In this document: positions 1-64,000 of the stretch, one piece after another
Position numbering within the stretch: the first letter of the stretch is position 1
Layout of the letters: every line of letters begins with the position of its first letter
NCBI GenBank assembly: GCA_964653715.1
Contig: CAZZGX010000027.1
Span: forward strand, 1,836 to 65,835
Source of the DNA: an uncultured Candidatus Saccharibacteria bacterium
GTDB lineage: Bacteria; Patescibacteriota; Minisyncoccia; Ryanbacterales; GWA2-47-10b
Length of the DNA: 64,000 nt
Direction of reading: 5' to 3'
Position numbers and translations under genes: made by a program
Notes under the pieces: generated by a model
What the model was told of the DNA's origin: nothing
Databases searched by the model: none
What the model saw: only the letters and a program-made list of their open reading frames with translations

Positions 1-673
1 TGTTATGGGCCTCATCGAGAACATGTATACTGCTGTATGTGAATTGCTCGGTTATACTATATACAAGAAACCCTTCCCCGTTTTTTCATATGAAGAGGCG
101 CTCAAGCATTTTGCTGCTGACAAGTTTGATATGCGCCCCCCAAAAGAGCAAAAACATAACACACTTGCTTTCGCATGGGTTGTCGATTTTCCTCTTTTTG
201 AAAAAACGAATACTGGCGCATGGACTTATAGTCACAATCCATTTACAGGTCCTCGACCTTTGGATGAAGAAAAACTTCGCGACAAAAAAGATATAGGTAA
301 CATTATGTCGCTCCAATATGACCTCGTTTGTAATGGCCATGAAGTTGGCGGGGGAGGAATCCGTATTCGCAACGCTGAACTTCTGCAAAAAGTCTTTGAA
401 ATTATCGGACATACACCTGAAACAATCGAAAGGGATTTTGGACATATGCTGAAAGCGTTCCGCTACGGCGCGCCGCTCGAGGGGGGTATTGCACTAGGCA
501 TCGACCGAATAATCGCAATTCTAGCGGGCGAGACATCTGTTCGTGAAGTGCAGGCTTTCCCTATGACAGCCGGCGGAAGAACCTCCGCGATGGACGCACC
601 GTCAGAAGTTTCGAAAGAACAACTTGCCGAACTCGGGCTTCTGGTCAAAAAACAAAAAAAACATGACCTATAG
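1..673 (+). CDS. aspS: Aspartyl-tRNA synthetase, C-terminal part (gene starts upstream of window)
   Basis: Class II aaRS motif 3 region (GGGGIRIRN, GxGxDR-like GIDRIIAIL) and a bacterial GAD-insertion signature (FPLFEKTNTGAWTYSHNPFTGP) are present. ORF is open to the window edge. Confidence 0.85.
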   Translation, partial: VMGLIENMYTAVCELLGYTIYKKPFPVFSYEEALKHFAADKFDMRPPKEQKHNTLAFAWVVDFPLFEKTNTGAWTYSHNPFTGPRPLDEEKLRDKKDIGNIMSLQYDLVCNGHEVGGGGIRIRNAELLQKVFEIIGHTPETIERDFGHMLKAFRYGAPLEGGIALGIDRIIAILAGETSVREVQAFPMTAGGRTSAMDAPSEVSKEQLAELGLLVKKQKKHDL

Positions 674-1394
674 CGTTCGCACCAAAGAATTCGAAGGACC
701 GCTCGAGTTATTGCTTAGCTTGATCGAAACAAAAAAACTTTCTATCAGTGAGGTCTCACTTGGAAGTGTTACGGAAGAATATCTGGAGCACTTGGGCAAA
801 ATGAAGGAGGATAATCCAGAGAACTATCACGAGGATATCGCCGTGTTTCTTGTAGTAGCCGCGACCTTGATGGTTGTGAAATCACGATCATTATTGCCTG
901 GGTTTTACATTTCGGCTGAGGAAAAAACCGATATACGCGAACTTGAAGATCGACTCAAAGCGTATCAGTGTGTTAAAGAAATGGCCGCCGAACTTGGCAA
1001 AATTATTCTTAAAAAAGAACATATTTATACGCATCCGGCGTATATCGCGGTAGCGCCTTCTTTTTTGCCTCCAGAGCGCCCGATTGGGATTCCTACCCTG
1101 CTCATATTTCTTAAAAATATGCTTATTGCCATACCCAAAAAGCACGAGCTGCCGCAGAAAATTATAAAAAAAATAATGTCGATTGAGGAAAAAATATTGG
1201 AATTGAAAAAAAGGATAGAGGATGGAATGGCCCAGACATTCAATGATTTTGTGACCAATAAGAAAGAGAAATTAGAAGTTATTGTGAGTTTTATTGCGAT
1301 GCTCGAGCTTATCAAACTCGGCATTATTACCGTTCAGCAGTCCGCTCCCTTTGAATTAATCCACATCAACCATGGAAACCGAAAAAGTTCTTGA
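663..1394 (+). CDS. scpA: Segregation and condensation protein A (kleisin)
   Basis: ScpA-type N-terminus (EGPLELLLSLIETKKLSISEVSL) and a C-terminal winged helix are present. Start moved from 624 to the in-frame ATG at 663, just past the aspS stop. Confidence 0.8.
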   Translation: MTYSVRTKEFEGPLELLLSLIETKKLSISEVSLGSVTEEYLEHLGKMKEDNPENYHEDIAVFLVVAATLMVVKSRSLLPGFYISAEEKTDIRELEDRLKAYQCVKEMAAELGKIILKKEHIYTHPAYIAVAPSFLPPERPIGIPTLLIFLKNMLIAIPKKHELPQKIIKKIMSIEEKILELKKRIEDGMAQTFNDFVTNKKEKLEVIVSFIAMLELIKLGIITVQQSAPFELIHINHGNRKSS

Positions 1395-1890
1395 AGCGCT
1401 CCTTTTTGTTTCAGGTGAGCCGCTTTCAATGAAAGATTTGGCGCGGCTTTCTGAAACAAATGCCAAAGAAGTGGTGGCAGCGCTCCATTCTCTTGAGGAG
1501 CGCTTGCAAGAACGGGGGATTTGTCTTCTCAGGCACGAAGATACTGTCTCATTGGGGACTGCTCCCGCGGCGACAAAAGCCACAGAGCGCCTTGTCAAAG
1601 AGCGGCTTGAGAGCGATCTTTCGCGCTTCTCACTCGAGACGCTCGCGATTATTCTTTGGAAAGGAAGGGTATCGCGCGCGAGTATTGATTATATTCGCGG
1701 TGTTAATTCGACGTTCTCTCTTCGAACACTTCTTATTCGTGGGCTTATCCAGCGAGAACAAGACTCGCGGGACGCGCGGGTATATCTCTATTCTCCAACC
1801 ATGGATCTTTTGAGGCATCTCGGAGTTTCCTCACTCAAAGATCTTCCTGAATTCGAGAGTATGCAGAATGAATTAAAAGATCATGATTAA
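1372..1890 (+). CDS. scpB: Segregation and condensation protein B
   Basis: ScpB N-terminus LEALLFVSGEPLSMKDLARL. It overlaps the scpA stop, the usual scpAB arrangement. Confidence 0.85.
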   Translation: METEKVLEALLFVSGEPLSMKDLARLSETNAKEVVAALHSLEERLQERGICLLRHEDTVSLGTAPAATKATERLVKERLESDLSRFSLETLAIILWKGRVSRASIDYIRGVNSTFSLRTLLIRGLIQREQDSRDARVYLYSPTMDLLRHLGVSSLKDLPEFESMQNELKDHD

Positions 1891-2806
1891 CGGGCTTGGA
1901 CAATTTATGCTTTCACTTTTGGCGTTTTTCCAAATTGAAACATCGCAATTTGCGCTTTCAAATCCAGCCCCGTTTCCTCCGCCACCTCGCGTTCAGGAAC
2001 AGGTATCTCTGCCCGGTATCTTAATACCAGAAACTCTCACGGCAAAAGCAATTATTGTCGCCAATTTAGACCGAGGGGAATCATTGGCAGAGAAAAATCT
2101 AGATATGCTTTTGCCGATCGCGAGCCTTAGTAAAATTATGACGAGTTTTGTTGCAGAAAAGTACCTCGAGCCTGAAACGAAACTTACTGTCTCGAGAGAT
2201 GCCGTCACAACGCCCGGAGCTGCTGGGGATTTCGAATTTGGCGAGCAGTTTCAATTTGAAGATTTGCTGACCGCCATGATGATGTATTCTTCCAACGACG
2301 CGGCGATGGTTGTCGCGGAACATGTGGGAGAAATCCTCGGAGGCGCCGCGTATGAAGAAAAAATAAGCCGCTTCGTCAGTGCCATGAATGAAAATGCGAA
2401 AGTATTAGGCATGGATCATACAATATTTCAAAACCCGACCGGTCTGGATGTGCGCCCAAGTGAGCCAAGCAACTACTCAACCGCTCGTGATCTCCAGCGT
2501 CTCGTTGTCGAAGTTCGTAACAATGGTAACCACGCGTGGGAACTTTCACGAAATGCAGAAAAGAACATCCGCTCTTCTGCAGGAAAAATCCATCATCTCA
2601 TAAATATCAATGAACTTTTGGATAAAGTCCCGCATGCTCTCGGCGGTAAAACTGGTAGCACAGATGCTGCCGGCGAATCAGTTATCGTGCTCTATGAATA
2701 TCCCCTTGGCAAACCCGGGGTACTTATTCTTCTTGGTGCCCAAACAGGTCAAAGATTTAAAGAAGGGGAAGAACTGCTCAAGCAAATTATGCCTCTCATT
2801 CAATAA
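1883..2806 (+). CDS. D-alanyl-D-alanine carboxypeptidase (S11 / PBP5-like serine peptidase)
   Basis: SxxK (ASLSKIMT), SxN (SSNDAA) and KTG (GKTGST) active-site motifs occur in the correct order. Confidence 0.8.
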   Translation: MINGLGQFMLSLLAFFQIETSQFALSNPAPFPPPPRVQEQVSLPGILIPETLTAKAIIVANLDRGESLAEKNLDMLLPIASLSKIMTSFVAEKYLEPETKLTVSRDAVTTPGAAGDFEFGEQFQFEDLLTAMMMYSSNDAAMVVAEHVGEILGGAAYEEKISRFVSAMNENAKVLGMDHTIFQNPTGLDVRPSEPSNYSTARDLQRLVVEVRNNGNHAWELSRNAEKNIRSSAGKIHHLININELLDKVPHALGGKTGSTDAAGESVIVLYEYPLGKPGVLILLGAQTGQRFKEGEELLKQIMPLIQ

Positions 2807-3880
2807 ATGGAAAATTCTCATACCGTTCTCGACGTGCTCAAAGTATTCGGTCTTGCCGGGTTTTCATTTTTTGTCGCGTTTTTCTTAACGCCGCTTTTGA
2901 CCTATTATCTCTATCGATATAAACTGTGGCCAAAAAAAAATGATCGCGAAGCGCTTTCAGGCGGTCATGCGACTGTTATTTCCAGCTTAGTCAAAGAGCG
3001 TTCAAATCAAGAGACTCCTCGAATGGGGGGAATCATTATTTGGGGAACGACGCTTGTTGTCACTCTCCTTTTTTGGGTACTTGGGAAAATTATTCCTGAT
3101 CCATTATTCGTAAAGCTAAATTTTCTCTCACGCGAGCAAACATGGCTTCCGTTCTTTGCGTTTATGACGGCGGCATGTATCGGACTTCTTGATGACTGGA
3201 TGCTTATTCGTGGGCAAGGCAAATACATAGGTGGAGGGATGGCGCTTACCATGCGCATTCTTCTTGTGGTAGGTATTGGAACAATTGGGGGATTTTGGTT
3301 CTATGGTCCGCTCGGCAGGGGAGATATCTCTATTCCGTTCTTAGGAGCGCTGCATCTTCAGTATTTTATTATTCCATTTTTTGCGCTTGTCATGCTCGCC
3401 GTTTTTAGCTCTGGCGTTATAGACGGACTTGATGGCCTTGCGGGCGGAGTGTTCGGCGCGATTATTGCCGCCTACGCCGGGATCGCTTTTTTCCAGCAAC
3501 AACTTAATCTTGCCGCGTTTCTTGCCGTTATTGGAGGGGCATTGCTTGCTTTTTTATGGTACAACATCCCTCCCGCGCGTTTTTATATGGGGGAATCAGG
3601 AATTCTGGGGCTTACTTCTATGATCACGGTTATCGCATTTTTAACCGATGCCGTAGCTGTTTTACCAATTATTGCTTTTCCGCTCGTCATCGAAACAGGA
3701 TCTGTTATCATACAGGTAGCCTCAAGAAAATTGCGTGGCAAAAAGGTCTTTATCGCGGCCCCTCTCCATCACCACTTTGAAGCAAAGGGCTGGCCCCACT
3801 ATAAAGTCACTATGCGGTTCTGGATTGTAGGCCTTGTTTCAGCACTCATCGGTATGGTCGTGCATTTGATTGGCAAATAA
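2807..3880 (+). CDS. mraY: Phospho-N-acetylmuramoyl-pentapeptide transferase
   Basis: Polytopic membrane protein with MraY signatures GLLDDW and APLHHHFE. Confidence 0.9.
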   Translation: MENSHTVLDVLKVFGLAGFSFFVAFFLTPLLTYYLYRYKLWPKKNDREALSGGHATVISSLVKERSNQETPRMGGIIIWGTTLVVTLLFWVLGKIIPDPLFVKLNFLSREQTWLPFFAFMTAACIGLLDDWMLIRGQGKYIGGGMALTMRILLVVGIGTIGGFWFYGPLGRGDISIPFLGALHLQYFIIPFFALVMLAVFSSGVIDGLDGLAGGVFGAIIAAYAGIAFFQQQLNLAAFLAVIGGALLAFLWYNIPPARFYMGESGILGLTSMITVIAFLTDAVAVLPIIAFPLVIETGSVIIQVASRKLRGKKVFIAAPLHHHFEAKGWPHYKVTMRFWIVGLVSALIGMVVHLIGK

Positions 3881-3882
3881 CT

Positions 3883-5472
3883 ATGGCTTCGATTTCATAT
3901 CTTATAAAAGGGGGAACACTGATCGATGGATCTGGGTTTCCGATGACCCAGGATAATGTTGCTATTTCTGGAGAGACGATCAAAACCGTTGGTGCGGGAA
4001 GTGCTTCTGGCGCTACGCGCGTGATCGATGCTACTGGGAAATACGTAATTCCTGGTATTATTGATATTACGAATCACTCTGACACGCATTGGTCATTGTT
4101 TCTCTCTCCTTCGCAAGAAAGCCTTTTGCGTCAGGGGATAACTACTATTGTGGGTGGAGTATGTGGCTCCTCTCTTGCTCCTCTTGCTGATGCCCAAGCA
4201 ATACGCGCTATCCAAAAATGGACGGATCTTTCTAAAGTAAACATCAACTGGCAAACCCAGGAAGAATTTTTTATGGAGATTGAACGACATGCCCTCGGCG
4301 TTAATTTTGGGACACTCGTGGGGCATGGAACACTGCGCCGCGGAATCGCAAATGATAGAATTGATCAACTTACACCCAGCGAGCTTGAATCCATGAAACT
4401 ATTGCTTCGCAGGTCGCTTGATGAGGGCGCGTTAGGACTCTCGATCGGGCTTACCACAAGCCATGGATCGGTAGCGTCACAAGAAGAAATAATCGGGCTC
4501 GCAAAGGTTGTAACGGAGGCGAGAAAATTTGTCAGTATTCACCTTCGAAATGAGGGGCGTCGCATCCTTTCTTCAGTTGTGGAGGCAGTCAATATTGCGC
4601 GACAGAGCGGCTCACCCGTTCACATAGTGCATTTGAAAGGTATTGGCCGAAAAGCATGGAATGATTTTCGGAAAGCACTCGCGATTATTCGTAAAGCAAC
4701 AAAAGACGAACATCTCCCGATCACGGTTGATTTTTTCCCGTACTTACGAACGGGTTCGCTACTCTACACACTTCTTCCCGAATGGATGCGCGAAGGTGGT
4801 AAAGAAAAAATCTTAAAAGTCTTAGCAAATAAGGAACGACATCCCGAGGTTATCGAGAGTATCCAATCTCTCACGTTACATTATGAAAACATTATCGTTT
4901 CCGAGGCGCATAAAGACAAGCATGCGATAGGAAAATCAATAGCTCGCATTGCCTCTGAATCAGGCCTCACGCCCGAAGAGACGCTTGCGCAACTTCTGAT
5001 TGTGAATGAACTCGGAGTGAGTATTTTTGGGCGGACGTTGCGCGGGAAAAACATTGTTTCGCTCGCAAAGGAATCGTACAGCATGTTCGGCTCGGACGGC
5101 GTTGGCGAAAGCGATTTTGATACAAAAAAGAAAGGCAATCTTACGCATCCCCGTTCATACGGGGCGGCTCCGCGGTTTTTAAATCGTCTTGTGAAACGAG
5201 GCAAGGTTCTCAGCTGGGAAGAAGCGGTACGAAAGATGACTTCCATGCCCGCCGAGCTCCTTGGGCTTAAAGAATCCCACGGGCTCATTAAAAAAGGATA
5301 TGCTGCGGATCTTGTCATTTTTGATCCTGAAGAGCTCACCGATACTGCCACGTATCGTGATCCGTTTCAATATCCGAAAGGCATCGACTATGTTTTTATC
5401 AATGGACGCCTTGCACTTGAAAAAGGAGTTTTTACAGGAGCGCTTGCGGGAAAGATTCTCCGTCAAAGCTAG
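3883..5472 (+). CDS. Amidohydrolase family protein (N-acyl-D-amino-acid deacylase-like, Amidohydro_3)
   Basis: N-terminus GGTLIDGSG...IPGIIDITNHSD and length around 530 aa match D-aminoacylase-like amidohydrolases. The canonical HxH metal motif is degenerate (NHS). Confidence 0.6.
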   Translation: MASISYLIKGGTLIDGSGFPMTQDNVAISGETIKTVGAGSASGATRVIDATGKYVIPGIIDITNHSDTHWSLFLSPSQESLLRQGITTIVGGVCGSSLAPLADAQAIRAIQKWTDLSKVNINWQTQEEFFMEIERHALGVNFGTLVGHGTLRRGIANDRIDQLTPSELESMKLLLRRSLDEGALGLSIGLTTSHGSVASQEEIIGLAKVVTEARKFVSIHLRNEGRRILSSVVEAVNIARQSGSPVHIVHLKGIGRKAWNDFRKALAIIRKATKDEHLPITVDFFPYLRTGSLLYTLLPEWMREGGKEKILKVLANKERHPEVIESIQSLTLHYENIIVSEAHKDKHAIGKSIARIASESGLTPEETLAQLLIVNELGVSIFGRTLRGKNIVSLAKESYSMFGSDGVGESDFDTKKKGNLTHPRSYGAAPRFLNRLVKRGKVLSWEEAVRKMTSMPAELLGLKESHGLIKKGYAADLVIFDPEELTDTATYRDPFQYPKGIDYVFINGRLALEKGVFTGALAGKILRQS

Positions 5473-6745
5473 AAGCCCCGTTCTTATCCTCGGGTTGGGT
5501 CTTCATGGCGGCGGAGTCGGAGCGGCGAGTTTTTTTGCGCGTCTTGGATACTCGGTAACCGTTACGGATCTTAAAGCAAAAAAGGAGCTCTTGATATCGT
5601 TAAAAAAATTGCGCGGTTTACCAATCAAATACATTCTCGGCAAACACCGGATGGAAGATATTAAACGAAGCAAACTTATCGTTAAAAATCCGGGTATCCC
5701 AGCGAGTTCCCCGTATGTAATAGCCGCTCAAAAATATCATATTCCTGTGACAAATGACGGAGAGCTTTTTATGGAACTCGCCCCTCGCAAAAAAGTAATA
5801 GGGATCACCGGTACAAAAGGCAAAACAACCACTGCGATGCTCGTAGGCCGTCTTCTCGGAAAAGAAGCGTTTGTCGTCGGAGTTCCGGGTGTTTCGTTTT
5901 TTGATTACTTTGACCGCGTACGCGAACCGAAATGGATTGTTGCTGAATTCTCAAGTTTTGATCTCGAATTTGTTAAAAAAAGTCCCCACATAGCCGTCTT
6001 CACGTCACTTTTCCCAGATCATCTTGACCGTTACCCCACCTTTAAAAAATACGCTTCTGCAAAAATGAACATCGTCCGCCATCAAACGAGCGGGGATGTA
6101 GCGATTTTTGCTTCATCTCCCAACACGCGTTCTCAAAGAGTAGAGTCTAAAAGTAAAGTAATTTGGGTAGACCTCGGGTCAAAAAAATACCGAGCTCCGT
6201 GGCCGACATCACACAATTCCGTGGCGCTTGCCGCCCGAGTAGGAGAAATATTAGGCTTTACTCAAAAAACAATCCAAGGGCGGTTTCATTCTTTCCGCCC
6301 GCCAAAAGGTAGGCTCGAAATAATATATCGCACAAAAAATCAGATATATATAAATGATACAACCTCTACGAATCCGGGGGCCGCGATGCATTCAATAAAA
6401 CTCATCGAGGAGCGTTTTGGCAAACAAAAACCTATTATTGTGATCACGGGAGGGGAGGATAAATCATTCCCAGCCGAAGAATTGAAAACATACGCGGAGT
6501 TTCTTCAAAATCATGCTATACGTGCTGTTTTTCTTAAAGGCTCAATGACTGAAAAATTGAAAAAGTACCTGCCCCATTTCGAGAAAACCTATACCTCCAT
6601 GCAAAATGCGGTCCGCGCGGCTCAATCATTCGAAGGAATTATCGTACTCCTTCCGGCAGCTGCTAGTTTTAATATGTTTCGCGACGAGTTTGATCGTGGA
6701 GAAAAATTTCTACGAGCTATACATCACAATGCGCGTGCAAAATAA
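5402..6745 (+). CDS. murD: UDP-N-acetylmuramoylalanine--D-glutamate ligase
   Basis: Rossmann start VLILGLGLHGGG, Mur ligase P-loop GITGTKGKTTT, and position between mraY and ftsW. Start is uncertain: ATG 5390 or 5402, or TTG 5444. All overlap the amidohydrolase 3' end. Confidence 0.8.
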   Translation: MDALHLKKEFLQERLRERFSVKARSPVLILGLGLHGGGVGAASFFARLGYSVTVTDLKAKKELLISLKKLRGLPIKYILGKHRMEDIKRSKLIVKNPGIPASSPYVIAAQKYHIPVTNDGELFMELAPRKKVIGITGTKGKTTTAMLVGRLLGKEAFVVGVPGVSFFDYFDRVREPKWIVAEFSSFDLEFVKKSPHIAVFTSLFPDHLDRYPTFKKYASAKMNIVRHQTSGDVAIFASSPNTRSQRVESKSKVIWVDLGSKKYRAPWPTSHNSVALAARVGEILGFTQKTIQGRFHSFRPPKGRLEIIYRTKNQIYINDTTSTNPGAAMHSIKLIEERFGKQKPIIVITGGEDKSFPAEELKTYAEFLQNHAIRAVFLKGSMTEKLKKYLPHFEKTYTSMQNAVRAAQSFEGIIVLLPAAASFNMFRDEFDRGEKFLRAIHHNARAK

Positions 6746-7835
6746 AAATTCTATAGATAAGACGTTCTTAGGAATTGTCGCGGCTCTTACTCTTCTTGGG
6801 CTCGCGACACTTCTCTCGGCTTCATTCTCTCTTGCCCAGCGTAATTTTGGCAACCCATACTATTTTTTTGTACGCCAGATTTTTCTTGGTGTCGGATTCG
6901 GGAGTATTCTTTTTTGGCTCGGTCTCAAGATAAAAATCTCTTTTTATAAGCGCTGGGCGCCGCTCATACTTTTGGGAAGTGTATTTCTTGTCATACTTGT
7001 TTTGTTGCCGGGCATCGGTGTTTCTATCGGAGGAGCGAGGCGCTGGCTTCGCTTAGGACCCTTGTCATTTCAGCCTTCTGAACTTTTAAAATTGGGTTTC
7101 ATTATTTACCTTTCCTCGTGGCTTACGTCAAAAAAGAAAGAAGTTTCTGGATATCTTTCAGGCTTTCTTCCATTTATGTTCATTACGATTTTTGTCGGCG
7201 CTTTTTTGATTTTTGAACCTGATATTGGGACACTTGGTGTTGTCGCATTTTCTTCGCTGCCGCTTTTTTTCTTGGGAGGTGGAAAGGGAACACAGATTTT
7301 AATTGCGATAGGACTTGGAATAGCGGCGCTTCTCTTCCTTATTTACTTGGCGCCCTACCGCCAGTCGCGTTTATTTGTATTTTTGTATCCTGATAGGGAA
7401 CAGCAGGGAGACGCGTACCATATAAACCAAGCACTCATTGCTATCGGTTCGGGAGGAATGTTTGGCCGTGGATGGGGGCTCTCGCGACAAAAATTTCAAT
7501 ATTTGCCTGAACCCGCGGGTGACGCTATTTTTGCTGTTTTCGCTGAAGAGCTGGGATTCGTGGGTATTTTTATTTTATTCGGGCTCTTTTTTGCTTTTTT
7601 AGTCCGTGGTATGATGATTGCATCGCGGTCAAAAGATTATTTTTCCCAATTACTTGCCGCTGGCATCACCTTACTTGTCATCATGCAGGTTATTATTAAT
7701 GTGGCCGCCATATCGGGTGCTTTTCCTCTGACTGGCATCCCGCTTCCGTTTATGTCAAATGGCGGAACTGCAATGGCGATCCTTCTTTTTGAAATGGGCA
7801 TATTGCTTCATATTTCGCGGAGAACGACTTCATGA
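6729..7835 (+). CDS. ftsW: SEDS family peptidoglycan glycosyltransferase FtsW/RodA
   Basis: Ten-TM SEDS protein in dcw order between murD and murG. Start set at ATG 6729, overlapping the murD stop. Confidence 0.85.
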   Translation: MRVQNKNSIDKTFLGIVAALTLLGLATLLSASFSLAQRNFGNPYYFFVRQIFLGVGFGSILFWLGLKIKISFYKRWAPLILLGSVFLVILVLLPGIGVSIGGARRWLRLGPLSFQPSELLKLGFIIYLSSWLTSKKKEVSGYLSGFLPFMFITIFVGAFLIFEPDIGTLGVVAFSSLPLFFLGGGKGTQILIAIGLGIAALLFLIYLAPYRQSRLFVFLYPDREQQGDAYHINQALIAIGSGGMFGRGWGLSRQKFQYLPEPAGDAIFAVFAEELGFVGIFILFGLFFAFLVRGMMIASRSKDYFSQLLAAGITLLVIMQVIINVAAISGAFPLTGIPLPFMSNGGTAMAILLFEMGILLHISRRTTS

Positions 7836-8956
7836 GAATTATATTATTGGGCGGAGGATCGGGTGGACATTTTTATCCGCTCATAGCCGTAGCTCAAGAA
7901 CTCCATTCAATAGCCATCGAGGAGCGGATCGTATCCCTCGAGCTTATTTTGATGGGAGATCAACCCTTTGACGCAAAATTATTGCGTGAGGAAAGGATTC
8001 TTTTTGAAGAAATTCCGTCCGGAAAAGTCAGACGATACTTCTCATTACTCAATCTATTTGATAGCCTCAAAACACTCCACGGTATCTTGCGCGCTATTTG
8101 GAAATTTACTCTCCATCCACCAGATCTCGTTTTTTCAAAAGGAGGGTACGACAGTTTTCCCGTACTGGTTGCTGCTCGGCTCTATCGAATACCAGTTATT
8201 ATTCATGAATCTGATTCTGTGCCCGGCGCGGTAAACGCATGGGCAGCAAAATTTGCCAAACGAATCGGCGTTTCCTTCCCAGAAACGGCGAGTTTCTTTC
8301 CAAAAGAAAAAGTAGCTCTGGTTGGTAATCCAATTCGCCGCGGTGTCTTGGGCGGATCGGAAGATGAAGCGTTTGATATTTTTGAGCTTGAAAGTGGTGT
8401 CCCGATTCTTCTTGTCCTCGGGGGCTCTCAGGGCGCTGAAAAAATTAACGAAGTTATTTTGTCAGCGCTTTCAGAGCTTGTTGATATAGTGGAGATTATT
8501 CATTCCACGGGACCCTCCCATGGAGGCGAGGTACAAGCAGAAGCTGGCGTTATTCTTGAAAAATCTATTCATAAAAAGCGCTACCATTCGTATTCCTATC
8601 TCGCTCCGACTCAATTGAGAAACGCCTCTTTTGTCTCAAGTGTTGTCGTCTCGCGCGCAGGATCTGGCGGTATTTTTGAAATTGCCGCCTGGAAAATGCC
8701 GTCCATTTTAATCCCACTCTCTCACGCCGCTCAAGATCACCAACGGCAAAACGCCTATAACTACGCGCGCACAGGCGCGGCAATTGTTATCGAAGAATCA
8801 AATCTCACCCCTCACGTGCTTATCTCTGAAATCAGGAAGATCATTGAGCGCCCGGAAGAACAAAAAAAGATGCAACTCGCAGCAGGAAGTTTTGCCCGTA
8901 TTGATGCCGCACAAAAAATAGCGCGCGAGATTATCCGTCTCGGTATTCATGAGTAG
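7832..8956 (+). CDS. murG: Undecaprenyldiphospho-muramoylpentapeptide beta-N-acetylglucosaminyltransferase
   Basis: N-terminus MRIILLGGGSGGHFYPLIAVAQEL is the MurG GGTGGH-type motif, in GT28 architecture. Confidence 0.9.
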   Translation: MRIILLGGGSGGHFYPLIAVAQELHSIAIEERIVSLELILMGDQPFDAKLLREERILFEEIPSGKVRRYFSLLNLFDSLKTLHGILRAIWKFTLHPPDLVFSKGGYDSFPVLVAARLYRIPVIIHESDSVPGAVNAWAAKFAKRIGVSFPETASFFPKEKVALVGNPIRRGVLGGSEDEAFDIFELESGVPILLVLGGSQGAEKINEVILSALSELVDIVEIIHSTGPSHGGEVQAEAGVILEKSIHKKRYHSYSYLAPTQLRNASFVSSVVVSRAGSGGIFEIAAWKMPSILIPLSHAAQDHQRQNAYNYARTGAAIVIEESNLTPHVLISEIRKIIERPEEQKKMQLAAGSFARIDAAQKIAREIIRLGIHE

Positions 8957-10337
8957 TATCCGCGTCCGCATCGCGCCTTCGCCTACCGGCAATTTGCATC
9001 TAGGTACCGCCCGTACGGCGCTTTTTAATTGGCTCTGGGCGAAAAAAACGGGCGGAGTCTTTATAGTTCGCATTGAGGATACGGACCGTGAGCGCTCAAG
9101 ACCGGAGTTTGAAAAAAATATTCTTGATGGACTTCATTGGCTCAAACTCGAATATGACGAATTTTACCACCAAAGCGAACGACTTGATCTCTATGAAACA
9201 TATTTAAAAAAACTACTCTATGGAGGAAATGCTTTTTTTTGTACACACTCCACCGAAGAGCTAGGAACAGAAGCAAAAACCCAGCGTGACTTAAAAGAAA
9301 CGCCACGGCACATCTGCAAACATCGCGAGAGCGGGCTCAAAGAGGGGATTATCCGTTTTAAAAACAATGCTCAAGGACCAATCCGTATCTTGGACATCGT
9401 TCGTGGTGAAATTTCATACGATGCCGGCATTTTCGGAGATTTTTCTCTTGCAAAAAATATGCGCGAGCCGCTCTACAATTTTGCAGCCGTTGTAGACGAC
9501 TATGAAATGAAAATATCCCATGTCATGCGCGGCGAGGATCATATTTCAAATACGCCAAAACAAATTTTACTTGAGCGGGCGCTCGAGATCCCGGAACCTA
9601 TCTGGGTACACCTGCCGCTGCTTCTTGGGCAAGATCGTTCAAAGCTTTCAAAGCGGCATGGGGCGCTTTCTCTAAACGAGTACCGTGAAATGGGATATCT
9701 CCCTGAAGCCATGACTAATTTTATGGCACTTTTGGGGTGGCATCCAAAAGATGAAGTGGGAGAGCTCCTTGATAGAGAAGCGCTTGTTCGTGAATTTTCT
9801 CTCGAAAAAATTCAAAAAGGCGGAGCCATTGTTTCGGGTGAAAAGCTTGACTGGTTTAACCGGATGTACATCAAAAAAAATATTCAATTGCTTGCGGATG
9901 CTATCAGTCAGGAGATAAAAAATGCTCTTGGCCAAAGCGCTACTAAAAAAGCACTTGAACTTGCCGCAGAACGGATTACTAAAACAACGGAACTGGAGCC
10001 GCTTCTCGAGGAAATTATTTCTCCGCCACCATATACACGCGATGTACTTCTTTGGAACGGGAAAAATGATCCACGGGAGACGGCAAGCATAATTGACGAA
10101 CTAATAGATTTATTGTCTGCACTAGATGCGCGGCAATTTAACTCGCATGACCTCGAGAAGGCACTTTTACCTTTAATTGAGAAAAATGGCAAAGGAAGGG
10201 TTTTATGGCCTTTTCGAGTGGCTTTATCGGGTAAGACTGCCTCGTTTGGGCCATATGACCTAGCAGAGATTCTCGGCAAAAATCGGACGCTGGAGCGCCT
10301 TGGAATTGCAGAGGAAATTCTTAAGGGAGCTTCGTAA
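8949..10337 (+). CDS. gltX: Glutamyl-tRNA synthetase
   Basis: Class I HIGH motif (PSPTGNLHLGTAR) and KMSKS motif (KLSKRHG) are present. Confidence 0.9.
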   Translation: MSSIRVRIAPSPTGNLHLGTARTALFNWLWAKKTGGVFIVRIEDTDRERSRPEFEKNILDGLHWLKLEYDEFYHQSERLDLYETYLKKLLYGGNAFFCTHSTEELGTEAKTQRDLKETPRHICKHRESGLKEGIIRFKNNAQGPIRILDIVRGEISYDAGIFGDFSLAKNMREPLYNFAAVVDDYEMKISHVMRGEDHISNTPKQILLERALEIPEPIWVHLPLLLGQDRSKLSKRHGALSLNEYREMGYLPEAMTNFMALLGWHPKDEVGELLDREALVREFSLEKIQKGGAIVSGEKLDWFNRMYIKKNIQLLADAISQEIKNALGQSATKKALELAAERITKTTELEPLLEEIISPPPYTRDVLLWNGKNDPRETASIIDELIDLLSALDARQFNSHDLEKALLPLIEKNGKGRVLWPFRVALSGKTASFGPYDLAEILGKNRTLERLGIAEEILKGAS

Positions 10338-10339
10338 AG

Positions 10340-11587
10340 ATGAAGAGAAAAATATTTTTTTGGCTTATATCTCTTCTGGTATTTGTACCAGTCTTTTTTA
10401 CAAAAGGAGCTCTTGTTGATGACCTCCAAAAAAAAATTCAGGACCGAGAGAGCGAGATCAAGACGCTTGAAGCCGAGATTGCCCAGTATCAAGGCGTGCT
10501 GGAGAAACAAACGGGAGTTTCAAAAACTCTCAAGGATGAGATCAGCCGGCTTGAAAATGAAATTAAAAAACTGAACGCGAATATTACGCTCACACAAAAC
10601 CGTATAGCAAAAACCGAGCTCACGATTCAAGAATTATCGCTCATGATCACAGACAAGGAAAAAAATATCGAGAGGGATACCGATTCGCTTCGCGAGCTCT
10701 TGCGTTCAATGAATGAGAGCGATGAACTATCAATTATCGAAGTTCTTCTTTCGCGCCCCGTTGTTTCAGATTTTTTGGGGGATATCCAGTCCTATGAAAC
10801 TATCAGCTCAAGCGTAGAAGACAAATTGGTCCTGTTACAAAATGAGAAAAAAGAGTTGCTCGCTGAGCGAAGTATAAAAGAAAACGAACAGACAAACCTT
10901 ACGGTATTAAAAGAAGACCTTTTGGGTCGCAAGACCGCGGAAGTCTCCTTGGGCGGAACGAAGAAAAAACTTTTGAAAGACAGTAAAAACCAAGAAACTG
11001 TATATTCAAAAATGCTTCGCGAGCGTGAAGCACGGCGGGCACTTGTACAGAAAGAAACGCAAGATATCGAAAGTCAGTTGAAGCTTCTGATTGATCCAAG
11101 TTCTTTGCCGCAAAAAAGGCCTGGAGTTCTTTCAGCTCCGGTTCTTGATCTCTTTATAACCCAACAGTTTGGCTTTACTGATTTTGCCTTAACGTATGGC
11201 TCCGACGTGTATCGCGGCAAGGGCCATAATGGAATTGATGTGCGGGCTCCAATTGGAACACGCGTACTTGCAGCCGCAGACGGAGTTGTCAAACATATCG
11301 GCAATACAGACGCTATTTGCCCGGGAGGATCCTATGGTAAATATATAGTTATTGAGCATCCAAACAATCTTTCAACGCTCTACGGACACCTTGCCTTAAT
11401 GAGCGTGACTCAAGGTCAAAAGATCACGCGTGGAGAGGGGATCGGGTATTCCGGAAATACCGGGTATTCAACGGGGCCGCATCTGCATTTTACGGTATAT
11501 GCCTCCAATACCTACCGGCTCGCGAAAACCGTTCATTGTGGGCTTATCCCTGCCGGTGGGTATCTTAATCCAACAGATTATTTATAA
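10340..11587 (+). CDS. M23 family metallopeptidase with N-terminal coiled coil (EnvC-like murein hydrolase activator/peptidase)
   Basis: Signal/TM, a long coiled coil, then an M23 domain carrying HxxxD and HLHF motifs (GHNGIDV, PHLHFTVY). Confidence 0.8.
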   Translation: MKRKIFFWLISLLVFVPVFFTKGALVDDLQKKIQDRESEIKTLEAEIAQYQGVLEKQTGVSKTLKDEISRLENEIKKLNANITLTQNRIAKTELTIQELSLMITDKEKNIERDTDSLRELLRSMNESDELSIIEVLLSRPVVSDFLGDIQSYETISSSVEDKLVLLQNEKKELLAERSIKENEQTNLTVLKEDLLGRKTAEVSLGGTKKKLLKDSKNQETVYSKMLREREARRALVQKETQDIESQLKLLIDPSSLPQKRPGVLSAPVLDLFITQQFGFTDFALTYGSDVYRGKGHNGIDVRAPIGTRVLAAADGVVKHIGNTDAICPGGSYGKYIVIEHPNNLSTLYGHLALMSVTQGQKITRGEGIGYSGNTGYSTGPHLHFTVYASNTYRLAKTVHCGLIPAGGYLNPTDYL

Positions 11588-11594
11588 TAGAACA

Positions 11595-11804
11595 ATGAAT
11601 CGCGGTTTTATCCAACTCATTATCATTGTTATAATGGCAGTCGTCATTCTAAGTCTGCTCGGAGTATCGATCAGCGCGTTTGTCAATAACTCAACACTGC
11701 GCGACAATTTTGCCTACCTGTGGAGTTGGCTTACTTCGCTTTGGAATAATTTTGCTGGCCAGTACTTCTGGCAATTCTTTAATTTTGTTAGGTCGAAAGT
11801 TTAG
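11595..11804 (+). CDS. Small hydrophobic protein (hypothetical)
   Basis: 69-aa ORF with one TM segment directly after the M23 gene. No SD. Confidence 0.25.
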   Translation: MNRGFIQLIIIVIMAVVILSLLGVSISAFVNNSTLRDNFAYLWSWLTSLWNNFAGQYFWQFFNFVRSKV

Positions 11805-12212
11805 ATTGAGCGCTGCTTCGCATGAGGGCCCCGTCATGCTTCGGAAATGAAGACATGTATTTATAATTATTGATAAATATAGTTGAGGTCTTTTCTCGAG
11901 CAATGTTGGATAGCGCATAAGCGCCAACCGGTCCGATAAAAGACTATTAAATTATTTTTACCGGGAACATGAGGCCCTCGTGCCAAACAACGCATATCAT
12001 TAATGAAAAGAGCTTTTGCTACCAGTCTATCATAGGTAACGCCTAGTATCTTCGTTGAGTTTCAAGAATTTGGGTTATTTTAGTGCAAGAGTTGTGTAAA
12101 AAATGTGCAAAAGGAGAGTATAAAAAGGCTCGAATGCTAAACACGTCGCAAAAGGTATATTGTGCGACCTATTCTCATAGTGAACAAATGACTAGTAAGA
12201 TACACTATCTCT

Positions 12213-13376
12213 ATGCGCGTCAGCTATTCGGCACTTGATACCTACAAAAAGTGCCCGCAAAAGTATAAATTTCAAGAAATAGAAAGGCGAAAAGCCCCAA
12301 AATCCAAAGAGGCCCTTTTTGGGACCGCGGTTCACGAGGCGCTCAAATACATGTTTTCGCGAGATCCCCTCTTTCCGACGCTCGAGGAAGTTCTTGCCAG
12401 TTTTAGGGAAATGTTGGCGGGTTCAAAAATCGCGGATATCGAAAAAAAACGTTACGAGGCATCTGGCGAGAAAATGATTCGGACTTTTTTCGTCAAAAAT
12501 CCGCCGTGGAATTTTACCGTCATTGACCTCGAATCTTGCTTTGAAGTAGCGCTCAATGACGCGCGTACCGGGCGTAATCACGTGCTTGTAGGTAAAATCG
12601 ACCGGATTGACAAGCCGGACGAGCAAACCTACGAAATTATCGATTATAAAACATCTTCCAAGCTTCCTTCCCAGGAAACGGTTGACGAAAACCTCCAGCT
12701 CTCGCTTTATCACCTTGGGATCAAGAAACGCTGGCCACATATCGAGCCCAAAAACGTCATCCTCTCGCTCTATTTCTTGAAAGCGGGAGAGAAGCTCTCG
12801 ACTCACCGTGAGGAAGCGGCACTTCGCGAAACGGAAGAAAAAATCCTTGCCGATATCCGCACCATTGAACAAAAAATGGGAAAGGACGAATTTCCTCCCA
12901 CTCCTTCGGCGCTTTGCAACTGGTGCGGCTACCGCCCCATTTGCCCCGCGTGGCGACATCTTTATGAAAAAGACGCGGCACCGCTCCCTCAAAAAATGGA
13001 GGTTGAGAAGATGATCGGCGATTATGCCCAACTCAAATCAGAGATTGCCGAGCGCGAAGGAGAGCTTAAAAAGATTTCTAGCGCGATTCATGAGTACTTA
13101 AACGAAACTGGTCTCGAGCGGCTTTTTGGCAACTCTCTGGTTCTCGCGCGAAAAATTCAGGAACGCTCCTCGGTGGATCTTGAAAAACTGCAAACCATAC
13201 TTGAGCCCGCCGGACTCTGGCAGCAAGTCCTCGCCCCCGATCCGAAACTTCTCAAAAAACTTCTCCCTACCCTATCGGAAGATATTCAAGAAAAAGTAAA
13301 AGAAGCAATTTTCATCAAAAAATTCACCGTGCTTTCCTTAAGCAAAAAGAAACCAAATGAAAAAGAGCGGCCATAA
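12213..13376 (+). CDS. PD-(D/E)XK nuclease family protein, RecB/Cas4-like with Fe-S cysteine set and C-terminal coiled-coil extension
   Basis: N-terminal Cys (CPQKY) plus a C-terminal CNWCGYRPICPAW triad form a Cas4/AddB-type 4Fe-4S arrangement. Nuclease core GKIDRID ... YEIIDYKTS matches D...(D/E)xK. Confidence 0.7.
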   Translation: MRVSYSALDTYKKCPQKYKFQEIERRKAPKSKEALFGTAVHEALKYMFSRDPLFPTLEEVLASFREMLAGSKIADIEKKRYEASGEKMIRTFFVKNPPWNFTVIDLESCFEVALNDARTGRNHVLVGKIDRIDKPDEQTYEIIDYKTSSKLPSQETVDENLQLSLYHLGIKKRWPHIEPKNVILSLYFLKAGEKLSTHREEAALRETEEKILADIRTIEQKMGKDEFPPTPSALCNWCGYRPICPAWRHLYEKDAAPLPQKMEVEKMIGDYAQLKSEIAEREGELKKISSAIHEYLNETGLERLFGNSLVLARKIQERSSVDLEKLQTILEPAGLWQQVLAPDPKLLKKLLPTLSEDIQEKVKEAIFIKKFTVLSLSKKKPNEKERP

Positions 13377-13401
13377 TCCTTGTCTTGGCGTCAAACGGAT
13401 T

Positions 13402-13740
13402 TCAGAGGCAGGTTTTGGAGCGGTCGAAGCCGGCTTTTTGGGCCTCTAGTTCTGACGAAAAGTAGATTTTGTTTTCGTCTTTGATGTTGGTCTTGCAATC
13501 AATTGGATAGTATTTCTGTCCGGTGCGGCTTGCCATATAGAGCATATCCTCTACGGGACTCCCTGCGTCCTTATTTGGAATTTCAAAGGCACGCTCGTTA
13601 TATCGAATCGGGAATCTTTTTGTAGAAATCGTATAAAGGCGAAGCCCACCCGCGATGCAAAGGACCAAAAGAAAAACCGCGAGAAATGTAAAGAGCGGCT
13701 CTTGCCAGCCCTTGATTTTTTCTTTCAGGTCGGGTATCAT
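13402..13740 (-). CDS. Membrane-anchored protein with Ada-like (Ada_Zn_binding-fold) domain, Cys set degenerate
   Basis: N-terminal TM, then YYPIDCKTNIKDENKIYFSSELEAQKAGFDRSKTC. This resembles the Ada N-terminal pattern Y..C......EN..F.S..EA..AGFRPCK.C, but only two of four Cys are present. Start moved to the internal ATG (13740) so the rpmA promoter region stays free. Confidence 0.4.
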   Translation of the reverse strand: MIPDLKEKIKGWQEPLFTFLAVFLLVLCIAGGLRLYTISTKRFPIRYNERAFEIPNKDAGSPVEDMLYMASRTGQKYYPIDCKTNIKDENKIYFSSELEAQKAGFDRSKTCL

Positions 13741-13778
13741 ACGAAACAACGTTAGCAAATATAATAATTTAGGCAATT

Positions 13779-14051
13779 ATGGCGCATACTAAAGCCGGAG
13801 GGTCTACACAAAACCTTCGCGACTCACAACCAAAATTCCTCGGTGTAAAGCTCTTTGCAGGTGAAAAAGCTCAACCCGGGTCTATTATCATCCGCCAGCG
13901 CGGCACGCGATTTATGGCAGGATCAAACGTCCGAACGGGCAAAGATCATACGCTCTATGCCATCAAAGAGGGTGTCGTGAAATTCTCTCGAAAGCGCAAA
14001 ATACGTTTCGATGGCAATACTGTGCATCGCAACGTAGTCAGCGTCGGATAA
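13779..14051 (+). CDS. rpmA: 50S ribosomal protein L27
   Basis: [24 protein letters not shown]... is a canonical L27 N-terminus. Confidence 0.95.
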
Positions 14052-14077
14052 AAAAAAAGAGGACAGAGTCCTCTATC
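14051..14077. terminator. Bidirectional intrinsic terminator (A8 - AGAGGAC/GTCCTCT hairpin)
   Basis: Perfect 7-bp stem flanked by an A-run on plus and a T-run on minus. It ends the rpmA transcript and the pyrG-side minus transcript. Confidence 0.6.
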
Positions 14078-14249
14078 TTGGCGACTTTTGCAAGGAGCCA
14101 CATTTGGAGCAGGTATATAAAATTCCGGCGCCGTGTGTAGCCATTATTTGAGCATCACAACAATCACTTCTTTCGGCAACTTTGCCTTTTGAAGTTTCTG
14201 TAACGCCTCGAGACTTTGCATTTTCGATCTCGATAATCTTTGACTTCAT
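14073..14249 (-). CDS. Small (58 aa) putative zinc-ribbon protein, not in ORF track
   Basis: Hand translation: MKSKIIEIENAKSRGVTETSKGKVAERSDCCDAQIMATHGAGILYTCSKCGSLQKSPR. GGAGGTGGG lies immediately 5' of the ATG. The stop is embedded in an intrinsic terminator hairpin (AGAGGAC-AGA-GTCCTCT) followed by T8 on the minus strand. Confidence 0.4.
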   Translation of the reverse strand: MKSKIIEIENAKSRGVTETSKGKVAERSDCCDAQIMATHGAGILYTCSKCGSLQKSPR

Positions 14250-14273
14250 CCCACCTCCGAAAGAACTCTTTTG

Positions 14274-15947
14274 TTATATTTTACGTTTTATCTTGGCTCG
14301 TGGCAATGACGTATCTTTCGCGCGCTTATTTTTAATCGCGGCCTTGATAAATTCGCGAAAAAGTGGGTGTGGAACAAGCGGCCGTGATAAAAATTCGGGG
14401 TGAAATTGAACACCAAGAAAAAATGGGTGCTCTTTGATCTCTGCGATTTCGACTAATTTTTGCTGGGGATTGATGCCTGAGATGATAAGGCCCTTTTTTT
14501 CAAGTCGCCCAAGTAGTTTCGAGTTGACTTCATAGCGATGGCGATGGCGCTCTTTGATTTTTGGAAGGCTATACGCGCGCTCAGCGATTGTGCCTTTTAT
14601 AATCCTGCAATCATAGAGCCCAAGACGCATCGAGCCCCCGTAATGTTTTTGAGAAATAAGCGCTTCTTGCTCAGGAAGGATATCAATAACGGGATAAGGC
14701 GTTTTTTTGTCGATCTCGGTTGTATGCGCGTGGGCCATTCGGGCAACATTTCGCGCGAACTCAACCACCATAAGCTGCATCCCATAGCAAAGGCCAAAAT
14801 AGGGTATTTTTTCGTGCCGGCAAAATTCTATAACTTTAATTTTACCCTCAATCCCCCGTCCCCCGAAACCACCAGGAACTACAATGCCGTCATAAAGTTT
14901 TAGATCCTTGAGCGCGCGGGGATTTTTTTCATACTCTTCGGCATCGAGCCAGTGAAGCTCTGGTTCGCGCTTAAAAAACCATGTAGCATGCTTGAGCGCC
15001 TCTATAACGGAAATGTATGAGTCGGCAAGCGAAAAGGAGCCTGTCGAGAAGTATTTCCCGACGATGCCAATCTTTACGGTAGACTTTCCCGGCTTGCGGA
15101 TCACCGTTACCAAGCGGCGCCACTCTTTGAGGTCAGTCTTTTTTTTCTTGAGGCCTAACTTTTTGAGGACAAGGCCCCCGAGGTTATCTTTTTCAAAATT
15201 AAGCGGTACCTCATAGATTGAATCGATGTCGGGTGCTGAGATAATATCCTCTTCGTTGAGATTTGAGGCGACCGAAAGTTTGCGCTTTCGCGGAAGATCA
15301 AGTGGTTCGGAGGCGCGCGCTAAAATGATGTCAGGCTGGATTCCGGCAGCGTTGAGTGTCCGGACGGCGTATTGTGTGGGTTTGGTTTTCATCTCGCCAA
15401 TTTTGTCCGGAATCGGCAAGTAGCTGACCATGACAAAAAGAACGTCTTTTGGATGGCGGAGTTTCATCATGCGCGCCGCTTCCAGAAAAAGAAGATTTTG
15501 GTACTCCCCTACCGTGCCGCCGATTTCGATTAAAAGAATATCAGCGTGATCTTTTTTCTGCGCGCGCTCGATCCTAGAGATTATCTCTTCGGGGATGTGG
15601 GGTACCACCTCAACGCATTTTCCGTCGTATTCAAGACTGCGTTCTTTTTCAATCACCGACTGATACACCATCCCAGTCGTCATGTAATTGACACGAAAGA
15701 GCGACCGATTTAAAAAACGTTCGTAATTGCCGATATCCTGATCGCACTCGAGCCCGTCGCTCGTCACGAACACCTCTCCGTGCTCAGTAGGATTCATCGT
15801 TCCCGCGTCAACGTTAATATAGGGGTCAATTTTCATCGCCGAAACACGAAAACCGTAGGACTGAAGAATTTTTCCAAGCGATGAGGTGGCAATTCCCTTG
15901 CCAATCCCCGACATCACTCCACCCGTTACAAAAATAAACTTGTTCAT
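14274..15947 (-). CDS. pyrG: CTP synthase
   Basis: N-terminus MNKFIFVTGGVMSGIGKGI and a C-terminal glutamine amidotransferase domain (GLCYGMQ). Confidence 0.95.
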   Translation of the reverse strand: MNKFIFVTGGVMSGIGKGIATSSLGKILQSYGFRVSAMKIDPYINVDAGTMNPTEHGEVFVTSDGLECDQDIGNYERFLNRSLFRVNYMTTGMVYQSVIEKERSLEYDGKCVEVVPHIPEEIISRIERAQKKDHADILLIEIGGTVGEYQNLLFLEAARMMKLRHPKDVLFVMVSYLPIPDKIGEMKTKPTQYAVRTLNAAGIQPDIILARASEPLDLPRKRKLSVASNLNEEDIISAPDIDSIYEVPLNFEKDNLGGLVLKKLGLKKKKTDLKEWRRLVTVIRKPGKSTVKIGIVGKYFSTGSFSLADSYISVIEALKHATWFFKREPELHWLDAEEYEKNPRALKDLKLYDGIVVPGGFGGRGIEGKIKVIEFCRHEKIPYFGLCYGMQLMVVEFARNVARMAHAHTTEIDKKTPYPVIDILPEQEALISQKHYGGSMRLGLYDCRIIKGTIAERAYSLPKIKERHRHRYEVNSKLLGRLEKKGLIISGINPQQKLVEIAEIKEHPFFLGVQFHPEFLSRPLVPHPLFREFIKAAIKNKRAKDTSLPRAKIKRKI

Positions 15948-16384
15948 ACTGGGTTTATTCTTACACGAATAGGAATTTTTTTCTTCCCAAGCCGGATCGT
16001 GATCATGTGTTCGCCAGCCGTTTTAAGCGGTAACCCCTCAATTTCTTCATCTTTAATAAAAGAAAAGCCGGAGCGGTGAAGCAGTAGTGCCGCTTCCTCC
16101 TTGGTAAACGCCGCGAATAAATGCCCTTTTTCGTTCACCTTTTTATGTACTTCGAGAGTAACATCTGAAAGGCGTGTTTCATATTCATAGCGCGCCTCGA
16201 GCTTTTTTTCCTTATTTTTTGCAATAGACTCTCGACGCGTTGCCGCGTCATGAATTGAGGATGCGTCAGCTAACCGTGCCAGCCCTTCTCGGATTAAATA
16301 GTTTCTGCCGTAGCCGTCCTTAACCTCGACTACCTCGCCTTTTTGCCCAACCCGGGCGATATCTTTGAGGAGAAGGACTCTCAT
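15944..16384 (-). CDS. rplI: 50S ribosomal protein L9
   Basis: MRVLLLKDIARVGQKGEVVEVKDGYGRNYLI matches the L9 N-domain. Confidence 0.9.
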   Translation of the reverse strand: MRVLLLKDIARVGQKGEVVEVKDGYGRNYLIREGLARLADASSIHDAATRRESIAKNKEKKLEARYEYETRLSDVTLEVHKKVNEKGHLFAAFTKEEAALLLHRSGFSFIKDEEIEGLPLKTAGEHMITIRLGKKKIPIRVRINPV

Positions 16385-16385
16385 G

Positions 16386-17588
16386 TTAACGAGATCGCAA
16401 GTACACTATGGCTTTCTCGAGTACTGGATCCTCGCCGGGCTTTACGTCGTCAGGAACTTTTACTTCAATGTCAGGCGTAAGTCCTTCTTTAGAAATCGAT
16501 TTGCCCTTGGGCGTCAGCCACTTGGCGATGGTAATTTTAAGCGATGTATTAGGAGTGATGTCTTCGAGCTGCTGAACGGAACCTTTGCCAAACGTTTTTT
16601 CGCCCATTAAGATGGCCTTTCCGTGCTCCTGCAAGGCACCTGATAAAATTTCGGCAGCCGATGCCGTACCGCGATCTATGAGTACAACCGTAGGTATGTG
16701 CTCAAGCGCACGGTATCCCACACTTCGAAAAATATCAGGTTTTCCCTCGCGATACACTTCCTGTGCGACCACGTCTCCTTCCGGTAAAAACCAGCTCGCG
16801 ATATCAACAGCCGAGCTGAAAAATCCTCCTGGATTGTTGCGAAGATCAATGATGAGCTTTTTCGCACCCGAATTAAGAAACGTTCGCACCGCATCTCCAA
16901 ACTCGGGACCCGACTTCTCCGAGAAACTCGCTACGTGAATAATAAATATCCCCTCTTTGGTTTCAGTAGTAATAATCGGCACTTTAATAACATCACGCAT
17001 CACCTCCACAACCCGCGGCTTGTCTTCATTGACGCGAAGAATAGTCAATGTAACTTTCGTGCCGCGTTCTCCCCGGATTTTATGCACCGCCTCATCCAAA
17101 GAAAGATCGTTTGTAAATGTATCATCTATTTTTAAAATTTTATCCCCCGCTTTGAGCCCGGCTTTCTCCGCGGGCGAACCTTTAATCGGGGCAATTACCG
17201 TTAGAATTTCCTTACGGACACCGATCTCGGCTCCGATGCCAGAAAATTCACCTTTTATCTCGCTTTGAAAATCCTGCAGATCAGCGGGTGGAAAAAATGT
17301 TGAGTAGGGATCACCAAAGCTTTTCACCATTCCCTCGATAGCTCCCCATACGAGGGCCTGCCGGTTCACGGGCTCGTCCCCCACATGCTTGGCCTCCATA
17401 AGCCTCCAGGCCTTCCAGAATGGCTCGAAATCGACAGAATCGGCCTCTGGCGCGTTTTTGTTGAGCACGCCTAGAATGTGAGCCACTTCGGGACGCGTCT
17501 GATACCCATACAAGGCCCCAAAACTAAAAGAAGCGCCAACGATAACGAACGCAAGCACTATAACAAAGATAGATTTTCCTCTCGCCAT
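16386..17588 (-). CDS. ctpA: Carboxyl-terminal processing protease (S41)
   Basis: N-terminal TM, PDZ domain, S41 catalytic region (GxSxSAAE-like TASAAEIL) and a lysine dyad. Confidence 0.85.
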   Translation of the reverse strand: MARGKSIFVIVLAFVIVGASFSFGALYGYQTRPEVAHILGVLNKNAPEADSVDFEPFWKAWRLMEAKHVGDEPVNRQALVWGAIEGMVKSFGDPYSTFFPPADLQDFQSEIKGEFSGIGAEIGVRKEILTVIAPIKGSPAEKAGLKAGDKILKIDDTFTNDLSLDEAVHKIRGERGTKVTLTILRVNEDKPRVVEVMRDVIKVPIITTETKEGIFIIHVASFSEKSGPEFGDAVRTFLNSGAKKLIIDLRNNPGGFFSSAVDIASWFLPEGDVVAQEVYREGKPDIFRSVGYRALEHIPTVVLIDRGTASAAEILSGALQEHGKAILMGEKTFGKGSVQQLEDITPNTSLKITIAKWLTPKGKSISKEGLTPDIEVKVPDDVKPGEDPVLEKAIVYLRSR

Positions 17589-17652
17589 GTACGAATACTA
17601 GTATCTCAAATAATTTTATCTGAAGCAAGAAGTCGTGGTATGATTACGGTAT

Positions 17653-18561
17653 ATGGAAAAAGTTGCCTCGCGGCACGTGACATGGGTGGATGTCGAAAAT
17701 CCCACGGAAGCTGAAATCAAGATGCTTTCGCTCAAACATATGATCCATCCGCTTGCCGCCCGTGAAATGCAGATTACCACCTACCGTCCCAAACTAGAGC
17801 GCTATGAAGAGCATCTCTATCTTGTCCTTCACTTTCCCGTATTTGAACCAAAAGCAAGCTCGAGTCAAAGCCGCGAAATTGATTTTTTAATTTTTCCCTA
17901 CACACTTGTAACCGTCCACTACGAACCAATCCCGCAGCTCGATGATTATCAAAAACTTCTCGCCGAACATGAAGCAATTCGGGAACGGACGTTTGGCTCC
18001 TCAAGCGGCCACCTGCTCTACAACATCATCAGCCAGCTCTTCGCGGTTTCACGCAAAGATCTCGACTTCATAGAATCCAAAATCAAAAATATCGAGGAAC
18101 GCGTGTTTAATGGAGACGGGCGGGTGCTACGTGAAATTGCCCTCTTGCGCAGAGACATCCTCAATTTTCAGAAAGCGTTGAAACCGCAACAAACCGTACT
18201 CGATTCGCTTGAAGAGCACGGCAAACAGTTTTTTGGTCAAGACATGAAACCTTATTTCAGCGATATTAAGGGCGCCTACATACAGATCTGGAACTCGGTT
18301 GAAAATTTGAGGGAAACGCTGGACACGCTTTATGAAACCATTACTTCACTTATCGCCTCAAATACCAATGAAATTATTAAAACGCTCACCGTTTTTACTC
18401 TTGTCGTCATGCCAATCTCGCTGATTGCGTTTATTTTTTCTATGGATATTCCCGGCGTCCCGCTCAAAAATAACCCTAATGCTTTCTGGATTGTAACGAG
18501 CAGTATGATTGGGCTCTCATTGATCATCTATAACATTTTCAAACAAAAGAAATGGCTCTAG
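17653..18561 (+). CDS. corA: CorA family divalent cation transporter (GMN motif replaced by SMD)
   Basis: CorA-like cytoplasmic N-domain and two C-terminal TM helices. The signature position reads FIFSMDIP rather than YGMNF. An extended -10 (TGGTATGAT) sits about 11 nt upstream of the ATG, suggesting a near-leaderless transcript. Confidence 0.65.
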   Translation: MEKVASRHVTWVDVENPTEAEIKMLSLKHMIHPLAAREMQITTYRPKLERYEEHLYLVLHFPVFEPKASSSQSREIDFLIFPYTLVTVHYEPIPQLDDYQKLLAEHEAIRERTFGSSSGHLLYNIISQLFAVSRKDLDFIESKIKNIEERVFNGDGRVLREIALLRRDILNFQKALKPQQTVLDSLEEHGKQFFGQDMKPYFSDIKGAYIQIWNSVENLRETLDTLYETITSLIASNTNEIIKTLTVFTLVVMPISLIAFIFSMDIPGVPLKNNPNAFWIVTSSMIGLSLIIYNIFKQKKWL

Positions 18562-19922
18562 TGTTGTTCAACACTCTTTCAAGAAAGAAAGAGAAATTTA
18601 ATGTTCCCAAATTCCGTTCTGTCAAGCTCTATACCTGCGGGCCGACCGTATATCGTTCGCAACATATCGGAAATTATCGTACCTATATTTTTGAAGATAT
18701 TCTCAAACGGACCCTACTGCTCAACGGATACCGCGTACATCACATTACAAACGTCACTGATGTCGGGCACTTAACGTCTGATGATGACACGGGAAAGGAT
18801 AAAATCGAAAATGAAGCGCGCCGTATCCATAAAAATGCTTGGGACATTGCGAGACAATTCGAAAACGAATTTAAAAGCGACTCACGGGCGCTCAATATCC
18901 TCCCCCCTCAAAAATATGTCCGCGCCACCGATCACATCGTCGAACAGATTGCACTTATTAAAAAATTGGAGTCAAAAGGATATGTATACACAACAGGAGA
19001 CGGTTTATACTTTGATACTTCAAAAGTGAAAAATTATGGGGCACTCGCTGGGCGAGCTGCCGCGAGCACACGCGAGGGCTCTCGAGTAGAGATACGAAAA
19101 AAACGTCATGCGATGGATTTTGCGCTCTGGAAATTCTCTCCTGCTAGCGAGAAAAAACAAATGGAATGGTCCTCTCCGTGGGGCATCGGCTTTCCGGGGT
19201 GGCATATCGAGTGTTCCGCGATGAGCATGAAATATCTCGGCCCGACGCTCGATATCCACGCGGGAGGTACCGACCACATACAAATTCACCATCCCAATGA
19301 AATCGCGCAATCAGAAGCCGTAACTGGTAAAATATTTTCCCGTTTTTGGATGCACGGCGCGTTTCTTACGATCAAGGGAAGTAAAATGGCAAAATCCTCG
19401 CCCGAAACAAACCTGACGCTTGAGATGCTCCGGGAACACGCTTTTGATCCTCTTGATTTTCGATATCTCACGCTCGGAACACATTATCGTAAACCCCTAT
19501 CATTTAGCTGGGAAGCGCTGCGAGGGGCTCGTAATTCGCGGCTTAAACTCTTGGCTTCGTATAAAAATTTAAAAAAGCAAAAAGGCGCAAAAGACTCGAT
19601 ATTGAAAAAGGTCGTCCTCAAAGAACTCTCGGACGATTTGAATGCGCCAAAAGCACTCTCTTCTCTTTGGAAATACCACGAAAACATTTCGCAACACGCG
19701 GTTCTCTCTATAGACCATGCGTTTGGACTTGGTTTCAAAAAAGAATCAGAGAAAATCCGAAATCGAGTAATTCCTAATACAATAACAATCCTAGTTCAGG
19801 AACGAGAACGGTATCGCAAGGGAAAAAAATGGCAGAAGGCTGATCGCATCCGCCAAAAAATTGTAAAGGAGGGTTATACCATTGAGGATACCCCGTCCGG
19901 ACCGTTCGTACACAAGATATAA
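18552..19922 (+). CDS. cysS: Cysteinyl-tRNA synthetase
   Basis: YTCGPTVY...HIGN (HIGH-type) and KMAKS motifs, plus zinc-binding Cys residues. Confidence 0.9.
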   Translation: MALVLFNTLSRKKEKFNVPKFRSVKLYTCGPTVYRSQHIGNYRTYIFEDILKRTLLLNGYRVHHITNVTDVGHLTSDDDTGKDKIENEARRIHKNAWDIARQFENEFKSDSRALNILPPQKYVRATDHIVEQIALIKKLESKGYVYTTGDGLYFDTSKVKNYGALAGRAAASTREGSRVEIRKKRHAMDFALWKFSPASEKKQMEWSSPWGIGFPGWHIECSAMSMKYLGPTLDIHAGGTDHIQIHHPNEIAQSEAVTGKIFSRFWMHGAFLTIKGSKMAKSSPETNLTLEMLREHAFDPLDFRYLTLGTHYRKPLSFSWEALRGARNSRLKLLASYKNLKKQKGAKDSILKKVVLKELSDDLNAPKALSSLWKYHENISQHAVLSIDHAFGLGFKKESEKIRNRVIPNTITILVQERERYRKGKKWQKADRIRQKIVKEGYTIEDTPSGPFVHKI

Positions 19923-19980
19923 AGCTTTTCTAAACAAAAATTGGTTGCTACACCTTTGCACGTTCGGGTAGCATAGTACT

Positions 19981-21318
19981 ATGCCCGATCCGCTAAAAAT
20001 TCCTCCTCATTCCAAAGAAGCAGAAATGGCCGTCTTGGGATCAGTGATGATCGACCGAAACGCGATTACGCGCGTGGTCGATATTTTGCTGCCGGATGAT
20101 TTTTATCACAATGAACACGGCATCATTTGGACGACTATGATGAATCTATTCGATAAAAGCGCTCCGCTTGATATTCTTGCTGTTCAAGGACATCTCACCG
20201 AGCGCGGACTTCTTGAACGCGCAGGCAACGCGAGCTATCTCGCAACCCTCGTCAATTCAGTCGCGAGCGCTGGAAGTATCACTCACTACGCTGAAATCGT
20301 GAAAAAAAAGCGGGTGTTGAGGGATCTTATTACATCCGCGCACCACATTGGCGATCTTGGTTATCAGGAAGGAGAAGATATTGAACTCTTGCTCGACGAA
20401 GCGGAACGAAAAATATTTTCAATTTCCCAGCATTCCCTTCGTCAACGCTTCGCGCCTGTTCGCGACGCGCTCACGGAAGCATGGGAACGAATCGACATGC
20501 TTCACAAAGGCAAAGGAACGCTCCGCGGTGTGCCGACCGGATTTGAAAAACTAGATAATATTTTATCGGGACTTCAAAAATCAGACCTCGTCGTGCTTGC
20601 CGCGCGTCCATCGCTCGGGAAAACCGCGTTGGCGCTTGATATCGTGCGCAACGCCGCCGTCAATCACAAAATTCCGGTTGCTATTTTTTCGCTTGAAATG
20701 TCAACCCAGCAACTCGTTGATCGTTTCATCGCGGCAGAAGCCCATGTGGATCTCTGGAAACTCCGCACGGGAAACCTCTCGGAAACCTCAAATGATTTCC
20801 AGAGAATCAACGACGCGCTTTCGCGCCTTGCCGAGGCCCCAATCTATATTGATGACGCAGCTACGAGCTCGGTTCTTCAGATGCGTGCGATGGCGCGACG
20901 GCTACAAGCTGAAGTCCCGCTCGGTCTTATTGTCGTCGATTATCTGCAGCTCATGCAGCCCCGACAGATTTCTGACAGTATGGTCCAGCAAATCACTGAG
21001 ATCTCGCGCTCGCTCAAGCAACTAGCACGCGAGCTTGATGTGCCCGTGCTTGCGCTTTCGCAGCTTTCGCGCGCGGTTGAGCAACGTCATCCTCCCATTC
21101 CAAGGCTGTCGGATCTTCGAGAATCCGGATCTATTGAGCAGGACGCTGACGTGGTCATGTTTATTTATCGGGAAGATAAAGTAAAACGAGATTCAAATCG
21201 TCCGAATATCGCGGAGATTTTAGTAGAAAAACACCGCAACGGGCCTACCGGACGAACAGAGCTCTATTTCAACGCCGAGAAAGTTAGTTTTTCCTCGCTT
21301 GATGAAACCTTTATATAA
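19981..21318 (+). CDS. dnaB: Replicative DNA helicase
   Basis: DnaB N-domain (KEAEMAVLGSVMID) and RecA-like P-loop (ARPSLGKTALALDI). Confidence 0.95.
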   Translation: MPDPLKIPPHSKEAEMAVLGSVMIDRNAITRVVDILLPDDFYHNEHGIIWTTMMNLFDKSAPLDILAVQGHLTERGLLERAGNASYLATLVNSVASAGSITHYAEIVKKKRVLRDLITSAHHIGDLGYQEGEDIELLLDEAERKIFSISQHSLRQRFAPVRDALTEAWERIDMLHKGKGTLRGVPTGFEKLDNILSGLQKSDLVVLAARPSLGKTALALDIVRNAAVNHKIPVAIFSLEMSTQQLVDRFIAAEAHVDLWKLRTGNLSETSNDFQRINDALSRLAEAPIYIDDAATSSVLQMRAMARRLQAEVPLGLIVVDYLQLMQPRQISDSMVQQITEISRSLKQLARELDVPVLALSQLSRAVEQRHPPIPRLSDLRESGSIEQDADVVMFIYREDKVKRDSNRPNIAEILVEKHRNGPTGRTELYFNAEKVSFSSLDETFI

Positions 21319-21319
21319 C

Positions 21320-21937
21320 ATGCACCCCGATCCAATACAAAAAATCATAGAATACTTCATGCGGCTCCCGGGCATTGGCCCGCGCCAAGCGTCTCGCTTT
21401 GCCTATACGTTGCTCGATGAGGATAAAAGGACAATCGAGGGCTTTGGAAACGCGCTTAAGGATCTTGAAAAACACGTCGGTCGCTGTAGCGAGTGTTTCC
21501 GAAGTATTACGAAAAAAAATGGCGAAGAAATATGCGCCGCGTGTAGTGTCGAATCGCTCACCGCCATTTTAGTGGTCGAAAAAGATCAGGATCTCGAAAC
21601 AATTGCCAAGAGCGGCATTTGGGAGGGCGCGTATCATGTACTTGGCGGCACTATCTCGCTTCTTAACGAAAAAACACGTGTTACCGAACGAATTCGAACT
21701 CTCTATGAACGCCTTGAAAGGCGACTTAAGAAAAAAAATTCCATAGAGATTGTACTCGCGACATCGGCAACGACAGAGGGTGATTCGACGGCACTCTACA
21801 TAGAGCGGGTGCTTGAGCCTTTCACGAAGGAGAAGAAAATAACCTTGTCGCGTCTCGGAAGAGGCATCTCCACGGGGACTGAGATGGAGTACGCTGACCC
21901 GCAAACCTTAAAAAATGCCTTTAAAAACAGAAAATAA
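21320..21937 (+). CDS. recR: Recombination protein RecR
   Basis: HhH (RLPGIGPRQASRFAY), C4 zinc finger (CSEC...C..C) and Toprim region. Start set at ATG 21320, immediately after the dnaB stop. Confidence 0.9.
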   Translation: MHPDPIQKIIEYFMRLPGIGPRQASRFAYTLLDEDKRTIEGFGNALKDLEKHVGRCSECFRSITKKNGEEICAACSVESLTAILVVEKDQDLETIAKSGIWEGAYHVLGGTISLLNEKTRVTERIRTLYERLERRLKKKNSIEIVLATSATTEGDSTALYIERVLEPFTKEKKITLSRLGRGISTGTEMEYADPQTLKNAFKNRK

Positions 21938-21944
21938 AAACATC

Positions 21945-21975
21945 TTTACATTCTTTTTTTACGGTGTAGAAATAA
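21945..21975 (+). promoter_or_regulatory. Putative sigma70 promoter (TTTACA - 16 nt - TAGAAAT) for the orphan toxin gene
   Basis: Hexamer spacing read directly from the sequence. It is followed by a GGAGGGAGGA SD. Confidence 0.4.
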
Positions 21976-21994
21976 ATAAGACGTGGAGGGAGGA

Positions 21995-22270
21995 ATGACA
22001 AAGCTCGACATTACGTTGAGTGCAGACAAAGAACTCCAATCCATATGCTGTAAAAGACAAGTAGATCAAGTGAGTCGTACGATCCTTGATATCGCGAGTG
22101 ACCCATTTATGCGTGAGACACGGGATCTCGAAAATAATCCGGGAGTGCGGTATATCGCGGTTGAGAACTTTTATATATTATATTATGTAGCCGAATCTGC
22201 GGGAGAGGACAAGCCCCGCCTAGTCAGTATTATGGGAGTTCTCAACGGCCCCTATCATCCACTTCACTAA
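21995..22270 (+). CDS. RelE/ParE-family toxin-like protein (orphan, no cognate antitoxin ORF adjacent)
   Basis: A 91-aa protein with the ParE/RelE pattern ...NNPGVRYIAVENFYILYYVAE...RLVSIMGV. It has its own SD and promoter. Start corrected from 21983 to ATG 21995, because MEGG is the SD. Confidence 0.55.
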   Translation: MTKLDITLSADKELQSICCKRQVDQVSRTILDIASDPFMRETRDLENNPGVRYIAVENFYILYYVAESAGEDKPRLVSIMGVLNGPYHPLH

Positions 22271-22294
22271 AGACCGGACCACGGTCTTTTTTTT
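22271..22294 (+). terminator. Intrinsic terminator (AGACCG-GACCA-CGGTCT + T8)
   Basis: Hairpin plus U-run directly after the toxin stop codon. Confidence 0.7.
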
Positions 22295-22358
22295 CGACAA
22301 AAACCGTAATACGTGTTAGAGTCCTGGATAGAAAACCTACGACAGGAGGACAAACAGA

Positions 22359-22970
22359 ATGACCCGCACGCTTGTCGCCGCACTTGCTCTTTTCATCATC
22401 GCCACCAGTTCACATGCTCTTGTCCTTTGCACATCTTCGCGCGGTACCGAAACAATCCGTATTCGAAATGTATGCTCGAAAAACGAACTACAACTCGACC
22501 CCGTTGCTCTCGGGCTTCAAGGACCAAAAGGTGACCCGGGTATCAACCCGATACCCTGTGCTTCGCAAATTGGCAACGAAGTATACTTCGAAGAATGTAA
22601 CGTAAACATTCGAAACGGGAGTGGTGCTACGGATGGAGTACTGAATGGTTTAGGTAATTTGGTAATTGGCTACAACGAGGACCTAAATAATCATAGTGTT
22701 CGAACGGGTTCTCATAATATTGTTGTGGGGAGTAACCACTCATATTCGAGTTTTGGTGGACTGGTTTCTGGTGCCTGGAACACAGTCAGCGGTCCAGCAA
22801 GCTCAGTTATTGGTGGCTATCAAAATATCGCCAGTGGCTGCGCATCTTCTATCACCGGCGGAAATGGCAATTTAGCCCAAGGATGCTATTCATCTGTCAG
22901 TGGTGGGCATGAACGGTCTGTCTACGAAACTAGCAACTGGGCCGCTGGTAATCTCTTCGAACCAAATTAG
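22359..22970 (+). CDS. Secreted protein with collagen-like G-x-y triplets and YadA-head/tail-fibre-like beta-helical Ser/Gly repeats
   Basis: Signal peptide MTRTLVAALALFIIATSSHA, a GLQGPKGDPG triplet run, then periodic N.a.G..SS..GG..N.asG repeats. Strong SD ACAGGAGGA. Confidence 0.6.
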   Translation: MTRTLVAALALFIIATSSHALVLCTSSRGTETIRIRNVCSKNELQLDPVALGLQGPKGDPGINPIPCASQIGNEVYFEECNVNIRNGSGATDGVLNGLGNLVIGYNEDLNNHSVRTGSHNIVVGSNHSYSSFGGLVSGAWNTVSGPASSVIGGYQNIASGCASSITGGNGNLAQGCYSSVSGGHERSVYETSNWAAGNLFEPN

Positions 22971-23048
22971 TTACACAACTTCACGCCCCTCGCAAACCAG
23001 CGATGGGCTTTTTTTATTCAATTGATTAGTTTTTCTGTCTTAACAAAA

Positions 23049-23072
23049 TAAAAAAACCTCCCTGAGGGGAGG
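23049..23072 (-). terminator. Intrinsic terminator for the minus-strand paralog pair (CCTCCC-TGA-GGGAGG preceded by A7 on plus)
   Basis: Hairpin plus T-run when read on the minus strand, 30 nt past the 23100 stop. Confidence 0.55.
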
Positions 23073-23099
23073 TTCGTTCCGACTTTGTTTTCTTCTGTT

Positions 23100-23450
23100 T
23101 CATTGTTTTTCCGCAAAAGCGGCGCCAGATGTGATACCCAGTCCTTTTCGCAGGTAGCCAGCATCAATCCCAAGCGCGTCGCAAACATTTTCGAATGAGT
23201 ACGGCCACGTTCTATCAACGCTCTCGAACCACTGCCATGCCTCGTGCCAAATTGTACGCCTTTTGACGCTGGGGATACTCTTGTATTCTTGGTAGATCTT
23301 AATGGTACCTTCGAGCAGAGCTAACATAAGTTTTTTCTCGGGCCTGATGTTTACGCGGCTCGTTCGGCGAAAATCATCACACTGAGATGGAAGAAAGTCA
23401 TCCAAGGCGCTTAAGGTCCGCCGAACCCGAGTGCTACGAATATTACTCAT
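23100..23450 (-). CDS. Hypothetical protein, paralog A of a tandem pair (shared C-terminal motif FxNVCDxLGIDAxYLRxGL ... AAFAEK)
   Basis: 116 aa. Clear similarity to the adjacent ORF (LMLALLEGTIKIY / LMLAVLENGIKDY; YSFENVCDALGIDAGYLRKGL / FSFLNICDKLRINADYLRSGL). Confidence 0.55.
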   Translation of the reverse strand: MSNIRSTRVRRTLSALDDFLPSQCDDFRRTSRVNIRPEKKLMLALLEGTIKIYQEYKSIPSVKRRTIWHEAWQWFESVDRTWPYSFENVCDALGIDAGYLRKGLGITSGAAFAEKQ

Positions 23451-23892
23451 TGGCTTCTTCTTTTTCAGCTAAGAAAAAGGCGGATGGAAGCTTCGAAAAA
23501 ACATTGGTTCTGCCTCTATTTATTTTTTTCTTTAGAAGTCCGGAACGCAAATAGTCAGCGTTAATCCGCAATTTGTCGCATATATTCAGAAAAGAAAACA
23601 GCAATTCTGATTCATTAGAAAATATCCAACTTTCAGCTTTCTTTTCTAAACGACGACGACACCTGGAGTCCTGGTAATCATGAAGACCTTGAGCGTTCTT
23701 ACCCAAATAGTCCTTGATACCATTTTCTAGAACCGCAAGCATGAGCGCTTCTTCGCCAGTCCGGAATAGAGTCTTATTCATATCCGCAAGCTGACTAGGC
23801 AGTATGATCGCGGACTCGAACAAGCTATTGATTATTTCCTCTACAGCCTCATCGCGTAGCTCATAGGTATACCTCAATGCCGAACGATTCAT
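23443..23892 (-). CDS. Hypothetical protein, paralog B of the tandem pair
   Basis: 149 aa from ATG 23892, preceded by GGGAGGAGGGGG. The ORF-track N-terminus (to 24111) is antisense read-through of tRNA-Lys and was trimmed. Confidence 0.55.
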   Translation of the reverse strand: MNRSALRYTYELRDEAVEEIINSLFESAIILPSQLADMNKTLFRTGEEALMLAVLENGIKDYLGKNAQGLHDYQDSRCRRRLEKKAESWIFSNESELLFSFLNICDKLRINADYLRSGLLKKKINRGRTNVFSKLPSAFFLAEKEEANE

Positions 23893-23972
23893 ATCCCCCT
23901 CCTCCCAATGACGATGAACTTTCGAAAATACATTACCATAGGTATGTGAAGTTTGTCGAATTCCATCCCAAC

Positions 23973-24045
23973 TCCGCCCGGCAGGAATCGAACCTGCGAC
24001 CATCTCCTTAAAAGGGAGCTGCTCTACCGACTGAGCTACGGGCGG
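23973..24045 (-). tRNA. tRNA-Lys (anticodon UUU), CCA not encoded
   Basis: Hand-folded cloverleaf: D-arm TAGCTCAGTCGGTAGAGCA, anticodon loop CTTTTAA, variable loop TGGTC, T-arm GCAGGTTCGATTCCTGC (near-identical to E. coli tRNA-Lys), acceptor CCGCCCG/CGGGCGG, discriminator A. Confidence 0.85.
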
Positions 24046-24059
24046 AGTTGGGAAACAAT

Positions 24060-24512
24060 TTATCGTGAGCGCGATATCAGAAAAAGGCCTATGAGGGGCA
24101 TGACCATCCAAAAAAGAAACGCGTTGTTGCCGCTAAAAAAGGCTAATGTGAGCGGCGAGAACTTTACTATACCACGGAATGAAAGTAAGTTCAATGTACC
24201 TGCCATAAAAAGTCCGATCGCGAGAAAACTCGCGATAAACGATTGCCACCATTTGTATGAGGCGCGCTCGGCACGCAATATCACGCGATCAAAAAACAAA
24301 AAAAGGACAAGCATAAGCCCAGCGTAGAAAGAAAGGTTACGGTATATATGGTAGTCAATCTTATATTCGTCAAAAAGCTTGAAGAACAGCGGACTTAAAA
24401 AGAGGGAAAGATATGTGGCAAGCATAAAAGAAAGAAGTTTTGTCTTGCCGTTTCCCATCATTCCGCCGATAAGCCCCGCCAGCAAAAAAATAAAACGAGG
24501 AGCGCATCCCAC
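24060..24512 (-). CDS. Hypothetical polytopic membrane protein
   Basis: Four predicted TM segments and no recognisable motif. Start uncertain. Confidence 0.4.
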   Translation of the reverse strand: MGCAPRFIFLLAGLIGGMMGNGKTKLLSFMLATYLSLFLSPLFFKLFDEYKIDYHIYRNLSFYAGLMLVLFLFFDRVILRAERASYKWWQSFIASFLAIGLFMAGTLNLLSFRGIVKFSPLTLAFFSGNNAFLFWMVMPLIGLFLISRSR

Positions 24513-24559
24513 GCCGGATTTCGCAGTACGGCTTCAAATGAGGCAAGGAGCGGCATCTT

Positions 24560-25612
24560 CTACAATCCTTCTCGTCCGAGCTCTTCGGCAAGCGTCTTAA
24601 GCCGAGGAGTCAATTTTTTTGGCATCTTGATTTTCACTTCGATCAAGAGATCTCCTCGAGATCCGTTTTCGCGGAGAACTCCCTTTCCACCCACTTTAAG
24701 AATCTCGCCGTCAACAACTCCTTGCGGAATTTTCAATTTGAGAGAGCCGTCAAGAGTCGAGATAACGTGAGAACCACCGAGCAACGCTTCCGAAAGAGGC
24801 GTATTGAGTTGCATGAGTAAATCATTGCGTGAACGTTTGAACACTGGGTGGGCTAAGACTCGGACTTTGACATACAAGTCCCCAGCCTCCCCATTTCGTT
24901 GCGCCTCACCTTTATGCGGAATTCGCACGACCTCACCGTTTTCAATACCGGGAGGAATCATAATTCGAATTTCTTCACCGCGCGCGACTACTCCCTCACT
25001 ATGACACGAAGCACACTTTTTTTCCGGGATTTTCCCTTCACCATGGCACGTTTGGCATTCAATGACTTGCGTAAAATTTCCAAAAAACGAGCGCCGCGTG
25101 TCGCGAATAGTCCCAGCGCCGTGGCATTTGCTACACGTGGTCTCGCTTGATTCTTTCGCGCGTCCGGATCCTTTGCACGTTTCGCATAAAACGCGCTTTC
25201 GTATAAGCACGCGCCGCTCGGCTCCAAATACCGATTCGGCAAATGGAATATCGATATCAATCGAAATATCACGCCCACGCCTTTTTGTACTTGTCCCTCC
25301 CCCAGCGCCGCCGAAAAAAGACTCAAAAATGTCTCCCATATCAACATCTTCAAATCCGCGAAAAGACCCAAAATCCCAGCCACTAGGCGCTCCTCCGGGA
25401 CTACCATCAGCAACGCGCCCAAATTGATCATACTGCGCGCGTTTTTGATCATTAGATAGTACCTGGTAGGCTTCATTGACCTCTTTGAATTTTTTTTCAT
25501 CCCCTCCAGTTTTATCGGGATGAAACTGGTGCGCCAACTTGCGGTAGGCCTTTTTAATCTCCTCCTTGGAGGCACTTCGCACCACGCCTAGAATTTCATA
25601 ATAGTTTTTCAT
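24560..25612 (-). CDS. dnaJ: Molecular chaperone DnaJ
   Basis: J-domain (YYEILGV...HPD), G/F region and four CxxCxGxG zinc-finger repeats. Confidence 0.95.
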
Positions 25613-26553
25613 GTAAGAGAGTGGGTTCCGAGCTCAACAGTTATTGTTCTCAATTCTACAACTTTATACCGAAGAAGCAATTGGAGAATAAGAAATGCGC
25701 AAAAAACGACAAGCCAGTTTATGAAAAACGCGATGAAACGGAGCAGTACGAAAAGACCTACAGCAAAGGCAACAGGAAAAAGATTCTTATACGAAACCAG
25801 TTGATTTTCAATCATACGAATGCCAATTTGATAAAAAATATAAGAAACGGAATCGTTTGATTGAATGGCAACACCAGTTTTTTTACCAAGACTTGCCACT
25901 CCCTGTTCGATAAGAAGCGACCGCTCCACCGGGCTAAAAGATTCCGGACTTTTTTTGAGATCGGCTGCCGCTACGCGCACAATATATTCTGCAAGCGAAA
26001 TATCTTTTTGAAACCCCGGCATAATCTTTGTAATAGCAGGCTCTCCCCACCCAATCAAACGGATAAAAAGACTCTCCGGCACAATTTTTTTGAAATCCGG
26101 TGATGTGTTGGGGACTGTCACATACGAAGCCATGGCTACAAGAACCGCCAAAAACGTCGTGGTAAGCGGTATAGCCTTACGAAGTGGTCTTGTGATTCCT
26201 GCCTTGATAACCAGTTGCATTTCTCTCCGCGCCCGGAAATAACCGACGACACCAAAGAAAAAAAGAAGAAGAGAGGCCACGAGTAACGAGAAATCTTGGT
26301 ACCAAAAAAATACCGTAAACGAAGAAATTGCCCACGCGATTACAAAAACCCACGAGCGCTCAATGAGAAGAATCGCAAGCGCTAAAACCGTCAACTGGAG
26401 CAATACGGCAATCACGCTACTCCAGAAAACCGCCGTGAACTGCCACTCTGGAAGTAGGAAATAGACTGAAAGTGAAAGCCAAAAAAGTAACGAGGTAGGG
26501 ATGATAAAAAAGACAAGAACGAGTTCCTTATTTTCCGGGCTCATTCGTTTCAT
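25609..26553 (-). CDS. Hypothetical membrane protein encoded between dnaK and dnaJ
   Basis: Several TM helices and no recognisable motif. It overlaps both neighbours, so it is co-transcribed with the heat-shock operon. Confidence 0.5.
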
Positions 26554-28414
26554 TATCGCCCTTTACGTCCTCGTGCTCAACTTCGCGAGGCTGTGTATTC
26601 TCTGGAGCCGCTTGTTTTTGGTACAAGATTTCCCCGATTTTCTGGCTGGCAGCAGCAAAAGCCTGTGTTTTCTGTTTAATAGTCTCAACCAAGTCCCCTT
26701 TCAATGCTTCGGTGAGCTCCTCTTTTTTCTTTTGGATATCGTCAGCCACGTCTTTGGGAATTTTATCACCAGCTTCACGAAGACCTTTTTCAGCCGTATA
26801 GATTAGGGTATCGGCGATATTTTTGCTCTCGGCAAGCTCTTTTTTCTTTTGGTCCTCCGCAGCATACGCCGTAGCATCTTGTTTCATCCGCTCAATCTCG
26901 TCTTTACTCAAACCACTGGAGGCTTCGATCCGAACTGACTGTTCCTTGCTCGTTGCTTTATCTTTTGCTTTTACTGAGAGAATGCCGTTGACATCAATGT
27001 CAAACGTTACCTCAATTTGCGGCGTACCGCGAGATGCCGGCGGAATACCATCGAGCATAAAACGGCCCAACGATTTATTGTGTTCCGCCATCTCTCGCTC
27101 TCCCTGTAAAATATGAATTTCAACGGAAGTTTGCTGATCGGCTGCCGTCGAGAAAGTTTGCGTTTTTGCCGTGGGAATGGTCGTATTTTTTTCGATAAGT
27201 CGCGTAAAAACCCCTCCCATCGTCTCGAGTCCGAGTGAGAGAGGCGTTACGTCGAGAAGAAGGATATCTTTTACGTCTCCCTGCAATATCCCCGCTTGCA
27301 CCGCAGCTCCGAGTGCCACAACTTCATCGGGGTTGATGGAACGATTTGGGTCTTTGCCAAAAATATTTTTAACAGCCTCGACGATTGCGGGCATCCGCGT
27401 CTGGCCTCCTACAAGAATTACTTCGTTGATATTGGTAAGCGCAAATCCCGCGTCTTTGACGACTTGTTTTGTAATCTCAATCGATTTCTCAACATAGGGT
27501 CCCACGAGCTCTTCAAGTTTCGCGCGAGTTAACTTCATCAAAAGATGCTGCGGACCTGACGCGTCTGAGGTAATAAATGGAATATTGATCTCATGTTCAA
27601 CTGTGCTTGAAAGCTCATGCTTCGCCTTTTCGGCAGATTCCTTGAGGCGCTGAAGCGCCATCGTGTCTCTAGAGACATCAACCCCACTCTGTTTTTTAAA
27701 TTCCGCAACGATCCATTCGATGATTTTCTGGTCAAAATCGTCTCCGCCCAAATGCGTATCGCCTCCAGTCGCCCTCACTTCAATCGTATCCTCGGCAATT
27801 TCCAATACAGAAACATCAAAGGTACCCCCACCAAAATCATAGACGACAATTTTTTCATCTTTCTTTGTATTTAAACCGTACGCAAGCGCTGCAGCAGTCG
27901 GCTCGTTTAAAATTCGACGCACGGTAAACCCTGCGATCTCGCCGGCATCTTTCGTCGCTTTTCGTTGAGAATCATCGAAATACGCGGGAACAGTAATAAT
28001 AGCTTCCTTTATTGGTTCTCCGAGCTTTTCTTCCGCATCAGCTTTTAGCTTTTGGAGAATCATGGCCGAGATCTCCTCGGGCCGTTTCCAGCCGTCGCCC
28101 AAATGAACCTCAACGCCCCCATTGGAAGATGAGCGAATATCATACGGAAGTAATGTTTTGTCCCGCGTTATCACGGCATCACTGAATTTCCGTCCGATAA
28201 GCCGTTTTGCGGAAAAAACAGTTCCCTTGGGATTGGTAACGGCCTGACGCTTTGCCAAAAGTCCTACCAAGCGTTCCCCGATTTTTGAGATAGCCACAAT
28301 CGAAGGCATTGTCCGATTGCCTTCTTTGTTTTCAATAATGCGCGGCGTTCCTCCTTCAACAATAGCCATTGCTGAGTTTGTTGTTCCTAAGTCTATTCCT
28401 AATATTTTTGCCAT
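26528..28414 (-). CDS. dnaK: Molecular chaperone DnaK (Hsp70)
   Basis: N-terminus [22 protein letters not shown], Hsp70 signatures ([10 protein letters not shown]), and a C-terminal lid. Confidence 0.97.
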
Positions 28415-28430
28415 ATTGTTTTATAGTAAT

Positions 28431-28976
28431 TTATTTATCTTTCAATTTTGCGACTTTTACTCGTGAAGGTCGGATAACCTCGTCCTGCATTTGATAGCCT
28501 TTCTGAAATTCTTCTACTACTACGCCGTCCTCATTTGGATCTTCTGTTTCTCTTGTTTCAATCGCTTCATGATATTGGGGATTAAATGTTTTTCCTATAG
28601 ATTCCATGGCCGTAATACCGTACTCGTCGAGAAGCTTGAGACATTTATCGTACATTCTCCGGATTCCTTCCGCCCAAGGTATATGCGGCACCTCAAGCAG
28701 AAATGCCTTTTCAAAATTATCGATAATATCGAGAAGATCCTTGACGGCAAGTTTCTTGAGAAAGCGCGCCCGCTCGGCATCCTCGCGTTCATACTGGCGC
28801 TGGCCGTTGATAAAATCTGCTTTCGCTCGCTGCCAACCTTTCAAATACTCATCCTTCTCATCTCTGCATACCGCAAGATCTTTTTTGAGCCTCGCGATCT
28901 TCGCCGCAATCTCATTATCGCCATCCACCAGCTCTATTTCTTCTTCTTGGTCGTCCTTGGGTCTTTTTTCTTCCAT
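28431..28976 (-). CDS. grpE: Nucleotide exchange factor GrpE
   Basis: Coiled-coil N-terminus and GrpE C-terminal beta-domain (GTVVEEFQKGYQMQDEVIRPSRVKVAK). Confidence 0.9.
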   Translation of the reverse strand: MEEKRPKDDQEEEIELVDGDNEIAAKIARLKKDLAVCRDEKDEYLKGWQRAKADFINGQRQYEREDAERARFLKKLAVKDLLDIIDNFEKAFLLEVPHIPWAEGIRRMYDKCLKLLDEYGITAMESIGKTFNPQYHEAIETRETEDPNEDGVVVEEFQKGYQMQDEVIRPSRVKVAKLKDK

Positions 28977-29629
28977 ACCCGCATAAGAGAAATTAATTGG
29001 TCATAATGCATCCGTATAGGACCCGCGATACAAAACATATCGCCATCGGATGTTTTGGTAACAACAACGCTAATATGATGGAGCGGCTGAATTTGGTTTT
29101 CTTCCCCGATAACAACATCGAAAGAATCGGCGGTAATCTGGCTTGAGTATGTCTTTTCAAATCGTTCAAACGTATCAAGAAATGTCCCAAATTCCTGCAT
29201 ATACGGCTTGCTGAAAAATTCCGGTTCTTGAAAGATTTTATCAAAACCGATTGGGCGGGAGCCCGTCGAGTACGACAAAAGATGGAAGTGCTCTGCGATT
29301 TTTTCCTGAAGCGCCCGAAGGCTCACCGCGTCTTCTACAAAAAGAAGGCGTTCGATCGCGTGAGGTAGAAGAGATGAACGCGCCTCGCCCGAAAGAACAC
29401 GGTCAACAAAAAATCGGTAGCCGCGCGTCTGCGGGACTCGTCCGCCGGAAGTATGCGGCTGTTCGATGTATCCTTCGTCTGTCAGATCGGTAAAAATATT
29501 TCTGATTGATGCCGCACTTAAAGTATTCTTCATCCGATGCGCAATTTTTTCACTTGATACGGGCTCGGCCGTTTTAATATACTCCCTGACCAATATTTCA
29601 AGGATATTTTGTTCTCGCTCTCCGATCAT
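28934..29629 (-). CDS. hrcA: Heat-inducible transcription repressor HrcA (short form)
   Basis: N-terminal wHTH (ILEILVREYIKTAEPVSSEKIA...SAASIRNIFTDLTDEGYIEQPHTSGGRVPQTRGYRFFVD), upstream of grpE-dnaK-dnaJ, with CIRCE immediately 5'. Confidence 0.85.
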   Translation of the reverse strand: MIGEREQNILEILVREYIKTAEPVSSEKIAHRMKNTLSAASIRNIFTDLTDEGYIEQPHTSGGRVPQTRGYRFFVDRVLSGEARSSLLPHAIERLLFVEDAVSLRALQEKIAEHFHLLSYSTGSRPIGFDKIFQEPEFFSKPYMQEFGTFLDTFERFEKTYSSQITADSFDVVIGEENQIQPLHHISVVVTKTSDGDMFCIAGPIRMHYDQLISLMRVWKKKDPRTTKKKK

Positions 29630-29645
29630 ACGTCAAGTATACCAA

Positions 29646-29672
29646 TTAGCACTCCCATGTCAAGAGTGCTAA
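29646..29672. promoter_or_regulatory. CIRCE operator (TTAGCACTC-N9-GAGTGCTAA), perfect inverted repeat
   Basis: Exact match to the HrcA-binding consensus, 17 nt upstream of the hrcA start codon. Confidence 0.95.
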
Positions 29673-29738
29673 TTGCCTTACTGCGGAGTTTTACCGGCTT
29701 GCAATAAAATGCTATGCTAATAAATGGAGGAAAACTAT

Positions 29739-30140
29739 ATGCCACAAGCATATCCTAGAAGGTTTGTCTCCCAAAGAAATCGTAACTACGTGTTCTTTCC
29801 AAACTCACAAGAGGAATTGCGCGGTGTGCGTGTACTTGTTGGCGCTGGACCCATCGCATCGGTAGGAACCGTAGGCATCTATTGTATTGTGTCTTCTAAA
29901 CAAGTTAAGGCGCTTGACAAGGCAGCAATTCGATATGAAATTCAGCGCCCGATGAGTAAAAAAGAGCTACGGTACTGGAAAGAGCGAACGACAAAAGTGC
30001 CCATCTCTCCTACTAAGCTTTCTGCAAAAACGATGAAAGCCATTCAAAAAAGCAGAACCGAATTTAGTCGCGGCAAGTACATCACACTGGAAGAATTAGA
30101 AGAAATAGTAGAAGAGAAAAGAAGGAAACGTAGAGCCTAG
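29739..30140 (+). CDS. Hypothetical protein, divergent from hrcA (basic C-terminus)
   Basis: 133 aa from ATG 29739, with SD GGAGG 8 nt upstream. The C-terminal segment KAIQKSRTEFSRGKYITLEELEEI resembles short antitoxin/DNA-binding tails but cannot be classified. Confidence 0.4.
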   Translation: MPQAYPRRFVSQRNRNYVFFPNSQEELRGVRVLVGAGPIASVGTVGIYCIVSSKQVKALDKAAIRYEIQRPMSKKELRYWKERTTKVPISPTKLSAKTMKAIQKSRTEFSRGKYITLEELEEIVEEKRRKRRA

Positions 30141-30200
30141 CAATTCATCTCCAACATCCCGCCAAGATAAGAATCGTGGCGGTTTTTTATTGCTGTCAGA

Positions 30201-30602
30201 TTATCGTTTGGCCCATTGTGGAGCGCGGCGGGCTTTTTTGAGGCCGAATTTGCGGCGTTCTTTGACGCGCGGGTCGCGTTTCAAAAAACCGGCTTTTTTG
30301 AGTTTTTTGCGAAGTTCGGGATCAAAAATGATAAGAGCGCGGCTGATACCGTGACGCAACGCTTCCGATTGCGAATGAATACCCCCGCCATTGACTTTTG
30401 CACTTACCGAAAAGCGCGTCTCGGGACGGGTCTTTCGAAAAGCATCCTCGGCGATTTTTTGCATATCAAGCGTCGGGAAATACTCCTTATAGGATTTGGT
30501 ATTTACGACCATACCATCTCCACCGGGTGTAATACGAACTCGCGCAACGGATGTCTTCCTTCTCCCAACCGCTTCAAAATAATGTGAATCTTTTTTAGGC
30601 AT
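30201..30602 (-). CDS. rpsI: 30S ribosomal protein S9
   Basis: C-terminus ...KKARRAPQWAKR and S9 core. Confidence 0.95.
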   Translation of the reverse strand: MPKKDSHYFEAVGRRKTSVARVRITPGGDGMVVNTKSYKEYFPTLDMQKIAEDAFRKTRPETRFSVSAKVNGGGIHSQSEALRHGISRALIIFDPELRKKLKKAGFLKRDPRVKERRKFGLKKARRAPQWAKR

Positions 30603-30939
30603 GAATGGTGAGATTTTTTAATATATTTTTCTTGAGACGATTTCGAGGGATCATGCCTGAGACAGCTTGGCGGATAAATTCAGCGGGATCTTTTTTGAAA
30701 ACACGCTCATATGGAATTTTTTTGAGCCCGCTTGGATATCCTGAGTAGCGCTCGCGTGCTTCCATTTTCATCTTCTTACCGGTAACCCGCACAGCCGCGG
30801 CGTTTTTAATAATTACTTTCTGCTTGGGCGCTATATACCGCTCATACGCAGGGCTTTTTTTGCCGCGAAGATATAACGCCGCTTCTGAAGCAATGCGCCC
30901 CAATGATTTTCCTTTGGCATCTAATACGATAGGTTCCAT
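30595..30939 (-). CDS. rplM: 50S ribosomal protein L13 (N-terminally short form)
   Basis: GKSLGRIASEAALYLRGKKSPAY matches the L13 core. Start set at ATG 30939 (MEPIVLDAKGK), which abuts the rplQ stop. The longer ORF-track start would overlap rplQ by 95 nt. Confidence 0.8.
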   Translation of the reverse strand: MEPIVLDAKGKSLGRIASEAALYLRGKKSPAYERYIAPKQKVIIKNAAAVRVTGKKMKMEARERYSGYPSGLKKIPYERVFKKDPAEFIRQAVSGMIPRNRLKKNILKNLTIHA

Positions 30940-30940
30940 A

Positions 30941-31291
30941 TTATTCCACAAGGCTAATGTGCACCATCCGTGAAGCGTCGCTACTGCGCTGTCCAATCTT
31001 GGTAATACGCAAATACCCGCTGGTACGTTCTCCAAGCGCGGGAACGATATTTTTTTTCATTCGTATTGCCGCGTCTTTGCCAAGCATGGTGACGACTTCG
31101 CGATGAGCGGCGAGTGTTCCGCGGCGTTCTTTGGTAATAAGGCGCTCAAGATGCGGGCGCACTTCTTTTGCCCGCGCTTCGGTTGTAACAATCGATTTAG
31201 AAAAAACAATCCCGCGCATAAGCGCGCGAAGTAATGCCTTGCGCCCGGCTTTTTCCCGTTTCAAAATTCTACCGCGGCGGCGATGCCTCAT
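30941..31291 (-). CDS. rplQ: 50S ribosomal protein L17
   Basis: MRHRRRGRILKREKAGRKALLRAL... is a canonical L17 N-terminus. Confidence 0.95.
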   Translation of the reverse strand: MRHRRRGRILKREKAGRKALLRALMRGIVFSKSIVTTEARAKEVRPHLERLITKERRGTLAAHREVVTMLGKDAAIRMKKNIVPALGERTSGYLRITKIGQRSSDASRMVHISLVE

Positions 31292-31293
31292 AG

Positions 31294-32250
31294 TTATTCT
31301 CTCTCAAGTGAGAAGTTGTAATTAGTAAGTTCCTTCGCAATTTCATCAACTGCCTTGTCTCCAATCCCGTCAATTAATCGAAGGTCTTTCTCTGTTTTTT
31401 TGGAAAGCTGACCGATGGTTCGAATATCATTTTTTAAGAGCGCGTTTAGAGTGTGGCGCGAAAATTTTACATCTTCGAGCGGAGTCTGGGAGAGTGCCGA
31501 ATCCGCTGGCTCAAGTACAGCTTCTTCTGTGTCTTCTACGCGAATTGGCTCTTCCCCTTTCTGACGAAACATCTTGAGCTCTGAGAGCTGCCCCATCAAG
31601 ATTTCGAGTCCCTTCAAAAATGCTTCCCGCGGCGCAATGGTCCCGTCTGTATCAATATAAAAAATCAAACGATTGTAATCAGTTTCCGTGCCAACGCGCA
31701 TATTTTCAACGTGATAACTGATTTTACGCACTGGAGTAAAAATAGCGTCGAGTACGATTATACCCGCTTCTATACGCTCGGTCTCAAGTGTTTCTTTGGC
31801 GCGGTATCCCACTCCGCGCTCGACGGTAAGCTCAATTAAAAGTTTTGCGTCTTTTTTTGTAAGAGTCGCTATATGTTGATCTTTGTTGACAATTTCAACA
31901 TCGGACGGCGTTTTAATGTTTTTCGCGGTAACTTCAGTTTCACCCTTTGCTTCAAAAGAAATAGTCGTAGGCCCTTCTGTATGAACGCGAAATCGAAGCT
32001 GTTTAATGTTCAATAAAATTGCGAGAACGTCCTCGAGAACGCCCGGGAGCGTCGAGAACTCGTGTGAGGCGCCTTCGATTTTTACCCGAGTCACGGCCGC
32101 CCCGGGTAAAGACGAAAAAAGCACTCGCCGGAGGGCATTGCCAATAGTTACCCCATATCCAGGATGAAGACCCTCGATGACGATGCGGGCTGATGCCTCG
32201 TCCTCTTCTTCAATGTAAGGATACGCGGGAAGAAGAATTGAATAATTCAT
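31294..32250 (-). CDS. rpoA: DNA-directed RNA polymerase subunit alpha
   Basis: N-terminal domain (LRRVLFSSLPGAAVTRVKIEG) and C-terminal domain (LSRHTLNALLKNDIRTIGQL), directly after rpsD. Confidence 0.95.
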   Translation of the reverse strand: MNYSILLPAYPYIEEEDEASARIVIEGLHPGYGVTIGNALRRVLFSSLPGAAVTRVKIEGASHEFSTLPGVLEDVLAILLNIKQLRFRVHTEGPTTISFEAKGETEVTAKNIKTPSDVEIVNKDQHIATLTKKDAKLLIELTVERGVGYRAKETLETERIEAGIIVLDAIFTPVRKISYHVENMRVGTETDYNRLIFYIDTDGTIAPREAFLKGLEILMGQLSELKMFRQKGEEPIRVEDTEEAVLEPADSALSQTPLEDVKFSRHTLNALLKNDIRTIGQLSKKTEKDLRLIDGIGDKAVDEIAKELTNYNFSLERE

Positions 32251-32271
32251 AAAAAAATAAAAATGAGACGA

Positions 32272-32898
32272 TTATCGTGAGTAATACTCAATAATCGATT
32301 TTATATTATATATACGTACCACATCTTCGACTTTTGGTAAAGATGCTACAGTGCCCTCCTTGCTCTCGGGTACGAGCGAAAGCCAGTCAGGCGGCATATG
32401 TTTTTTAAGCGTAATGTCAAGATTTTGAAAAACACCCTTTGATTCAGATCCGGGAGTAATTGAAATTTTCTGACCGGGACGAACGCGGTAGGAGGGCACA
32501 AAAACCTTCCGTCCATCAACAGCAATGTGTCCATGGCCCACGAGCTGCCGAGCAATAGAGCGTGAAACGGCAAACCCAAGCCGGAAGACCACATTGTCAA
32601 GCCGTTGTTCAAGCGACTGAACGAGTTTTTGGACAACATCGCCCGAATGCCCGCCCTGCGCGCGCTCAACATAATTTCGAAACTGTCGCTCGGAAACTCC
32701 ATACAAAAAACGCACTTTTTGCTTTTCATGAAGTTGCGCCGCAAATTCTGATCCGCCTCTACGGCGTTTTTTGTTTCCATGGACACCTGGAGGGTAGGGC
32801 TTTCGCAAAACAGCGCATTTGGGAGAATAGCAACGCTCCCCTTTCAAAAAAAGTTTTTCTCCCTGCCTACGGCAAATTTTACATTTAGAACTTTGCAT
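32272..32898 (-). CDS. rpsD: 30S ribosomal protein S4
   Basis: N-terminal Zn-ribbon-like CKICRRQGEKLFLKGERCYSPKC and an S4 RNA-binding domain. Confidence 0.95.
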   Translation of the reverse strand: MQSSKCKICRRQGEKLFLKGERCYSPKCAVLRKPYPPGVHGNKKRRRGGSEFAAQLHEKQKVRFLYGVSERQFRNYVERAQGGHSGDVVQKLVQSLEQRLDNVVFRLGFAVSRSIARQLVGHGHIAVDGRKVFVPSYRVRPGQKISITPGSESKGVFQNLDITLKKHMPPDWLSLVPESKEGTVASLPKVEDVVRIYNIKSIIEYYSR

Positions 32899-32907
32899 AA
32901 AAATATA

Positions 32908-33339
32908 TTATACGCGTCTGGGTTTTGGCGGACGGATATGTCCATGCGCGATTGGAGTCATATCTTTAATTGAATGGATGACAAAGCCTTTATGTCCAAA
33001 AACACGAATTGCCGACTCACGCCCGGAACCGACGCCTTTGACGCGAATATTCACATCGGTAAGGCCCATGTTGCGTGCTTCATCGGCAAGAATTTCCGCG
33101 GCTCGGGATGCCGCATACGGAGTCCCTTTTTTGGATCCAGAAAAACCGCTCTTACCCGAAGAAGTTGAAAAGATGACATCGCCACGCTCATTGGTCAGCG
33201 TTATCATCGTATTGTTATACGTTGAAAGAACATGAATAATACCGTTCGTAAGTTTTTTCTTTGAAGTTTTAGCCGCCGGAGTATCCTTTGACTCTCCAGC
33301 GCTCTCTGCTGTTTTTTTGATTACGCGTTTTTTACCCAT
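32908..33339 (-). CDS. rpsK: 30S ribosomal protein S11
   Basis: S11 core ...GFSGSKKGTPYAASRAAE... Confidence 0.95.
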   Translation of the reverse strand: MGKKRVIKKTAESAGESKDTPAAKTSKKKLTNGIIHVLSTYNNTMITLTNERGDVIFSTSSGKSGFSGSKKGTPYAASRAAEILADEARNMGLTDVNIRVKGVGSGRESAIRVFGHKGFVIHSIKDMTPIAHGHIRPPKPRRV

Positions 33340-33342
33340 AGG

Positions 33343-33729
33343 TTATTTTTTCTCAACTTTGCGCTTACCCGAACCCATTGTTTTACGGACATTGCCGCGG
33401 CGTGTGCGTGAATTGGTCTTTGTGCGCTGACCTCGAGCCGGGAGACCGCGCGCGTGACGCATACCGCGATAGGTACCCGCGTCCCTTAGCCGCTTAATAT
33501 TGACCATGATCTCCCTCCGCAAAGCGCCTTCCACTGGATATTCTTTTTCAATAACGGCGCGAAGGCGCGCCACTTCTTCGGGCGTGAGCTCTTTGGCGCG
33601 CTTTGAATCAGACACTTTTGTGCGCTCCAAGATTAGCCTGGCGCGCGGCCTTCCAATCCCATATATATATGAAAGGGCAATCTCAATTTTTTTGTTGTCT
33701 GGAATATTTACTCCCGCGATACGCGCCAT
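33343..33729 (-). CDS. rpsM: 30S ribosomal protein S13
   Basis: [26 protein letters not shown] is a canonical S13 start. Confidence 0.95.
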
Positions 33730-33732
33730 ATC

Positions 33733-33846
33733 TTATCCTTGCCGCTGCTTATGTTTTGGATTTTTGCAAATAATATGCAAGCGTCGAGAACGCTTGACGA
33801 CTTTACAGTTGCTACAAATTTTTTTTACGGAAGCTCTTACCTTCAT
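33733..33846 (-). CDS. rpmJ: 50S ribosomal protein L36 (not in ORF track, found by hand translation)
   Basis: Minus-strand translation [37 protein letters not shown], 37 aa, with the C-x2-C-x12-C-x4-H zinc ribbon typical of L36. Located between rpsM and infA as in canonical operons. Confidence 0.9.
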
Positions 33847-33857
33847 TCGGGATCTGA

Positions 33858-34073
33858 TTATAATCGCTGGACAATGCGCCCACGCTCTGAGTCATATTGG
33901 GAAAACTGAACTCGCACGCGGTCACCGACCAGCACTTTAATGTAATGAAGACGCATTTTCCCCGCAAGATACGCAAGCACTTCGCGCTCACCTTCATCGA
34001 GCTTTACCCGGAAGAGTCCCCCCTTGAAGGCTTCCTGCACAATCCCGTCTTTCAGGGTCTTCGCATCTGGCAT
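33858..34073 (-). CDS. infA: Translation initiation factor IF-1
   Basis: S1-like OB fold; [32 protein letters not shown] is near-identical to bacterial IF-1. Confidence 0.95.
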
Positions 34074-34124
34074 AGAAACATGGGCTTTATGATATCGAAA
34101 ATATTTGTCTCTGTCAACAGAGGG

Positions 34125-35438
34125 CTAATCAACATTGAGAACAACTCGCCCCTGATCCCGAGGGATATGTTTCAAAAAGCGCGGCGTAAAGACCGCTTCA
34201 ACCTTAAAAACAGCAGGATACTGGGCAAAAATTGAGTTGAGCTCCTCCTCATTTTTTGCTTTAAGAACCTTACTTTTAAGCTCTTCTTTGTTGAGATTCC
34301 ATTCAAAAATAGCGCGACCGGATACAGCCATAGTCACGGTTTTTGCCTGCCAATCAAAATTTATGTCCCGAAACGTAATGGCTGAACTCTTGTATAACGT
34401 AACCGCTCCTTGCCGATAATCGTCCTTAAAAAGAGTCCGAGCAAGAGTATCTGAATAGACACCGCGATCAATGCCCAACGTCTTTGCTTCTCCGCGAACC
34501 TCGCCGAAAAATTTTTCACCGGGGGAACCTACGGGTGGGTCGGTGAGACGAAGTGTCGTTACATATTGAAACTGCGAAGGAAAGGTCACGTACGCATCCG
34601 AAATCGAAGATTCAAAGTTTTTTTTGAGCTCCGACTGCATAACGGGCTCGAGATCCGCAAGCAGTTTGTCTGCCTCAGTTTTCCCGACAACTTTGCCCTC
34701 TCCCGTGGCCCCACCCTTCATCGGATCCTTCCCGCGCGCAAAAAACTTTTCATATTTTGGTGTTCCTGAAAACCCAGGAATTTTGAAATCAGTCGCATCA
34801 ATATTATATTTTTCGCCCGGCTGATCCGCCGTTACGATAACTTCAATCGATCCCGGTTGGTCAAGCCGCTTTCCCGGCACAATAATCGGAGCCGAAGTCC
34901 GATAGATAAAACCTTGCGGAGACAAAAAGCGAGTCCCTGCGAGCAACGTTTGAAATTCGGCATTATAATTATTGTATACAATAATGGTGCCTGACGCTTT
35001 TTGGCTAAATTTTTTTGTGTCGCGACTCTCGCCTTCCCCGCGCTTTACAAATATTGTTGAAAATTCTTTTGCGGGAAGAGTAATTTTGATACCCGGACCA
35101 AGATCAAAGTTTGTACGCTTGCGTGTTATAGCGAGGGTTAAACTCGATGTCCAATAAACATACGCGCCGATACACGCTCCGACTATAATTATGACTGCAA
35201 TAAAAACGCGCGGCCCTTTTGGTCTTTTCTCCTTAATCCTCAACGGCTCGTTCTGGTCACTTTTTAAAAAAGAGATATCTTCCGTGTCAATAATATTGAG
35301 CGTGCGAGCTTTTGGCAGCGTTTTTTTCTCAACCTGCTCAAATGGACGAGAAATTTTCCCCAATCCAGGACGAATGTCGGAGATAATCTTTCGTTCCGGT
35401 AATACATTATTTTTTTGGGTTATTTTTTTTAAAGCCAT
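34125..35438 (-). CDS. Hypothetical membrane-anchored extracytoplasmic protein
   Basis: Basic cytoplasmic N-terminus, single TM (VFIAVIIIVGACIGAYVYW), and a roughly 330-aa extracytoplasmic domain with no recognisable motif. Confidence 0.45.
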   Translation of the reverse strand: MALKKITQKNNVLPERKIISDIRPGLGKISRPFEQVEKKTLPKARTLNIIDTEDISFLKSDQNEPLRIKEKRPKGPRVFIAVIIIVGACIGAYVYWTSSLTLAITRKRTNFDLGPGIKITLPAKEFSTIFVKRGEGESRDTKKFSQKASGTIIVYNNYNAEFQTLLAGTRFLSPQGFIYRTSAPIIVPGKRLDQPGSIEVIVTADQPGEKYNIDATDFKIPGFSGTPKYEKFFARGKDPMKGGATGEGKVVGKTEADKLLADLEPVMQSELKKNFESSISDAYVTFPSQFQYVTTLRLTDPPVGSPGEKFFGEVRGEAKTLGIDRGVYSDTLARTLFKDDYRQGAVTLYKSSAITFRDINFDWQAKTVTMAVSGRAIFEWNLNKEELKSKVLKAKNEEELNSIFAQYPAVFKVEAVFTPRFLKHIPRDQGRVVLNVD

Positions 35439-35439
35439 G

Positions 35440-36585
35440 CTAGTGCTCTATACTTAACAAGAGCGAAACCAGTCCAAAGTCTCCCGGTCCTTCAAGGCAG
35501 CAAAACTCTTCAAACCGCTCGCGAAAGGCCTCCGGCGTCACAACAGAAACATGCAACTCTTTTGCAATATCCGGATGAAGAAGGGGCGGGGTCAGGATTG
35601 TTTTTACTTCATCAAGAAACGCGCCACCGCCCAAAAAAAACATCCGGGTGCTTGCTATTGATTCTCGTCGAGCGTACTGCCATACGCGCTCAAAAAGTTG
35701 TTCCCATTGTTTAATCTCTTTCCGGATCAACACGCTTAATTTATTTTTGATCTCATCTTCAAGCATGCCTCCCGTATAGTTTTTCAAAAGAGAGAACGCG
35801 TTTTCCAAATCTATACGTTCATGTTCCGAAATACGGAGCACTATGTTCAAAACTCCGAACGGAAGCGCCAAGACTTCCGTAATAATACCATCCATAATAA
35901 ATGTTACCTCGGTAAGTTCCCCTCCGATATCCACCACAATTGCTGAATTTCCACCCGATACCATCTGTCGCATAAGACTCCACGTGGAAACCGGAAATGT
36001 TGAAAAGTGAATCTTTGCTGTGCGGGTAAAACCCTCTATGGTTTGCGTAATCCTGTCATGAAGGTCGCGTGAAGTCGCAGAGAAACGAATCCAAAGATCG
36101 ATCTCATCGGCAAGACGGCCAATCGGTTTTTCTACGGGATATCCGTTGAGAAACGTTTTCATAATAACGCTTTCGAAAACAACAATATCCTCTCGCTTAA
36201 GGTCTTCTAGAAATTTCTTCTTTCCCTCTTCCAGAATGCCCTCGAGTTCTACCACTTTAAGCGCCGCGTTATTGCGCCCACCGCGGTGAAACCGTTCAGT
36301 CTTACCAAGGTAAAAAATCGACGCGAGCCCAATAACATAAAACGTGGGCATCGATCCTTCCGTAAATGCACTTACCTCTTTCATGACATGGGAAAATTGA
36401 GTGATTGTCGAGCGGCTGAAATGCAGGGCGTCTTTTTGAAGAGATACTTTATGAAACTGGCGAAATGTTTTTACAATCCGAGGCTTATGATTTTTATCAG
36501 GCAACTCAAAAAGAGTAGCACTGACTGACGCCGTGCCAATATCGAAAACGATGCCTTTTTGTTTGCGAGTAGGCGTGAATAACAT
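35440..36585 (-). CDS. ASKHA-superfamily (actin-like) ATPase, Ppx/GppA- or FtsA/PilM-like
   Basis: Phosphate-1 motif GIVFDIGTASVSA and phosphate-2/adenosine motif AIVVDIGGELTEV in the order typical of actin-fold ATPases. Subfamily not resolvable by eye. Confidence 0.5.
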   Translation of the reverse strand: MLFTPTRKQKGIVFDIGTASVSATLFELPDKNHKPRIVKTFRQFHKVSLQKDALHFSRSTITQFSHVMKEVSAFTEGSMPTFYVIGLASIFYLGKTERFHRGGRNNAALKVVELEGILEEGKKKFLEDLKREDIVVFESVIMKTFLNGYPVEKPIGRLADEIDLWIRFSATSRDLHDRITQTIEGFTRTAKIHFSTFPVSTWSLMRQMVSGGNSAIVVDIGGELTEVTFIMDGIITEVLALPFGVLNIVLRISEHERIDLENAFSLLKNYTGGMLEDEIKNKLSVLIRKEIKQWEQLFERVWQYARRESIASTRMFFLGGGAFLDEVKTILTPPLLHPDIAKELHVSVVTPEAFRERFEEFCCLEGPGDFGLVSLLLSIEH

Positions 36586-38381
36586 TATGGGACTATTCTA
36601 GCACGAATCCTCCGAATACCATGGCTCGTGGCTTCTTCTTTAAGTATAGTAAATGTTCCGATCATTTGGGTATGCGTAACATGAGGACCTCCGCAAAATT
36701 CCCGCGAGACGACCTCCCCATTTTTATCTACAAATGAATATACGGAAACGCGTGGCGGGTATTTCTCCTTGAAAAAATGGAGCGCCTCAAGCTTGATCGC
36801 CGTCTCGTAATCCATCTCTTCATTTATAACCGCGAGATCACGCGAGATTGCGTCATTGACGAAATCCTCAATTTTTTTAATTTCCTCCCCGTTAAGTTTG
36901 CGAGAGAAACTAAAATCAAAACGTGTTCGAAGTACAGTAATATCTGATCCCATCTGATGAACCTCATCCCCAAGCACCGCGCGAAGAGCCGCCTGCAAAA
37001 GATGCGTAGCGCTATGCAAGCGCGTTACTTTCTCAAGCTCCGCCGTGTCCCGCGCTTTAAGCTCCCCCGTATCAAGGAGAAGCCCGTGTCCGCCGAATTT
37101 TTTCTCCTGCCCAACCCGCGAAATTTCTTGATGCTTTTTAAATTCTTCAAGAAATTGAGGCTCTTTCAGGGTCGCAGATGCTTTTCCTCCAAACTCTTTG
37201 ATAATTTCAAACGGCAGGCCAAAGCTTTGATACAGTCCAAATGCGACCTTCGCGTCAATAACTCCTTTTCGCATTGATTCTTGAAGCGCCTTTATTCCAT
37301 TCTTAAGAGTCTCTCCAAAACGCTCGCGCTCTTTTGCAAATTCTTCACGGATCGCTGTATTTTCTTCCAAAAGTTTTTTATAGAACTCACCGTATTCATG
37401 AACAATATCATGAATCATCGCATCAAAAACGTGATGGGGAATTTTATGGAGATGTTCATACGCTAAAATCCGTCTCAAAAGGCGCCTTAGAATATACCCC
37501 GCGTCTTTGTTTGACGGCCGAACCCCGTCGCCAAGAAGAAATACGGATCCCCTCAAATGATCGGCGATAATACGCTTGGCGCGCTCGTCGAGTTCTTTCG
37601 GCAAAAGTTCAATAACCTGATTAAAAAGATCTGTTTCAAAAATATTTTTTGTTTTTTGAGAAATCATGGCAAGGCGCTCAAGCCCCATACCTGTATCAAC
37701 ACCGGGAGTTTTAAGCGGCTCGAGTTTTTTACCCTCTATTCCTGAAAGCAACTCTTCGCGCGATCCCGGAAAGAAGAACTGGTTAAAAACGATATTCCAT
37801 ACTTCTATGTCCGCGCCATCGGCGTTGCGGCAATAAATCTCCGTCGTGGGACCGCACGGACCTTGTGCGCCGGTAGGCCCCCAAAAAACGTCCTCCATCC
37901 CTTCTTCGCGGATGTCAGAAACGCCAAGCGCCTGCCACAGCGCGCGAGATTCATCGTCTCGCGGAACGCCATCACTTCCTTTAAATATGCTTACGTATGA
38001 AATTTCTAGATTCATCTCATGCCGGATAAAATCATACGCGTACTCAATCGCCTCTTTTTTAAAATATCCTCCAAAGCTAAAATTGCCGAGCATTTCAAAA
38101 AATGTCAGATGTGAAGCATCTCCCACGATATCGATATCCGAAGTTCGAAAACTTTTCTGCGCTGATGCGGCCGAAAATGACCCAAGCGCGCGACCAAGCC
38201 CGGGATGAATTGATTTTTTCGGATCAGCTTCTCCCGTATAGTACGGCTTAAACTGCTGCATGCCTGCGGTCGTCAAAAGTACCGAGGGATCGTCGGGAAC
38301 AAGCGAACTTGAAGGTACAATGGCATGCCCGCTTTTTTCAAAAAATTTAAGAAATGTCTGCCGAATTTCGAGGGACGTCAT
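36585..38381 (-). CDS. alaS: Alanyl-tRNA synthetase, compact form lacking C-terminal C-Ala domain
   Basis: AlaRS N-terminus (LEIRQTFLKFFEKSGHAIVPSSSLVP...LLTTAGMQQFKPYY), editing-domain HxxxH (HSATHLLQAAL) and CGGPHV motif. Only 598 aa. Confidence 0.85.
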   Translation of the reverse strand: MTSLEIRQTFLKFFEKSGHAIVPSSSLVPDDPSVLLTTAGMQQFKPYYTGEADPKKSIHPGLGRALGSFSAASAQKSFRTSDIDIVGDASHLTFFEMLGNFSFGGYFKKEAIEYAYDFIRHEMNLEISYVSIFKGSDGVPRDDESRALWQALGVSDIREEGMEDVFWGPTGAQGPCGPTTEIYCRNADGADIEVWNIVFNQFFFPGSREELLSGIEGKKLEPLKTPGVDTGMGLERLAMISQKTKNIFETDLFNQVIELLPKELDERAKRIIADHLRGSVFLLGDGVRPSNKDAGYILRRLLRRILAYEHLHKIPHHVFDAMIHDIVHEYGEFYKKLLEENTAIREEFAKERERFGETLKNGIKALQESMRKGVIDAKVAFGLYQSFGLPFEIIKEFGGKASATLKEPQFLEEFKKHQEISRVGQEKKFGGHGLLLDTGELKARDTAELEKVTRLHSATHLLQAALRAVLGDEVHQMGSDITVLRTRFDFSFSRKLNGEEIKKIEDFVNDAISRDLAVINEEMDYETAIKLEALHFFKEKYPPRVSVYSFVDKNGEVVSREFCGGPHVTHTQMIGTFTILKEEATSHGIRRIRARIVP

Positions 38382-38412
38382 TATATTTTAGTATAGCAAA
38401 TGTGGAGCGCTC

Positions 38413-39438
38413 TCACGAGATAATTCCACCGCCTAAAAGCTGATCACCTTTGTAAAAAACAATTGATTGGCCGGGGGCGACGGCGCGCTGGGATTCGTCA
38501 AAAATAGCGCGCCCGTCTTCGACGCGACAGTGCGCCAACGGCGCACGATACCGGATGCGCGCCTCACATGCAAACGGAAAAGAAACGGAATCCAGCCAAT
38601 TTGAATTTTTATAGAGAATCTCTTTTTGATAGAGAATTGGGTCATTTTCGGTTTCTGCCACAATAACGGCTGCAGTTTTCAAATCTTTCTCGGCCACATA
38701 ATACGGCTTCTCTCCGCCCAAAACACCGACGCCGTGGCGCTGGCCAATCGTTAGAAACTCAACCCCCACATGCTCTCCAACCCTACGACCCGAGGCGGTT
38801 TTTATCTCGCCCAGCGTGGGCTCCATGTACTCTTTTAAAAACTCGGGCATACTGCCTTTGCCTAAAAAACAAATTCCCTGCGAATCTTTTTTCTCGGCTG
38901 TAGGGAGGCCGAATTCACGCGCAAGTGCGCGAACCTCTGGTTTAGTATAGCTGCCGATCGGAAAAAGTGACTTTTCTATAATCTCAGGCGGAAGCGCCCA
39001 TAAAAAATATGTTTGGTCTTTGTTTGAATCTCTGGCTTTCAAAAGCCGCCATCCCTCTTTTTTTGTGTAGTGTCCCGTTGCGATAAAATCGGCTCCTTGT
39101 GCTACCGCCCAATTGTAAAAAACGCCAAATTTAATTTTTTTGTTGCACATGACATCCGGATTTGGCGTACGCCCAACCTTGTACTCATCGATCAAATACG
39201 TGACAACGTGTTCATAATAGTCACGTGAGACATCAAGAACGCGAAATGGAATGCCTAAATGCGCAGCCACGCGCGCTGCGTCTTTACGATCAGTCTCCCA
39301 TTGGCAGTCAAAGTTTGGATTCGTCCACCCCTGCATAAAAACACCAAATACATCGAACCCTTCTTTTTGCAAAAGTGCCGCCGCAACGGAGGAATCCACT
39401 CCTCCGGACATCGCTACAAATACTTTTTTACGCTGCAT
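38413..39438 (-). CDS. mnmA: tRNA-specific 2-thiouridylase MnmA
   Basis: PP-loop VFVAMSGGVDSSVAA, catalytic Cys residues, and length typical of MnmA. Confidence 0.9.
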   Translation of the reverse strand: MQRKKVFVAMSGGVDSSVAAALLQKEGFDVFGVFMQGWTNPNFDCQWETDRKDAARVAAHLGIPFRVLDVSRDYYEHVVTYLIDEYKVGRTPNPDVMCNKKIKFGVFYNWAVAQGADFIATGHYTKKEGWRLLKARDSNKDQTYFLWALPPEIIEKSLFPIGSYTKPEVRALAREFGLPTAEKKDSQGICFLGKGSMPEFLKEYMEPTLGEIKTASGRRVGEHVGVEFLTIGQRHGVGVLGGEKPYYVAEKDLKTAAVIVAETENDPILYQKEILYKNSNWLDSVSFPFACEARIRYRAPLAHCRVEDGRAIFDESQRAVAPGQSIVFYKGDQLLGGGIIS

Positions 39439-39467
39439 GAAATCTTACCATACCATCTATATCCGTT

Positions 39468-40436
39468 TTATCGCAAATATTTTGCTTTATTTTTTTTATG
39501 CTCTTCAAAGGTTTTCGCGTAATGCATAGCACCCGCTAAATCGGAAAGGTAGTAATAATAGGTGGTTTTTTCGGGAATGAGCGCCGCGCGAATCGCATCA
39601 AGCCCCGGGTTTGATATAGGACCGGGTGGAAGGCCTTTATGCGCGTAGGTATTGTAAAGATTTTTTTCGTTACTCAAATCAGTCACCGTAAGCTCGTGGC
39701 TTTTCTTACCTGTGGTATAGGCAAGGGTCGCGTCAACTTGTAGCGGGATTCCCTCTTCCAGCCGTCGCCATAAAATCCCCGAAATAATTTGCCGATCCTT
39801 ACTTATCGCGGCTTCTTTCTCGAGAATTGATGCCATAGTTATTAATGCATATTCGTCTTTGCCGCTTCGAGCGATATCATTTTTCAAAGATTGTGTCTTT
39901 GACTTAAAATTTGCAAGAAGTGTCTTTATGACTTCATTGGGTGAAGCAAGCTCAAAAAATCGATAGGTATCCGGAAATAAAAAACCCTCAAGGCCTCGCG
40001 GATATACACTAGCAAAATCTCCGCGCGCAATTTTTAAGAAAGATCCTGCGTCACCGAGGCCTTTTTTTTCAAACACCATTGCGATATCCTCAAGCGTAAA
40101 GCCTTCCGGGATGACAATGGTAACTTCTTGCCTACCTCGAATGAGTACCGCAAGCACTTGAAAAATTGACATCGGCTCCTCAAATACAAATCGCCCCGCG
40201 CCAAGTTTGTTTTGAAGTCCTCCAATATAGGCAATCGCCTTAAAAACGCTCGCAAGGCGAATAACGCCATGTTCTTTGAGTAGTGTAGCAATACCATCAG
40301 CACTCATCCCATGCTCAATAAGAACTGGCATATCATGCGGGCGAGGCGGAATAATAACGCCAAGCGAGTACCCAAGCACAAGAAACACGACAAGAATGCC
40401 AACTAGACTCGCTTTAAAAAAAACTTTTTGGATCAT
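39468..40436 (-). CDS. mltG: Endolytic murein transglycosylase MltG (YceG-like)
   Basis: N-terminal TM, then a YceG domain with LPPGPISNPG and the catalytic Glu region. Confidence 0.85.
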   Translation of the reverse strand: MIQKVFFKASLVGILVVFLVLGYSLGVIIPPRPHDMPVLIEHGMSADGIATLLKEHGVIRLASVFKAIAYIGGLQNKLGAGRFVFEEPMSIFQVLAVLIRGRQEVTIVIPEGFTLEDIAMVFEKKGLGDAGSFLKIARGDFASVYPRGLEGFLFPDTYRFFELASPNEVIKTLLANFKSKTQSLKNDIARSGKDEYALITMASILEKEAAISKDRQIISGILWRRLEEGIPLQVDATLAYTTGKKSHELTVTDLSNEKNLYNTYAHKGLPPGPISNPGLDAIRAALIPEKTTYYYYLSDLAGAMHYAKTFEEHKKNKAKYLR

Positions 40437-40789
40437 TACTCGACGCTTATGAGGCCCCCTATTTCGGGATAGAGATGATCATGATAGCGCCATTTACCTG
40501 CTTCCCCGAAGGTAAACGACCAGGACGCGTCTGGTGCAATCGGCCGCTTGGGATCGAATTCTGTGTAAATTTCGTGTGTGGGATGGATATTGGACGCGGG
40601 CCAGTGTTCATTTTTACCATCGTTGCGAAATTCCATGGTCTCGCCCTGTTTAATTGTAATATTAACTGGTTCAAAACCATCGTCTTTCATATTCATAACA
40701 ACGATAGGTCCACCGCCTTTTTTAAAAATAAAAAAAAGAAGAGCAACGATAATCCCTACTAGCAGTATAACAATAATATTTTTTTTCAT
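40436..40789 (-). CDS. Small secreted cupredoxin-fold-like protein (no Cys ligand)
   Basis: Signal/TM, then EPVNITIKQGETMEFRNDGKNEHW...HP, the beta-sandwich pattern seen in cupredoxin/EfeO-N-type domains. A copper site is not evident. Confidence 0.4.
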   Translation of the reverse strand: MKKNIIVILLVGIIVALLFFIFKKGGGPIVVMNMKDDGFEPVNITIKQGETMEFRNDGKNEHWPASNIHPTHEIYTEFDPKRPIAPDASWSFTFGEAGKWRYHDHLYPEIGGLISVE

Positions 40790-40811
40790 AGGAATAGTAA
40801 TAGTGTATCTG

Positions 40812-42542
40812 CTAAGGAACCTCTATGGCAAGTAAGCTGCCGTCGGGTTTGATCGGACGGATCTCGAACGCCGGATAGAGCTCTTTGAATTGATCCCGCC
40901 TTCTCGCCCATAGCGTCTGGTTCATAAATATGGTAAACGGACGCTGATAGTAAGTCAGAACGCTTTCTGGATCAATGACCTCAGCGTTTTGGCCACGCAT
41001 GAGAGAAACTTCCATCCACGTCTTCCATAGATGCGGCGCCCCCCAAGAATAAAAAGGATATACGCTATCCGCAACCAAATAAAAAGTATATGGCTTTTGC
41101 AAAAATCTCTCTTCAATGTAGCGAGCAGTGCCTCCCACGTCATTTCCCTTCACGAATCCTTCAGATACAAAATCATAAAAGATCTGAAAATTAGAGAGCG
41201 CTCCTGCGACAATAATAAGTACAACGAGCGTCCGTCCAAAATAGGGCACAAAACTCTCTAAAAAACTTCCCATTCTTTCGAGCCCCCCGATTATAAGCCC
41301 CGCAACAAAGGGGAGGAGCAAAAGATAGCGGGTATAATTTGGATTTTTTGTAAGAAACAAAGCATAAAAAAAATAGAGAAAAAGGAATGACCCGACAATG
41401 AGCATTTCTTCGGGGCGTTTTTTTAATTTAAAAAGAAAGAATACAAGGCCTATCCACAATAAAATTCCGGAAATAGGATCGACAAACCCGTGCCCATAAT
41501 TTGGATATATGTACCCGTGGTCATGGCTATTTTCATTGAAAACGAGTAAACCCTTTTTTACATTATCGTAAAAAGCTTCGATGATTGTACCACTATTGTT
41601 CCAAGATTTCTGAAGTTTCTGGCCTTCCGAGAAAATCATAATCTGCTCACGGGAATACACGGCGCCAAACCCGGGAGTCTTGAGCGTGGCAATACCAAGA
41701 GGAATTATAACGACGAGAAAGCCGAAAAAAGAGACGCTTCCATTTTTAAAAAGAGTTACAAATGGATACTTCCCGCGAAAAAACATCGCCATAGACAAAA
41801 GAAAAAGGAGCCAGAGGAAAATGACAATCCGTGCTGGAAAATAATTGTAAAAGCCAAGGCCGGCCATCGCGCCACCTAAAAAAGTTTCAAAAAAAGATTT
41901 TTTCTGAAATCCGCGCAATAGCAAAGAAAGGGAAACTACTTCAATGAGTAGCGCCACATTGTCGCGCATCGCCATTCGACTGATCGCAAGAAGCGCGTGG
42001 TTTGAGCCCACAAGTACGGCTCCTGAAATCGCGAGCAATCTCCCCCAAAAAAGCCTGAAGAAAAAATATGAGGCGGCAATGATACAAAGGCCCGAGAGCG
42101 CGTGGAGAATACGAATATGATAGACAGTTACACCCCCAAGCAGGCGCGCGAGCCAGCCCCACAAAGCAAAAATAAACGTTGGAAAATAAAAATAGCTGCT
42201 TAAAGAAAAAATGTCTGTATTTTTGTGCGCAAGTTGTTTTGAGAAATACGTAATCGTGAGCTCGTCGGTATTCATCTGATACGGGACACTTGAGAGTCCT
42301 AAAAAATATATGGGCGCGAATACAAGGATAAGCCCGATACCTATTAAAATATCGCGCGGTGCAATAGATACAAAGTATTTTTCTCTTTTATAAAAAAATG
42401 CCGCGAACAAAATGATTGATGCGATCCAGAAAAAAACTACCCACACGCTATATCCAGAGTGGTTATATATGTACCCGCCCAGCACCGTGGAAATAGTGCC
42501 TGAGGCAAACAATGAAATTATTTTGGAAGGCGCAAAGCGCAT
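40812..42542 (-). CDS. GT-C superfamily membrane glycosyltransferase (ArnT/PMT-like, GT39/GT83-type)
   Basis: About 12 TM helices with an N-terminal loop-rich region similar to dolichyl-phosphate-mannose / undecaprenyl-phosphate-sugar transferases. 576 aa. Confidence 0.55.
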   Translation of the reverse strand: MRFAPSKIISLFASGTISTVLGGYIYNHSGYSVWVVFFWIASIILFAAFFYKREKYFVSIAPRDILIGIGLILVFAPIYFLGLSSVPYQMNTDELTITYFSKQLAHKNTDIFSLSSYFYFPTFIFALWGWLARLLGGVTVYHIRILHALSGLCIIAASYFFFRLFWGRLLAISGAVLVGSNHALLAISRMAMRDNVALLIEVVSLSLLLRGFQKKSFFETFLGGAMAGLGFYNYFPARIVIFLWLLFLLSMAMFFRGKYPFVTLFKNGSVSFFGFLVVIIPLGIATLKTPGFGAVYSREQIMIFSEGQKLQKSWNNSGTIIEAFYDNVKKGLLVFNENSHDHGYIYPNYGHGFVDPISGILLWIGLVFFLFKLKKRPEEMLIVGSFLFLYFFYALFLTKNPNYTRYLLLLPFVAGLIIGGLERMGSFLESFVPYFGRTLVVLIIVAGALSNFQIFYDFVSEGFVKGNDVGGTARYIEERFLQKPYTFYLVADSVYPFYSWGAPHLWKTWMEVSLMRGQNAEVIDPESVLTYYQRPFTIFMNQTLWARRRDQFKELYPAFEIRPIKPDGSLLAIEVP

Positions 42543-43627
42543 TGATCGCGATACTCGGATTCTACGTTAGCGCAGAATTTTTTTAAATCATCCGTCGAGG
42601 TAAGTACCTGCGGCGCGCGGTCAAAAATAACATCATAACAAGCTTTTTTCTCGGCCTTGTCAGTGAGCATCTGGCAGAAATTGAGAGCATCTTTTTGCCC
42701 CGTAGGATCCCAGAAGGTATCCTGTGCCGCGCCGATAAGACAGCCGATGCGCATTGTGCCTGCGGGGGCTGACGTACATGCCTCCTTGGCACCCAAGGGA
42801 TTCGCCCGGAAAACGCCTCCCACGTCGCGCCCCATGCTTTCGAAACAGGTTCTTTGATACAGTTTGGGCACTTTGGAGCACTCGCTTCCAATTTTTTTGA
42901 AATCGCCCGCAAAGAGCTGTATCATCCGGGATGTTTGGAGAAAGTAACAAGATCCTTTATATTTGTCTTCAACATCGGTACAGGGATACTGGGGATCATT
43001 ATTTAAATATTTTGTTTTGTGGCCGTCTTTTTCATCAAGCCCACCGACAATATTTTCCATAAACACGCCGGTCCAACAGGAATCAAACCCTTTTGTCAAA
43101 AGATCGCAACTTTTGAGCGCGTCCGGAAGGGCGTAGTTTGTCCATGCCATAAGGCCATGCCCGACACCATGGAGACATTGATGAGAAAAAAATGGATTGA
43201 GTTCTGAATTGCAGATAACGTTTAAACTTTGAGTGAGGTTTGCTGTTCCATGTTCTTTGAAATAGGCTTCGGTGGCGCCGTGATAACATCCCGAATGACA
43301 TTCGGCGCTACAGAGTTGAAATGCTTTTTCGTTATATATCTCATACGCAAAGCGGCCCGCCTGATGCGCCGTTTGGTGACAATCGCCGAATTGCGGCACA
43401 AGTTCGTTAAGATGTTGTACAGTTTTTGTCGGCCCGAATTTTTTTATATACGAATAGAGATCATCATCGTTTTGAAAAAGATTCGCAGAATCAACGGCAA
43501 TAGATTCATTATAGGGACGAGGCGGCGCGGCTATCCGTGTTTTCGTGAAAATCTTCGGGATTGCCAAAAATGAAAACCCGCCCAAAAGAAAAAGTACTGC
43601 TGCTGTAAGAAAATATTTTACCTTCAT
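42518..43627 (-). CDS. Secreted cysteine/histidine-rich repeat protein (hypothetical)
   Basis: Signal anchor MKVKYFLTAAVLFLLGG. Recurrent C-x2-4-H-x-(G/A) units appear (CHQTAHQAG, CHSGCYHGATEAY, CLHGVGHGLMAW) among about 22 Cys. Start moved to ATG 43627 to abut the upstream gene. Confidence 0.45.
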   Translation of the reverse strand: MKVKYFLTAAVLFLLGGFSFLAIPKIFTKTRIAAPPRPYNESIAVDSANLFQNDDDLYSYIKKFGPTKTVQHLNELVPQFGDCHQTAHQAGRFAYEIYNEKAFQLCSAECHSGCYHGATEAYFKEHGTANLTQSLNVICNSELNPFFSHQCLHGVGHGLMAWTNYALPDALKSCDLLTKGFDSCWTGVFMENIVGGLDEKDGHKTKYLNNDPQYPCTDVEDKYKGSCYFLQTSRMIQLFAGDFKKIGSECSKVPKLYQRTCFESMGRDVGGVFRANPLGAKEACTSAPAGTMRIGCLIGAAQDTFWDPTGQKDALNFCQMLTDKAEKKACYDVIFDRAPQVLTSTDDLKKFCANVESEYRDQCALRLPK

Positions 43628-44424
43628 TTTTTTAAATTTTGAAAAAGATATAGCGCCCCCCAAAGGGCCGCTGCATCGCCAAGCTCCGCTTTTTTAACCG
43701 GCGGATGATCTTTAAAAATAGTAAGCGTTTTTTGGAGCGAGAGCTGAATCTTGTCAACTTGAATATCGTCGCGCTTCATAATAGCGCCGCCCAAAATGAC
43801 AACATCCGGAGACCAAAATACTATCATATTCTGCACCGCTGAAGCGATAAAATGTCTCTCGCGACTCCAAACCGCCGTATCATTAATTTCAAATGACGGC
43901 GTGTGGAATTCGACCCCCAGTGCGCTTCCGGAAATAAAAGATTCGAGCTCGCGATTTGTTGTAGCTTCTATGATTTGATGACCTATCTCGAAGCCATAGG
44001 CATTCTGGTCGATGGCTCCCTTTACAATACGCGCGCCTCCGACACCCGTGCTGATCGTCATATACGCTATAATTTCATATCCCTTCCCCGCGCCCATGGT
44101 GGCCTCCCCTAATCCTGCGAGTGCGGCGTCATTTTCAAGATATACGTCTTTGCCAAAAATCCTCTCAAGGTCTTGTTTTATACTTTTACCGGCCCAGTCT
44201 GCCAAGTGAGGAGCCGCGCGCAATACGGATTTATCTTTATTAAAAGGGCCGGGAAATCCCCCAACCACCGCCTCCGGTGAATATTCTTCTTTTATTTTTG
44301 TAAAAAGCGAAAGACCTTCTTTATAGTTTGGCAAGGTCGGCAAAATGGTAAGCTCACCTATGGTTTTACCATCTGAGAGCGCGTAGCGCGTCTTGGTACC
44401 GCCTATATCGAATACCAGTATCAT
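43624..44424 (-). CDS. ROK family glucokinase
   Basis: N-terminal DIGGTKTR and ROK signature YLENDAALAGLGE. 266 aa. Confidence 0.75.
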   Translation of the reverse strand: MILVFDIGGTKTRYALSDGKTIGELTILPTLPNYKEGLSLFTKIKEEYSPEAVVGGFPGPFNKDKSVLRAAPHLADWAGKSIKQDLERIFGKDVYLENDAALAGLGEATMGAGKGYEIIAYMTISTGVGGARIVKGAIDQNAYGFEIGHQIIEATTNRELESFISGSALGVEFHTPSFEINDTAVWSRERHFIASAVQNMIVFWSPDVVILGGAIMKRDDIQVDKIQLSLQKTLTIFKDHPPVKKAELGDAAALWGALYLFQNLKK

Positions 44425-45365
44425 TGATAAAGTTCTTTTTTGAAACCTTCAATCGCTGAAACTTTTTCCTGACGAACGCCGCCTCGTTCTCCTAAATAGT
44501 ACGCGGCCCAGCACGCGAAGAGTACCGAAGAAAAAATCGATAAAAATCTTTCTCCCCGAAGCTTAATCTCCGTAACGGGAAACCCTCGTTTTTGATACAG
44601 TCTCTGCGTGAGCTTCATACGCCTTGAAATTTGCGGATGATCTTCTGGATCATATATAAAAATAAAATGGAATGGATTCGCCCGTGATACCGTACTAAAA
44701 CCTTCCATTTCGTTATGATTGAGTTCTGGGAAAACATTTGAAAACGCGGGTATTTTTGCGGTCTCATTAAGAGTTATTTTCCAAAAATATGCGACTGCTT
44801 CGTTTTTTGTAGACGTGTATATGACAGGAATTTTTTCAAAGAGACTTTCGGCACATTGTTTCCCTTCTGCCTCGGCCGCCCGCATATCAAGCATACCAGC
44901 AAGTTTCGTCAACTGATCGGCTTCGTTTTCCCTTTGCATCATTGTGAGCACGGCCTTTGCGCTAAAACCTACTGCCATACGAGGCTGAATATCCGTATCG
45001 GGCAAACGTATAAACGGTACACTATTCTCCTCCGCGCGCTTCAAAAGCTCTCCTCCCGTGCTAATAGCGCCCTGCGCATATCCTTTTTTGGCTGCCTCCT
45101 CAAATGCATCGAGTGTTTCTTCCGTATTGCCGGAATACGAGCTCGCTATCACCAACCCTTCACGAAACCAGCTGGGAAGACCGTAGCTTCTATGAGCGAC
45201 GACTGGCAAATCCGCAAAACAAGCTTTCAAAAGCCCCGCGGAAAGCGCCGAGCCGCCCATTCCTGCCAATAAAAAATGATTGGTTGCGGCATACGCCTCC
45301 TTATTTTCTATTTCAAATTCATGGGAAAATTGAGAAGGAAAATTTTCTATAGCCTCTTTCATCAT
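44421..45365 (-). CDS. Bifunctional phosphoglucose/phosphomannose isomerase (SIS domain, archaeal-type PGI/PMI)
   Basis: Signature SYSGNTEET and a second SIS half. About 310 aa. Confidence 0.75.
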   Translation of the reverse strand: MMKEAIENFPSQFSHEFEIENKEAYAATNHFLLAGMGGSALSAGLLKACFADLPVVAHRSYGLPSWFREGLVIASSYSGNTEETLDAFEEAAKKGYAQGAISTGGELLKRAEENSVPFIRLPDTDIQPRMAVGFSAKAVLTMMQRENEADQLTKLAGMLDMRAAEAEGKQCAESLFEKIPVIYTSTKNEAVAYFWKITLNETAKIPAFSNVFPELNHNEMEGFSTVSRANPFHFIFIYDPEDHPQISRRMKLTQRLYQKRGFPVTEIKLRGERFLSIFSSVLFACWAAYYLGERGGVRQEKVSAIEGFKKELYQ

Positions 45366-45377
45366 TTTGAGTATACC

Positions 45378-46526
45378 TTATTTTTCTCTCATTGCCCTAG
45401 CCACAGTTTTAACCAAACGTGTATCAAAAAGAGTTGGCATAATCCGATTGGGTTCGGGATGTGCAACCAACTTTGAAAGGGCGTGAGCCGCGCGAAGCTT
45501 CATACTATCGGTAATGGAGCGCGCCTCGCAGTCGAGTACCCCGCGAAACACGCCCGGAAATACAAGCGCGTTATTAATTTGATTCGGGAAATCGCTCCGC
45601 CCTGTGGCTATGACCCTAGCACCAGCGCGGTGTGCCTCGACCGGCATGATTTCAGGCATGGGATTTGCAAGAGCAAAAACAATAGGATCCTTTTTCATGA
45701 GACGAATATGGTCCTCGCGTAAAATCCCGCCGCGGGAAACTCCTATAAAAACATCGGCGTCTCGTAGCGCCTCATCCATCCCACCCCGCCGGTTCTGCGG
45801 ATTGGTACGATCTCGAAGTTTTTTCTTATACGGCTCGAGATCCGAGCGTCCCGTTGAGATAATCCCATGGCTATCAAGCATAATGATATTTTTTGCGCCA
45901 GCTCTTATGAATAAGTACGCCACCGCAGTCCCTGCGGGACCCGCCCCGCTTACAACAATGCGTACACGAGCGATGTTTTTTTTCACAACCCGAAGCGCGT
46001 TGAGAAGTGCCGCAAGCACGACGATCGCCGTTCCATGCTGATCGTCGTGCATGACGGGGATATCGAGCGCGCGCAAAAGACGCGATTCTATTTCAAAACA
46101 GCGCGGCGCGGAAATATCTTCAAGATTGATTCCGCCGAAGGCAGGAGCGATTGCTTTTACGGTATCAATAATTTTTTCGGTATCTTGTGTTGCGAGCGCA
46201 ATAGGAAACGCATCAATGTTCGCAAATTTTTTAAAAATGACGCATTTACCCTCGAGCACCGGGAGCGCTCCTTCTGGCCCGATATTACCGAGACCCAGAA
46301 CCGCCGATCCATCAGAGACGACGGCAACGCTATTTTTTTTAATGGTAAAATCGCGAAGCTCTTTTTTATGACGCGCTAAATACGAGCTGACTGCTCCCAC
46401 GCCCGGCGTATAGAGAAGAGAAAGATCATTCATAGATTCAAGCTTTCCTTTATTCCGTATTTCGATCTTTCCTGCGAGTTTCCTATGGAGCCGCAACGCT
46501 TCTTTCTGAAAATTATCTCTCGCCAT
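45378..46526 (-). CDS. NAD(P)-dependent malic enzyme (short, MaeB N-domain type)
   Basis: LSLLYTPGVGAVS, NAD-binding GAGPAGTAVA, and the malic enzyme catalytic Lys/Asp context. Confidence 0.85.
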   Translation of the reverse strand: MARDNFQKEALRLHRKLAGKIEIRNKGKLESMNDLSLLYTPGVGAVSSYLARHKKELRDFTIKKNSVAVVSDGSAVLGLGNIGPEGALPVLEGKCVIFKKFANIDAFPIALATQDTEKIIDTVKAIAPAFGGINLEDISAPRCFEIESRLLRALDIPVMHDDQHGTAIVVLAALLNALRVVKKNIARVRIVVSGAGPAGTAVAYLFIRAGAKNIIMLDSHGIISTGRSDLEPYKKKLRDRTNPQNRRGGMDEALRDADVFIGVSRGGILREDHIRLMKKDPIVFALANPMPEIMPVEAHRAGARVIATGRSDFPNQINNALVFPGVFRGVLDCEARSITDSMKLRAAHALSKLVAHPEPNRIMPTLFDTRLVKTVARAMREK

Positions 46527-46528
46527 AC

Positions 46529-47302
46529 TTACGCGATGCTCCGCCCCCCATCGACAGCGAGTACCTCGCCGGTTACAAAATCCGCGTCAAGCAAATAGAG
46601 GATTGCTTTGGCGATCTCATCCGCCCCTCCCCAATGGCCAAGCGGCGTGCCTGAGACAACCTCACGGTTTTCCTCTTCCGTTAAATTCGGTGGCGCGAGT
46701 ATCGGCCCCGGGGCAACCGCGTTGACCAAAATTGTTGGCGCCAACTCTTTTGCGAAAGATTTTGTAAGGCCTACTACCGCCGCCTTTGCGGCATTATATG
46801 GCAAATGGTCTTTGTAGGGGCGTTCAAGGGCAGACCAGTCAGAAATGGTAATAATCTTTCCTTGTACACTGCCGACGTTTTTTCCTTCAACAACGATCGG
46901 CATACCTTTGTTTTTCAAAAATTCATCTCCCATGGCCTTTCCTAAAAGAAACGTGCTCTTGGCGATAATATCCATGTTTTGATTCCAATCGGCCTCAGAA
47001 AGAGTTTCCCACGGAGTGGTGGGATAAATCGCGGCCATATGGATAAGTATGTCGATCTTCCCAAATTCTTTCTTGACCGATTCGACAAGTTGAGCGACGT
47101 CCACGGATCGTGATAAATCCGCCTTGAATAGCGTGACCCGGGCGCCCTGTTTTTCTGCTTCGCGCCTAGCACCCTCAACTTCTTTTTCAGATTCTAAATA
47201 GGTGAGCGCGATGGATGCCCCTCGCATGGCCAAATCCCGTGCAACGCTTACACCAACACGCGCCGCTCCTGTGAGTATGACAACTTTATCTTTAAGATTC
47301 AT
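46529..47302 (-). CDS. SDR family oxidoreductase
   Basis: TGAARVGVSVAR (TGxxxGxG-type) and YNAAK catalytic motif. Confidence 0.8.
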   Translation of the reverse strand: MNLKDKVVILTGAARVGVSVARDLAMRGASIALTYLESEKEVEGARREAEKQGARVTLFKADLSRSVDVAQLVESVKKEFGKIDILIHMAAIYPTTPWETLSEADWNQNMDIIAKSTFLLGKAMGDEFLKNKGMPIVVEGKNVGSVQGKIITISDWSALERPYKDHLPYNAAKAAVVGLTKSFAKELAPTILVNAVAPGPILAPPNLTEEENREVVSGTPLGHWGGADEIAKAILYLLDADFVTGEVLAVDGGRSIA

Positions 47303-47353
47303 AGAATAAAAACAATAGTACCATCATAGCGTTATGCGTAAATTAAATAAAGT

Positions 47354-47389
47354 AAAAAAATCCCCCCGCCCGAGGCGGGGGGATTTTTT
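47354..47389. terminator. Strong bidirectional intrinsic terminator (A7-ATCCCCCCGCC-CGA-GGCGGGGGGAT-T6)
   Basis: Perfect 11-bp GC stem with flanking A/T runs, 12 nt downstream of the major pilin stop. Confidence 0.85.
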
Positions 47390-47400
47390 CATCGAAACAT

Positions 47401-47892
47401 TTAACGAGTTATTACAATAGAAGCAGCGTTGCCTACCTCACATGAACCAACAGTGACAGAGTTATTTGCGTTCTTGATTAAGTAATAACCAGTTTTCCCC
47501 GCATTCCATGTACCTGTTTCAGCAGGACTTATTGGTATAGATCCCAAGTGACCTCCTGTCTGCAGAGCTGTTAGATCAACACAATTAGTACCTGCGACGG
47601 GAACGCATGGAAGATTTGAGGCGGCAGTACAAGCAGCGCCAGTATTTGTCCCTATCATATAGTTTGTACCAGCAGTCAGAAGCGTGATTGAAGGAATATA
47701 ATTTCCTCCGTTATCAACCTGATTGACGCGAACCGCGCTCAAAATTGCAGATACATCCGCAAAGCGGCGTGAGTCACGCGCGTCTCGAAAGCGCTTTAAG
47801 GGATCAAGTGCGACAAATACGATCGCCGCGAGAATCGCGATAATGGCGATAACGATTAAAAGTTCAATTAATGTAAATCCTCGTTTTTTCAT
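47401..47892 (-). CDS. Type IV major pilin (prepilin-type N-terminal cleavage/methylation domain)
   Basis: MKKRGFTLIELLIVIAIIAILAAI is the class III signal G/FTLIE. It has its own strong terminator. Confidence 0.9.
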   Translation of the reverse strand: MKKRGFTLIELLIVIAIIAILAAIVFVALDPLKRFRDARDSRRFADVSAILSAVRVNQVDNGGNYIPSITLLTAGTNYMIGTNTGAACTAASNLPCVPVAGTNCVDLTALQTGGHLGSIPISPAETGTWNAGKTGYYLIKNANNSVTVGSCEVGNAASIVITR

Positions 47893-47975
47893 ATGCTTAA
47901 AAAATATTTCAATAATACCTCTATTATATTTTATCTACGCAATATAACGAATTAAGTTATCCACAGGAGTCCCTT

Positions 47976-49682
47976 TTACTTGATTTTCTCAAGGTATTTC
48001 GCAGCCGCCCAGCCTTCTTTGCCTTCGCTGATCTTAATTTTGAACCAGCCGTTTGACTCGTCCACAAGCATATATTTCTCGCCTGGGTTGACCTTTTGAA
48101 TCAAAGTCCCAGAAACCGATGGTGTCTCGCGCACATTGAGCCAGCCCGTTTCAGTGCTTTTTACAAGAACGTAGGTCCCAGATTGGATCGACTCGTTGTT
48201 ACTAAGAGTAACTTTTCCAACGAGATTCATTACCTTCGGGTCATCTGTTTTCTCAAGAGTCGTGATTTCAATGCTTTCAAGTTGATATTGGATGTGTCGC
48301 GTATTAAGATTTTCTACCATAACCGTGAACAACTGCTTGGCATCGGCATCGGGATAGGCCACCCACACATACGCCTCTTTTGAAGAACTAATCGGCGCAG
48401 GCGCAAGTTTTTCCCCGCTTCGCAATTCTTTTTCCGCCTCAGAAAGAGAAAAAATAATCGCCTCGCTTTCCGAAACGGATTTTTGAGACGTAATTTCAAT
48501 ACTGCGGCCGTGTAAATTTTGATCGGTATAACTTGCGGTTTTAAACGCCAGTGGAATTTTTATATTCAGAATTTCTTTCTTTGAAAATTGCGCGGCTGGT
48601 TGCGACACGATGGTTGCTTGGGGGAGAGGAAAAGTCGGCATTTTTTTTGTGTTCCATCTCAATCCTACTAATAAAAGAAAAACGAGAACACCCATAGCCA
48701 TAACAATATTTTTTCTTGAAAAGTAATTATTCGTGTTTTTTCTCGCGTCGTTCCCAGAAAGGGCGAGGCGCGGCGAATTCATATCCCAAAGGGCCAACGC
48801 CGCTCCGACTGCTTTCATGCACCGCGTTCCACTCGAATAAATACTTACTCCGATCTCGGCAGGAATCGAAAGATTTGTTTCAAAAAAAGACGCTGACCCA
48901 CCGAGACGCGCCAACTCCCCGCCGAGTACAATTTTTTTAATATCATGCCCTGTGGTTTTTTTAAAATAGGAAACGCCGCGAGCAATTTCAGCGGCTATCG
49001 GTTCAAGCGCCTTGATCACGGTGAAAAAGTTTTTGTCGTTTTTACCGCTTAAATTTTCCTTCTCGAGATCAACCTCGCCAATGCCCGGCAGTGCGTATGA
49101 CGAATGAAAAACACCTCGATCAAAAAAAGAAACAAAAACTGCCGTTTTGCCAAGCTCAACGAGCGCCAATGCCAAATCTTCTTTTTGATTGGCAAGACCT
49201 CGGAAGAGTGCCGCGGGCTCTGGATCAAAAAACGCGATTTCAATCCTCAATTTTTGGAAAAATGCCTCCCATTCATTGAGCCACTCCCTGCTTGAAGCGA
49301 TAATGCTGAGACTTGAGCGCGAAAAGACAAGGTCTCTCCGGTCGAGCGGGATATTTTTTTCCGCTTCTTTTCGAAGCGTATCCGTCAAATCTTCACTCTC
49401 TTTTGAAACAAAAAAATGCGAATAGACAAGGTTTTCGGGAAGCGCAAACGTAGCTTTTCTTACCAAAATCGGCCTTGGTTCCGCTTCAAGAAGCGTTTTT
49501 TTGAGAGCGTCAAAAAGCTTTTGTTCGTTCTTGATTCTCCCCTCCTCAACCACGCCCGGCTCGAGCGTCTTTCTGCCAAGATTTTTTATTCTTGGCCTGT
49601 TAAATTGCGCAAGCTCCGCTATTTCTATTGAGTGGTCGTCGATGCTGATGCCAACCGAATGCGAAAAAAATATATTTTTCAT
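47976..49682 (-). CDS. pilM: Type IV pilus assembly protein PilM fused to PilN-like TM segment and C-terminal SH3b domain
   Basis: Actin-like PilM N-domain, mid TM (IVMAMGVLVFLLLVGL), and a C-terminal SH3b-like region (GWLNVRETPSVSGTLIQKVNPGEKYMLVDESNGWFKIK). Confidence 0.75.
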   Translation of the reverse strand: MKNIFFSHSVGISIDDHSIEIAELAQFNRPRIKNLGRKTLEPGVVEEGRIKNEQKLFDALKKTLLEAEPRPILVRKATFALPENLVYSHFFVSKESEDLTDTLRKEAEKNIPLDRRDLVFSRSSLSIIASSREWLNEWEAFFQKLRIEIAFFDPEPAALFRGLANQKEDLALALVELGKTAVFVSFFDRGVFHSSYALPGIGEVDLEKENLSGKNDKNFFTVIKALEPIAAEIARGVSYFKKTTGHDIKKIVLGGELARLGGSASFFETNLSIPAEIGVSIYSSGTRCMKAVGAALALWDMNSPRLALSGNDARKNTNNYFSRKNIVMAMGVLVFLLLVGLRWNTKKMPTFPLPQATIVSQPAAQFSKKEILNIKIPLAFKTASYTDQNLHGRSIEITSQKSVSESEAIIFSLSEAEKELRSGEKLAPAPISSSKEAYVWVAYPDADAKQLFTVMVENLNTRHIQYQLESIEITTLEKTDDPKVMNLVGKVTLSNNESIQSGTYVLVKSTETGWLNVRETPSVSGTLIQKVNPGEKYMLVDESNGWFKIKISEGKEGWAAAKYLEKIK

Positions 49683-49684
49683 TT

Positions 49685-50107
49685 TTAATTGCTTTGTTCA
49701 CTCCAAGATACAATGGATATGACATTATACAGAGCCCCCGACAAAATGACGGCCGCTTGGATTTTTTTGTTGTAGCTCCCGCTTGTTCCCGTAACAGTAA
49801 TGACACGCCCTATGCCAAATGCTGATACTACTTCTATTATACAAGACCCATCGGGAGCTGTGAAACTCATTGGGCCCAGAGTTATCCCATAGAGTGGATC
49901 GATACGGATATGACGATACGTCTCTTCCATACATCCATGCGCAACACCAAGTGCCTTTGCCCCGCCCGCAGCCGATAATCCCATATCGAGCTCTCCGAGC
50001 CCAATGAGTGCCGTGCTGTAAACTTCAAGAAATGTTATTGCCCCTATAAGAATAACGGTAAAAAGCGCCGCGATACCTTTTTGATTTTTATTTTTTAAAG
50101 ATTGCAT
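49685..50107 (-). CDS. PilX-N-like minor pilus protein (no GFxxxE cleavage motif)
   Basis: N-terminus MQSLKNKNQKGIAALFTVILIGAITFL resembles the PilX N-terminal helix. Start moved to ATG 50107 to remove a 125-nt overlap. Confidence 0.5.
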   Translation of the reverse strand: MQSLKNKNQKGIAALFTVILIGAITFLEVYSTALIGLGELDMGLSAAGGAKALGVAHGCMEETYRHIRIDPLYGITLGPMSFTAPDGSCIIEVVSAFGIGRVITVTGTSGSYNKKIQAAVILSGALYNVISIVSWSEQSN

Positions 50108-50108
50108 A

Positions 50109-50618
50109 TTATTGGCGCAGACTGACGGCAGTCTCGAGCGTTTGCGAATACTGATAAATATTGTTTGCGGATGGGTTTTTATACTCAAATGTGGCGACGA
50201 CACGGAGATTGTCTCGTTCTCCCAATTCTGCAAGATTTTTGTAGGAAAGCGCTGTCACGATAACTTCTTTTCCAAGAATTGGTACGGGACTCCCCGCCAA
50301 TTGCGTCATATAGAACATCCCTCCCGCAACGCTGAATGTAATATCTGGATCAGCCCCGGGCATATCGAGCAATAATGGAAAAATCACGCCGTCGAGAGCG
50401 TTCCCTTTCGTAGGACTTGTGATGAGGCGCGCACCTCGGACTTTTTGAGTCAAAATATCAAACGCTAGGCGCGCGTTTGACTCAACTTCTTCTATCGCGT
50501 GCGCTTTAGCGCGATTTGCGGAAATAGAAATCCCAAACATTACAAATCCCGTTACGATAAGGCCGATGACGGCCACGTAGATAAGAGTTTCTATAAATGT
50601 AAATCCTTTTTTCTTCAT
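50109..50618 (-). CDS. Prepilin-type pseudopilin (minor pilin)
   Basis: MKKKGFTFIETLIYVAVIGLIV from ATG 50618. Confidence 0.8.
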   Translation of the reverse strand: MKKKGFTFIETLIYVAVIGLIVTGFVMFGISISANRAKAHAIEEVESNARLAFDILTQKVRGARLITSPTKGNALDGVIFPLLLDMPGADPDITFSVAGGMFYMTQLAGSPVPILGKEVIVTALSYKNLAELGERDNLRVVATFEYKNPSANNIYQYSQTLETAVSLRQ

Positions 50619-50619
50619 C

Positions 50620-53600
50620 CTATTTATAATTAACTCTAACTTCCTTGAGTACCGGCGAGCTCGCGCCGTCTCCACTTAAAAATACTTTGTACTCGACCCA
50701 TCGATTGCCATTGAGCGCGGTCGGCACCAAAGAAGCATTTCTAGCGGTAAAATATGTTCCGGCCCCGCCGGCCCCGTACCACGGTGTCCAAACGCCCGGC
50801 AAACCTGATACATCGGGTGCCGTCCGCAATTGAAATTGAACTGAACACGCGGGAACACATACGGGGATTGATTCATCCCACTCAATAATCTGGACTGGCG
50901 AGGGATCGGACATATTAAAATTTGAAGATGTGAGGAAGCCGCTCCCCACATAGGCGCTTCGCCGCAAAATAACTCCCTGCGCGCCGACAATCCACCCCAC
51001 ACTTTGATTGACCATTTTGACCGCGTTGAGCACGGTGGATACAGGCGACGAGTATACCTGCCACGTTGAGCCGTCCCAATGAAGAATGGTCCCGCCAGCG
51101 CCGACAATCCATCCGTCAGTTGCGGATACCATGTACACGCTATTGAGTGTCGCCGATGTTGGGGATAGAACCGATTGCCACGCGCAGATTGGGGCACAAA
51201 TATAGCGATAAATTCTTCCATTCCCGCCGACAATCCATCCGTCAGTTGCGGATACCATGTACACGCTGTTCCACGCTTGCGTGGAAATCGTTTGAGATGA
51301 CCACGAAGAACCATTCCAATGGAGCACTACCCCGTTATTCCCTACGGCCCAACCGTCACTCGCAGAAATCATGTATATGCTATTGAGTCCCGAACTAGTC
51401 GGAGATGAAACCGCTTGCCACGCGCCACCCGTTTGCCACCCGCCTCCAGTAAAATGCCGGATATTGCCTCCCAAACCCACAACCCACGCATTATCAGGAG
51501 CAAGCGCAAAGAGCGATCGCCACGCGGCAGAACCCTGCTGCAAACTTACGGCGGTAGTACCGTCCCAATGAAAAATTTTTCCCCCGCTTGCCGCAATCCA
51601 GCCATCATTTGCGGAAACCATGGAAATACTATTGAGATCGTTGGTGCTGATATTTGTGGCAAGCGTCCATCCAAAACCATCAAAATGCAGAATGTCTCCG
51701 TTGTTCGTAACGGCCCAAATATTATCCTGCGTGACAATGGAAAGATCGTTGATCGATTGTGTTGTTACAGGATTATATAGAATTGTAATATCCTGAAACT
51801 GTGGTGACACGCTGCCAACGGTGCCACGAGTAAAAGTGACACGGTACTGAAAATATCGGCGAGCGGGCGAACTAATGCTTGAGTTTATATTGTTCGTTTG
51901 TTCAGCTGAAAACGATGACCAGCTTGCATCGGGCGCGGGCGTATTGCCGGTTCTTGTAGAAACTGTCATGGTAGTGCCCACTGGTACCGCTTGAGACCAA
52001 TACATGAGAGCCCAGGTTGTGAGAGGATTGCCGCCATCGAAAATTCTGGAAAAGAGTGTTCCCACGCTCACGTATGATATATCGTAATACGCGATACGCC
52101 CAGAACTTCCAAGAGTCCAGCCGTGCGTTGCATCTTGCATTGTGACTGCATTCCAGCTCATGCCCCCTAAATCAGTAACCTCGGACCACGCGCTTCCCGA
52201 ATAGCGATAGAGTTTTCCGGTTGATCCCGCAATCCAGCCGCTGCTCGGTGATAGCATAAAAACATCATTTAAATTGGTACTCCCCGCAAAACTGCTTACC
52301 GTTTGCCACAAAGTTCCATTATAATGCCGGGCAATGCCATTGTTACCTACAACCCAGCCATCGCTCGCGGAAATCATAAATACCGAATTCCACGCTTCAT
52401 TGCCGGTATCAATTGATTTACTGCCGGTCCAATTGAGCTCATCCCAATGAAGAATTTTACCCGCGAGCCCTACCGCCCACCCATCACTAGATGAAACCAT
52501 ATAGATACTTTTCAAATCTTTGGTTCCAGCGGGCACTGCGTATGCGCCTGACCATGCCGTTCCGTTCCAACGTTTGATTGAGCCATTAGCGCCTACAATC
52601 CAAACATTATCTGCGGCAAGAACAAATACATCATTCCATGTCACGCTATCGCCGGTGCTCAAGAGCGTCCAAGTTGAACCATTCCATCTGTAAGTTCTCC
52701 CACCCGATCCAACCGCCCAACCATCGGTAGTTGTCCGCATATCAATCCCGCGGAGATTTACTGTGGCGCCTAAATTTGCGCTGACTGCCCAATTTGTTCC
52801 ATTGTACCGAAGCACCTGACCGGCATCGGTTACCGCCCAGACATCGCTGGGTCCAATCGCGTCCACATCGGTAATATTTTGAGTAGTCGCAACCGCGCTC
52901 GCCGCGTGCTCTGCCCACTGTTGCGCCTGTGCAAGCGCTACGCTTGCTCCAGCTCCCGTGCCATTTACCGCGGTACCGGACAAAGATCCCGCGTTAAAAT
53001 CAGAATCAGTAGTGTCGAAAAAACTATTTGCGTATGCAGGAACCCAGACACCGTTTGGCAACGCGCGAAGCGTAATTTGTCCTGGGGTTGTAGAGTTGTC
53101 AATATTCCCGTCGTCGCTGTTGTATTGTGTTGCGTTCGACCAGTTTGTCTGCCCCGCGCCTCCCGACCAATCAGTCTGGGTCCATTCACGAGAATCCCAA
53201 TTTGTAAGATACTCATTACGGTCAACATAACTAGAATTTCCCCACGACACGCGCACGCGGACATATTTTGAATGAATATCTTTGTAATTACCGCCAGTAG
53301 GGGGACAAGAAGCGATATTCCCAGCAGGATCGCGACATACCTCATCAAATTGGATGGTCCGCGTATATTTGCCGTTGATCAACTGCGATAACCCGGAAGT
53401 GAGCACCCAGCGATTGCCAACTTCCGAGACAACGGCCGGGCTCGGCACAATCTCATTCCACGCACCATCGCGTACCGAACGAACCGCCTCCATCCCCTCC
53501 TCGGCAAAATGGAACGCTTCTGTTTCTTCGCCTCCTTTGAGAAGTGCTGAAAAATTGCCCGCAGCTAGTGAGGCGATCGAAACCGAGAGAAGCAGGAAAA

Positions 53601-53661
53601 TCGCCATAGCGATAAGAATCTCCATGAGCGATTGGCCTTTTTTATAATCAAGCCGCTTCAT
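50620..53661 (-). CDS. Giant (1013 aa) pseudopilin with about 14 Ycf48/BNR-like beta-propeller blade repeats
   Basis: N-terminus MKRLDYKKGQSLMEILIAMAIFLL (G-x4-E prepilin motif), followed by about 14 repeats of the form (S/T)xxDGW(A/I)VG..G.I..W.G..W. Confidence 0.8.
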   Translation of the reverse strand: MKRLDYKKGQSLMEILIAMAIFLLLSVSIASLAAGNFSALLKGGEETEAFHFAEEGMEAVRSVRDGAWNEIVPSPAVVSEVGNRWVLTSGLSQLINGKYTRTIQFDEVCRDPAGNIASCPPTGGNYKDIHSKYVRVRVSWGNSSYVDRNEYLTNWDSREWTQTDWSGGAGQTNWSNATQYNSDDGNIDNSTTPGQITLRALPNGVWVPAYANSFFDTTDSDFNAGSLSGTAVNGTGAGASVALAQAQQWAEHAASAVATTQNITDVDAIGPSDVWAVTDAGQVLRYNGTNWAVSANLGATVNLRGIDMRTTTDGWAVGSGGRTYRWNGSTWTLLSTGDSVTWNDVFVLAADNVWIVGANGSIKRWNGTAWSGAYAVPAGTKDLKSIYMVSSSDGWAVGLAGKILHWDELNWTGSKSIDTGNEAWNSVFMISASDGWVVGNNGIARHYNGTLWQTVSSFAGSTNLNDVFMLSPSSGWIAGSTGKLYRYSGSAWSEVTDLGGMSWNAVTMQDATHGWTLGSSGRIAYYDISYVSVGTLFSRIFDGGNPLTTWALMYWSQAVPVGTTMTVSTRTGNTPAPDASWSSFSAEQTNNINSSISSPARRYFQYRVTFTRGTVGSVSPQFQDITILYNPVTTQSINDLSIVTQDNIWAVTNNGDILHFDGFGWTLATNISTNDLNSISMVSANDGWIAASGGKIFHWDGTTAVSLQQGSAAWRSLFALAPDNAWVVGLGGNIRHFTGGGWQTGGAWQAVSSPTSSGLNSIYMISASDGWAVGNNGVVLHWNGSSWSSQTISTQAWNSVYMVSATDGWIVGGNGRIYRYICAPICAWQSVLSPTSATLNSVYMVSATDGWIVGAGGTILHWDGSTWQVYSSPVSTVLNAVKMVNQSVGWIVGAQGVILRRSAYVGSGFLTSSNFNMSDPSPVQIIEWDESIPVCVPACSVQFQLRTAPDVSGLPGVWTPWYGAGGAGTYFTARNASLVPTALNGNRWVEYKVFLSGDGASSPVLKEVRVNYK

Positions 53662-54141
53662 CTATTGAATTTGAACAACCCCAAGAACGTTGACGCTGAC
53701 GGCAAGCGTGCCCCCCGTAGAATGCGCGAGTGTCACAAGACCTGCCGCCTGCGGCACGCCGAGACCCTTTGAAAAATAAACATCGCCCAGAGAAAAATTT
53801 GAACTTTGGGTTAGGGCCGAAGGCAAAACGGTTATCTGATCAATACTTGGGTCACGATTGGCAAAAGCAGGACTCGCGCTTGGCGATCCCCACAACGTAA
53901 AACGATTTGTATCAAAATGGACGCCGTATGTCATTCCTCCCGCGCGCGCGGCCGAACGCTCGCGCGCCTGTCTAAGAGTTGCCGCCAACTGATCGGCATA
54001 TTCGTCGAGTTGGGCGCCCCGATAAACATTGCTATAAAGTGGGGTCGCTAAAACCGCGAGTAAAAGGGTGATCGCGAGAACAATAACAAACTCAAAAGCG
54101 GTAAACCCTTTTTTAGCGCTGGATATTGCCCGTAAGCTCAT
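53662..54141 (-). CDS. Prepilin-type pseudopilin (minor pilin)
   Basis: MSLRAISSAKKGFTAFEFVIVLAITLLLA from ATG 54141, overlapping the pilC 3' end by 29 nt. Confidence 0.7.
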   Translation of the reverse strand: MSLRAISSAKKGFTAFEFVIVLAITLLLAVLATPLYSNVYRGAQLDEYADQLAATLRQARERSAARAGGMTYGVHFDTNRFTLWGSPSASPAFANRDPSIDQITVLPSALTQSSNFSLGDVYFSKGLGVPQAAGLVTLAHSTGGTLAVSVNVLGVVQIQ

Positions 54142-55198
54142 AGATGGGCGTAATGATGGCGAGCGCGAATATGACAACTATAATACCTATAATAAGCAAA
54201 AGCATGGGTTCTATAATAGTAGAAAGTGATTTTGCGGTCGTATCGACTCCTTCCTCATAAAAATTAGCAAGATATAAAAGTGTCTCCTCAAAGCGCCCGG
54301 ACTCTTCCCCAACCTGCACCATGCGCGTAACTATTTTAGGAAAAAGTTTTTTGTGCGACTCGAGACTTTCGGCAAGTTTTCCTCCTTTACTGATGTGTAC
54401 CGACACGTCTTCAAGGGCGCGGCGATAATAAAAATTGCCGGTGCTTGAAGCGGTAATATCGAGCGCCTCATCGATATTGATTCCACTTTTAAGCAGCGTC
54501 CCCAGTGTTCTTGAAAAACGCGCGAGATTCGCGCCCATCACAAGGCGCTTGATAAGAGGCGTGTGCAAAAAAATCCAATGGGTCACGGGCTTTATAAAAT
54601 TTTGACGGATAAGCCATACAAAGAAAAAAATAAAAAATACGAGACCAAGAAGCAGCCAAACGCCATCATTTTGAATAAGGTGCGCGAACCAAATAAGAGC
54701 GCGCGTGCTCATTGGTAAGTCTATCTTAAGTCCCTCAAAAAGAGGTATGATCTTTGGAAGCACAACAAAGGACATAAAAATACCGAGGATAAATGTGGCA
54801 ACAAGAATGAACCCGGGATACACCAAGGCGCCTGTCACTTTTGCCGTAAGCTCTTTTTCCTTTTCAAGCTCTTGGGCAACGCTCTCAAGATTTTCGGCGA
54901 GCTGCCCCGAGGCCTCCCCTGCACGCACCGATTCCGTAAAAAGGCCCGAAAATACTCGAGGATAATCTGAAAATGACGAGGAAAGGGAACGCCCCGTCTC
55001 AACCGCTTTGAGGACTCCTCCGAGCGTCGGCTTCAGTCTGCCTTCAGCCGCGTCTGCCGCGATTGAAAGCGCCTCAATGATTGTAAGACCAGACCGCAAC
55101 ATCACTGCCAAGTGCTTGGCAAGCAATGCTCGTTGGGTAAGGCTTACCCCACCAAAAGAAATAGAACGATTTAATTTTTTTACGCTACTTGTTTTCAT
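54113..55198 (-). CDS. pilC: Type IV pilus platform protein PilC (GspF family)
   Basis: Two T2SSF repeats and three TM helices. 361 aa. Confidence 0.85.
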   Translation of the reverse strand: MKTSSVKKLNRSISFGGVSLTQRALLAKHLAVMLRSGLTIIEALSIAADAAEGRLKPTLGGVLKAVETGRSLSSSFSDYPRVFSGLFTESVRAGEASGQLAENLESVAQELEKEKELTAKVTGALVYPGFILVATFILGIFMSFVVLPKIIPLFEGLKIDLPMSTRALIWFAHLIQNDGVWLLLGLVFFIFFFVWLIRQNFIKPVTHWIFLHTPLIKRLVMGANLARFSRTLGTLLKSGINIDEALDITASSTGNFYYRRALEDVSVHISKGGKLAESLESHKKLFPKIVTRMVQVGEESGRFEETLLYLANFYEEGVDTTAKSLSTIIEPMLLLIIGIIVVIFALAIITPIYELTGNIQR

Positions 55199-55581
55199 TT
55201 TTTTCGCTTTGCCAAATGCGTCCGAACCAGCTCCGGCAATTTATTTATTGAAAAATCGGTTTTAACAAGATAGTCGGCGGCACCCAGTTCAAGCCCTGTT
55301 TTGATGTCCGACTCTTGCCCGAGATTAGTGAGAATAATAACCGGAATATGTTTTGTTTCTTTATTAAGCTTAATCTCACTTAAAATATCAAAACCGTTTT
55401 TTTGCGGCAAAATAATATCAAGGAGCACCAAATCCGGTTTCTCCTGCACTACCTTCCCAAGCCCTTCCTCACCTGAAATCGCCATACTGACTTCAAATCC
55501 TTCGCGCTTGAGCTTATCGCTATAGAGCTTTAGAAGAAACTTGTCGTCCTCGATAATAAGAATGTTTTTTTTGTCGTCCAT
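55195..55581 (-). CDS. Single-domain response regulator (CheY-like receiver)
   Basis: ILIIEDDKFLLKLY...LVLLDIILPQKNG has the phospho-acceptor Asp context. 128 aa with no output domain. Confidence 0.85.
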   Translation of the reverse strand: MDDKKNILIIEDDKFLLKLYSDKLKREGFEVSMAISGEEGLGKVVQEKPDLVLLDIILPQKNGFDILSEIKLNKETKHIPVIILTNLGQESDIKTGLELGAADYLVKTDFSINKLPELVRTHLAKRKK

Positions 55582-55584
55582 TGT

Positions 55585-56304
55585 TTAACGCAAGGGTAAT
55601 GTGAAATAAAAAGTGGTTCCTTTCTCTGGCACACTCTCAAACCATATAGTGCCGCCGCTTGCCATAATGATCGCCTTCGAAATGAAAAGCCCGAGCCCCG
55701 AGCCTTCGGCGGCGAGCGCTACCACGCGCGGACTCCGATAAAATTTACTGAATATTTTCTTGCGGTCTGTGGTCGTGATGCCAACACCGCTATCGGCACA
55801 GGCAAAAAGGACCTCTTTTGTATTTTTTGTAACGGCAACCTTAATATTTCCCTTTCCTTTATTATAGCGTATTGCGTTGTAAATAATATTGGTCACGACT
55901 TCTTGGATTTTAGTTGCATCTATCGAAATAAGAGCCACGGGGGAAGGCACATCCAGCGAAATAGTGGTGTTTTTGGCGCTGGCAAACGCGGTAAGATCTT
56001 TAATCACAGTTCGTACGATCTCAACAAAATCAGAAGGACTTTTTTCAAGCGTCATGCGGCTCTCGTCAATCCGAGAAGCATCAAGCAAATTTTTGACAAG
56101 CTGAATCATCTTATCCGTGCCTCCATAGGCTAGGCGCAAATATTCTTCCTGTTCGGGAGAAAGTTTTCCCAAATCGCCGGAAAGAAGCACCTCTATCGAA
56201 GACTTTATGCCCGCGAGCGGAGTTTTCAATTGATGCGCGATAACCGACGTAACTTCGGTAATTCTTTTTTCGCTTTTAAGTGAAAGTGTTTTTTTTGATC
56301 TCAT
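55585..56304 (-). CDS. Sensor-less histidine kinase (DHp + HATPase_c only)
   Basis: H-box IAHQLKTPLAGI and N/G1/G2 boxes (NAIRYN, DSGVGI, GSGLGL). No TM or sensor domain. 239 aa. Confidence 0.85.
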   Translation of the reverse strand: MRSKKTLSLKSEKRITEVTSVIAHQLKTPLAGIKSSIEVLLSGDLGKLSPEQEEYLRLAYGGTDKMIQLVKNLLDASRIDESRMTLEKSPSDFVEIVRTVIKDLTAFASAKNTTISLDVPSPVALISIDATKIQEVVTNIIYNAIRYNKGKGNIKVAVTKNTKEVLFACADSGVGITTTDRKKIFSKFYRSPRVVALAAEGSGLGLFISKAIIMASGGTIWFESVPEKGTTFYFTLPLR

Positions 56305-56306
56305 TG

Positions 56307-58094
56307 TTATTCTTTAGTGGCGCGGATAACTTCTTCAAGCGTGGTAATGCCTACAATAACTTTCTGAATCCCGTCCTCGAGCATCGTGGTCATGCCGCTA
56401 CTCTCTGCCACTTTCATAATTTCGATAGAGGCCGCCCGTTTGGTAATTAAATCTTTAATTTCATCGTTCATCAAAAGCACTTCAAAAATTCCAACCCGCC
56501 CGAGGTATCCCGTGCTAGAGCAAACAGGACATCCCCCGCCCTTGTAAAAACGAATTTTCGCAAACGACGATTTATTCTTTATCTTTAAAAGCTTTTTTAA
56601 GTGCGGGTCCTCTTCGATCATTGCCTTTTCCTCCGGAAGAAGTTTATACGAGACGCGGCACTTCTCACAAATGCGGCGCACGAGTCGCTGGGCGATGATA
56701 CAATTGACGGTTGAGGCCACAAGAAATGGCTCGACCTTCATATCCAAAAGGCGCGGCAGAGTGGTCGCCGCGTCATTTGCGTGGAGCGTTGAGAGGACGA
56801 GGTGGCCGGTCATGGCTGAGTTTACGGCGATATCAGCGGTTTCCTCATCGCGGATCTCGCCGACCATAATCATGTCCGGGTCCTGCCGGACGATCGCGCG
56901 AAGTCCTTTTGCGAACGTCAGATTGGTTCTTGAGTTTACCTGAATTTGGCTGACTCCTTCAATTTCATATTCAACAGGATCCTCAATGGTTGAGATATGA
57001 ACGTCGCGGGTGTTTAAAATTTTGAGCATGCCGTAGACCGTCGTCGTCTTCCCGGATCCCGTAGGGCCTGTTACAAGAATCATCCCGTGCGGATTGTCGA
57101 TCGAGCGGCGGACTTTTTTAAAATCAGCCTCACCCAACCCCAAATCCGTAAGGCCAAATTGCCGGCTCCGAGCCGAGAGGATACGCATGACGACATTTTC
57201 GCCTTCGGTCACCGGCACAATGGAAATACGAACGTCCACTTTTTCATCATCGGCCTCAAAAGCAAGCTTACCATCCTGTGCCGCGCGGTGCTCGTCAGTA
57301 CGCATTTTCGATAATATTTTTATGCGCGTCAAAATCAAATCCATGAGCGCTTTGGGCACGTCAAGAACATCGTGCATAACGCCGTCAACTCGAAAGCGAA
57401 CCATTACCTTGCCGGGGTGCGGCTCCACATGAATATCGGATGCCTTTGAATCATATCCGTAGTGGAGCAGCATATCGACAACCTCAACGATAGTCTCGTC
57501 GCGCTCCTCTTTTGAAAGAAGAGTGTCGTTGAGCTTGCCAAGAATTTTTTTAAATTCATCGTGAATATTGGCTTTGTAGCGCGCGAGTACATCATCAAAA
57601 CTCCGGCGTGTCATGTAAAACGGCATGACTTTAGCGCCGAGCCGTTTTTCAAGAAGATGCGTTGCCTCAAAATCATCGGGATCGCGCATGCCTACCTTGA
57701 CGCCCGCACCCCTGCGCGAGAAGGCAACCACACCGCGCGCGCGCGCAACTGCTTCGGGAATTTCGTGAAGTAGCGCCTCATCAATTTTTTCTTCCTTAAG
57801 ATCGACGAAGGAAACTCCCAGCTCCTCTGCTATGATCTTACCTAGCTGGTCGTCATTGATAAGGTCCTTATCAATCAAAAGCTCGTCGAGTGCTTTCCCC
57901 TGCTCACCTGCTTCTTTTTTGGCAAGCTCAAAATCCGCCTCCGAGACAAGACCGGGCTTTACCAGCAACTCCTTTATTTTTTCATCGGTAAGGTCCACAG
58001 CTAAATTTAATTGTATTATAACTGAAAGCGGTAGATGGAGACAGTGCTTTGTTTTAAAGTATATATTGGTGGTCTTTGGAGGGATCAATGACAA
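56307..58094 (-). CDS. pilB: Type IV pilus assembly ATPase PilB (GspE family)
   Basis: N-terminal GSPII_E_N domain, Walker A GPTGSGKTTT, and a tetra-Cys motif (CEKC...CPVC). 595 aa. The N-terminus overlaps the divergent XRE gene; the true start may be the downstream GTG at 57998. Confidence 0.9.
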   Translation of the reverse strand: MSLIPPKTTNIYFKTKHCLHLPLSVIIQLNLAVDLTDEKIKELLVKPGLVSEADFELAKKEAGEQGKALDELLIDKDLINDDQLGKIIAEELGVSFVDLKEEKIDEALLHEIPEAVARARGVVAFSRRGAGVKVGMRDPDDFEATHLLEKRLGAKVMPFYMTRRSFDDVLARYKANIHDEFKKILGKLNDTLLSKEERDETIVEVVDMLLHYGYDSKASDIHVEPHPGKVMVRFRVDGVMHDVLDVPKALMDLILTRIKILSKMRTDEHRAAQDGKLAFEADDEKVDVRISIVPVTEGENVVMRILSARSRQFGLTDLGLGEADFKKVRRSIDNPHGMILVTGPTGSGKTTTVYGMLKILNTRDVHISTIEDPVEYEIEGVSQIQVNSRTNLTFAKGLRAIVRQDPDMIMVGEIRDEETADIAVNSAMTGHLVLSTLHANDAATTLPRLLDMKVEPFLVASTVNCIIAQRLVRRICEKCRVSYKLLPEEKAMIEEDPHLKKLLKIKNKSSFAKIRFYKGGGCPVCSSTGYLGRVGIFEVLLMNDEIKDLITKRAASIEIMKVAESSGMTTMLEDGIQKVIVGITTLEEVIRATKE

Positions 58095-58342
58095 AGGACG
58101 GTATTAATCAGAAGTTCGTGGCACGACGGATTCGAGAAGCGATAGATATGCATGCCGAAGGCGATATCCAGCTATTTGCGCATTACGTCGGGCTCTCTGC
58201 TTCAGCAATGTACAACTATATCCATACCGAAAGAACCCCTTCAACCAGAGCGCTTTGGAAAATATCTAGATTCACGAACTTGCCAATGGAATGGTTTCTC
58301 ACAGAACCCAAACGGCAAATCACGAACCTTTCAGACAATTAA
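58076..58342 (+). CDS. XRE-family helix-turn-helix transcriptional regulator
   Basis: Cro/C1-type HTH (FAHYVGLSASAMYNYIHTERTPSTRALWKISRFTNLPMEWF). 88 aa. Confidence 0.65.
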   Translation: MEGSMTKDGINQKFVARRIREAIDMHAEGDIQLFAHYVGLSASAMYNYIHTERTPSTRALWKISRFTNLPMEWFLTEPKRQITNLSDN

Positions 58343-58346
58343 AAAA

Positions 58347-58371
58347 ACCGCCCACGGGCGGTCTTTTTTTT
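58347..58371 (+). terminator. Intrinsic terminator (A7-ACCGCCC-ACG-GGCGGT-T9)
   Basis: GC hairpin plus U-run 5 nt after the XRE stop. Confidence 0.8.
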
Positions 58372-58387
58372 ATTAAACACGTCTGCA

Positions 58388-58417
58388 TTGACAAAAGAAC
58401 AGTTTTAGTGTAAGAAT
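58388..58417 (+). promoter_or_regulatory. Consensus-like sigma70 promoter TTGACA-17 nt-TAAGAAT
   Basis: Perfect -35 hexamer, 17-nt spacer and a good -10. About 20 nt downstream lie AAGGAGG and an ATG at 58448. Confidence 0.6.
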
Positions 58418-58447
58418 AAGTTAGACAAATTTGCCAAGGAGGTTTCA

Positions 58448-58909
58448 ATGCGGCGAATCAGGCGATTCTTTCAAAAAATAACTCTCATCGAACTCATCGC
58501 GATTTGTGCAGTGGGAGGTATTACAGGCAAAATGTACCTTCTCGTGCGAGAGCGACAAGATCTGCGAATGCAGATCGGTGTCGTACTGCTCGAGCATAAG
58601 CTCGTGTATCGTTACGAAGAGCGCGGGTTTGGCACTCTTGCGCGTCTTTGCAAAAGTACACCGCGCAAATGGCGCGAGTTTTACTTTACCTGCAAAGCAA
58701 CGAAAAGACCAAGTGCGCCAGCCTCGCTTGTAACCACGATATACCGCAATCGATTCGCGGCCAATCATAAATACGCCGCTTTCAAGCGGCGCTGGCAATC
58801 ATCTGAATGGATCCCCATTCGGCGCTCACCCGGACTTGTCTCGCGACAAGTCCGTTTTTTTATTTATCCGGAAATTCTTTTTAAAATTGTTCTTTCAATA
58901 AAAAAATGA
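58448..58909 (+). CDS. Hypothetical highly basic small protein, OR an untranslated about 440-nt RNA (ORF runs through its own terminator)
   Basis: The best promoter and SD in the window sit upstream. The 153-aa ORF (MRRIRRFFQKITLIELIAICAVGG...) continues about 50 nt past an intrinsic terminator at 58831-58862. Confidence 0.3.
   Translation: MRRIRRFFQKITLIELIAICAVGGITGKMYLLVRERQDLRMQIGVVLLEHKLVYRYEERGFGTLARLCKSTPRKWREFYFTCKATKRPSAPASLVTTIYRNRFAANHKYAAFKRRWQSSEWIPIRRSPGLVSRQVRFFIYPEILFKIVLSIKK
58831..58862 (+). terminator. Intrinsic terminator (CGGACTTGTC-TCGC-GACAAGTCCG + T8)
   Basis: Perfect 10-bp stem plus U-run. It lies inside the 58448 ORF. Confidence 0.75.
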
Positions 58910-58938
58910 GGGTGTCCGGCACCTAGCAGGACACCCTC
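58901..58938 (-). terminator. Intrinsic terminator for minus-strand gene 58978..59580 (GAGGGTGTCC-N11-GGACACCCTC, T7 on minus)
   Basis: 10-bp stem preceded by A7 on plus. Convergent with the plus-strand terminator 40 nt away. Confidence 0.7.
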
Positions 58939-58977
58939 TTAGTCGCAGACACCTGATCAACTTGCTTTAGCCATCGC

Positions 58978-59580
58978 TTACTCGTAAACCACGAGCTTGT
59001 TGTCTCGGTGGTCAAGCGCGATTCGCGGTGGAAGACTCCACTCCTCTGCAAGTTTCTCGACCAGCTGGTCTGACGGCTTGGCAAGTTTGCAACTTTCGTC
59101 GCTAAGCTGGACCCAATTGCCGAACTTGCGCGCGTAGTAGCCATCATCACGCTTTTCTACACGGAACGCGTAGAAACTCGCTTGGTCCTTCGCCTGTGCC
59201 TTATACGCGCCTTTCTGTCCATGCTTGTCTGCGGCGCGTTCGCGGCAAACCGGGCAAGCGCGGTGAAGCTTCAAGAAATCAGAGAAACTGTAATAGGCAT
59301 TCCCGTAGCCGTGGGAATACTCCTCCCTCCCTTCGACGAGCAGGAGTTCTGCTCTACCCGTGGGAACAATTTCGGAGCAATAGGTGCACCAAGTCATTCC
59401 GCGAGCATGGAGTTCCTGCTGGAGAAGCTCGACGCGTTTCGCGCCGTATTCGCTAACTACCTGCCGGAGTGTCTGTTGCTTGGCGGAAAGTTTGAGTGAA
59501 ATCTGGTCGATGTTCTGTGCTGTACGCTCGGCCCGCTTACGCATGGCCAAAAGCTCTGTCGCCATCGCTTCTTGTGCCAT
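58978..59580 (-). CDS. Hypothetical coiled-coil protein with CxxC...CxxC zinc ribbon
   Basis: 200 aa. N-terminal heptad region, then CTYCSE-x27-CPVCRE. SD AAAGGAGAG 7 nt upstream. Local GC is above the window background. Confidence 0.55.
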   Translation of the reverse strand: MAQEAMATELLAMRKRAERTAQNIDQISLKLSAKQQTLRQVVSEYGAKRVELLQQELHARGMTWCTYCSEIVPTGRAELLLVEGREEYSHGYGNAYYSFSDFLKLHRACPVCRERAADKHGQKGAYKAQAKDQASFYAFRVEKRDDGYYARKFGNWVQLSDESCKLAKPSDQLVEKLAEEWSLPPRIALDHRDNKLVVYE

Positions 59581-59654
59581 AAAAAGCTCTCCTTTTTATG
59601 TTTGATTGTTGGAGTTCCATAAACAAGCTACCAAAAACAGCAATAAAAATCAAA

Positions 59655-59688
59655 CGAAAACAGAAACCATTTCAAATTTCTGTTTTCG
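59655..59688 (-). terminator. Terminator hairpin (CGAAAACAGAAA-N10-TTTCTGTTTTCG), T-rich on minus side
   Basis: Perfect 12-bp stem 30 nt downstream of the 59717 stop. Confidence 0.55.
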
Positions 59689-59716
59689 AAAAATCTTTAT
59701 GAAAAAAATTCTTTTG

Positions 59717-60001
59717 CTATTTGATTTTCCTCTCAAGACGAGCAACGCGGGTTTCGAGAAATTTAAACTCATCACGAGTTATTTGATTGTGGCGGATAAG
59801 CGCAAGTTCCGATTTCATAATATCAATATCGCCTTCGACTTTCATGAGCTTCTCGTCAATTTTATCTAATCTTCTCGTATGTTGTTTTGTCTCATCGCGG
59901 ACAAAATCCAAACTTTCTCCAAATACTCTAAAATCAGAGTGGATATTCTCTAAAACAATAGTATAAGCGTCTTTTTCTCTTATCTGCTTTCTCTTGGCCA
60001 T
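59717..60001 (-). CDS. Hypothetical coiled-coil protein (94 aa)
   Basis: Heptad-rich (…LDKIDEKLMKVEGDIDIMKSELALIRHNQITRDEFKFLETRVARLERKIK), AT-rich, with its own terminator. Confidence 0.45.
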   Translation of the reverse strand: MAKRKQIREKDAYTIVLENIHSDFRVFGESLDFVRDETKQHTRRLDKIDEKLMKVEGDIDIMKSELALIRHNQITRDEFKFLETRVARLERKIK

Positions 60002-60063
60002 AAATTTATCTTATCCCCAGAATCTACAAAAGTCAAAATAAGAATCTACAACTCCGTCTCAAA

Positions 60064-60150
60064 GCGGAGAGGGTGAGATTCGAACTCACGAGAGGATTGC
60101 TCCTCTGGCGGTTTTCAAGACCGCTGCCTTCAACCACTCAGCCACCTCTC
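60064..60150 (-). tRNA. tRNA-Ser (anticodon UGA), class II with long variable arm, CCA not encoded
   Basis: Hand fold: GGAGAGG-TG-GCT-GAGTGGTTGAA-GGC-A-GCGGT-CTTGAAA-ACCGC-CAGAGGAGCAATCCTCTC-GTGAG-TTCGAAT-CTCAC-CCTCTCC-G. Confidence 0.85.
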
Positions 60151-60195
60151 CGCTCTACTACGGAATCATTTCAAATTTTTAAGACCGCCGCCTTG

Positions 60196-60405
60196 TCGCG
60201 CTTATCACGCGGTTAAACATGACACGAGTCATGTTTAACGGGCTTCCCGCCTCGCCTCGATGGTGAGTCGAGGCGGGCGCCCGTCAAAAGCAACCCCATT
60301 GCTTTTGACCCACCCAGCCACCCCACCAGTGCAAATAGAATATCAAAATTGGGGCGAATTTCAACTTGAAAATAAATTCGGGGACGTTCCTTTTGGAACG
60401 TCCCC
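60196..60405. repeat. Cluster of four unrelated perfect/near-perfect GC-rich palindromes (stems 11-12 bp) plus minor AT palindromes
   Basis: 60212-60239 GTTAAACATGAC/GTCATGTTTAAC. About 60249-60279 CGCCTCGA/TCGAGGCG. 60283-60309 GTCAAAAGCAA/TTGCTTTTGAC. 60378-60405 CGGGGACGTTCC/GGAACGTCCCCG; the last also acts as terminator for the 60427 gene. Confidence 0.8.
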
Positions 60406-60426
60406 GACTCTTTGTTCGGCCAGCAA

Positions 60427-60735
60427 CTAGACCGGACGGATCTCGTGCACTTTGCGCTGCAACACGACGACCTTGCCATTGAGCGGCGTGGCCACCTGGA
60501 TGCGTTTGCCCACACGGCGGCGCACTTTGCCTGTGAACTCTCGCCTCCCATGCGTAAGCCTTACCTGGTCGCCCGGCGTAATCTTCACAGTGACGCCTTC
60601 GACGATGGTCCCATCTGGAAGGATCAGATCCCGTGGCTCCAGATGCTCGAGGCTCACCGGGGGTACAAACTCTTTGACCCCAGGCCGCAGGTATAGTAGA
60701 GCAGCAACTCCGATGAAAATCAGCAAAATGCTCAT
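60427..60735 (-). CDS. Hypothetical small membrane-anchored protein encoded in a 60+% GC segment
   Basis: 102 aa. SD GGAAGGAGG 6 nt upstream. N-terminal TM (MSILLIFIGVAALLYL) then a beta-rich domain (ILPDGTIVEGVTVKITPGDQVRL...). Hand-counted GC about 63% over 120 nt versus about 33-45% elsewhere. Confidence 0.55.
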   Translation of the reverse strand: MSILLIFIGVAALLYLRPGVKEFVPPVSLEHLEPRDLILPDGTIVEGVTVKITPGDQVRLTHGRREFTGKVRRRVGKRIQVATPLNGKVVVLQRKVHEIRPV

Positions 60736-60874
60736 TTCTGCCTCCTTCCTTCATTGTAAAACAGTTTCATGAACCCAAAAACATTATATCATAATTATAT
60801 TGATTGTCAATATTCGTATAAATCTATTGTTATGCGCGATACTTCGTGCTAGGGATAAGCAGTAATTTATACCA

Positions 60875-62092
60875 ATGAATACCACCAAGGTAGTACAAGA
60901 ACTTGCCCAAGGACCAACACTTTCCATTATCGCGCTTATTGACGCCCTCATAGAAGAAGCGCACGGCCTCCGCGCATCGGACATTCATATTGACCCCAAT
61001 GAAAAAGAAGTTAAAGTGCGCGTGCGCATCGACGGTGTACTGCAAGACACCTATTCCATTCCTAAAGAAATCCAATCTGAAGTTATAACGAGAATTAAAG
61101 TCCTCTCTGGACTCCGCACGGACGAGCACCAAGCGCCGCAGGACGGGCGTTTTAGAATCGTACTTGCAGAGCAAAGTCCAATTGATATTCGCGTATCCAT
61201 CGCGCCTTCTTATTACGGAGAAAATGCGGTTTTGCGTCTTCTTTCCGAACGATCAGAAAAATTCGCGCTTGAGATGCTTGGCTTCAGCGAAGAAAACCAA
61301 GAAAAAATCGCGCGCGCCATCAGAAACCCATATGGAATGATACTGGCAACGGGACCAACGGGATCAGGCAAAACCACGACGCTCTACACCATTTTAAAAC
61401 AGCTCAATACAAAAGAGGTTTCCATTATAACGATCGAAGATCCGATAGAATACGCGCTCGACGGAATCAACCAGATGCAGGTCAACGCGCGGAGCGGTCT
61501 CACGTTTGCAAACGGCCTTCGCTCTATTTTGCGTCAAGACCCTGACATCATCATGGTTGGCGAAATCCGCGATTCCGAAACCGCCGGGCTTGCGGTAAAC
61601 ACGGCGCTCACCGGTCACCTCGTTCTATCCACACTTCACACAAACGACGCGGCAACCACACTCCCCCGCATGCTTGATCTGGGTCTCGAGCCGTATCTCA
61701 TCACTGCCACGGTAAATCTAGTTATTGGCCAGCGACTTGTCAGAAAAATATGTAGAGAGTGCAAAAAAGAGCACGAACTTACGCCTGCGGAACAAAAAAG
61801 TCTCGCAACAACAAAAAATATCCCGGCCTCGTTTAGTCAAATGCGCTCGGTGTGGCGAGGAGCTGGCTGTGAAGCATGCAACGGCAGTGGCTATAGAGGA
61901 CGCCTCGGCATTTATGAGATCATCGAGGTCAACGACGAGCTCAGAAACGCCATGCTCGAGCGATGCTCGTCTGAAAATATAAAAAAAGTTGCGATCCAAC
62001 ATGGCATGAGAAGCATGGTCGAGGACGGTTTTAAAAAAGTATTCAGAGGTCTCACCACCTTCGAAGAAGTTCTCCGCGTCATCCATGAATAA
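60875..62092 (+). CDS. GspE/PilB-family secretion ATPase, short form (second copy)
   Basis: Walker A GPTGSGKTTT, Asp/His boxes, and a tetra-Cys motif (CRECKKEH...CEACNGSG) that marks GspE/PilB rather than PilT. 405 aa. Confidence 0.85.
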   Translation: MNTTKVVQELAQGPTLSIIALIDALIEEAHGLRASDIHIDPNEKEVKVRVRIDGVLQDTYSIPKEIQSEVITRIKVLSGLRTDEHQAPQDGRFRIVLAEQSPIDIRVSIAPSYYGENAVLRLLSERSEKFALEMLGFSEENQEKIARAIRNPYGMILATGPTGSGKTTTLYTILKQLNTKEVSIITIEDPIEYALDGINQMQVNARSGLTFANGLRSILRQDPDIIMVGEIRDSETAGLAVNTALTGHLVLSTLHTNDAATTLPRMLDLGLEPYLITATVNLVIGQRLVRKICRECKKEHELTPAEQKSLATTKNIPASFSQMRSVWRGAGCEACNGSGYRGRLGIYEIIEVNDELRNAMLERCSSENIKKVAIQHGMRSMVEDGFKKVFRGLTTFEEVLRVIHE

Positions 62093-63173
62093 GCCAAAAC
62101 TCTCCGCAATGTCTCTTTCTCTCTTCCGCACCCGTCTGTCGCTTCGGGATCAGGCGCTTTTTGCCAAACGCCTTTCGCTCCTCTCACGTGCAGGCGTAAC
62201 GCTGCTTGAATCGATCAACATCATGAACCGCCAGAGTAAGGGCGCTAGAAAAAAAATGTATGAGGAGATTGAGAATGATTTAGCAAACGGACAATATTTA
62301 TCAAAAAGTCTCGCGCGACACCACCATAGCTTTGGCAACTTTGCCATAAATATTATTCGAGTCGGCGAGACAACTGGCACGCTTTCAGATAATTTGCTCT
62401 ACCTCTCGGAAGAAATCGACAAAAAAAGAGAATTGCGAGGAAAAGTCATCGGCGCCCTTATCTACCCGATCATTATCATGGTATCAGCGCTCGCAATTGC
62501 CGGATTTTTAACGATTTACCTTTTTCCAAAACTTATGCCGGTGTTTCAAAGCTTAAACGTAAAGTTACCAATAACGACGCGAGCGCTCATCTGGATAAGC
62601 ACATTTCTCATCGCCTACGGGCCTTGGATAATCGCCGGCCTCGTGGTGGGATTGATCGCGCTTTTCATTGCGTTGCGGGATGAACGTGTTCGGTTCATTT
62701 TTGATCATTTTCTTTTAAAAATTCCTGTCATGGGCGATGTACTTCAGCACTATCATATCAGCAACACCTGCCGCACCATGGGGCTCCTATTAAAAAGCAA
62801 CGTGCGCGTCTTGGAATCTGTTACGGTGGCAGCAGAAACTTCAAGCAATTTGCCCTATAGATACGCGCTCGCGCACCTTAAGACCGCAATCACCAAAGGG
62901 TCAAATATCGCGAAACAACTCGAGAAAAAACCGGGTCTTTTCCCCATCATGCTCACCGAGATGATCGCAATCGGAGAGAAAACCGGTAATCTGTCCGAGA
63001 CGTTTCTCTATTTATCTGGAATCTACGAACAGGAACTTGATGAAAAAACTAAACGACTTTCCTCAACTATTGAACCCGCCATGATGCTGGGAATGGGACT
63101 GCTTGTCGGCTTTATCGCAGTCTCCATCATCACGCCTATTTATGAGGTTACGCAACACTTGCAACCAAGGTAG
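62085..63173 (+). CDS. GspF/PilC-family platform protein (second copy)
   Basis: Two T2SSF repeats and three TMs, translationally coupled to the upstream ATPase (8-nt overlap). Confidence 0.85.
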   Translation: MNKPKLSAMSLSLFRTRLSLRDQALFAKRLSLLSRAGVTLLESINIMNRQSKGARKKMYEEIENDLANGQYLSKSLARHHHSFGNFAINIIRVGETTGTLSDNLLYLSEEIDKKRELRGKVIGALIYPIIIMVSALAIAGFLTIYLFPKLMPVFQSLNVKLPITTRALIWISTFLIAYGPWIIAGLVVGLIALFIALRDERVRFIFDHFLLKIPVMGDVLQHYHISNTCRTMGLLLKSNVRVLESVTVAAETSSNLPYRYALAHLKTAITKGSNIAKQLEKKPGLFPIMLTEMIAIGEKTGNLSETFLYLSGIYEQELDEKTKRLSSTIEPAMMLGMGLLVGFIAVSIITPIYEVTQHLQPR

Positions 63174-63642
63174 GGAAAAAAGCAGCGCGGGAATTACCGT
63201 GACTGAAATTATGCTCGTCTTAGGCATTATGTCCATCGTGTCCGGATTTTCGCTCTTTGCCAACATGGATAGTTACCGTGGATACGCGTTTCGAGGAACC
63301 CGGGACATGTTGGTGGCAGTTTTACAAAAAGCCAGAAGCCAAAGTATTAACAACATGTGTTTTGGAAGCGCGTGTACTGACGGCAAACCACACGGAGTGC
63401 ATTTTACCCCCGGCCAATACGTCATTTTCCAAGGTGCAAGCTGGGCCGCGCGCGACGCCGCACTTGATGAAATTGTAAAAATTGAGAGCGCGAATGTGCA
63501 AGTAAGCGGGCCCGATATTGTTTTCGCGCAACTCTCAGGAAACGCGAGCCCAGCGGGAGGCGTCATCACCGTGGTCGATGATGCAAGCCACTCTTCAGTA
63601 ATCTCAGTTAATGGAGAGGGCCAGATACTTTGGACAAATTAA
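63142..63642 (+). CDS. Prepilin-like protein (atypical long leader, G-ITVTE motif)
   Basis: …KSSAGITVTEIMLVLGIMSIVSGF has G then E at +5. The only in-frame ATG upstream is at 63142, a 17-aa leader overlapping pilC2. Confidence 0.5.
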   Translation: MRLRNTCNQGREKSSAGITVTEIMLVLGIMSIVSGFSLFANMDSYRGYAFRGTRDMLVAVLQKARSQSINNMCFGSACTDGKPHGVHFTPGQYVIFQGASWAARDAALDEIVKIESANVQVSGPDIVFAQLSGNASPAGGVITVVDDASHSSVISVNGEGQILWTN

Positions 63643-63646
63643 TTAT

Positions 63647-64000
63647 ATGAAAAAGAACAACACAAAAACGGCAGGATTTTCAATATTTGAGATTCTCATC
63701 GCGATGACGATAATGATTGTCACCATTTCAGCGGTCGTTCTTGTCGCATTTGGCAACCAATCGGTTCTCATCGATAGCCAGACCAATACAGAGGCGATCG
63801 CAAAAGCGCAAGAACTTTTGGAGAGCGCGCAAGCTGCCGCCCGGAAAGATTTTAAACTGGTCAACCCAGTACCGTTAACGACGGCTACGGACGCGGACGG
63901 ATGGACCTACACAAAAAAAGTTGACATCACGGGATCTGATTTTTTCATGAAAGAGATCAAGGCCACTATTTCATGGCAGGGCGACCACAATAGGTCTCTC
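63647..64000 (+). CDS. Prepilin-type pilin/pseudopilin, 5' part (continues past window end; not in ORF track)
   Basis: Hand translation from ATG 63647: MKKNNTKTAGFSIFEILIAMTIMIVTISAVVLVAFGNQS..., a canonical GFxxxE class III signal. Confidence 0.8.
   Translation, partial: MKKNNTKTAGFSIFEILIAMTIMIVTISAVVLVAFGNQSVLIDSQTNTEAIAKAQELLESAQAAARKDFKLVNPVPLTTATDADGWTYTKKVDITGSDFFMKEIKATISWQGDHNRSL

Follow-up and report, generated by a model that had tools for sequence, protein, structure and literature searches.

Patches of variable gene content are common next to tRNA genes, and the closest described systems for the locus studied here are the genomic islets and islands at tRNA flanks. The locus is the ~2-kb interval between recR and tRNA-Lys(UUU) in a Patescibacteria (Parcubacteria/Paceibacteria-type) genome, from which we analysed a stretch of 64,000 nucleotides (the window). 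Like such islands, the patch directly follows the 3' end of a conserved tRNA and differs in content among relatives; genes of toxin-antitoxin type occur, and the site breaks up metagenome assemblies. Unlike them, it spans 2 kb only, lacks an integrase and a tRNA-end direct repeat and has native composition, and one of its sides (recR) came there not by insertion but through a chromosomal rearrangement. Its genes recall further systems: the ParE/RelE superfamily (PF05016; Mesorhizobium ParE, 5ceg; Agrobacterium YoeB/ParE, 6n90) for ORF1, the heads of trimeric autotransporter adhesins (Moraxella UspA1, 3pr7; YadA-type left-handed beta-roll) and the grass ice-binding beta-roll (PF21300) for ORF2, and small helical proteins of uncultured Caudovirales for ORF4. 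We consider it reasonably probable that this interval represents an accessory islet, specific to the lineage, at the point where synteny breaks on the 3' flank of tRNA-Lys. The patch is an ordinary variable spot and not a recognisable prophage remnant; it holds no mobile machinery and changes little for biology at large.

An earlier note on this DNA had described four genes between recR and tRNA-Lys on the 3' side of the tRNA, each with its own promoter, SD or terminator. The ORF coordinates bear out the gene count and position, and every described element is present in the interval (Table 1); in an Rfam scan of 21-25 kb, the tRNA was the sole match. As for the independence of the genes, SDs and terminator-like hairpins are indeed seen, but the stop of ORF4 and the start of ORF3 overlap by 8 nt and the two form one operon, so that they are not independent units. 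A scan for clean terminators returned two, at 22269-22289 (+) and 23075-23054 (-), a rate not above that in shuffled sequence, and promoter-like sites such as the one upstream of ORF2 are likewise not more numerous than in shuffles. The imperfect hairpin behind ORF2 is likely its terminator, judging from its sequence, and the ORF2 and ORF3 terminators are convergent.

Table 1 Features of the recR–tRNA-Lys interval, in window coordinates.
Feature	Coordinates	Strand	Remarks
recR	21299-21937		Pfam Toprim_4, RecR_HhH, RecR_C
ORF1, 91 aa	21995..22270	+	NCBI-called ATG form; SD GGAGGGAGG upstream
Terminator-like hairpin and T-run after ORF1	22269..22296	+	8-pair stem, 4 G-C pairs
Promoter-like site upstream of ORF2	22294..22322	+	TCGACA-17-TAGAGT, TG extension; consensus match only
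ORF2, 203 aa	22359..22970	+	Sec-type signal sequence, G-x-y triplets, beta-roll repeats, six Cys
Imperfect hairpin, likely ORF2 terminator	22985..23018	+	GCCCCTCGC / GCGATGGGC, one mismatch, then TTTTTTTATT; read by eye, missed by simple scan
Terminator-like hairpin and T-run after ORF3	23054..23075	-	9-pair stem, 5 G-C pairs
ORF3, 116 aa, shorter paralog (P0134)	23100..23450	-	ATG overlaps ORF4 stop (ATGAGTAA)
ORF4, 149 aa, longer paralog	23443..23892	-	SD GGAGGAGGGGG; start 79 nt downstream of tRNA-Lys, same strand
tRNA-Lys(UUU)	23972-24046	-	ARAGORN; Rfam 71.8 bits; patch on 3' side

To place the interval among related genomes, we relied on relatives found with DnaK (a RecR scan of the genome collection gave none), which is 74-79% identical to its counterparts in Patescibacteria MAGs. 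Using tblastn, phmmer and the family HMM, we detected none of the four ORFs in the regions around dnaK/recR of 80 related Patescibacteria (~1.3 Mb). Because even the nearest relatives are distant (DnaK 79% identical at best), loss in the relatives is inseparable from gain here. Five loci (L003-L007) are collinear with the window from 38.4 kb to 24.06 kb (~14 kb) and diverge exactly at the 3' end of tRNA-Lys, which is the conserved final element of the hrcA-grpE-dnaK-mem314-dnaJ-mem150 block and the end point of synteny. Beyond it, other genes occupy the flank in L006 (His-phosphatase, pilin, alr), L007 (a hypothetical gene, alr, then aspS), L016, L018, L019, L031, L032 (SocA/Panacea antitoxin and PIN genes) and others. 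Assemblies also end here: the contigs of L003 and L005 terminate inside tRNA-Lys, and those of L013, L021 and L033 terminate 49-186 bp past the post-dnaJ tRNA (tRNA-Lys in the former two, tRNA-Ala in L033). Among the more distant relatives, over 20 have recR-dnaB-cysS-corA upstream of hrcA-dnaK in divergent orientation. Moreover, Peptidase_S41 and L9 homologs come after tRNA-Lys in L034, L045 and L050, and at a distance of a few genes from it in L044; L050 also holds a homolog of the window ORF at 14274-15947, and in the window this ORF and the Peptidase_S41 and L9 homologs lie directly left of corA. The adjacency of recR and tRNA-Lys, which the earlier note's proposed check for an empty interval in relatives presupposes, was found in none of the relatives examined. 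Judged by gene order, this adjacency is the product of a rearrangement, which places the patch at a breakpoint and means that it probably consists of two halves. The comparison supports that the patch is accessory and that the tRNA-Lys 3' flank is a variable site. The earlier note had named, as evidence that would speak against its reading, conservation of all four genes across the lineage together with core-like composition; the genes are absent from the 80 loci, and their composition is native. We suggest that the tRNA-Lys 3' flank after dnaK-dnaJ is a hotspot of gene turnover and rearrangement even in the tiny, streamlined genomes of Patescibacteria, and one that fragments metagenome assemblies.

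The patch has a GC content of 0.41-0.49 (contig mean 0.46), the z-score of its tetranucleotide distance ranges from -0.4 to 1.3, and GC, GC3 and tetranucleotide distance all lie within ~1 sd of the contig. The amino-acid composition of ORF3 and ORF4 equals the proteome mean. The codon adaptation index of ORF4 (0.61) is the lowest on the contig (0.73 +/- 0.03), which we take as a mild foreign signal.

ORF1, for which an alternative GTG start at 21983 would give 95 aa, resembles the ParE/RelE superfamily in its length of ~90 aa and in a predicted order of two helices followed by strands. Its match to the Pfam ParE_toxin family is weak (E=0.014; 16.4 bits, under the cut-off of 23) and spans positions 3-72 of 89. 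A single-sequence AF2 model of low confidence (pLDDT 55) has the topology a-a-b-b-b-b, with elements H12-16, H20-34, E43-45, E48-56, E59-66 and E75-84. With this low-confidence model, ParE or YoeB/ParE chains take ranks 1-4 in Foldseek (E 0.2-1.6, TM ~0.4), with RelE and HigB also in the top 25. Set against these likenesses, ORF1 scores under the Pfam cut-off, its Foldseek matches, obtained with a model of low confidence, have E-values of 0.2-1, and it has neither a neighbouring antitoxin gene nor a detectable sequence homolog; a search among 5.8 billion proteins found ORF1 itself alone. No antitoxin candidate of at least 40 aa lies on either side of ORF1, which is separated from recR upstream by a gap of 57 nt and is followed downstream by a terminator; every ORF of at least 20 aa in 21900-22400 is a short, overlapping frame, none of them antitoxin-like, and a scan of ten other window ORFs (nine small ones and the Peptidase_S41 gene) gave a weak HTH_3 match and nothing antitoxin-like. 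The earlier description of a ParE/RelE-like toxin without antitoxin agrees with what we find, the ParE/RelE signals being weak. Based on the profile and model comparisons, ORF1, solitary and highly diverged, probably has a ParE/RelE-type fold, and it may be the relic of a toxin that is inactivated or neutralised in trans.

ORF2 begins with a hydrophobic signal sequence, has one run of four collagen-like G-x-y triplets (GLQGPKGDPGIN, residues 52-63) and continues with approximately seven beta-roll repeats with a periodicity of 15 residues. It matches Pfam LbR_Ice_bind with E=1.4e-5, and its repeats match the UspA1 head with E=8e-4 in three repeat-to-repeat alignments. Some of its >1,100 homologs carry the Pfam Collagen domain PF01391 (P0032, P0090), which gave no match to ORF2 itself with its four triplets. 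The 15-residue Gly/Ser/Asn-rich repeats (SS.xGGxxNxAxGxx) are shared with both trimeric adhesin heads and the grass ice-binding beta-roll; in addition, trimerisation would be in keeping with the short collagen-like segment, and JGI labels some of the homologs 'trimeric autotransporter adhesin'. Unlike the trimeric adhesins, ORF2 is a Sec-signal protein of 203 aa from a Patescibacterium, without a coiled-coil stalk or a YadA membrane anchor; no Pfam anchor or stalk domain was found, and the protein ends 20 residues past the last repeat. From these sequence features, ORF2 is probably an adhesin-like protein that is secreted or displayed on the surface. The signal peptide and G-x-y triplets that the earlier note had read in it are present, but the likeness to tail fibres does not hold; we rejected a tail fibre because the repeats match trimeric-adhesin heads and tblastn against 50,697 GenBank phage genomes found no homolog.

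ORF3 and ORF4 are 39% identical over 93 aa (E=9e-14), consistent with the earlier proposal of two paralogs of an unclassified family, and neither matches a Pfam, PHROGs or NCBIfam entry. Profile searches of the family, which had been proposed as a check, were run on 44 members and assigned them to no family in Pfam, NCBIfam, PHROGs or PADLOC; no solved structure in the PDB matched in sequence or clearly in fold. At a threshold of E<=1e-3, the family has 9,805 representatives (~9,800 clusters at 50% identity). Both proteins match the A2 family profile, of which they are themselves part (ORF3, 2.6e-36; ORF4, 6.3e-32), and share its invariant or near-invariant columns and the family motifs LPxQ ... 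PEKRLMLAVLEDA ... W ... FSFxNIC..LG.D..YLR.GL. The AF2 model of ORF4 is all-helical, with pLDDT >95 at residues 80-120. The conserved C-terminal helices may resemble a helix-turn-helix, and ORF3 and ORF4 might jointly regulate by binding nucleic acids. In fold, the ORF4 model comes closest to uncultured Caudovirales proteins of similar size (BFVD A0A6J5LQ74, A0A6J5S871 and A0A6J5S2T1; 104-122 aa, E 3e-4 to 2e-3, 23-26% identity), which are themselves unannotated; in contrast to these, the ORF3/4 family is mostly chromosomal, with no PHROG family and no GenBank phage match. Family members are occasionally phage-borne: six IMG/VR viral contigs carry one, among them L085, where it lies between tape-measure and tail genes, and L087, where it lies among HNH, methylase and DnaB genes. 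Tblastn of ORF4 and a central family member against the 50,697 GenBank phage genomes gave no match. Around 88 family loci we found no universal partner but lineage-specific neighbours only (Rrf2, Suf, IHF, acyltransferase, YjbQ, UvrD), as judged with a crude ORF caller that performs badly on high-GC contigs. This very large family of small helical proteins, present in no curated library, is the one unusual feature of the patch; thousands of genes would gain an annotation from a Pfam-type model together with a single biochemical characterisation.

According to our preferred reading, the accessory islet, two convergent halves were probably united by chromosomal rearrangement. The recR-side half would comprise the diverged ParE/RelE-fold ORF1 and the secreted adhesin-like ORF2, and the tRNA-side half would be the translationally coupled ORF4-ORF3 operon of tandem paralogs of the helical-protein family. 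The genes would have been gained or kept by ordinary turnover at the tRNA-flank hotspot plus rearrangement, and their arrival would be old enough for amelioration. We regard it as unlikely that they are instead native, fast-evolving genes, old residents of the lineage that diverged or were lost in the sampled relatives, with a tRNA position incidental to an inversion or translocation. Native composition and amino-acid usage, the ORFan status of ORF1, the derived recR/tRNA junction and the many small non-conserved ORFs at block boundaries in relatives at 65-79% DnaK identity would all suit such an origin; but ORF2 and ORF3/4 are members of large families, and their best matches there (39-58% identity) are to bacteria of soil and sediment that are unrelated and often high in GC, the lack of a copy in the 80 Patescibacteria loci is a patchiness more typical of horizontal transfer, and it is precisely at the tRNA flank that the variability clusters. 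The idea of the earlier note, a degraded prophage at a tRNA integration site, survives in part: the accessory patch and the variable tRNA flank are borne out, while a prophage origin is not, with no integrase, att site or hallmark gene. We consider it quite unlikely that a prophage or integrative element entered the 3' end of tRNA-Lys and was then stripped of integrase, att site and structural genes, so that toxin, fibre-like and regulatory genes were left. As the earlier note had stated, neither integrase nor att repeat is visible: between recR and dnaJ, Pfam gave the RecR domains, the weak ParE_toxin match and LbR_Ice_bind only, no further ORF of at least 40 aa fits, and a repeat search reported nothing. 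The 23-nt 3' end of the tRNA, for which a search for a repeated fragment had been proposed, matches itself only at up to 3 mismatches. PHROG matches of the patch ORFs are noise (E >=0.004), ORF2 and the ORF3/4 family have no match in the phage genomes, and their homologs lie mostly among housekeeping or non-mobile genes. Against this stand the position on the 3' side of the tRNA, the variable flank at which relatives' assemblies break, the ParE-like orphan, the six viral contigs, the Caudovirales fold matches (E ~3e-4) and the low codon adaptation of ORF4; yet base composition is native, and the ORF1-ORF2 half is joined to recR, itself placed by rearrangement. A literature search on CPR prophages and tRNA integration found nothing specific to the recR/tRNA-Lys locus. 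Two candidate elements were rejected: a 14-nt T-arm match at 48857-48870 as an att site (it falls within an ORF 25 kb away, beyond dnaK and dnaJ and to the 5' side of the tRNA, which is the wrong one, and is near chance), and a dif-like XerCD site as a terminus-region element (five matches in place of 7.3 expected, none in the patch). It is decidedly unlikely that ORF4 and ORF3 stand for a new class of small, helical and HTH-like proteins with a very wide distribution, working as a two-paralog module (e.g. a heteromeric regulator or partner-neutralising pair) carried by chromosomes and phages and brought as cargo to the tRNA-Lys hotspot by an integrase-less route.

An assembly artefact, with a false join in the convergent intergenic region at ~22.97-23.10 kb or at the tRNA, is very improbable. 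A Logan contig of 1,079 bp is 100% identical to the window over recR-ORF1-ORF2; this independent support covers 21365-22443 only, and not the ORF2/ORF3/tRNA junction, and relatives' assemblies break at tRNA-Lys, both of which leave room for a misjoin. The Logan contig came from the exact-protein look-up of ORF1 alone; look-ups of RecR, ORF2, ORF3 and ORF4 gave no other contig, a further point in favour of a false join, and a look-up of P0001 likewise gave nothing. Opposing it, the two sides are alike in composition and similarly identical to the same relatives (in L007, aspS 68% on the left and dnaK 74% on the right), the junction holds no repeat that could cause a misjoin, and ORFs and terminators are intact across it. 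As a separate observation on the window, the sign of the GC skew changes at ~12-14 kb, away from the patch.

The contig belongs to the Patescibacteria (Parcubacteria/Paceibacteria-type); the best match of its DnaK among species representatives reaches 79% identity, and all matches are Patescibacteria MAGs. The earlier note had described the patch, the four small genes ORF1–ORF4 between recR and tRNA-Lys(UUU), correctly with minor corrections. Specifically, a strong Shine-Dalgarno sequence precedes each ORF, terminator-like hairpins lie 3' of ORF1 and 3' of ORF3, an imperfect hairpin with a T-run was read from the sequence 3' of ORF2, and because the ORF4 stop is overlapped by the ORF3 ATG, ORF3 and ORF4 form one operon. 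Confirmation by a second assembly covers the recR–ORF1–ORF2 part alone. We conclude that these genes make up a small accessory islet, specific to the lineage, at a breakpoint that is also a tRNA-flank hotspot; a degraded prophage remnant at a tRNA integration site is an unlikely alternative, with no positive sign of phage or integration to support it.

Coordinates of the patch, its neighbours and other features of the window
Feature	Position	Strand	GC
corA	17653-18561	+	
cysS	18552-19922	+	
dnaB	19981-21318	+	
recR	21299-21937	+	
ORF1	21995-22270	+	
ORF2	22359-22970	+	
ORF3	23100-23450	-	
ORF4	23443-23892	-	
tRNA-Lys(UUU)	23972-24046	-	
mem150, conserved 150-aa membrane protein	24060-24512	-	
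dnaJ	24560-25612	-	
mem314, 314-aa membrane protein	25609-26553	-	
dnaK	26528-28414	-	
1,013-aa ORF	50620-53661	-	
Weak HTH_3 ORF	58076-58342		
Small ORF	58978-59580		0.55
Small ORF	59717-60001		0.37
tRNA-Ser(UGA)	60064-60151		
Small ORF	60284-60754		0.54

We compared 80 Patescibacteria loci around dnaK (labelled L003 and so on), of which even the nearest are distant; none contains an ORF1–ORF4 homolog by tblastn, phmmer or family HMM. The five closest relatives (L003–L007) are collinear with the window from position ~38.4 kb down to mem150, including tRNA-Lys where the contig extends to it (L004 ends earlier), and collinearity stops there. Past this gene, L006 has genes for a histidine phosphatase and a pilin-like protein, then alr; in L007 a hypothetical gene and alr are followed by genes for membrane proteins and a kinase, and these by a homolog of aspS (window 2–673). 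At the tRNA-Lys 3' flank, the genes of L032 (16570–20625) encode a HIT-domain protein, a SocA/Panacea antitoxin and its 122-aa partner, and a PIN-domain protein; the flank holds DinB in L050 and, judging by eye, probable sigma-factor and ABC-transporter genes in L031 and probable groES/groEL in L043. The tRNA-Lys flank is clearly variable among relatives and, given the L032 cargo, toxin-antitoxin genes recur there within the phylum. Contigs L003 and L005 stop within the tRNA-Lys gene, and three others stop 49–186 bp past the tRNA 3' of dnaJ (tRNA-Lys in L013 and L021, tRNA-Ala in L033). Because the rough chance of a contig ending in a given 200-bp target is <1% per contig, these ends are far above chance; they indicate population heterogeneity or a repeat at the dnaJ-flanking tRNA and suggest strain heterogeneity or a repeat at tRNA-Lys across the clade.

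On the other side of the patch, recR-dnaB-cysS-corA lies divergent and upstream of hrcA-grpE-dnaK in >20 relatives. Homologs of Peptidase_S41 and L9 follow tRNA-Lys in L034, L045 and L050 (in L044 after a few intervening genes), L050 additionally having a homolog of window ORF 14274–15947; in the window, all three lie directly left of corA. The recR/tRNA-Lys adjacency is derived and the left 23 kb of the window is inverted relative to L007 and L016; therefore, the patch lies on the junction of a rearrangement. Back-to-back terminators mark the point where its convergent halves meet, and most likely it represents a recR-side pair (ORF1, ORF2) joined to a tRNA-side operon (ORF4–ORF3).

Several further observations concern these flanks. 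The segments 23959–23980 and 24039–24060 around tRNA-Lys are complementary (22 nt, 86%), lengthening the acceptor stem by ~7 bp into leader and trailer, and may form a precursor-processing helix. Mem150 is a multi-pass protein without a Pfam family. The closest relatives reaching that far (L003, L005, L006 and L007; 43–54% identity) conserve it between dnaJ and tRNA-Lys; there are weaker matches (27%) in L016, L018, L020 and L023 and a homolog in L038. Among L008–L074, many relatives have a conserved ORF of ~103–113 aa convergent to recR (L010 4434–4748, L038 2870–3184, L045 2149–2484), of which the 64-kb window has no counterpart. The last 20 bases of L004 (public MAG contig CAYIZO010000006.1) are AGATCGGAAGAGCACACGT, an Illumina adapter sequence contaminating the contig end.

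The composition of the patch is not foreign: GC is 0.41–0.49 (contig mean 0.46), GC3 lies -0.9 to +1.3 sd around the contig mean, tetranucleotide distance z is -0.4 to 1.3, and ORF3 and ORF4 match the proteome in their amino-acid usage, the sole outlier being the CAI of ORF4 (0.61 versus 0.73 ± 0.03). As noted before, the patch has no integrase or att repeat, and no repeat of the tRNA-Lys 3' end was found with up to three mismatches. The "tail-fibre-like" repeats attributed to ORF2 are likewise unsupported, because tblastn of ORF2 against 50,697 phage genomes gave nothing and the homologs looked up sit among non-phage genes. ORF2 begins with a hydrophobic signal sequence, contains four G-x-y triplets and shows a clear periodicity of 15 residues; both the UspA1 trimeric-adhesin head repeats (E=8e-4) and the LbR_Ice_bind beta-roll can be aligned with its repeats. 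Many bacteria contribute to its family of >1,100 proteins, of which some have genuine collagen domains and some are named adhesins by JGI. In contrast to TAAs, which have a stalk and an anchor, ORF2 has neither; it is better described as a putative secreted adhesin-like beta-roll protein. For all four patch proteins, the functions are those that we infer.

ORF3 and ORF4 are indeed paralogs (39% identity, E=9e-14) and the sole copies within the window. A word-seeded search gave just ten, distant relatives; the profile search proposed earlier, over 1.84 billion cluster representatives, revealed a large family (9,805 matches at E<=1e-3; 5,152 at E<=1e-10). All source names read "hypothetical protein". 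The conserved segment FSFxNIC..LG.D..YLR.GL (short helix, turn, long helix) appears HTH-like. Across 88 loci, members are flanked by housekeeping genes that are specific to the lineage (Rrf2/Suf, IHF, acyltransferase, YjbQ, UvrD); six IMG/VR contigs contain members, one (L087) with HNH, methylase and DnaB genes around it; there are fold matches to unannotated proteins of uncultured Caudovirales; and GenBank phages gave no match. Based on these data, the family is mostly chromosomal and now and then phage-borne. This large unannotated family is the sole patch element of broader interest. In L085, an IMG/VR contig that also encodes sheath, tube and baseplate proteins, the member (6001–6444) is packed, with gaps of 3 nt and 7 nt, between two genes that by eye resemble those for a 735-aa tape measure and a P2 gpU-like tail protein, an unexpected setting for a putative regulator.

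ORF1 matches Pfam ParE_toxin below threshold (E=0.014, 16.4 bits; cut-off 23), has no homolog besides itself among 5.8 billion proteins and no match among PDB sequences. Its single-sequence AlphaFold model, of low confidence (pLDDT 55), orders two helices before four strands, and Foldseek over 350,000 PDB chains ranked ParE, YoeB/ParE and RelE toxins best (E 0.2–1, TM ~0.4). The agreement of these two signals, each weak and independent of the other, makes a diverged ParE/RelE fold probable, though not established. The 57-nt gap to recR, the terminator after ORF1 and the lack of a plausible small ORF leave no space for an antitoxin, and "orphan ParE-like protein" is a fair name.

Elsewhere in the window, a small-ORF cluster with deviating GC at 58000–60800, around tRNA-Ser(UGA), may represent another tRNA-adjacent accessory patch, with a composition that looks more foreign than that of the first. 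GC skew switches sign at ~12000–14000 (positive over 1–12 kb, negative from 14 kb onward), ~10 kb from the patch, and may mark a replication-related switch; no dif-like site scored above chance. Almost all genes at 24–58 kb lie on the minus strand. The 1,013-aa ORF falls in the region of the window's largest tetranucleotide deviation (2.1 kb from 51001; distance 0.38 versus a mean of 0.21).

What the first reader, a model, noticed from the sequence alone, without database searches (positions are those of the whole stretch)
50620..53661. Giant pseudopilin carrying two beta-propellers' worth of Ycf48/BNR-like blades
A class III prepilin leader and hydrophobic helix are fused to about 14 tandem blade repeats (…DGWAVG..G.I..W.G..W…). 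This implies a propeller-bearing subunit at the pilus tip or shaft, a plausible host- or substrate-binding adhesin. It is co-encoded with three ordinary pseudopilins, a PilX-like protein, pilM-N-SH3b, pilC and pilB.
Basis: seen in the sequence. Interest (0 to 1): 0.6.

Follow-up and report, generated by a model that had tools for sequence, protein, structure and literature searches.

The report
Giant pilus-tip pilin with two propellers
An ultrasmall (Patescibacteria) bacterium encodes a 1013-residue type IV minor pilin whose pilin anchor carries two seven-bladed propellers, and it is one version of a widespread family in which different binding modules occupy the same slot, so it is a good candidate for how these bacteria grab their hosts.

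Summary

It is the second of four minor pilins in a tightly packed ten-gene operon: pilB-HK-RR-pilC-mpH-GIANT-mpW-mpX-pilMN/SH3b-major pilin. That order recurs in nearly all of the 80 best related loci, out of 439 found in species-representative genomes.

Across the family the pilin module, a "WxQTDWSGGxGQ" stalk motif and the C-terminal sandwich are conserved. The middle varies: no propeller, one, two or three propellers, ConA-like lectin domains, or unknown modules.

Best reading: a tip-presented modular minor pilin acting as a host- or substrate-binding adhesin. Binding function and tip location are inferred, not shown.

Modular pilins and a propeller-bearing pilin in Saccharibacteria (PilX2) are already described. 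This is therefore a new variant of a known kind, of moderate interest.

The parts
53635..53661 (-). Class III (prepilin) leader peptide, residues 1-9 (MKRLDYKKG), ending in Gly-1. The ATG directly abuts the stop codon of the upstream pilin gene.
53464..53634 (-). Mature N-terminus and alpha1 helix, residues 10-66. Gln+1, Glu+5 (E14), then a hydrophobic stretch.
   Evidence: helix 12/13-66, pLDDT up to 97 in the N-terminal model; N_methyl
53182..53463 (-). Pilin head, residues 67-160. Antiparallel beta-sheet with nearly invariant Cys109/Cys119. GspI/GspK-like fold.
52879..53181 (-). Conserved stalk motif (NWDSxxWxQTDWSGGxGQxxWS...SDDGNID...G...L, about residues 155-200) plus linker strands to residue 261. 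Modelled with lower confidence.
   Evidence: not homologous to the sandwiches
52066..52878 (-). Propeller 1, residues 262-532. Seven Ycf48-like blades with the Trp of each DGWxVG motif at 275, 315, 354, 395, 436, 476, 515.
51757..52065 (-). Beta-sandwich 1, residues 533-635 (...RYFQYRVTFTRG...SPQFQDITILYN).
   Evidence: S1 against S2: hhalign probability 99.5%, E 8e-23
50950..51756 (-). Propeller 2, residues 636-904. Seven Ycf48-like blades with the motif Trp at 649, 688, 726, 771, 809, 851, 890.
   Evidence: Ycf48 5ojp, E 1e-18 over the whole propeller
50623..50949 (-). Beta-sandwich 2, residues 905-1013. This is the family-wide conserved C-terminal domain ending in VRVNYK. The stop codon is at 50620-50622.
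   Evidence: (2887 representative clusters, mostly at the extreme C-terminus)
53662..54177 (-). Upstream minor pilin mpH. Weakly GspH/FimU-like, with G|FTAFE. Probable start is Met13 at 54141.
50109..50618 (-). Downstream minor pilin mpW, 169 aa from MKKKG|FTFIE. Its start lies 1 nt after the giant gene's stop.
49685..50107 (-). Small pilin-like protein mpX, 140 aa, with KG|IAALF and no Glu+5. GspK/PilX-like by position only.
47976..49682 (-). PilM fused to a transmembrane (PilN-like) segment and a C-terminal SH3b domain.
47401..47892 (-). Major pilin candidate, 163 aa, MKKRG|FTLIE. It is followed by a strong intrinsic-terminator-like hairpin at 47391-47353.
54113..55198 (-). PilC platform protein (T2SSF).
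55195..56304 (-). Receiver-only response regulator (55195-55581) and a histidine kinase with no membrane sensor (55585-56304), embedded in the operon.
56307..58094 (-). PilB extension ATPase (MshEN + T2SSE domains).

Best explanation
The gene encodes a modular type IV minor pilin.

Inferred mechanism, in order:
1. A prepilin peptidase removes the nine-residue leader after Gly9.
2. The hydrophobic alpha1 helix and the GspI-like head dock with the three neighbouring minor pilins (mpH, mpW, mpX). Together they form the priming complex that ends up at the tip of the pilus built from the 163-aa major pilin.
3. Because the pilin module is at the tip, the ~750-residue C-terminal cargo projects beyond the filament. 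The cargo is two rigid [seven-bladed Ycf48-type propeller + beta-sandwich] units.
4. The cargo acts as the ligand-binding end of the pilus. The most likely ligand is a surface glycan or protein of a host cell or substrate.

Family picture. This protein is one variant of a Patescibacteria-wide family. The pilin module, the stalk motif and the last beta-sandwich are kept, while the middle module is exchanged or multiplied (0-3 propellers, ConA-like lectins, others). That pattern is what one expects of a specificity-determining adhesin.

Shown: signal motif, pilin fold, propeller folds, domain duplication, operon and synteny, cargo variability.
Inferred: cleavage by a prepilin peptidase, tip location, binding function and ligand.
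For: - Signal: G-1/E+5 in this protein and conserved in homologues.
- Propellers: 14 blades against 0 in shuffles. AF2 mean pLDDT 85.8. Foldseek matches double seven-bladed propellers at E as low as 5e-22. Ycf48 structures match at E 1e-18.
- Unit duplication: 35% identity, E 1e-60; sandwich 1 against sandwich 2 at probability 99.5%.
- Operon: ten genes with gaps or overlaps of 0-29 nt, apart from an 83-nt gap before the major pilin gene, ending in a strong terminator-like hairpin.
- Synteny: pilB-pilC-mpH-GIANT-mpW-mpX-pilMN-major in nearly all of the 80 best loci, out of 439 relatives in species-representative genomes.
- Cargo variation among those 80 loci: no blades in 51, about 7 in 10, 13-15 in 7, and 16 or more in 7; the remaining loci have intermediate counts, several on truncated contigs. 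ConA-like lectin cargo occurs in 12 of 50 non-propeller members.
- Conservation: propellers are less conserved (35-39% identity) than the sandwiches and the stalk motif (47-53%).
- Precedents: modular pilins act as adhesins (PMC8179133, PMC9934059). The propeller-bearing minor pilin PilX2 of TM7x is needed for efficient host binding (PMC11623550).
Against: - No prepilin peptidase gene was found in the window ORFs scanned, so processing is assumed.
- Curated pilin models are at or below threshold on the full protein: N_methyl 19.6 against 21.2 bits, TIGR02532 13.9 against 16.3.
- No ligand, binding site or catalytic motif could be identified. Model coordinates and PAE were not available, so inter-domain packing is unknown.
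- The most conserved part of the cargo is the terminal sandwich, not the propellers. The sandwich could therefore be the functional element.
- The host and lifestyle of this organism are unknown.
Confidence: 0.62

Rival explanations
1. The conserved C-terminal beta-sandwich is the working part. It could bind a conserved ligand or dock back on the tip complex. On this view the propeller-sandwich units are rigid spacers whose number (1-3) sets how far that domain is held from the filament.
For: The C-terminal domain and the stalk motif are kept in every cargo variant and are the best conserved regions, at 47-53% against 35-39% for the propellers. The domain forms a large family and is usually at the extreme C-terminus. 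The copy number of the unit varies among orthologues.
Against: The slot also holds recognisable binding modules such as ConA-like lectins, which are not spacers. In adhesins and phage receptor-binding proteins the conserved parts are usually structural and the variable parts bind, which is general knowledge rather than a test made here. The domain has no Pfam or PDB sequence relative, so nothing supports a specific ligand.
Confidence: 0.13
2. The pilus is mainly a DNA- or nutrient-uptake (competence-type) filament, and the propellers capture DNA or another macromolecule at the tip rather than binding a host cell.
Against: No DNA-binding motif or domain was detected. Paralogous cargo is lectin-like. 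In TM7x the pilus that carries the propeller pilin did not affect competence (PMC11623550). No ComEC or ComEA gene is in the operon.
Confidence: 0.08
3. The prepilin-type N-terminus serves only as a membrane anchor or export signal. The protein then stays at the cell surface or is released, and is never polymerised into a pilus.
For: The same propellers occur in non-pilin surface proteins with Sec signals, SLH domains or C-terminal anchors. The same sandwich domain occurs in Sec-signal giants. The size, about 107 kDa, is unusual for a filament subunit.
Against: Glu+5 and a complete pilin head are conserved. The gene keeps a fixed place between the other minor pilins in nearly all of the 80 loci examined. 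Larger non-pilin tip proteins (PilY1) and modular pilins are known to travel with pili (PMC8179133).
Confidence: 0.1
4. The tandem propellers form an enzyme, for example a GH74- or sialidase-like glycosidase, delivered by the pilus to remodel the host envelope.
For: Tandem seven-bladed propellers with Asp-box-like repeats are the architecture of GH74 enzymes (own knowledge). A few paralogues hit trans-sialidase C-terminal or 3-keto-disaccharide hydrolase models.
Against: No glycoside-hydrolase family was hit by Pfam or NCBIfam. No hydrolase appears among the top 50 Foldseek matches. The two propellers are separated by a 105-aa sandwich rather than forming a contiguous cleft. The nearest relative, Ycf48, is not an enzyme.
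Confidence: 0.04

Closest known systems
Modular type IV pilins: S. sanguinis PilB (vWA module) and PilC (ConA-like lectin module) (PMC8179133, PMC9934059)
   Same: A canonical class III signal and a small pilin module are followed by a bulky non-pilin module. They are minor pilins of a monoderm T4P and have an adhesin role. The global survey in PMC8179133 lists many CPR examples. Its Dataset S1 lists one 'IPR012902 - IPR028203' (pilin + Ycf48-like) architecture.
   Different: The cargo here is two Ycf48-type propellers, each with a beta-sandwich, about 750 aa in all. The carrier is GspI-like. The family also has a conserved C-terminal domain that frames an exchangeable slot. None of this has experimental data.
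PilX2 of Nanosynbacter lyticus TM7x (Saccharibacteria) (PMC11623550)
   Same: A Patescibacteria minor pilin with a C-terminal seven-bladed propeller. It is proposed as the tip adhesin, and its deletion about halves host binding.
   Different: PilX2 has one RCC1-type propeller and no predicted PilD signal. This protein has two Ycf48-type propellers plus sandwiches and a canonical G-1/E+5 signal. No RCC1 hit was found. Homology of the pilin modules was not tested.
PilY1/PilC tip adhesins of diderm T4aP
   Same: A large protein (over 100 kDa) with a seven-bladed propeller, presented at the pilus tip by the minor-pilin complex.
   Different: PilY1 is not a pilin. It has a Sec signal and docks through its propeller. 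Its propeller family (IPR008707) is not detected here. Here the propellers are covalently fused to a pilin.
GspI/XcpV/EpsI (and PilV) core minor (pseudo)pilins
Ycf48/HCF136 photosystem II assembly factor (PF14870; PDB 2xbg, 5ojp)
   Same: Each propeller aligns over the whole seven-bladed Ycf48 fold (E 1e-18). Pfam PSII_BNR is above its gathering score.
   Different: It falls far below the NCBIfam equivalog cut-off, 51 against 326 bits. The lineage is non-photosynthetic. The context is extracellular and pilus-linked, and the domain is duplicated in tandem.
CofB (ETEC T4bP) and ComZ (Thermus): large tip minor pilins (described in PMC8179133; ComZ from own knowledge)
   Same: A pilin module carries extra beta-rich domains at the pilus tip that mediate binding.
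   Different: The extra domains differ (beta-repeat plus beta-sandwich in CofB; a beta-solenoid inserted in the pilin head in ComZ). Neither has propellers or a variable cargo slot.

Membership tests
Type IV pilin / pseudopilin (class III signal peptide proteins) | Short basic leader ending in Gly, then about 20 hydrophobic residues with Glu at +5 | tested here: met
   MKRLDYKKG|QSLMEILIAMAIFLLL.... The motif is conserved in homologues.
Type IV pilin / pseudopilin (class III signal peptide proteins) | Match to curated N-terminal methylation models at their cut-offs (PF07963, TIGR02532) | tested here: inconclusive
   PF07963 scores 19.6 bits on the full protein and 22.2 bits on residues 1-200, against a cut-off of 21.2. 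TIGR02532 scores 13.9 against 16.3. 23 of 25 family N-termini match PF07963.
Type IV pilin / pseudopilin (class III signal peptide proteins) | Lollipop fold: long alpha1 helix packed on an antiparallel beta-sheet | tested here: met
Type IV pilin / pseudopilin (class III signal peptide proteins) | Encoded with type IV filament machinery (PilB, PilC, PilM and other pilins) | tested here: met
   The order is conserved in nearly all of the 80 loci examined.
Type IV pilin / pseudopilin (class III signal peptide proteins) | Cleavage and N-methylation by a prepilin peptidase, and incorporation into the filament | not testable with these tools
   No Peptidase_A24 gene was found among the window ORFs scanned. 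The rest of the genome was not available.
GspI/PilV-class core minor pilin (tip complex) | Structural similarity of the head domain to GspI-type pseudopilins | tested here: met
GspI/PilV-class core minor pilin (tip complex) | Sequence membership (TIGR01707 gspI or PilV models) | tested here: not met
   No gspI or PilV model hit this protein in NCBIfam or Pfam. Only a weak ComGE match was found (E 0.017, below cut-off).
GspI/PilV-class core minor pilin (tip complex) | Forms a complex with J- and K-type minor pilins at the filament tip | not testable with these tools
   Only gene order (mpH-GIANT-mpW-mpX) and the lack of Glu+5 in mpX and its orthologues point this way. mpW and mpX match no J or K model.
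Ycf48/HCF136 family (PF14870 PSII_BNR) | Pfam domain above the gathering score, aligning over the seven-bladed fold | tested here: met
   52.5 bits against 27. The family profile matches Ycf48 structures at E 1e-18, profile positions 627-893 against chain residues 31-320.
Ycf48/HCF136 family (PF14870 PSII_BNR) | Orthology to the photosystem II assembly factor (NCBIfam equivalog PRK13684; photosynthetic organism) | tested here: not met
   51.2 bits against a cut-off of 326. The organism is a Patescibacterium, with DnaK closest to Ca. Ryanbacteria. The context is a pilus operon.
BNR/Asp-box repeat proteins (PF02012) | Canonical S-x-D-x-G-x-T-W Asp-box in the blades | tested here: not met
   No PF02012 hit at E up to 0.1. 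The blade motif is DGWxVGxxGxIxx[WY]NGxxW.
PilY1/PilC tip adhesins | PilY1-type C-terminal propeller domain (Neisseria_PilC / IPR008707) on a non-pilin protein | tested here: not met
   No such Pfam hit. The protein is itself a pilin.
Modular pilins (sensu Raynaud et al. 2021) | An N-terminal pilin module plus at least one domain that is not specific to type IV filament biology | tested here: met
   Pilin module 1-160 plus two Ycf48-like propellers. The architecture IPR012902-IPR028203 is listed once in their Dataset S1.
TM7x PilX2-like propeller pilins | RCC1-repeat heptabladed propeller; sequence homology to PilX2 | tested here: inconclusive
   No RCC1 family hit, so the propeller type differs. 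Homology of the pilin modules was not tested because the PilX2 sequence was not at hand.

The most novel reading that the evidence does not exclude
The gene is one instance of a Patescibacteria-wide 'cargo slot' in the GspI-like tip pilin. A conserved pilin module plus WxQTDWSGG stalk on one side, and a conserved C-terminal sandwich on the other, frame a position in which binding modules are swapped and multiplied. The modules include one to three Ycf48-type propeller-sandwich units, ConA-like lectins and unknown domains. On this reading the cargo is the main determinant of which host or surface each ultrasmall episymbiont can attach to. The number of propeller units would tune reach or avidity. 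The terminal sandwich would be a previously undescribed cap domain needed for assembly of the tip.
Probability: 0.35. Interest if true: 0.7.

Novelty: new variant of a known kind. Interest (0 to 1): 0.45.

Why it matters
How Patescibacteria (CPR), which make up a large share of bacterial diversity, recognise and attach to their hosts is largely unknown outside a few cultured Saccharibacteria.

This locus shows a conserved operon position filled by a large, highly variable tip pilin. Relatives were found at 439 places in species-representative genomes. That gives a concrete, sequence-readable candidate for the host-specificity determinant in uncultured lineages such as Ryan-, Uhr-, Magasanik-, Falkow-, Buchanan- and Komeilibacteria.

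If the cargo type correlates with host or habitat, it could be used to predict partners from metagenomes. It could also provide binding domains for fishing out hosts.

For pilus biology, it is an example of cargo carried on the GspI-type subunit rather than on a GspK/PilX-type pilin or a separate PilY1 protein.

Tried and rejected
1. Foldseek against afdb50 was not available, so no AlphaFold-database neighbours were obtained.
2. Profiles of the N-terminal module and of the C-terminal domain gave no significant PDB sequence hits. The C-terminal domain has no Pfam family.
3. Residues 155-261 as a third, degenerate copy of the beta-sandwich: rejected. hhalign probability was below 1% against both sandwiches, while the two sandwiches match each other at 99.5%.
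4. Assigning mpW and mpX to the GspJ/PilW and GspK/PilX families by Pfam on five plus five orthologues: only N_methyl hits, or none.
5. Looking up the source record of the public copy (P0001): not on record. The lineage was inferred from DnaK instead.
6. Recent duplication or assembly artefact: rejected. DNA repeats are only 60-86% identical over 28-77 nt, and more than 30 orthologue clusters have the same ~1000-aa length.
7. Prepilin peptidase in the window: not found among the ORFs scanned.
8. Enzyme reading (GH74 or sialidase): no supporting hit.
9. Inter-domain packing, for example the C-terminal sandwich against the pilin head, could not be examined because model coordinates and PAE are not exposed.
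Full report
THE OBSERVATION

The window carries one uninterrupted ORF at 50620..53661 on the minus strand, 1013 codons plus a stop.

The N-terminus reads MKRLDYKKG|QSLMEILIAMAIFLLLSVSIASLAAG. That is a nine-residue basic leader ending in Gly, with Glu at +5 of the presumed mature protein and about 25 hydrophobic residues. This is the class III (prepilin) signal.

The motif is not a chance feature of one sequence.
- Most of the pilin-type homologues retrieved have G|[QF][ST][LI]xE in the same register.
- Pfam N_methyl matches 23 of 25 N-terminal modules of the family.
- For this protein the curated models sit at the threshold. PF07963 scores 19.6 bits on the full length and 22.2 bits on residues 1-200, against a cut-off of 21.2. 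TIGR02532 scores 13.9 against 16.3.

The ATG at 53661 directly abuts the TAG of the upstream pilin gene. The only public copy of the protein (P0001, 1001 aa) was called from Met13 and so lacks the signal.

REPEATS AND FOLD

- Fourteen units of about 40 residues (xLNxVxMVSxxDGWxVGxxGxIxx[WY]NGxxW) lie at 262-532 and 636-904.
- An HMM built from them finds 14 copies in the protein and none in 20 shuffles. Mean pairwise blade identity is 31%.

The AlphaFold2 model used 34 aligned homologues and has mean pLDDT 85.8 and pTM 0.64. It gives these elements:
- a 54-residue alpha1 helix (13-66);
- a beta-sheet head (76-162);
- a less confident stalk and linker (160-261);
- two blocks of seven four-stranded blades;
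- a ~105-residue beta-sandwich after each block (533-635 and 905-1013).

Foldseek against the PDB returns double seven-bladed propellers: 2ymu at E 4.6e-22, the BT4663 periplasmic sensor at 2e-18, Aip1, and PorZ.

At sequence level each propeller is a full-length relative of Ycf48.
- Pfam PSII_BNR scores 52.5 bits against a gathering score of 27.
- The family profile hits Ycf48 crystal structures at E 1e-18 over chain residues 31-320.
- It is far below the Ycf48 equivalog cut-off, 51 against 326 bits.
- The canonical BNR/Asp-box model does not hit.

The two halves, 255-636 and 637-1013, align end to end at 35% identity, E 1e-60. The two sandwiches are homologous (hhalign probability 99.5%, E 8e-23). 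The repeated unit is therefore [propeller + sandwich]. DNA-level repeats are old, 60-86% identical over 28-77 nt, so this is not an assembly artefact.

THE PILIN MODULE

Residues 1-200 were modelled alone (mean pLDDT 81.7; 85-97 over most of residues 11-150).
- These are followed by Thermus competence pilins and S. sanguinis PilA.
- Foldseek also ranks EpsI first, but not significantly (E 0.11).
- A profile of the module finds ordinary-sized (145-215 aa) Patescibacteria pilins, one of which JGI names PilV.
- Cys109 and Cys119 are nearly invariant.

The module has Glu+5. The fourth gene of the minor-pilin block (mpX) and its orthologues do not. Together with the gene order, this fits an H-I-J-K-like set in which the giant protein takes the GspI/PilV place. 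That is a fold-class and synteny argument. Sequence models for gspI, gspJ, gspK, PilW and PilX do not hit.

CONTEXT

The gene is the sixth of ten tightly packed minus-strand genes. Gaps or overlaps are 0-29 nt, apart from an 83-nt gap before the last gene.

| Gene | Coordinates |
|---|---|
| pilB | 56307-58094 |
| histidine kinase | 55585-56304 |
| receiver-only regulator | 55195-55581 |
| pilC | 54113-55198 |
| mpH (weakly GspH-like) | 53662-54177 |
| giant pilin | 50620-53661 |
| mpW | 50109-50618 |
| mpX | 49685-50107 |
| PilM-PilN-SH3b fusion | 47976-49682 |
| 163-aa major pilin | 47401-47892 |

The last gene is followed by an 18-bp-stem terminator-like hairpin.

The rest of the window is housekeeping: mraY-murD-ftsW-murG, tRNA synthetases, dnaK/dnaJ, rpoA and ribosomal proteins. 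DnaK is closest to Candidatus Ryanbacteria at 77-83% identity. The source is therefore a Patescibacterium. No prepilin peptidase gene was found in the ORFs scanned.

THE FAMILY

The protein search found 290 relatives, almost all from Patescibacteria. Their lengths cluster near 585, 1000 and 1400 aa, corresponding to one, two and three propeller-sandwich units.

A second group shares only two parts at 45-50% identity:
- the first ~200 residues, which include a strongly conserved stalk motif NWDSxxWxQTDWSGGxGQxxWSDxxxYxSDDGNID;
- the last ~110 residues.

In between, these proteins carry other modules.

In one-genome-per-species contigs, 439 loci encode a relative. In nearly all of the 80 best, the order is (HK-RR)-pilB-pilC-mpH-GIANT-mpW-mpX-pilMN-major pilin. 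The blade count in the large pilin is as follows.

| Blades in the large pilin | Number of loci |
|---|---|
| 0 | 51 |
| about 7 | 10 |
| 13-15 | 7 |
| 16 or more | 7 |
| intermediate counts (several on truncated contigs) | the remainder |

Among 50 non-propeller members, the recognisable cargo is mostly ConA-like lectin folds. Laminin_G_3 occurs in 12, Laminin_G_2 in 6 and pentaxin in 3. Cadherin-like, DUF4082 and DUF5643 domains also occur.

The C-terminal sandwich defines a large family.
- It has 2887 representative clusters at E up to 1e-3, and 214 at 1e-30.
- It lies mostly at the extreme C-terminus of proteins of 122-4520 aa.
- At least 66 of the top 136 carry a prepilin motif.
- It has no Pfam family and no PDB sequence relative.

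Within the two-propeller orthologues, the propellers are the least conserved parts (35-39% identity) and the sandwiches and stalk motif the most conserved (47-53%).

HOW IT MOST LIKELY WORKS

Shown:
- a processable-looking prepilin signal;
- a pilin fold of the tip-pseudopilin class;
- two Ycf48-type propellers, each with a sandwich;
- a fixed place among the minor pilins of a conserved T4P operon;
- a variable cargo framed by conserved ends.

Inferred steps:
1. A prepilin peptidase cleaves after Gly9.
2. The pilin module joins mpH, mpW and mpX in the priming complex.
3. That complex becomes the pilus tip.
4. The ~750-residue cargo projects from the tip and binds a ligand on a host cell or substrate.

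The inference rests on three lines of evidence.
- Established knowledge of the GspH-I-J-K and FimU-PilVWX tip complexes.
- Modular-pilin adhesins of S. sanguinis (PMC8179133, PMC9934059).
- TM7x PilX2, a minor pilin with a C-terminal heptabladed propeller. Its deletion roughly halves host binding without abolishing the filament (PMC11623550).

Lectin-fold cargo in the same slot of paralogues points to glycan or surface-protein binding. I put this model at about 0.6.

The rivals are:
- the conserved terminal sandwich is the working element and the propellers are spacers (about 0.13);
- the protein is surface-anchored and is not incorporated into pili (about 0.1);
- it is a DNA- or nutrient-capture tip (about 0.08);
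- it is a pilus-delivered glycosidase (about 0.04).

COMPARISON WITH WHAT IS KNOWN, AND NOVELTY

The kind is known. Modular pilins are widespread, with over 1200 proteins and 264 architectures, many in CPR phyla (PMC8179133). The supplementary list of that paper includes a single 'pilin + Ycf48-like' architecture. A propeller-bearing minor pilin has been studied in Saccharibacteria (PMC11623550).

I found no description of the following in the literature searched:
- the tandem [Ycf48-propeller + sandwich] arrangement and its 1-3 copy variation;
- the GspI-like carrier;
- the conserved stalk motif and C-terminal domain framing an exchangeable slot;
- the strict synteny across many Patescibacteria lineages.

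It fails membership of Ycf48 orthologues, of PilY1 and of canonical BNR proteins. It meets the definition of a modular pilin. I rate it a new variant of a known kind.

A specialist would not be very surprised by one more large CPR pilin. The family-level picture is the useful part, because it gives a testable handle on host recognition in uncultured Patescibacteria. Interest 0.45.

LIMITS

- There are no experimental data.
- The afdb50 library was unavailable.
- The prepilin peptidase, the organism's host and the ligand are all unknown.

Noticed in passing
window 47976-49682 (-): PilM, a transmembrane PilN-like segment and a C-terminal SH3b (peptidoglycan-binding type) domain are fused in one 568-aa protein. 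Long pilMN ORFs (350-890 aa) occur at the same place in most related loci.
   Followed up: partly
window 55195-56304 (-): A sensor-less histidine kinase (239 aa) and a receiver-only response regulator (128 aa) sit between pilB and pilC. The same order occurs in Ryanbacteria-like loci (L010, L012, L017, L019, L025, L031). In other lineages the pair lies upstream of pilB.
   Followed up: partly
window 60875-63642 (+): A second type-4-filament locus begins here. It has a 405-aa T2SSE ATPase without the MshEN N-domain but with a CxxC...CxxC motif, a second PilC-like platform protein (62085-63173), and a pseudopilin with G|ITVTE (63103-63642). The locus runs towards the window end.
   Followed up: no
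window 53625-53661 (-); public protein P0001: The public gene call for this protein starts at Met13 (1001 aa). It therefore omits the leader peptide and the first four residues of the mature pilin, which hides the prepilin signal from automatic annotation.
   Followed up: yes
proteins P0197, P0221, P0237, P0307, P0315, P0317, P0324: Sec-signal proteins of 1.1-4.5 kaa carry several internal copies of the same beta-sandwich domain. Their mature N-termini begin with 'F.Q[TN][DN]WSGG', the same motif as the pilin family's stalk (WxQTDWSGGxGQ). The motif and the sandwich therefore seem to travel together outside pilins too.
   Followed up: no
alignment A4 (non-propeller family members; e.g. P0079, P0085, P0088): Many non-propeller cargo variants share one or more copies of a ~90-aa domain with no Pfam match. 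It contains a canonical Asp-box (TAxKNGGEIYYQLSxDxGxTWxYWNG...FKAFLxSDGxQxVxLD). They also have Cys-rich 'CSGTPTxCxxY...CxxQxGCxW' linkers.
   Followed up: no
window 34125-36585 (-): Two adjacent ORFs (437 and 381 aa) have no confident family. The first has only sub-threshold GlxA beta-barrel and Baseplate_J-like hits (E about 1e-4 to 1e-3) and an N-terminal membrane anchor.
   Followed up: no
window 47353-47391 (-): A very strong terminator-like hairpin (18-bp stem, 9 G-C pairs, T-run) lies immediately after the major pilin gene and marks the end of the ten-gene pilus operon.
   Followed up: yes

Follow-up and report, generated by a model that had tools for sequence, protein, structure and literature searches.

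A sensor-less histidine kinase and a receiver-only regulator in the pilB-pilC operon of Patescibacteria: a candidate phospho-switch of the type IV pilus

For the movement and host attachment of CPR/Patescibacteria episymbionts, type IV pili are the best-documented tool (PMC9894109, PMC12206443). In Pseudomonas aeruginosa and its relatives, the activity and polarity of type IV pili are under post-translational control by the single-domain receivers PilG and PilH (PMC11656802; see also PMC10519157); both receive their phosphate from the CheA-type kinase ChpA, which acts downstream of the receptor PilJ. EmvR of Xanthomonas oryzae pv. oryzicola binds PilB and represses its ATPase (PMC11973254), and DrdR of X. 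campestris, which consists of tandem receivers, binds PilB and PilT and enhances their activity (PMC13507683). The genes for both are orphans outside the pil operon, and the membrane sensor kinase of EmvR, ColS, has a DNA-binding partner as well. The PatA-type regulators of Synechocystis (PATAN-REC proteins PixG, PixE, LsiR and TaxP) bind PilB1 and PilC; they possess a separate PATAN output domain and are coupled to CheA-like kinases.

Other described systems resemble the locus analysed here in different respects. The PilS-PilR pair of kinase and regulator is genetically linked to pil genes; PilS, a kinase that crosses the membrane several times, senses PilA, and transcription of pilA is controlled by PilR, a sigma-54 activator of the NtrC type. 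In the HK853-RR468 pair of Thermotoga maritima, for which we know of no pilus association, the regulator is a stand-alone receiver; full-length HK853 has a sensor and a membrane region, and the solved chains correspond to its cytoplasmic portion. Control by c-di-GMP via MshEN places the regulatory input at the N-terminal domain of the extension ATPase PilB/MshE, with a nucleotide as the ligand. The conserved minimal kinase-receiver pair in the pilB-pilC operon described below is a concrete, testable candidate for the control of type IV pili in the reduced genomes of CPR, and the candidate system is small, comprising three or four small soluble proteins, and is amenable to work in vitro.

Organization of the locus

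In the window (the whole 64-kb stretch of DNA that was analysed), the genes for the pilus assembly ATPase PilB (56307-57998; T2SSE, E = 1e-124, and MshEN, E = 2.7e-13) and the platform protein PilC (54113-55198; two T2SSF repeats, E = 8.3e-56) flank those for a 239-aa HisKA-type histidine kinase (55585-56304) and a 128-aa response regulator (55195-55581), all on the minus strand. Both ORFs lie between pilB and pilC exactly where the preliminary description had placed them (55195-56304), and its reading of one minus-strand operon of abutting or overlapping genes is borne out at every junction: the pilB TAA and the kinase ATG are separated by 2 nt, the kinase TAA and the regulator ATG by 3 nt, and the regulator TGA overlaps the pilC ATG, the two genes sharing 4 nt (ATGA). 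The kinase, the regulator, pilB and pilC are predicted to be co-transcribed and are probably translationally coupled.

The same operon continues downstream of pilC on the minus strand (47401-54177; matches to N_methyl, GspH, PSII_BNR, PilM_2 and SH3_3), with genes for a GspH-like pseudopilin (53662-54177), a 1013-aa pilin-like protein with Ycf48/BNR-type repeats (50620-53661), two more pilin-like proteins (50109-50675 and 49685-50233), a PilM-like protein with a C-terminal SH3 domain (47976-49682) and a pilin (47401-47892); no pilT is present within this operon. A strong intrinsic-terminator-like hairpin with an 18-bp stem that includes 9 G-C pairs (47353-47391, minus strand) follows the pilin gene and is the predicted end of the operon; no hairpin of comparable strength was found within pilB-HK-RR-pilC. 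An Rfam scan of the window yielded two tRNAs only and no riboswitch or leader.

The start of pilB is most likely the GTG at 57998 (563 aa) and not the upstream TTG of the maximal ORF, which extends to 58094, because of the homology to the PilB N-terminus encoded in a related locus (L082). The 77-nt region upstream of this GTG, read from the sequence on the minus strand (57999-58075), is common to pilB and a divergent HTH_3 gene. A perfect TATAAT (58015-58020) stands in this region, 16 nt ahead of the GTG; this candidate element was read directly from the sequence and is absent from the sites listed by a consensus scan. The PilB protein scores 513 bits against TIGR02538, under the curated cutoff of 675.65. 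Its N-terminal domain has the MshEN fold with the R/G/G/Q residues of the c-di-GMP-binding motif substituted (reference motif: V. cholerae MshE). Each of the 26 module-linked PilB N-domains that were inspected has a degenerate motif, so that these proteins, unlike those under c-di-GMP control, keep the fold without the binding residues, and c-di-GMP input via the MshEN domain of PilB was rejected.

The two proteins and their known counterparts

The kinase consists of the DHp and CA regions only. Pfam assigns residues 16-81 to HisKA (E = 8.8e-16) and 129-238 to HATPase_c (E = 7.6e-26), with no further domain, and no hydrophobic segment was detected (maximum 19-residue Kyte-Doolittle mean of 1.52 versus the cut-off of 1.6), in agreement with the preliminary reading of a cytoplasmic, sensor-less enzyme. 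In the AlphaFold2 model (pLDDT 89.8), long helices (residues 3-42 and 50-80) form the DHp hairpin and are followed by the alpha/beta catalytic domain. By both sequence and fold, the best solved-structure match is HK853: the PDB sequence match has E = 2.7e-32, and the top Foldseek matches are the cytoplasmic portions of HK853, YycG and WalK (E about 1e-19), led by HK853-RR468 complexes at 25-30% identity. The kinase is below every curated NCBIfam cutoff (best, WalK, 184 bits versus 725). The phospho-acceptor is His24 (codon 56233-56235), in the H-box on DHp helix 1; it corresponds to His260 of HK853 and is conserved without exception (31/31) among the homologs in alignment A1. The H-box His, a Thr at H+4 (Thr28, the phosphatase residue, which is T, S or N in most family members) and the N, G1, F and G2 boxes of the CA domain are all present; H24, T28, N139, N143, D171, G173, G175, G201, G203 and G205 were confirmed by position. 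In the family alignment, N139, N143, D171, G173, F185, G201, G203 and G205 show no variation, and G175 is conserved to at least 90%. One HisKA feature is missing: directly after the His (H+1), the H-box HQLKTP has Gln25 in place of an acidic residue, which is Glu in HK853.

The regulator, described at the outset as a bare CheY-like receiver, proved to be just that in architecture, with Response_reg (residues 7-118, E = 3.5e-24) as the sole domain and the switch residues in place. It combines the acidic pocket, the phospho-acceptor Asp55 (codon 55417-55419) and the Thr/Ser and Lys switch residues of stand-alone REC proteins with the lack of an output domain; E11, D12, D13, D55, T85, Y104 and K107 were confirmed by position. 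Among the aligned regulators (alignment A2), D12, D13, D55, Y104 and K107 are the same in every sequence, with T85 conserved to at least 90%. The window protein has KTDFS where K-P is usual. The lengths of 120 homologs (122-158 aa) match those of a receiver without appendages. The preliminary description had considered that the catalytic His or Asp might be missing; His24 and Asp55 are both present. The closest solved receivers are the CovR/VicR-like REC, PleD (REC1), RpaA, RR468, PhoP and YycF (E from 8e-21 to 2e-19; 1e-19 for RR468); the Thermotoga CheY chains score about 3e-14. The top NCBIfam matches are PleD, YycF and PhoB, all below the curated cutoffs (best scores of about 88-89 bits versus 296-474). 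A DNA-binding domain is absent from both the kinase and the regulator.

The preliminary description likened the pair to PilG/PilH-type modules. As an analogy, a receiver-only protein that tunes the pilus motor, the comparison is reasonable; membership in the PilG/PilH group is ruled out by domain content and sequence affinity, given that the kinase is a minimal HisKA protein instead of a CheA-type one and that the receiver is nearer to the receivers of OmpR, PhoB and PleD type than to CheY. The pair also differs from Pil-Chp in its position inside the pilB-pilC operon, and no che-type genes or Pfam families were found in the cluster or in annotated syntenic loci. EmvR and DrdR, as receiver-only PilB binders, exemplify the mechanism that may be proposed for this regulator, although homology is established for the receiver fold only, and the regulator gene, unlike theirs, is within the pil operon. 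In contrast to PixG, PixE, LsiR and TaxP, the regulator lacks a PATAN domain. Membership in PilS/PilR was rejected as well: the kinase has no membrane segment, and the regulator has neither the AAA+ nor the DNA-binding domain. In two proteobacterial loci (L067 and L081), a long kinase with two transmembrane segments and a receiver match are encoded upstream of pilB-pilC; we tentatively take these proteins to be PilS/PilR-like.

Recurrence across Patescibacteria and conservation

The exact proteins of the window are singleton clusters, and their closest named relatives come from Ryanbacteria/Patescibacteria MAGs.

Synteny of the kinase-regulator pair with pilB/pilC extends over divergent lineages. 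The neighbourhood survey called for by the preliminary description found the pair beside these genes in many Patescibacteria contigs, in two gene orders: pilB-HK-RR-pilC in a Ryanbacteria MAG and a Saccharibacteria MAG (L002 and L003) and around kinase homologs of 59-43% identity, and HK-RR-pilB-pilC in Moranbacteria and others. Linkage to pilB/pilC persists at kinase identities down to about 35%, the gene series 3' of pilC, from the pseudopilin to the pilin, is repeated after pilC in related loci, and in one locus (L128) a gene for a REC-only protein of 53% identity is flanked by pilB and a pilT-like gene. A survey that was anchored on the regulator is unbiased with respect to pil genes. In that survey, among the sampled relatives with regulators of at least 54% identity and flanks of at least 2.5 kb on both sides, the kinase is adjacent in 12/12 and pilB lies within 4.5 kb in 11/12; at 42-53% identity, pilB was found in 8/12. 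Given that the linkage recurs in independent contigs and that the baseline is only 2/73 (unrelated kinases with the same H-box that have pilB nearby, among the matches listed), it goes beyond chance. A scan of a genome collection with the kinase alignment retrieved mostly unrelated HQLKTPL kinases, together with at least about seven in-family loci; the unrelated kinases supplied the 2/73 baseline and showed that this H-box occurs in ordinary membrane kinases. When 1.84 billion representatives were searched with a profile of the regulator alignment, 4172 matches had E <= 1e-30, a count that is uninformative on family size because multi-receiver proteins with high summed scores crowd the top ranks.

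The preliminary description had also raised the possibility that the arrangement is ubiquitous and already characterised in close relatives. It is indeed common among relatives and is therefore a lineage-wide module, not a local oddity, but our literature search found no paper that describes or characterises it. The cultivated, genetically tractable TM7x was considered as a carrier of the module and rejected: its pil loci are reported as pilB1-pilT-pilC1 and pilB2-pilC2, with no mention of a kinase or regulator, and pilT occupies the same slot between pilB and pilC.

The regulator is under unusually strong purifying selection, judging by its sequence identity across loci. Over 26 loci, the mean pairwise identity is 0.55 for the regulator, close to that of the PilB ATPase core (0.58) and greater than those of the kinase (0.44), PilC (0.40) and the PilB N-domain (0.40). 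In partial Mantel tests that controlled for the PilB core, which are weak evidence and prone to false positives with related sequences, the correlation was 0.70 between regulator and kinase (p about 0.0005), 0.44 between kinase and PilB N-domain (p about 0.001) and 0.29 between regulator and PilB N-domain (p about 0.02); the value for the regulator and the PilC N-terminus was 0.07 and not significant.

A candidate mechanism and its alternatives

The explanation that we favour, and consider likely if only by a little, is that the pair is a pilus-dedicated two-component phospho-switch, lodged in the type IV pilus operon of many Patescibacteria, that acts post-translationally on the motor, probably on PilB. 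The kinase dimer would set the phosphorylation of Asp55, through phosphotransfer from His24, through phosphatase activity (for which Thr28 is present) or through both, and phosphorylation would alter the alpha4-beta5-alpha5 face of the regulator, which includes the invariant residues N86, Q89, D92, Y104, K107, T108 and F110. The regulator would then bind the pilus machine at a cytoplasmic component, PilB being the most probable partner and the N-terminal MshEN-fold domain of PilB a possible site, and drive pilus extension up or down; we infer its target, be it PilB, PilC, PilM or a protein encoded outside the operon, only from gene neighbourhood and weak rate covariation. The window covers 64 kb of the genome, and further kinases, Hpt proteins or regulators may be encoded outside it. 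Since the kinase has no sensor of any kind, contact with the motor (PilB, PilC or PilM) or the state of the cytoplasm (ATP/ADP, pH) probably determines how active it is. The degenerate c-di-GMP motif of the linked PilB proteins suggests that phosphorylation may replace the c-di-GMP or Chp signalling of other bacteria. Even if the module turns out to be ordinary, a plain kinase with a plain PilB-binding receiver, it would extend the list of PilB cofactors to a large, poorly studied branch of bacteria.

The direction of phosphate flow is uncertain because the kinase lacks an acidic residue at H+1. This position is occupied by Q in 114, N in 5 and K in 1 of the 120 closest homologs, by an acidic residue in none, and by Q, N, H, K or T, never Glu or Asp, in the pil-linked loci with a readable H-box. 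In tested HisKA kinases, the H+1 acid is needed for autophosphorylation and not for phosphatase activity: CrdS E372Q, HK853 E261A and NtrB E140Q are kinase-negative and phosphatase-positive (PMC3510030). These observations favour a reading that we regard as possible though rather unlikely, namely, that the "kinase" is mainly an ATP/ADP-dependent phosphatase or a scaffold and that the regulator is phosphorylated by acetyl phosphate or by a kinase encoded elsewhere; with such a donor, the module would report the metabolic state of the cell to the pilus. The retention of a phosphatase-compatible H+4 residue in most members and the occurrence of the regulator with pilB but without an adjacent kinase in several loci (L128, L159 and others) point the same way. 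Against this reading, the ATP-binding motifs N, G1, F and G2 are all invariant across the family, the kinase co-evolves tightly with the regulator, and the identical HQLKTPL H-box is present in at least 62 ordinary kinases of other phyla, with long N-terminal regions and, in most cases, two predicted transmembrane segments, which are presumably active as kinases; according to a 2026 preprint, moreover, the H+1 rule may not generalise to every HisKA-like domain type. Under the phosphatase reading, too, the regulator could act downstream on the motor, just as in the pilus-dedicated phospho-switch.

Stand-alone receivers such as Spo0F, which is among the PDB matches of the regulator (E about 1e-14 to 2e-15), serve as intermediates of a phosphorelay or partner switch, and the window has a small, divergently oriented HTH_3 gene upstream of pilB; a relay whose endpoint is the transcriptional control of genes for the pilus or other functions nevertheless seems improbable to us. 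An Hpt domain, a second receiver or a DNA-binding regulator is conserved in none of the syntenic loci, the window encodes no kinase or receiver besides the pair in the pilus operon, and the very high conservation of the regulator and its fixed position by pilB/pilC better fit a structural partner. The HTH_3 gene was rejected as a conserved transcriptional partner, as it has no homolog in any related locus. It is still harder to credit that the pair serves a process unrelated to pili and owes its position to co-expression or genome compaction only: CPR genomes are compact and their operons often mixed, but the linkage survives the change of gene order and persists to about 35% kinase identity, which would be difficult to account for if the pair had no functional tie to pilB/pilC. 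The pilus-dedicated phospho-switch could also take a stronger form, one that we would put forward as an improbable elaboration, a self-contained feedback loop in which docking on the PilB N-domain or the platform would be required for kinase activity, and the phosphorylated regulator would report engagement of the motor and feed back on PilB to time or reverse extension, replacing c-di-GMP, Chp and possibly PilT-based control in these episymbionts.

The non-acidic residue at H+1 is an unexpected feature of the kinase family in its own right. The kinase would be a natural case in which this residue is combined with the lack of an input domain, and as such it bears on the choice between kinase and phosphatase output in HisKA proteins.

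Architecture of the pilus operon and the kinase-regulator pair

A single long pilus operon occupies the minus strand of the window from 47.35 to 58.0 kb, as delineated by ORF and domain annotation. It consists of pilB (56307-57998), encoding a T2SSE ATPase with an N-terminal domain of the MshEN fold, followed by the genes for a 239-aa histidine kinase (HK, 55585-56304; HisKA and HATPase_c) and a 128-aa response regulator (RR, 55195-55581; receiver only), pilC (54113-55198), located 3' of the regulator gene, and then, in order, genes for a GspH-like pseudopilin, a 1013-aa pilin-like protein with Ycf48/BNR-type repeats, two more pilin-like ORFs, a PilM-like protein with an SH3 tail and a pilin; a terminator hairpin with an 18-bp stem (47391-47353, minus strand) marks the operon end. 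The gaps measure 2 nt between the pilB stop and the kinase ATG and 3 nt between the stop of the kinase gene and the ATG of the regulator gene, the regulator TGA overlaps the pilC ATG (ATGA), and a hairpin scan of the window found no strong terminator within the pilB-HK-RR-pilC stretch. Co-transcription of these four genes, as predicted from the sequence, is counted here among the established steps; the domains, coordinates and junctions all bear out the minimal two-component pair recognized in the preliminary description.

The maximal pilB ORF begins with a TTG at 58094, but a called homolog (MTDERLKELL...), when compared, points to the GTG at 57998 (MDLTDEKIKELL...) as the probable true start. 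A perfect TATAAT lies 16 nt 5' of this GTG (57996-58020, minus strand), an obvious Shine-Dalgarno sequence is absent, and the operon transcript may have almost no leader. The 1013-aa protein (50620-53661, minus strand), in which an N-terminal prepilin methylation motif precedes Ycf48/BNR-like beta-propeller repeats, could be a tip adhesin; its counterparts are a 624-aa protein in the same position in one related locus (L082; faint PSII_BNR match) and a 1421-aa ORF in another (L089). The PilM-like protein (568 aa; 47976-49682, minus strand) carries its bacterial SH3 domain at the C-terminus, in place of which PilM in related loci is fused to LytR_C or has other extensions.

Pfam detects only HisKA (16-81) and HATPase_c (129-238) in the kinase, and a hydropathy scan of its 239 aa revealed no hydrophobic segment. 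In the AlphaFold2 model (31 homologs as input; pLDDT 89.8), a helix at 3-42 and a helix at 50-80 are followed by an alpha/beta catalytic domain, a layout identical to that of the cytoplasmic core in class I kinases. The kinase without a sensor and the bare receiver described previously are both borne out by the domain content. In the family alignment, approximately 20 basic, poorly conserved residues precede the H-box; no variation is seen in the N box residues N139 and N143 or in the G1/F/G2 residues D171, G173, F185, G201, G203 and G205, and conservation at G175 is 90% or more. Among solved structures, Thermotoga HK853 (E 2.7e-32; Foldseek ~1e-19), YycG/WalK and VicK come closest in both sequence and fold, with His24 aligned to His260 of HK853. 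The regulator retains E11, D12, D13, D55, T85, Y104 and K107, so that neither catalytic residue (His24 or Asp55) is missing, a loss that would have spoken against the preliminary description. Its closest solved receivers are CovR/VicR-like, PleD REC1, RpaA, RR468, PhoP and YycF (8e-21 to 2e-19); Thermotoga CheY chains match at ~3e-14. Neither protein reaches the cutoff of a curated NCBIfam family.

Spread, synteny and relation to known systems

Searches yielded 1790 kinase homologs (E<=1e-10) and 2075 regulator homologs (E<=1e-8). Of the best 120 kinase homologs, nearly all span 204-253 aa and carry the His at position 7-35, and most of those with a name come from Patescibacteria MAGs; the best 120 regulator homologs have 122-158 aa and 66-92% identity. 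The block pilB-HK-RR-pilC, followed by minor pilins, pilM and a pilin, surrounds kinase homologs from 60% down to ~41% identity, including those of a Ryanbacteria MAG and a MAG labelled Saccharibacteria, and an alternative order, HK-RR-pilB-pilC, is found in Moranbacteria and many metagenome contigs. A survey of metagenome contigs took the regulator as its anchor and was blind to pil genes. For regulators with at least 54% identity and at least 2.5 kb on each side, the kinase is adjacent in 12/12 cases and pilB lies within 4.5 kb in 11/12; for regulators of 42-53% identity, pilB is present in 8 of 12. The baseline is 2 of 73 unrelated kinases listed by the same H-box pattern with pilB nearby, both in proteobacterial loci that we take to be PilS/PilR-like. 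The neighborhood survey called for in the preliminary description therefore recovers a recurrent block, and the linkage of the pair to pilB and pilC is lineage-wide.

In a few loci of the HK-RR-pilB-pilC order (L006-L008, L157, L162, L125 and L152), the kinase is not minimal: its N-terminus bears either membrane helices, two or three by prediction (312-409 aa), or a long soluble stretch (598 aa). A membrane-anchored kinase may therefore be the source of the sensor-less form or alternate with it. At another related locus, L128, the gene for a related receiver-only protein separates pilB from a pilT-sized ATPase gene; pilC follows, and there is no kinase beside the receiver. The window itself contains a second pilB/pilC pair (60875-63173, plus strand), with overlapping genes, whose 405-aa PilB-type ATPase shares 52% identity with the core of the first PilB but is missing the MshEN-type domain at the N-terminus in its entirety, and whose PilC has 362 aa. 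No kinase or regulator is found beside this pair and, therefore, the module in the window goes with full-length PilB only.

In its putative function, the module resembles PilG/PilH, EmvR/DrdR and PatA-type regulators, and there is experimental precedent for a receiver-only protein binding PilB and altering its ATPase: EmvR binds PilB and represses its ATPase (PMC11973254), DrdR binds and enhances PilB and PilT (PMC13507683), and PatA-type regulators bind PilB1 and PilC. The preliminary interpretation is thus supported in part: the likeness to PilG/PilH noted there holds at this functional level but not as membership in the Pil-Chp family, which is ruled out by the HisKA kinase, in place of CheA, and by a receiver that is not CheY-like by sequence. 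The absence of a membrane sensor, an AAA+ domain and an HTH domain likewise rules out PilS/PilR, and HK853-RR468 is the closest structural model. No account of the module turned up in a literature search that leaves most subscription-journal papers outside its scope, so that an earlier mention is possible; two papers on Saccharibacteria pili mention neither kinase nor regulator, the TM7x loci being instead pilB1-pilT-pilC1 and pilB2-pilC2, a full-text search combining candidate phyla radiation, histidine kinase, response regulator and pili gave no match, and the module is absent from a 2024 review of PilB cofactors (PMC11656802). An arrangement both ubiquitous and already characterized in close relatives would have refuted the preliminary description; it is indeed widespread, yet no characterization was found. 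The pair is a widespread and apparently uncharacterized two-component module of minimal make-up, and in Patescibacteria it appears to be devoted to the type IV pilus.

Phosphate flow, partners and alternative readings

The residue after the phosphorylatable His (H+1) is Gln25. Among the best 120 of the 1790 kinase homologs, this position is Gln in 114, Asn in 5 and Lys in one, never Glu or Asp, and in pil-linked loci with a readable H-box it is Q, N, H, K or T. Replacement of an acidic H+1 abolishes autokinase and spares phosphatase activity, as found for CrdS E372A/D/G/Q, HK853 E261A, HK4262 and HK1190 and, earlier, NtrB E140A/Q, the phosphatase residue being Thr or Asn at H+4 (Willett and Kirby, PMC3510030); H+4 is Thr28 here. 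Against a dead kinase stand the invariant ATP-binding motifs, the identical HQLKTPL H-box in at least 62 ordinary kinases of other phyla, with long N-terminal regions and mostly two predicted transmembrane segments, and the caution of a 2026 preprint that the H+1 rule possibly is not valid for all HisKA-like domain types. Given these opposing indications, phosphate could flow in either direction, and the unexplained non-acidic H-box makes the kinase enzymology worth testing.

Across 26 non-redundant loci with all four genes, mean pairwise identity is 0.58 for the PilB ATPase core, 0.55 for the regulator, 0.44 for the kinase and 0.40 for both PilC and the PilB N-domain. The regulator value is very high for a receiver domain and points to constraint by more than one partner surface. 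In the family alignment, near-invariance extends to helix alpha1, where the kinase docks, as well as to the alpha4-beta5-alpha5 face. Partial Mantel tests with the PilB core as control gave 0.70 for regulator and kinase (p ~0.0005), 0.44 for kinase and PilB N-domain (p ~0.001), 0.29 for regulator and PilB N-domain (p ~0.02) and a non-significant 0.07 for regulator and PilC N-terminus; because such tests are prone to false positives among related sequences, they serve only to suggest PilB, in preference to PilC, as the partner. The module-linked PilB proteins keep the MshEN fold, but the R/G/G/Q residues are gone from its two c-di-GMP-binding motifs (0/26 match when aligned to V. cholerae MshE), which makes a protein ligand at this domain plausible.

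We propose that the kinase dimer would set the phosphorylation state of Asp55 and that the phosphorylated regulator would act on the pilus motor, most likely PilB, through direct contact; lacking a sensor, the kinase would be controlled by contact with the pilus machine or by the cytoplasmic state. The H+1 data lend some weight to a different division of labor, in which the "kinase" is phosphatase-biased and acetyl phosphate or a different kinase phosphorylates the regulator, but the intact ATP site and the occurrence of the same H-box in ordinary kinases make this unlikely. A Spo0F-like relay ending at a transcription factor is improbable: the syntenic loci lack a conserved Hpt or DNA-binding partner, and the neighboring HTH_3 gene is unique to the window. 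Mere co-location with the pil genes is hard to square with a linkage that outlives changes in gene order.

The HTH_3 (XRE-type) gene (58076-58342, plus strand), divergent from pilB at a distance of 77 nt and with a weak Pfam match (21.9 bits, below the 23-bit cutoff), is ruled out as a part of the conserved module by the lack of homologs in ~170 related loci. Elsewhere in the window, two neighboring large ORFs (437 and 381 aa; 34125-36585, minus strand), between ribosomal-protein genes and alaS, have no confident family, with only sub-threshold GlxA and Baseplate_J matches. The region between the pil loci (58400-60800) contains tRNA-Ser(TGA) (60064-60151, minus strand) and several ORFs without a Pfam match, including a 200-aa protein with CxxC pairs (58978-59580) and a 94-aa ORF (59717-60001); its GC content is uneven (0.44-0.52), and it may be an insertion beside the tRNA.
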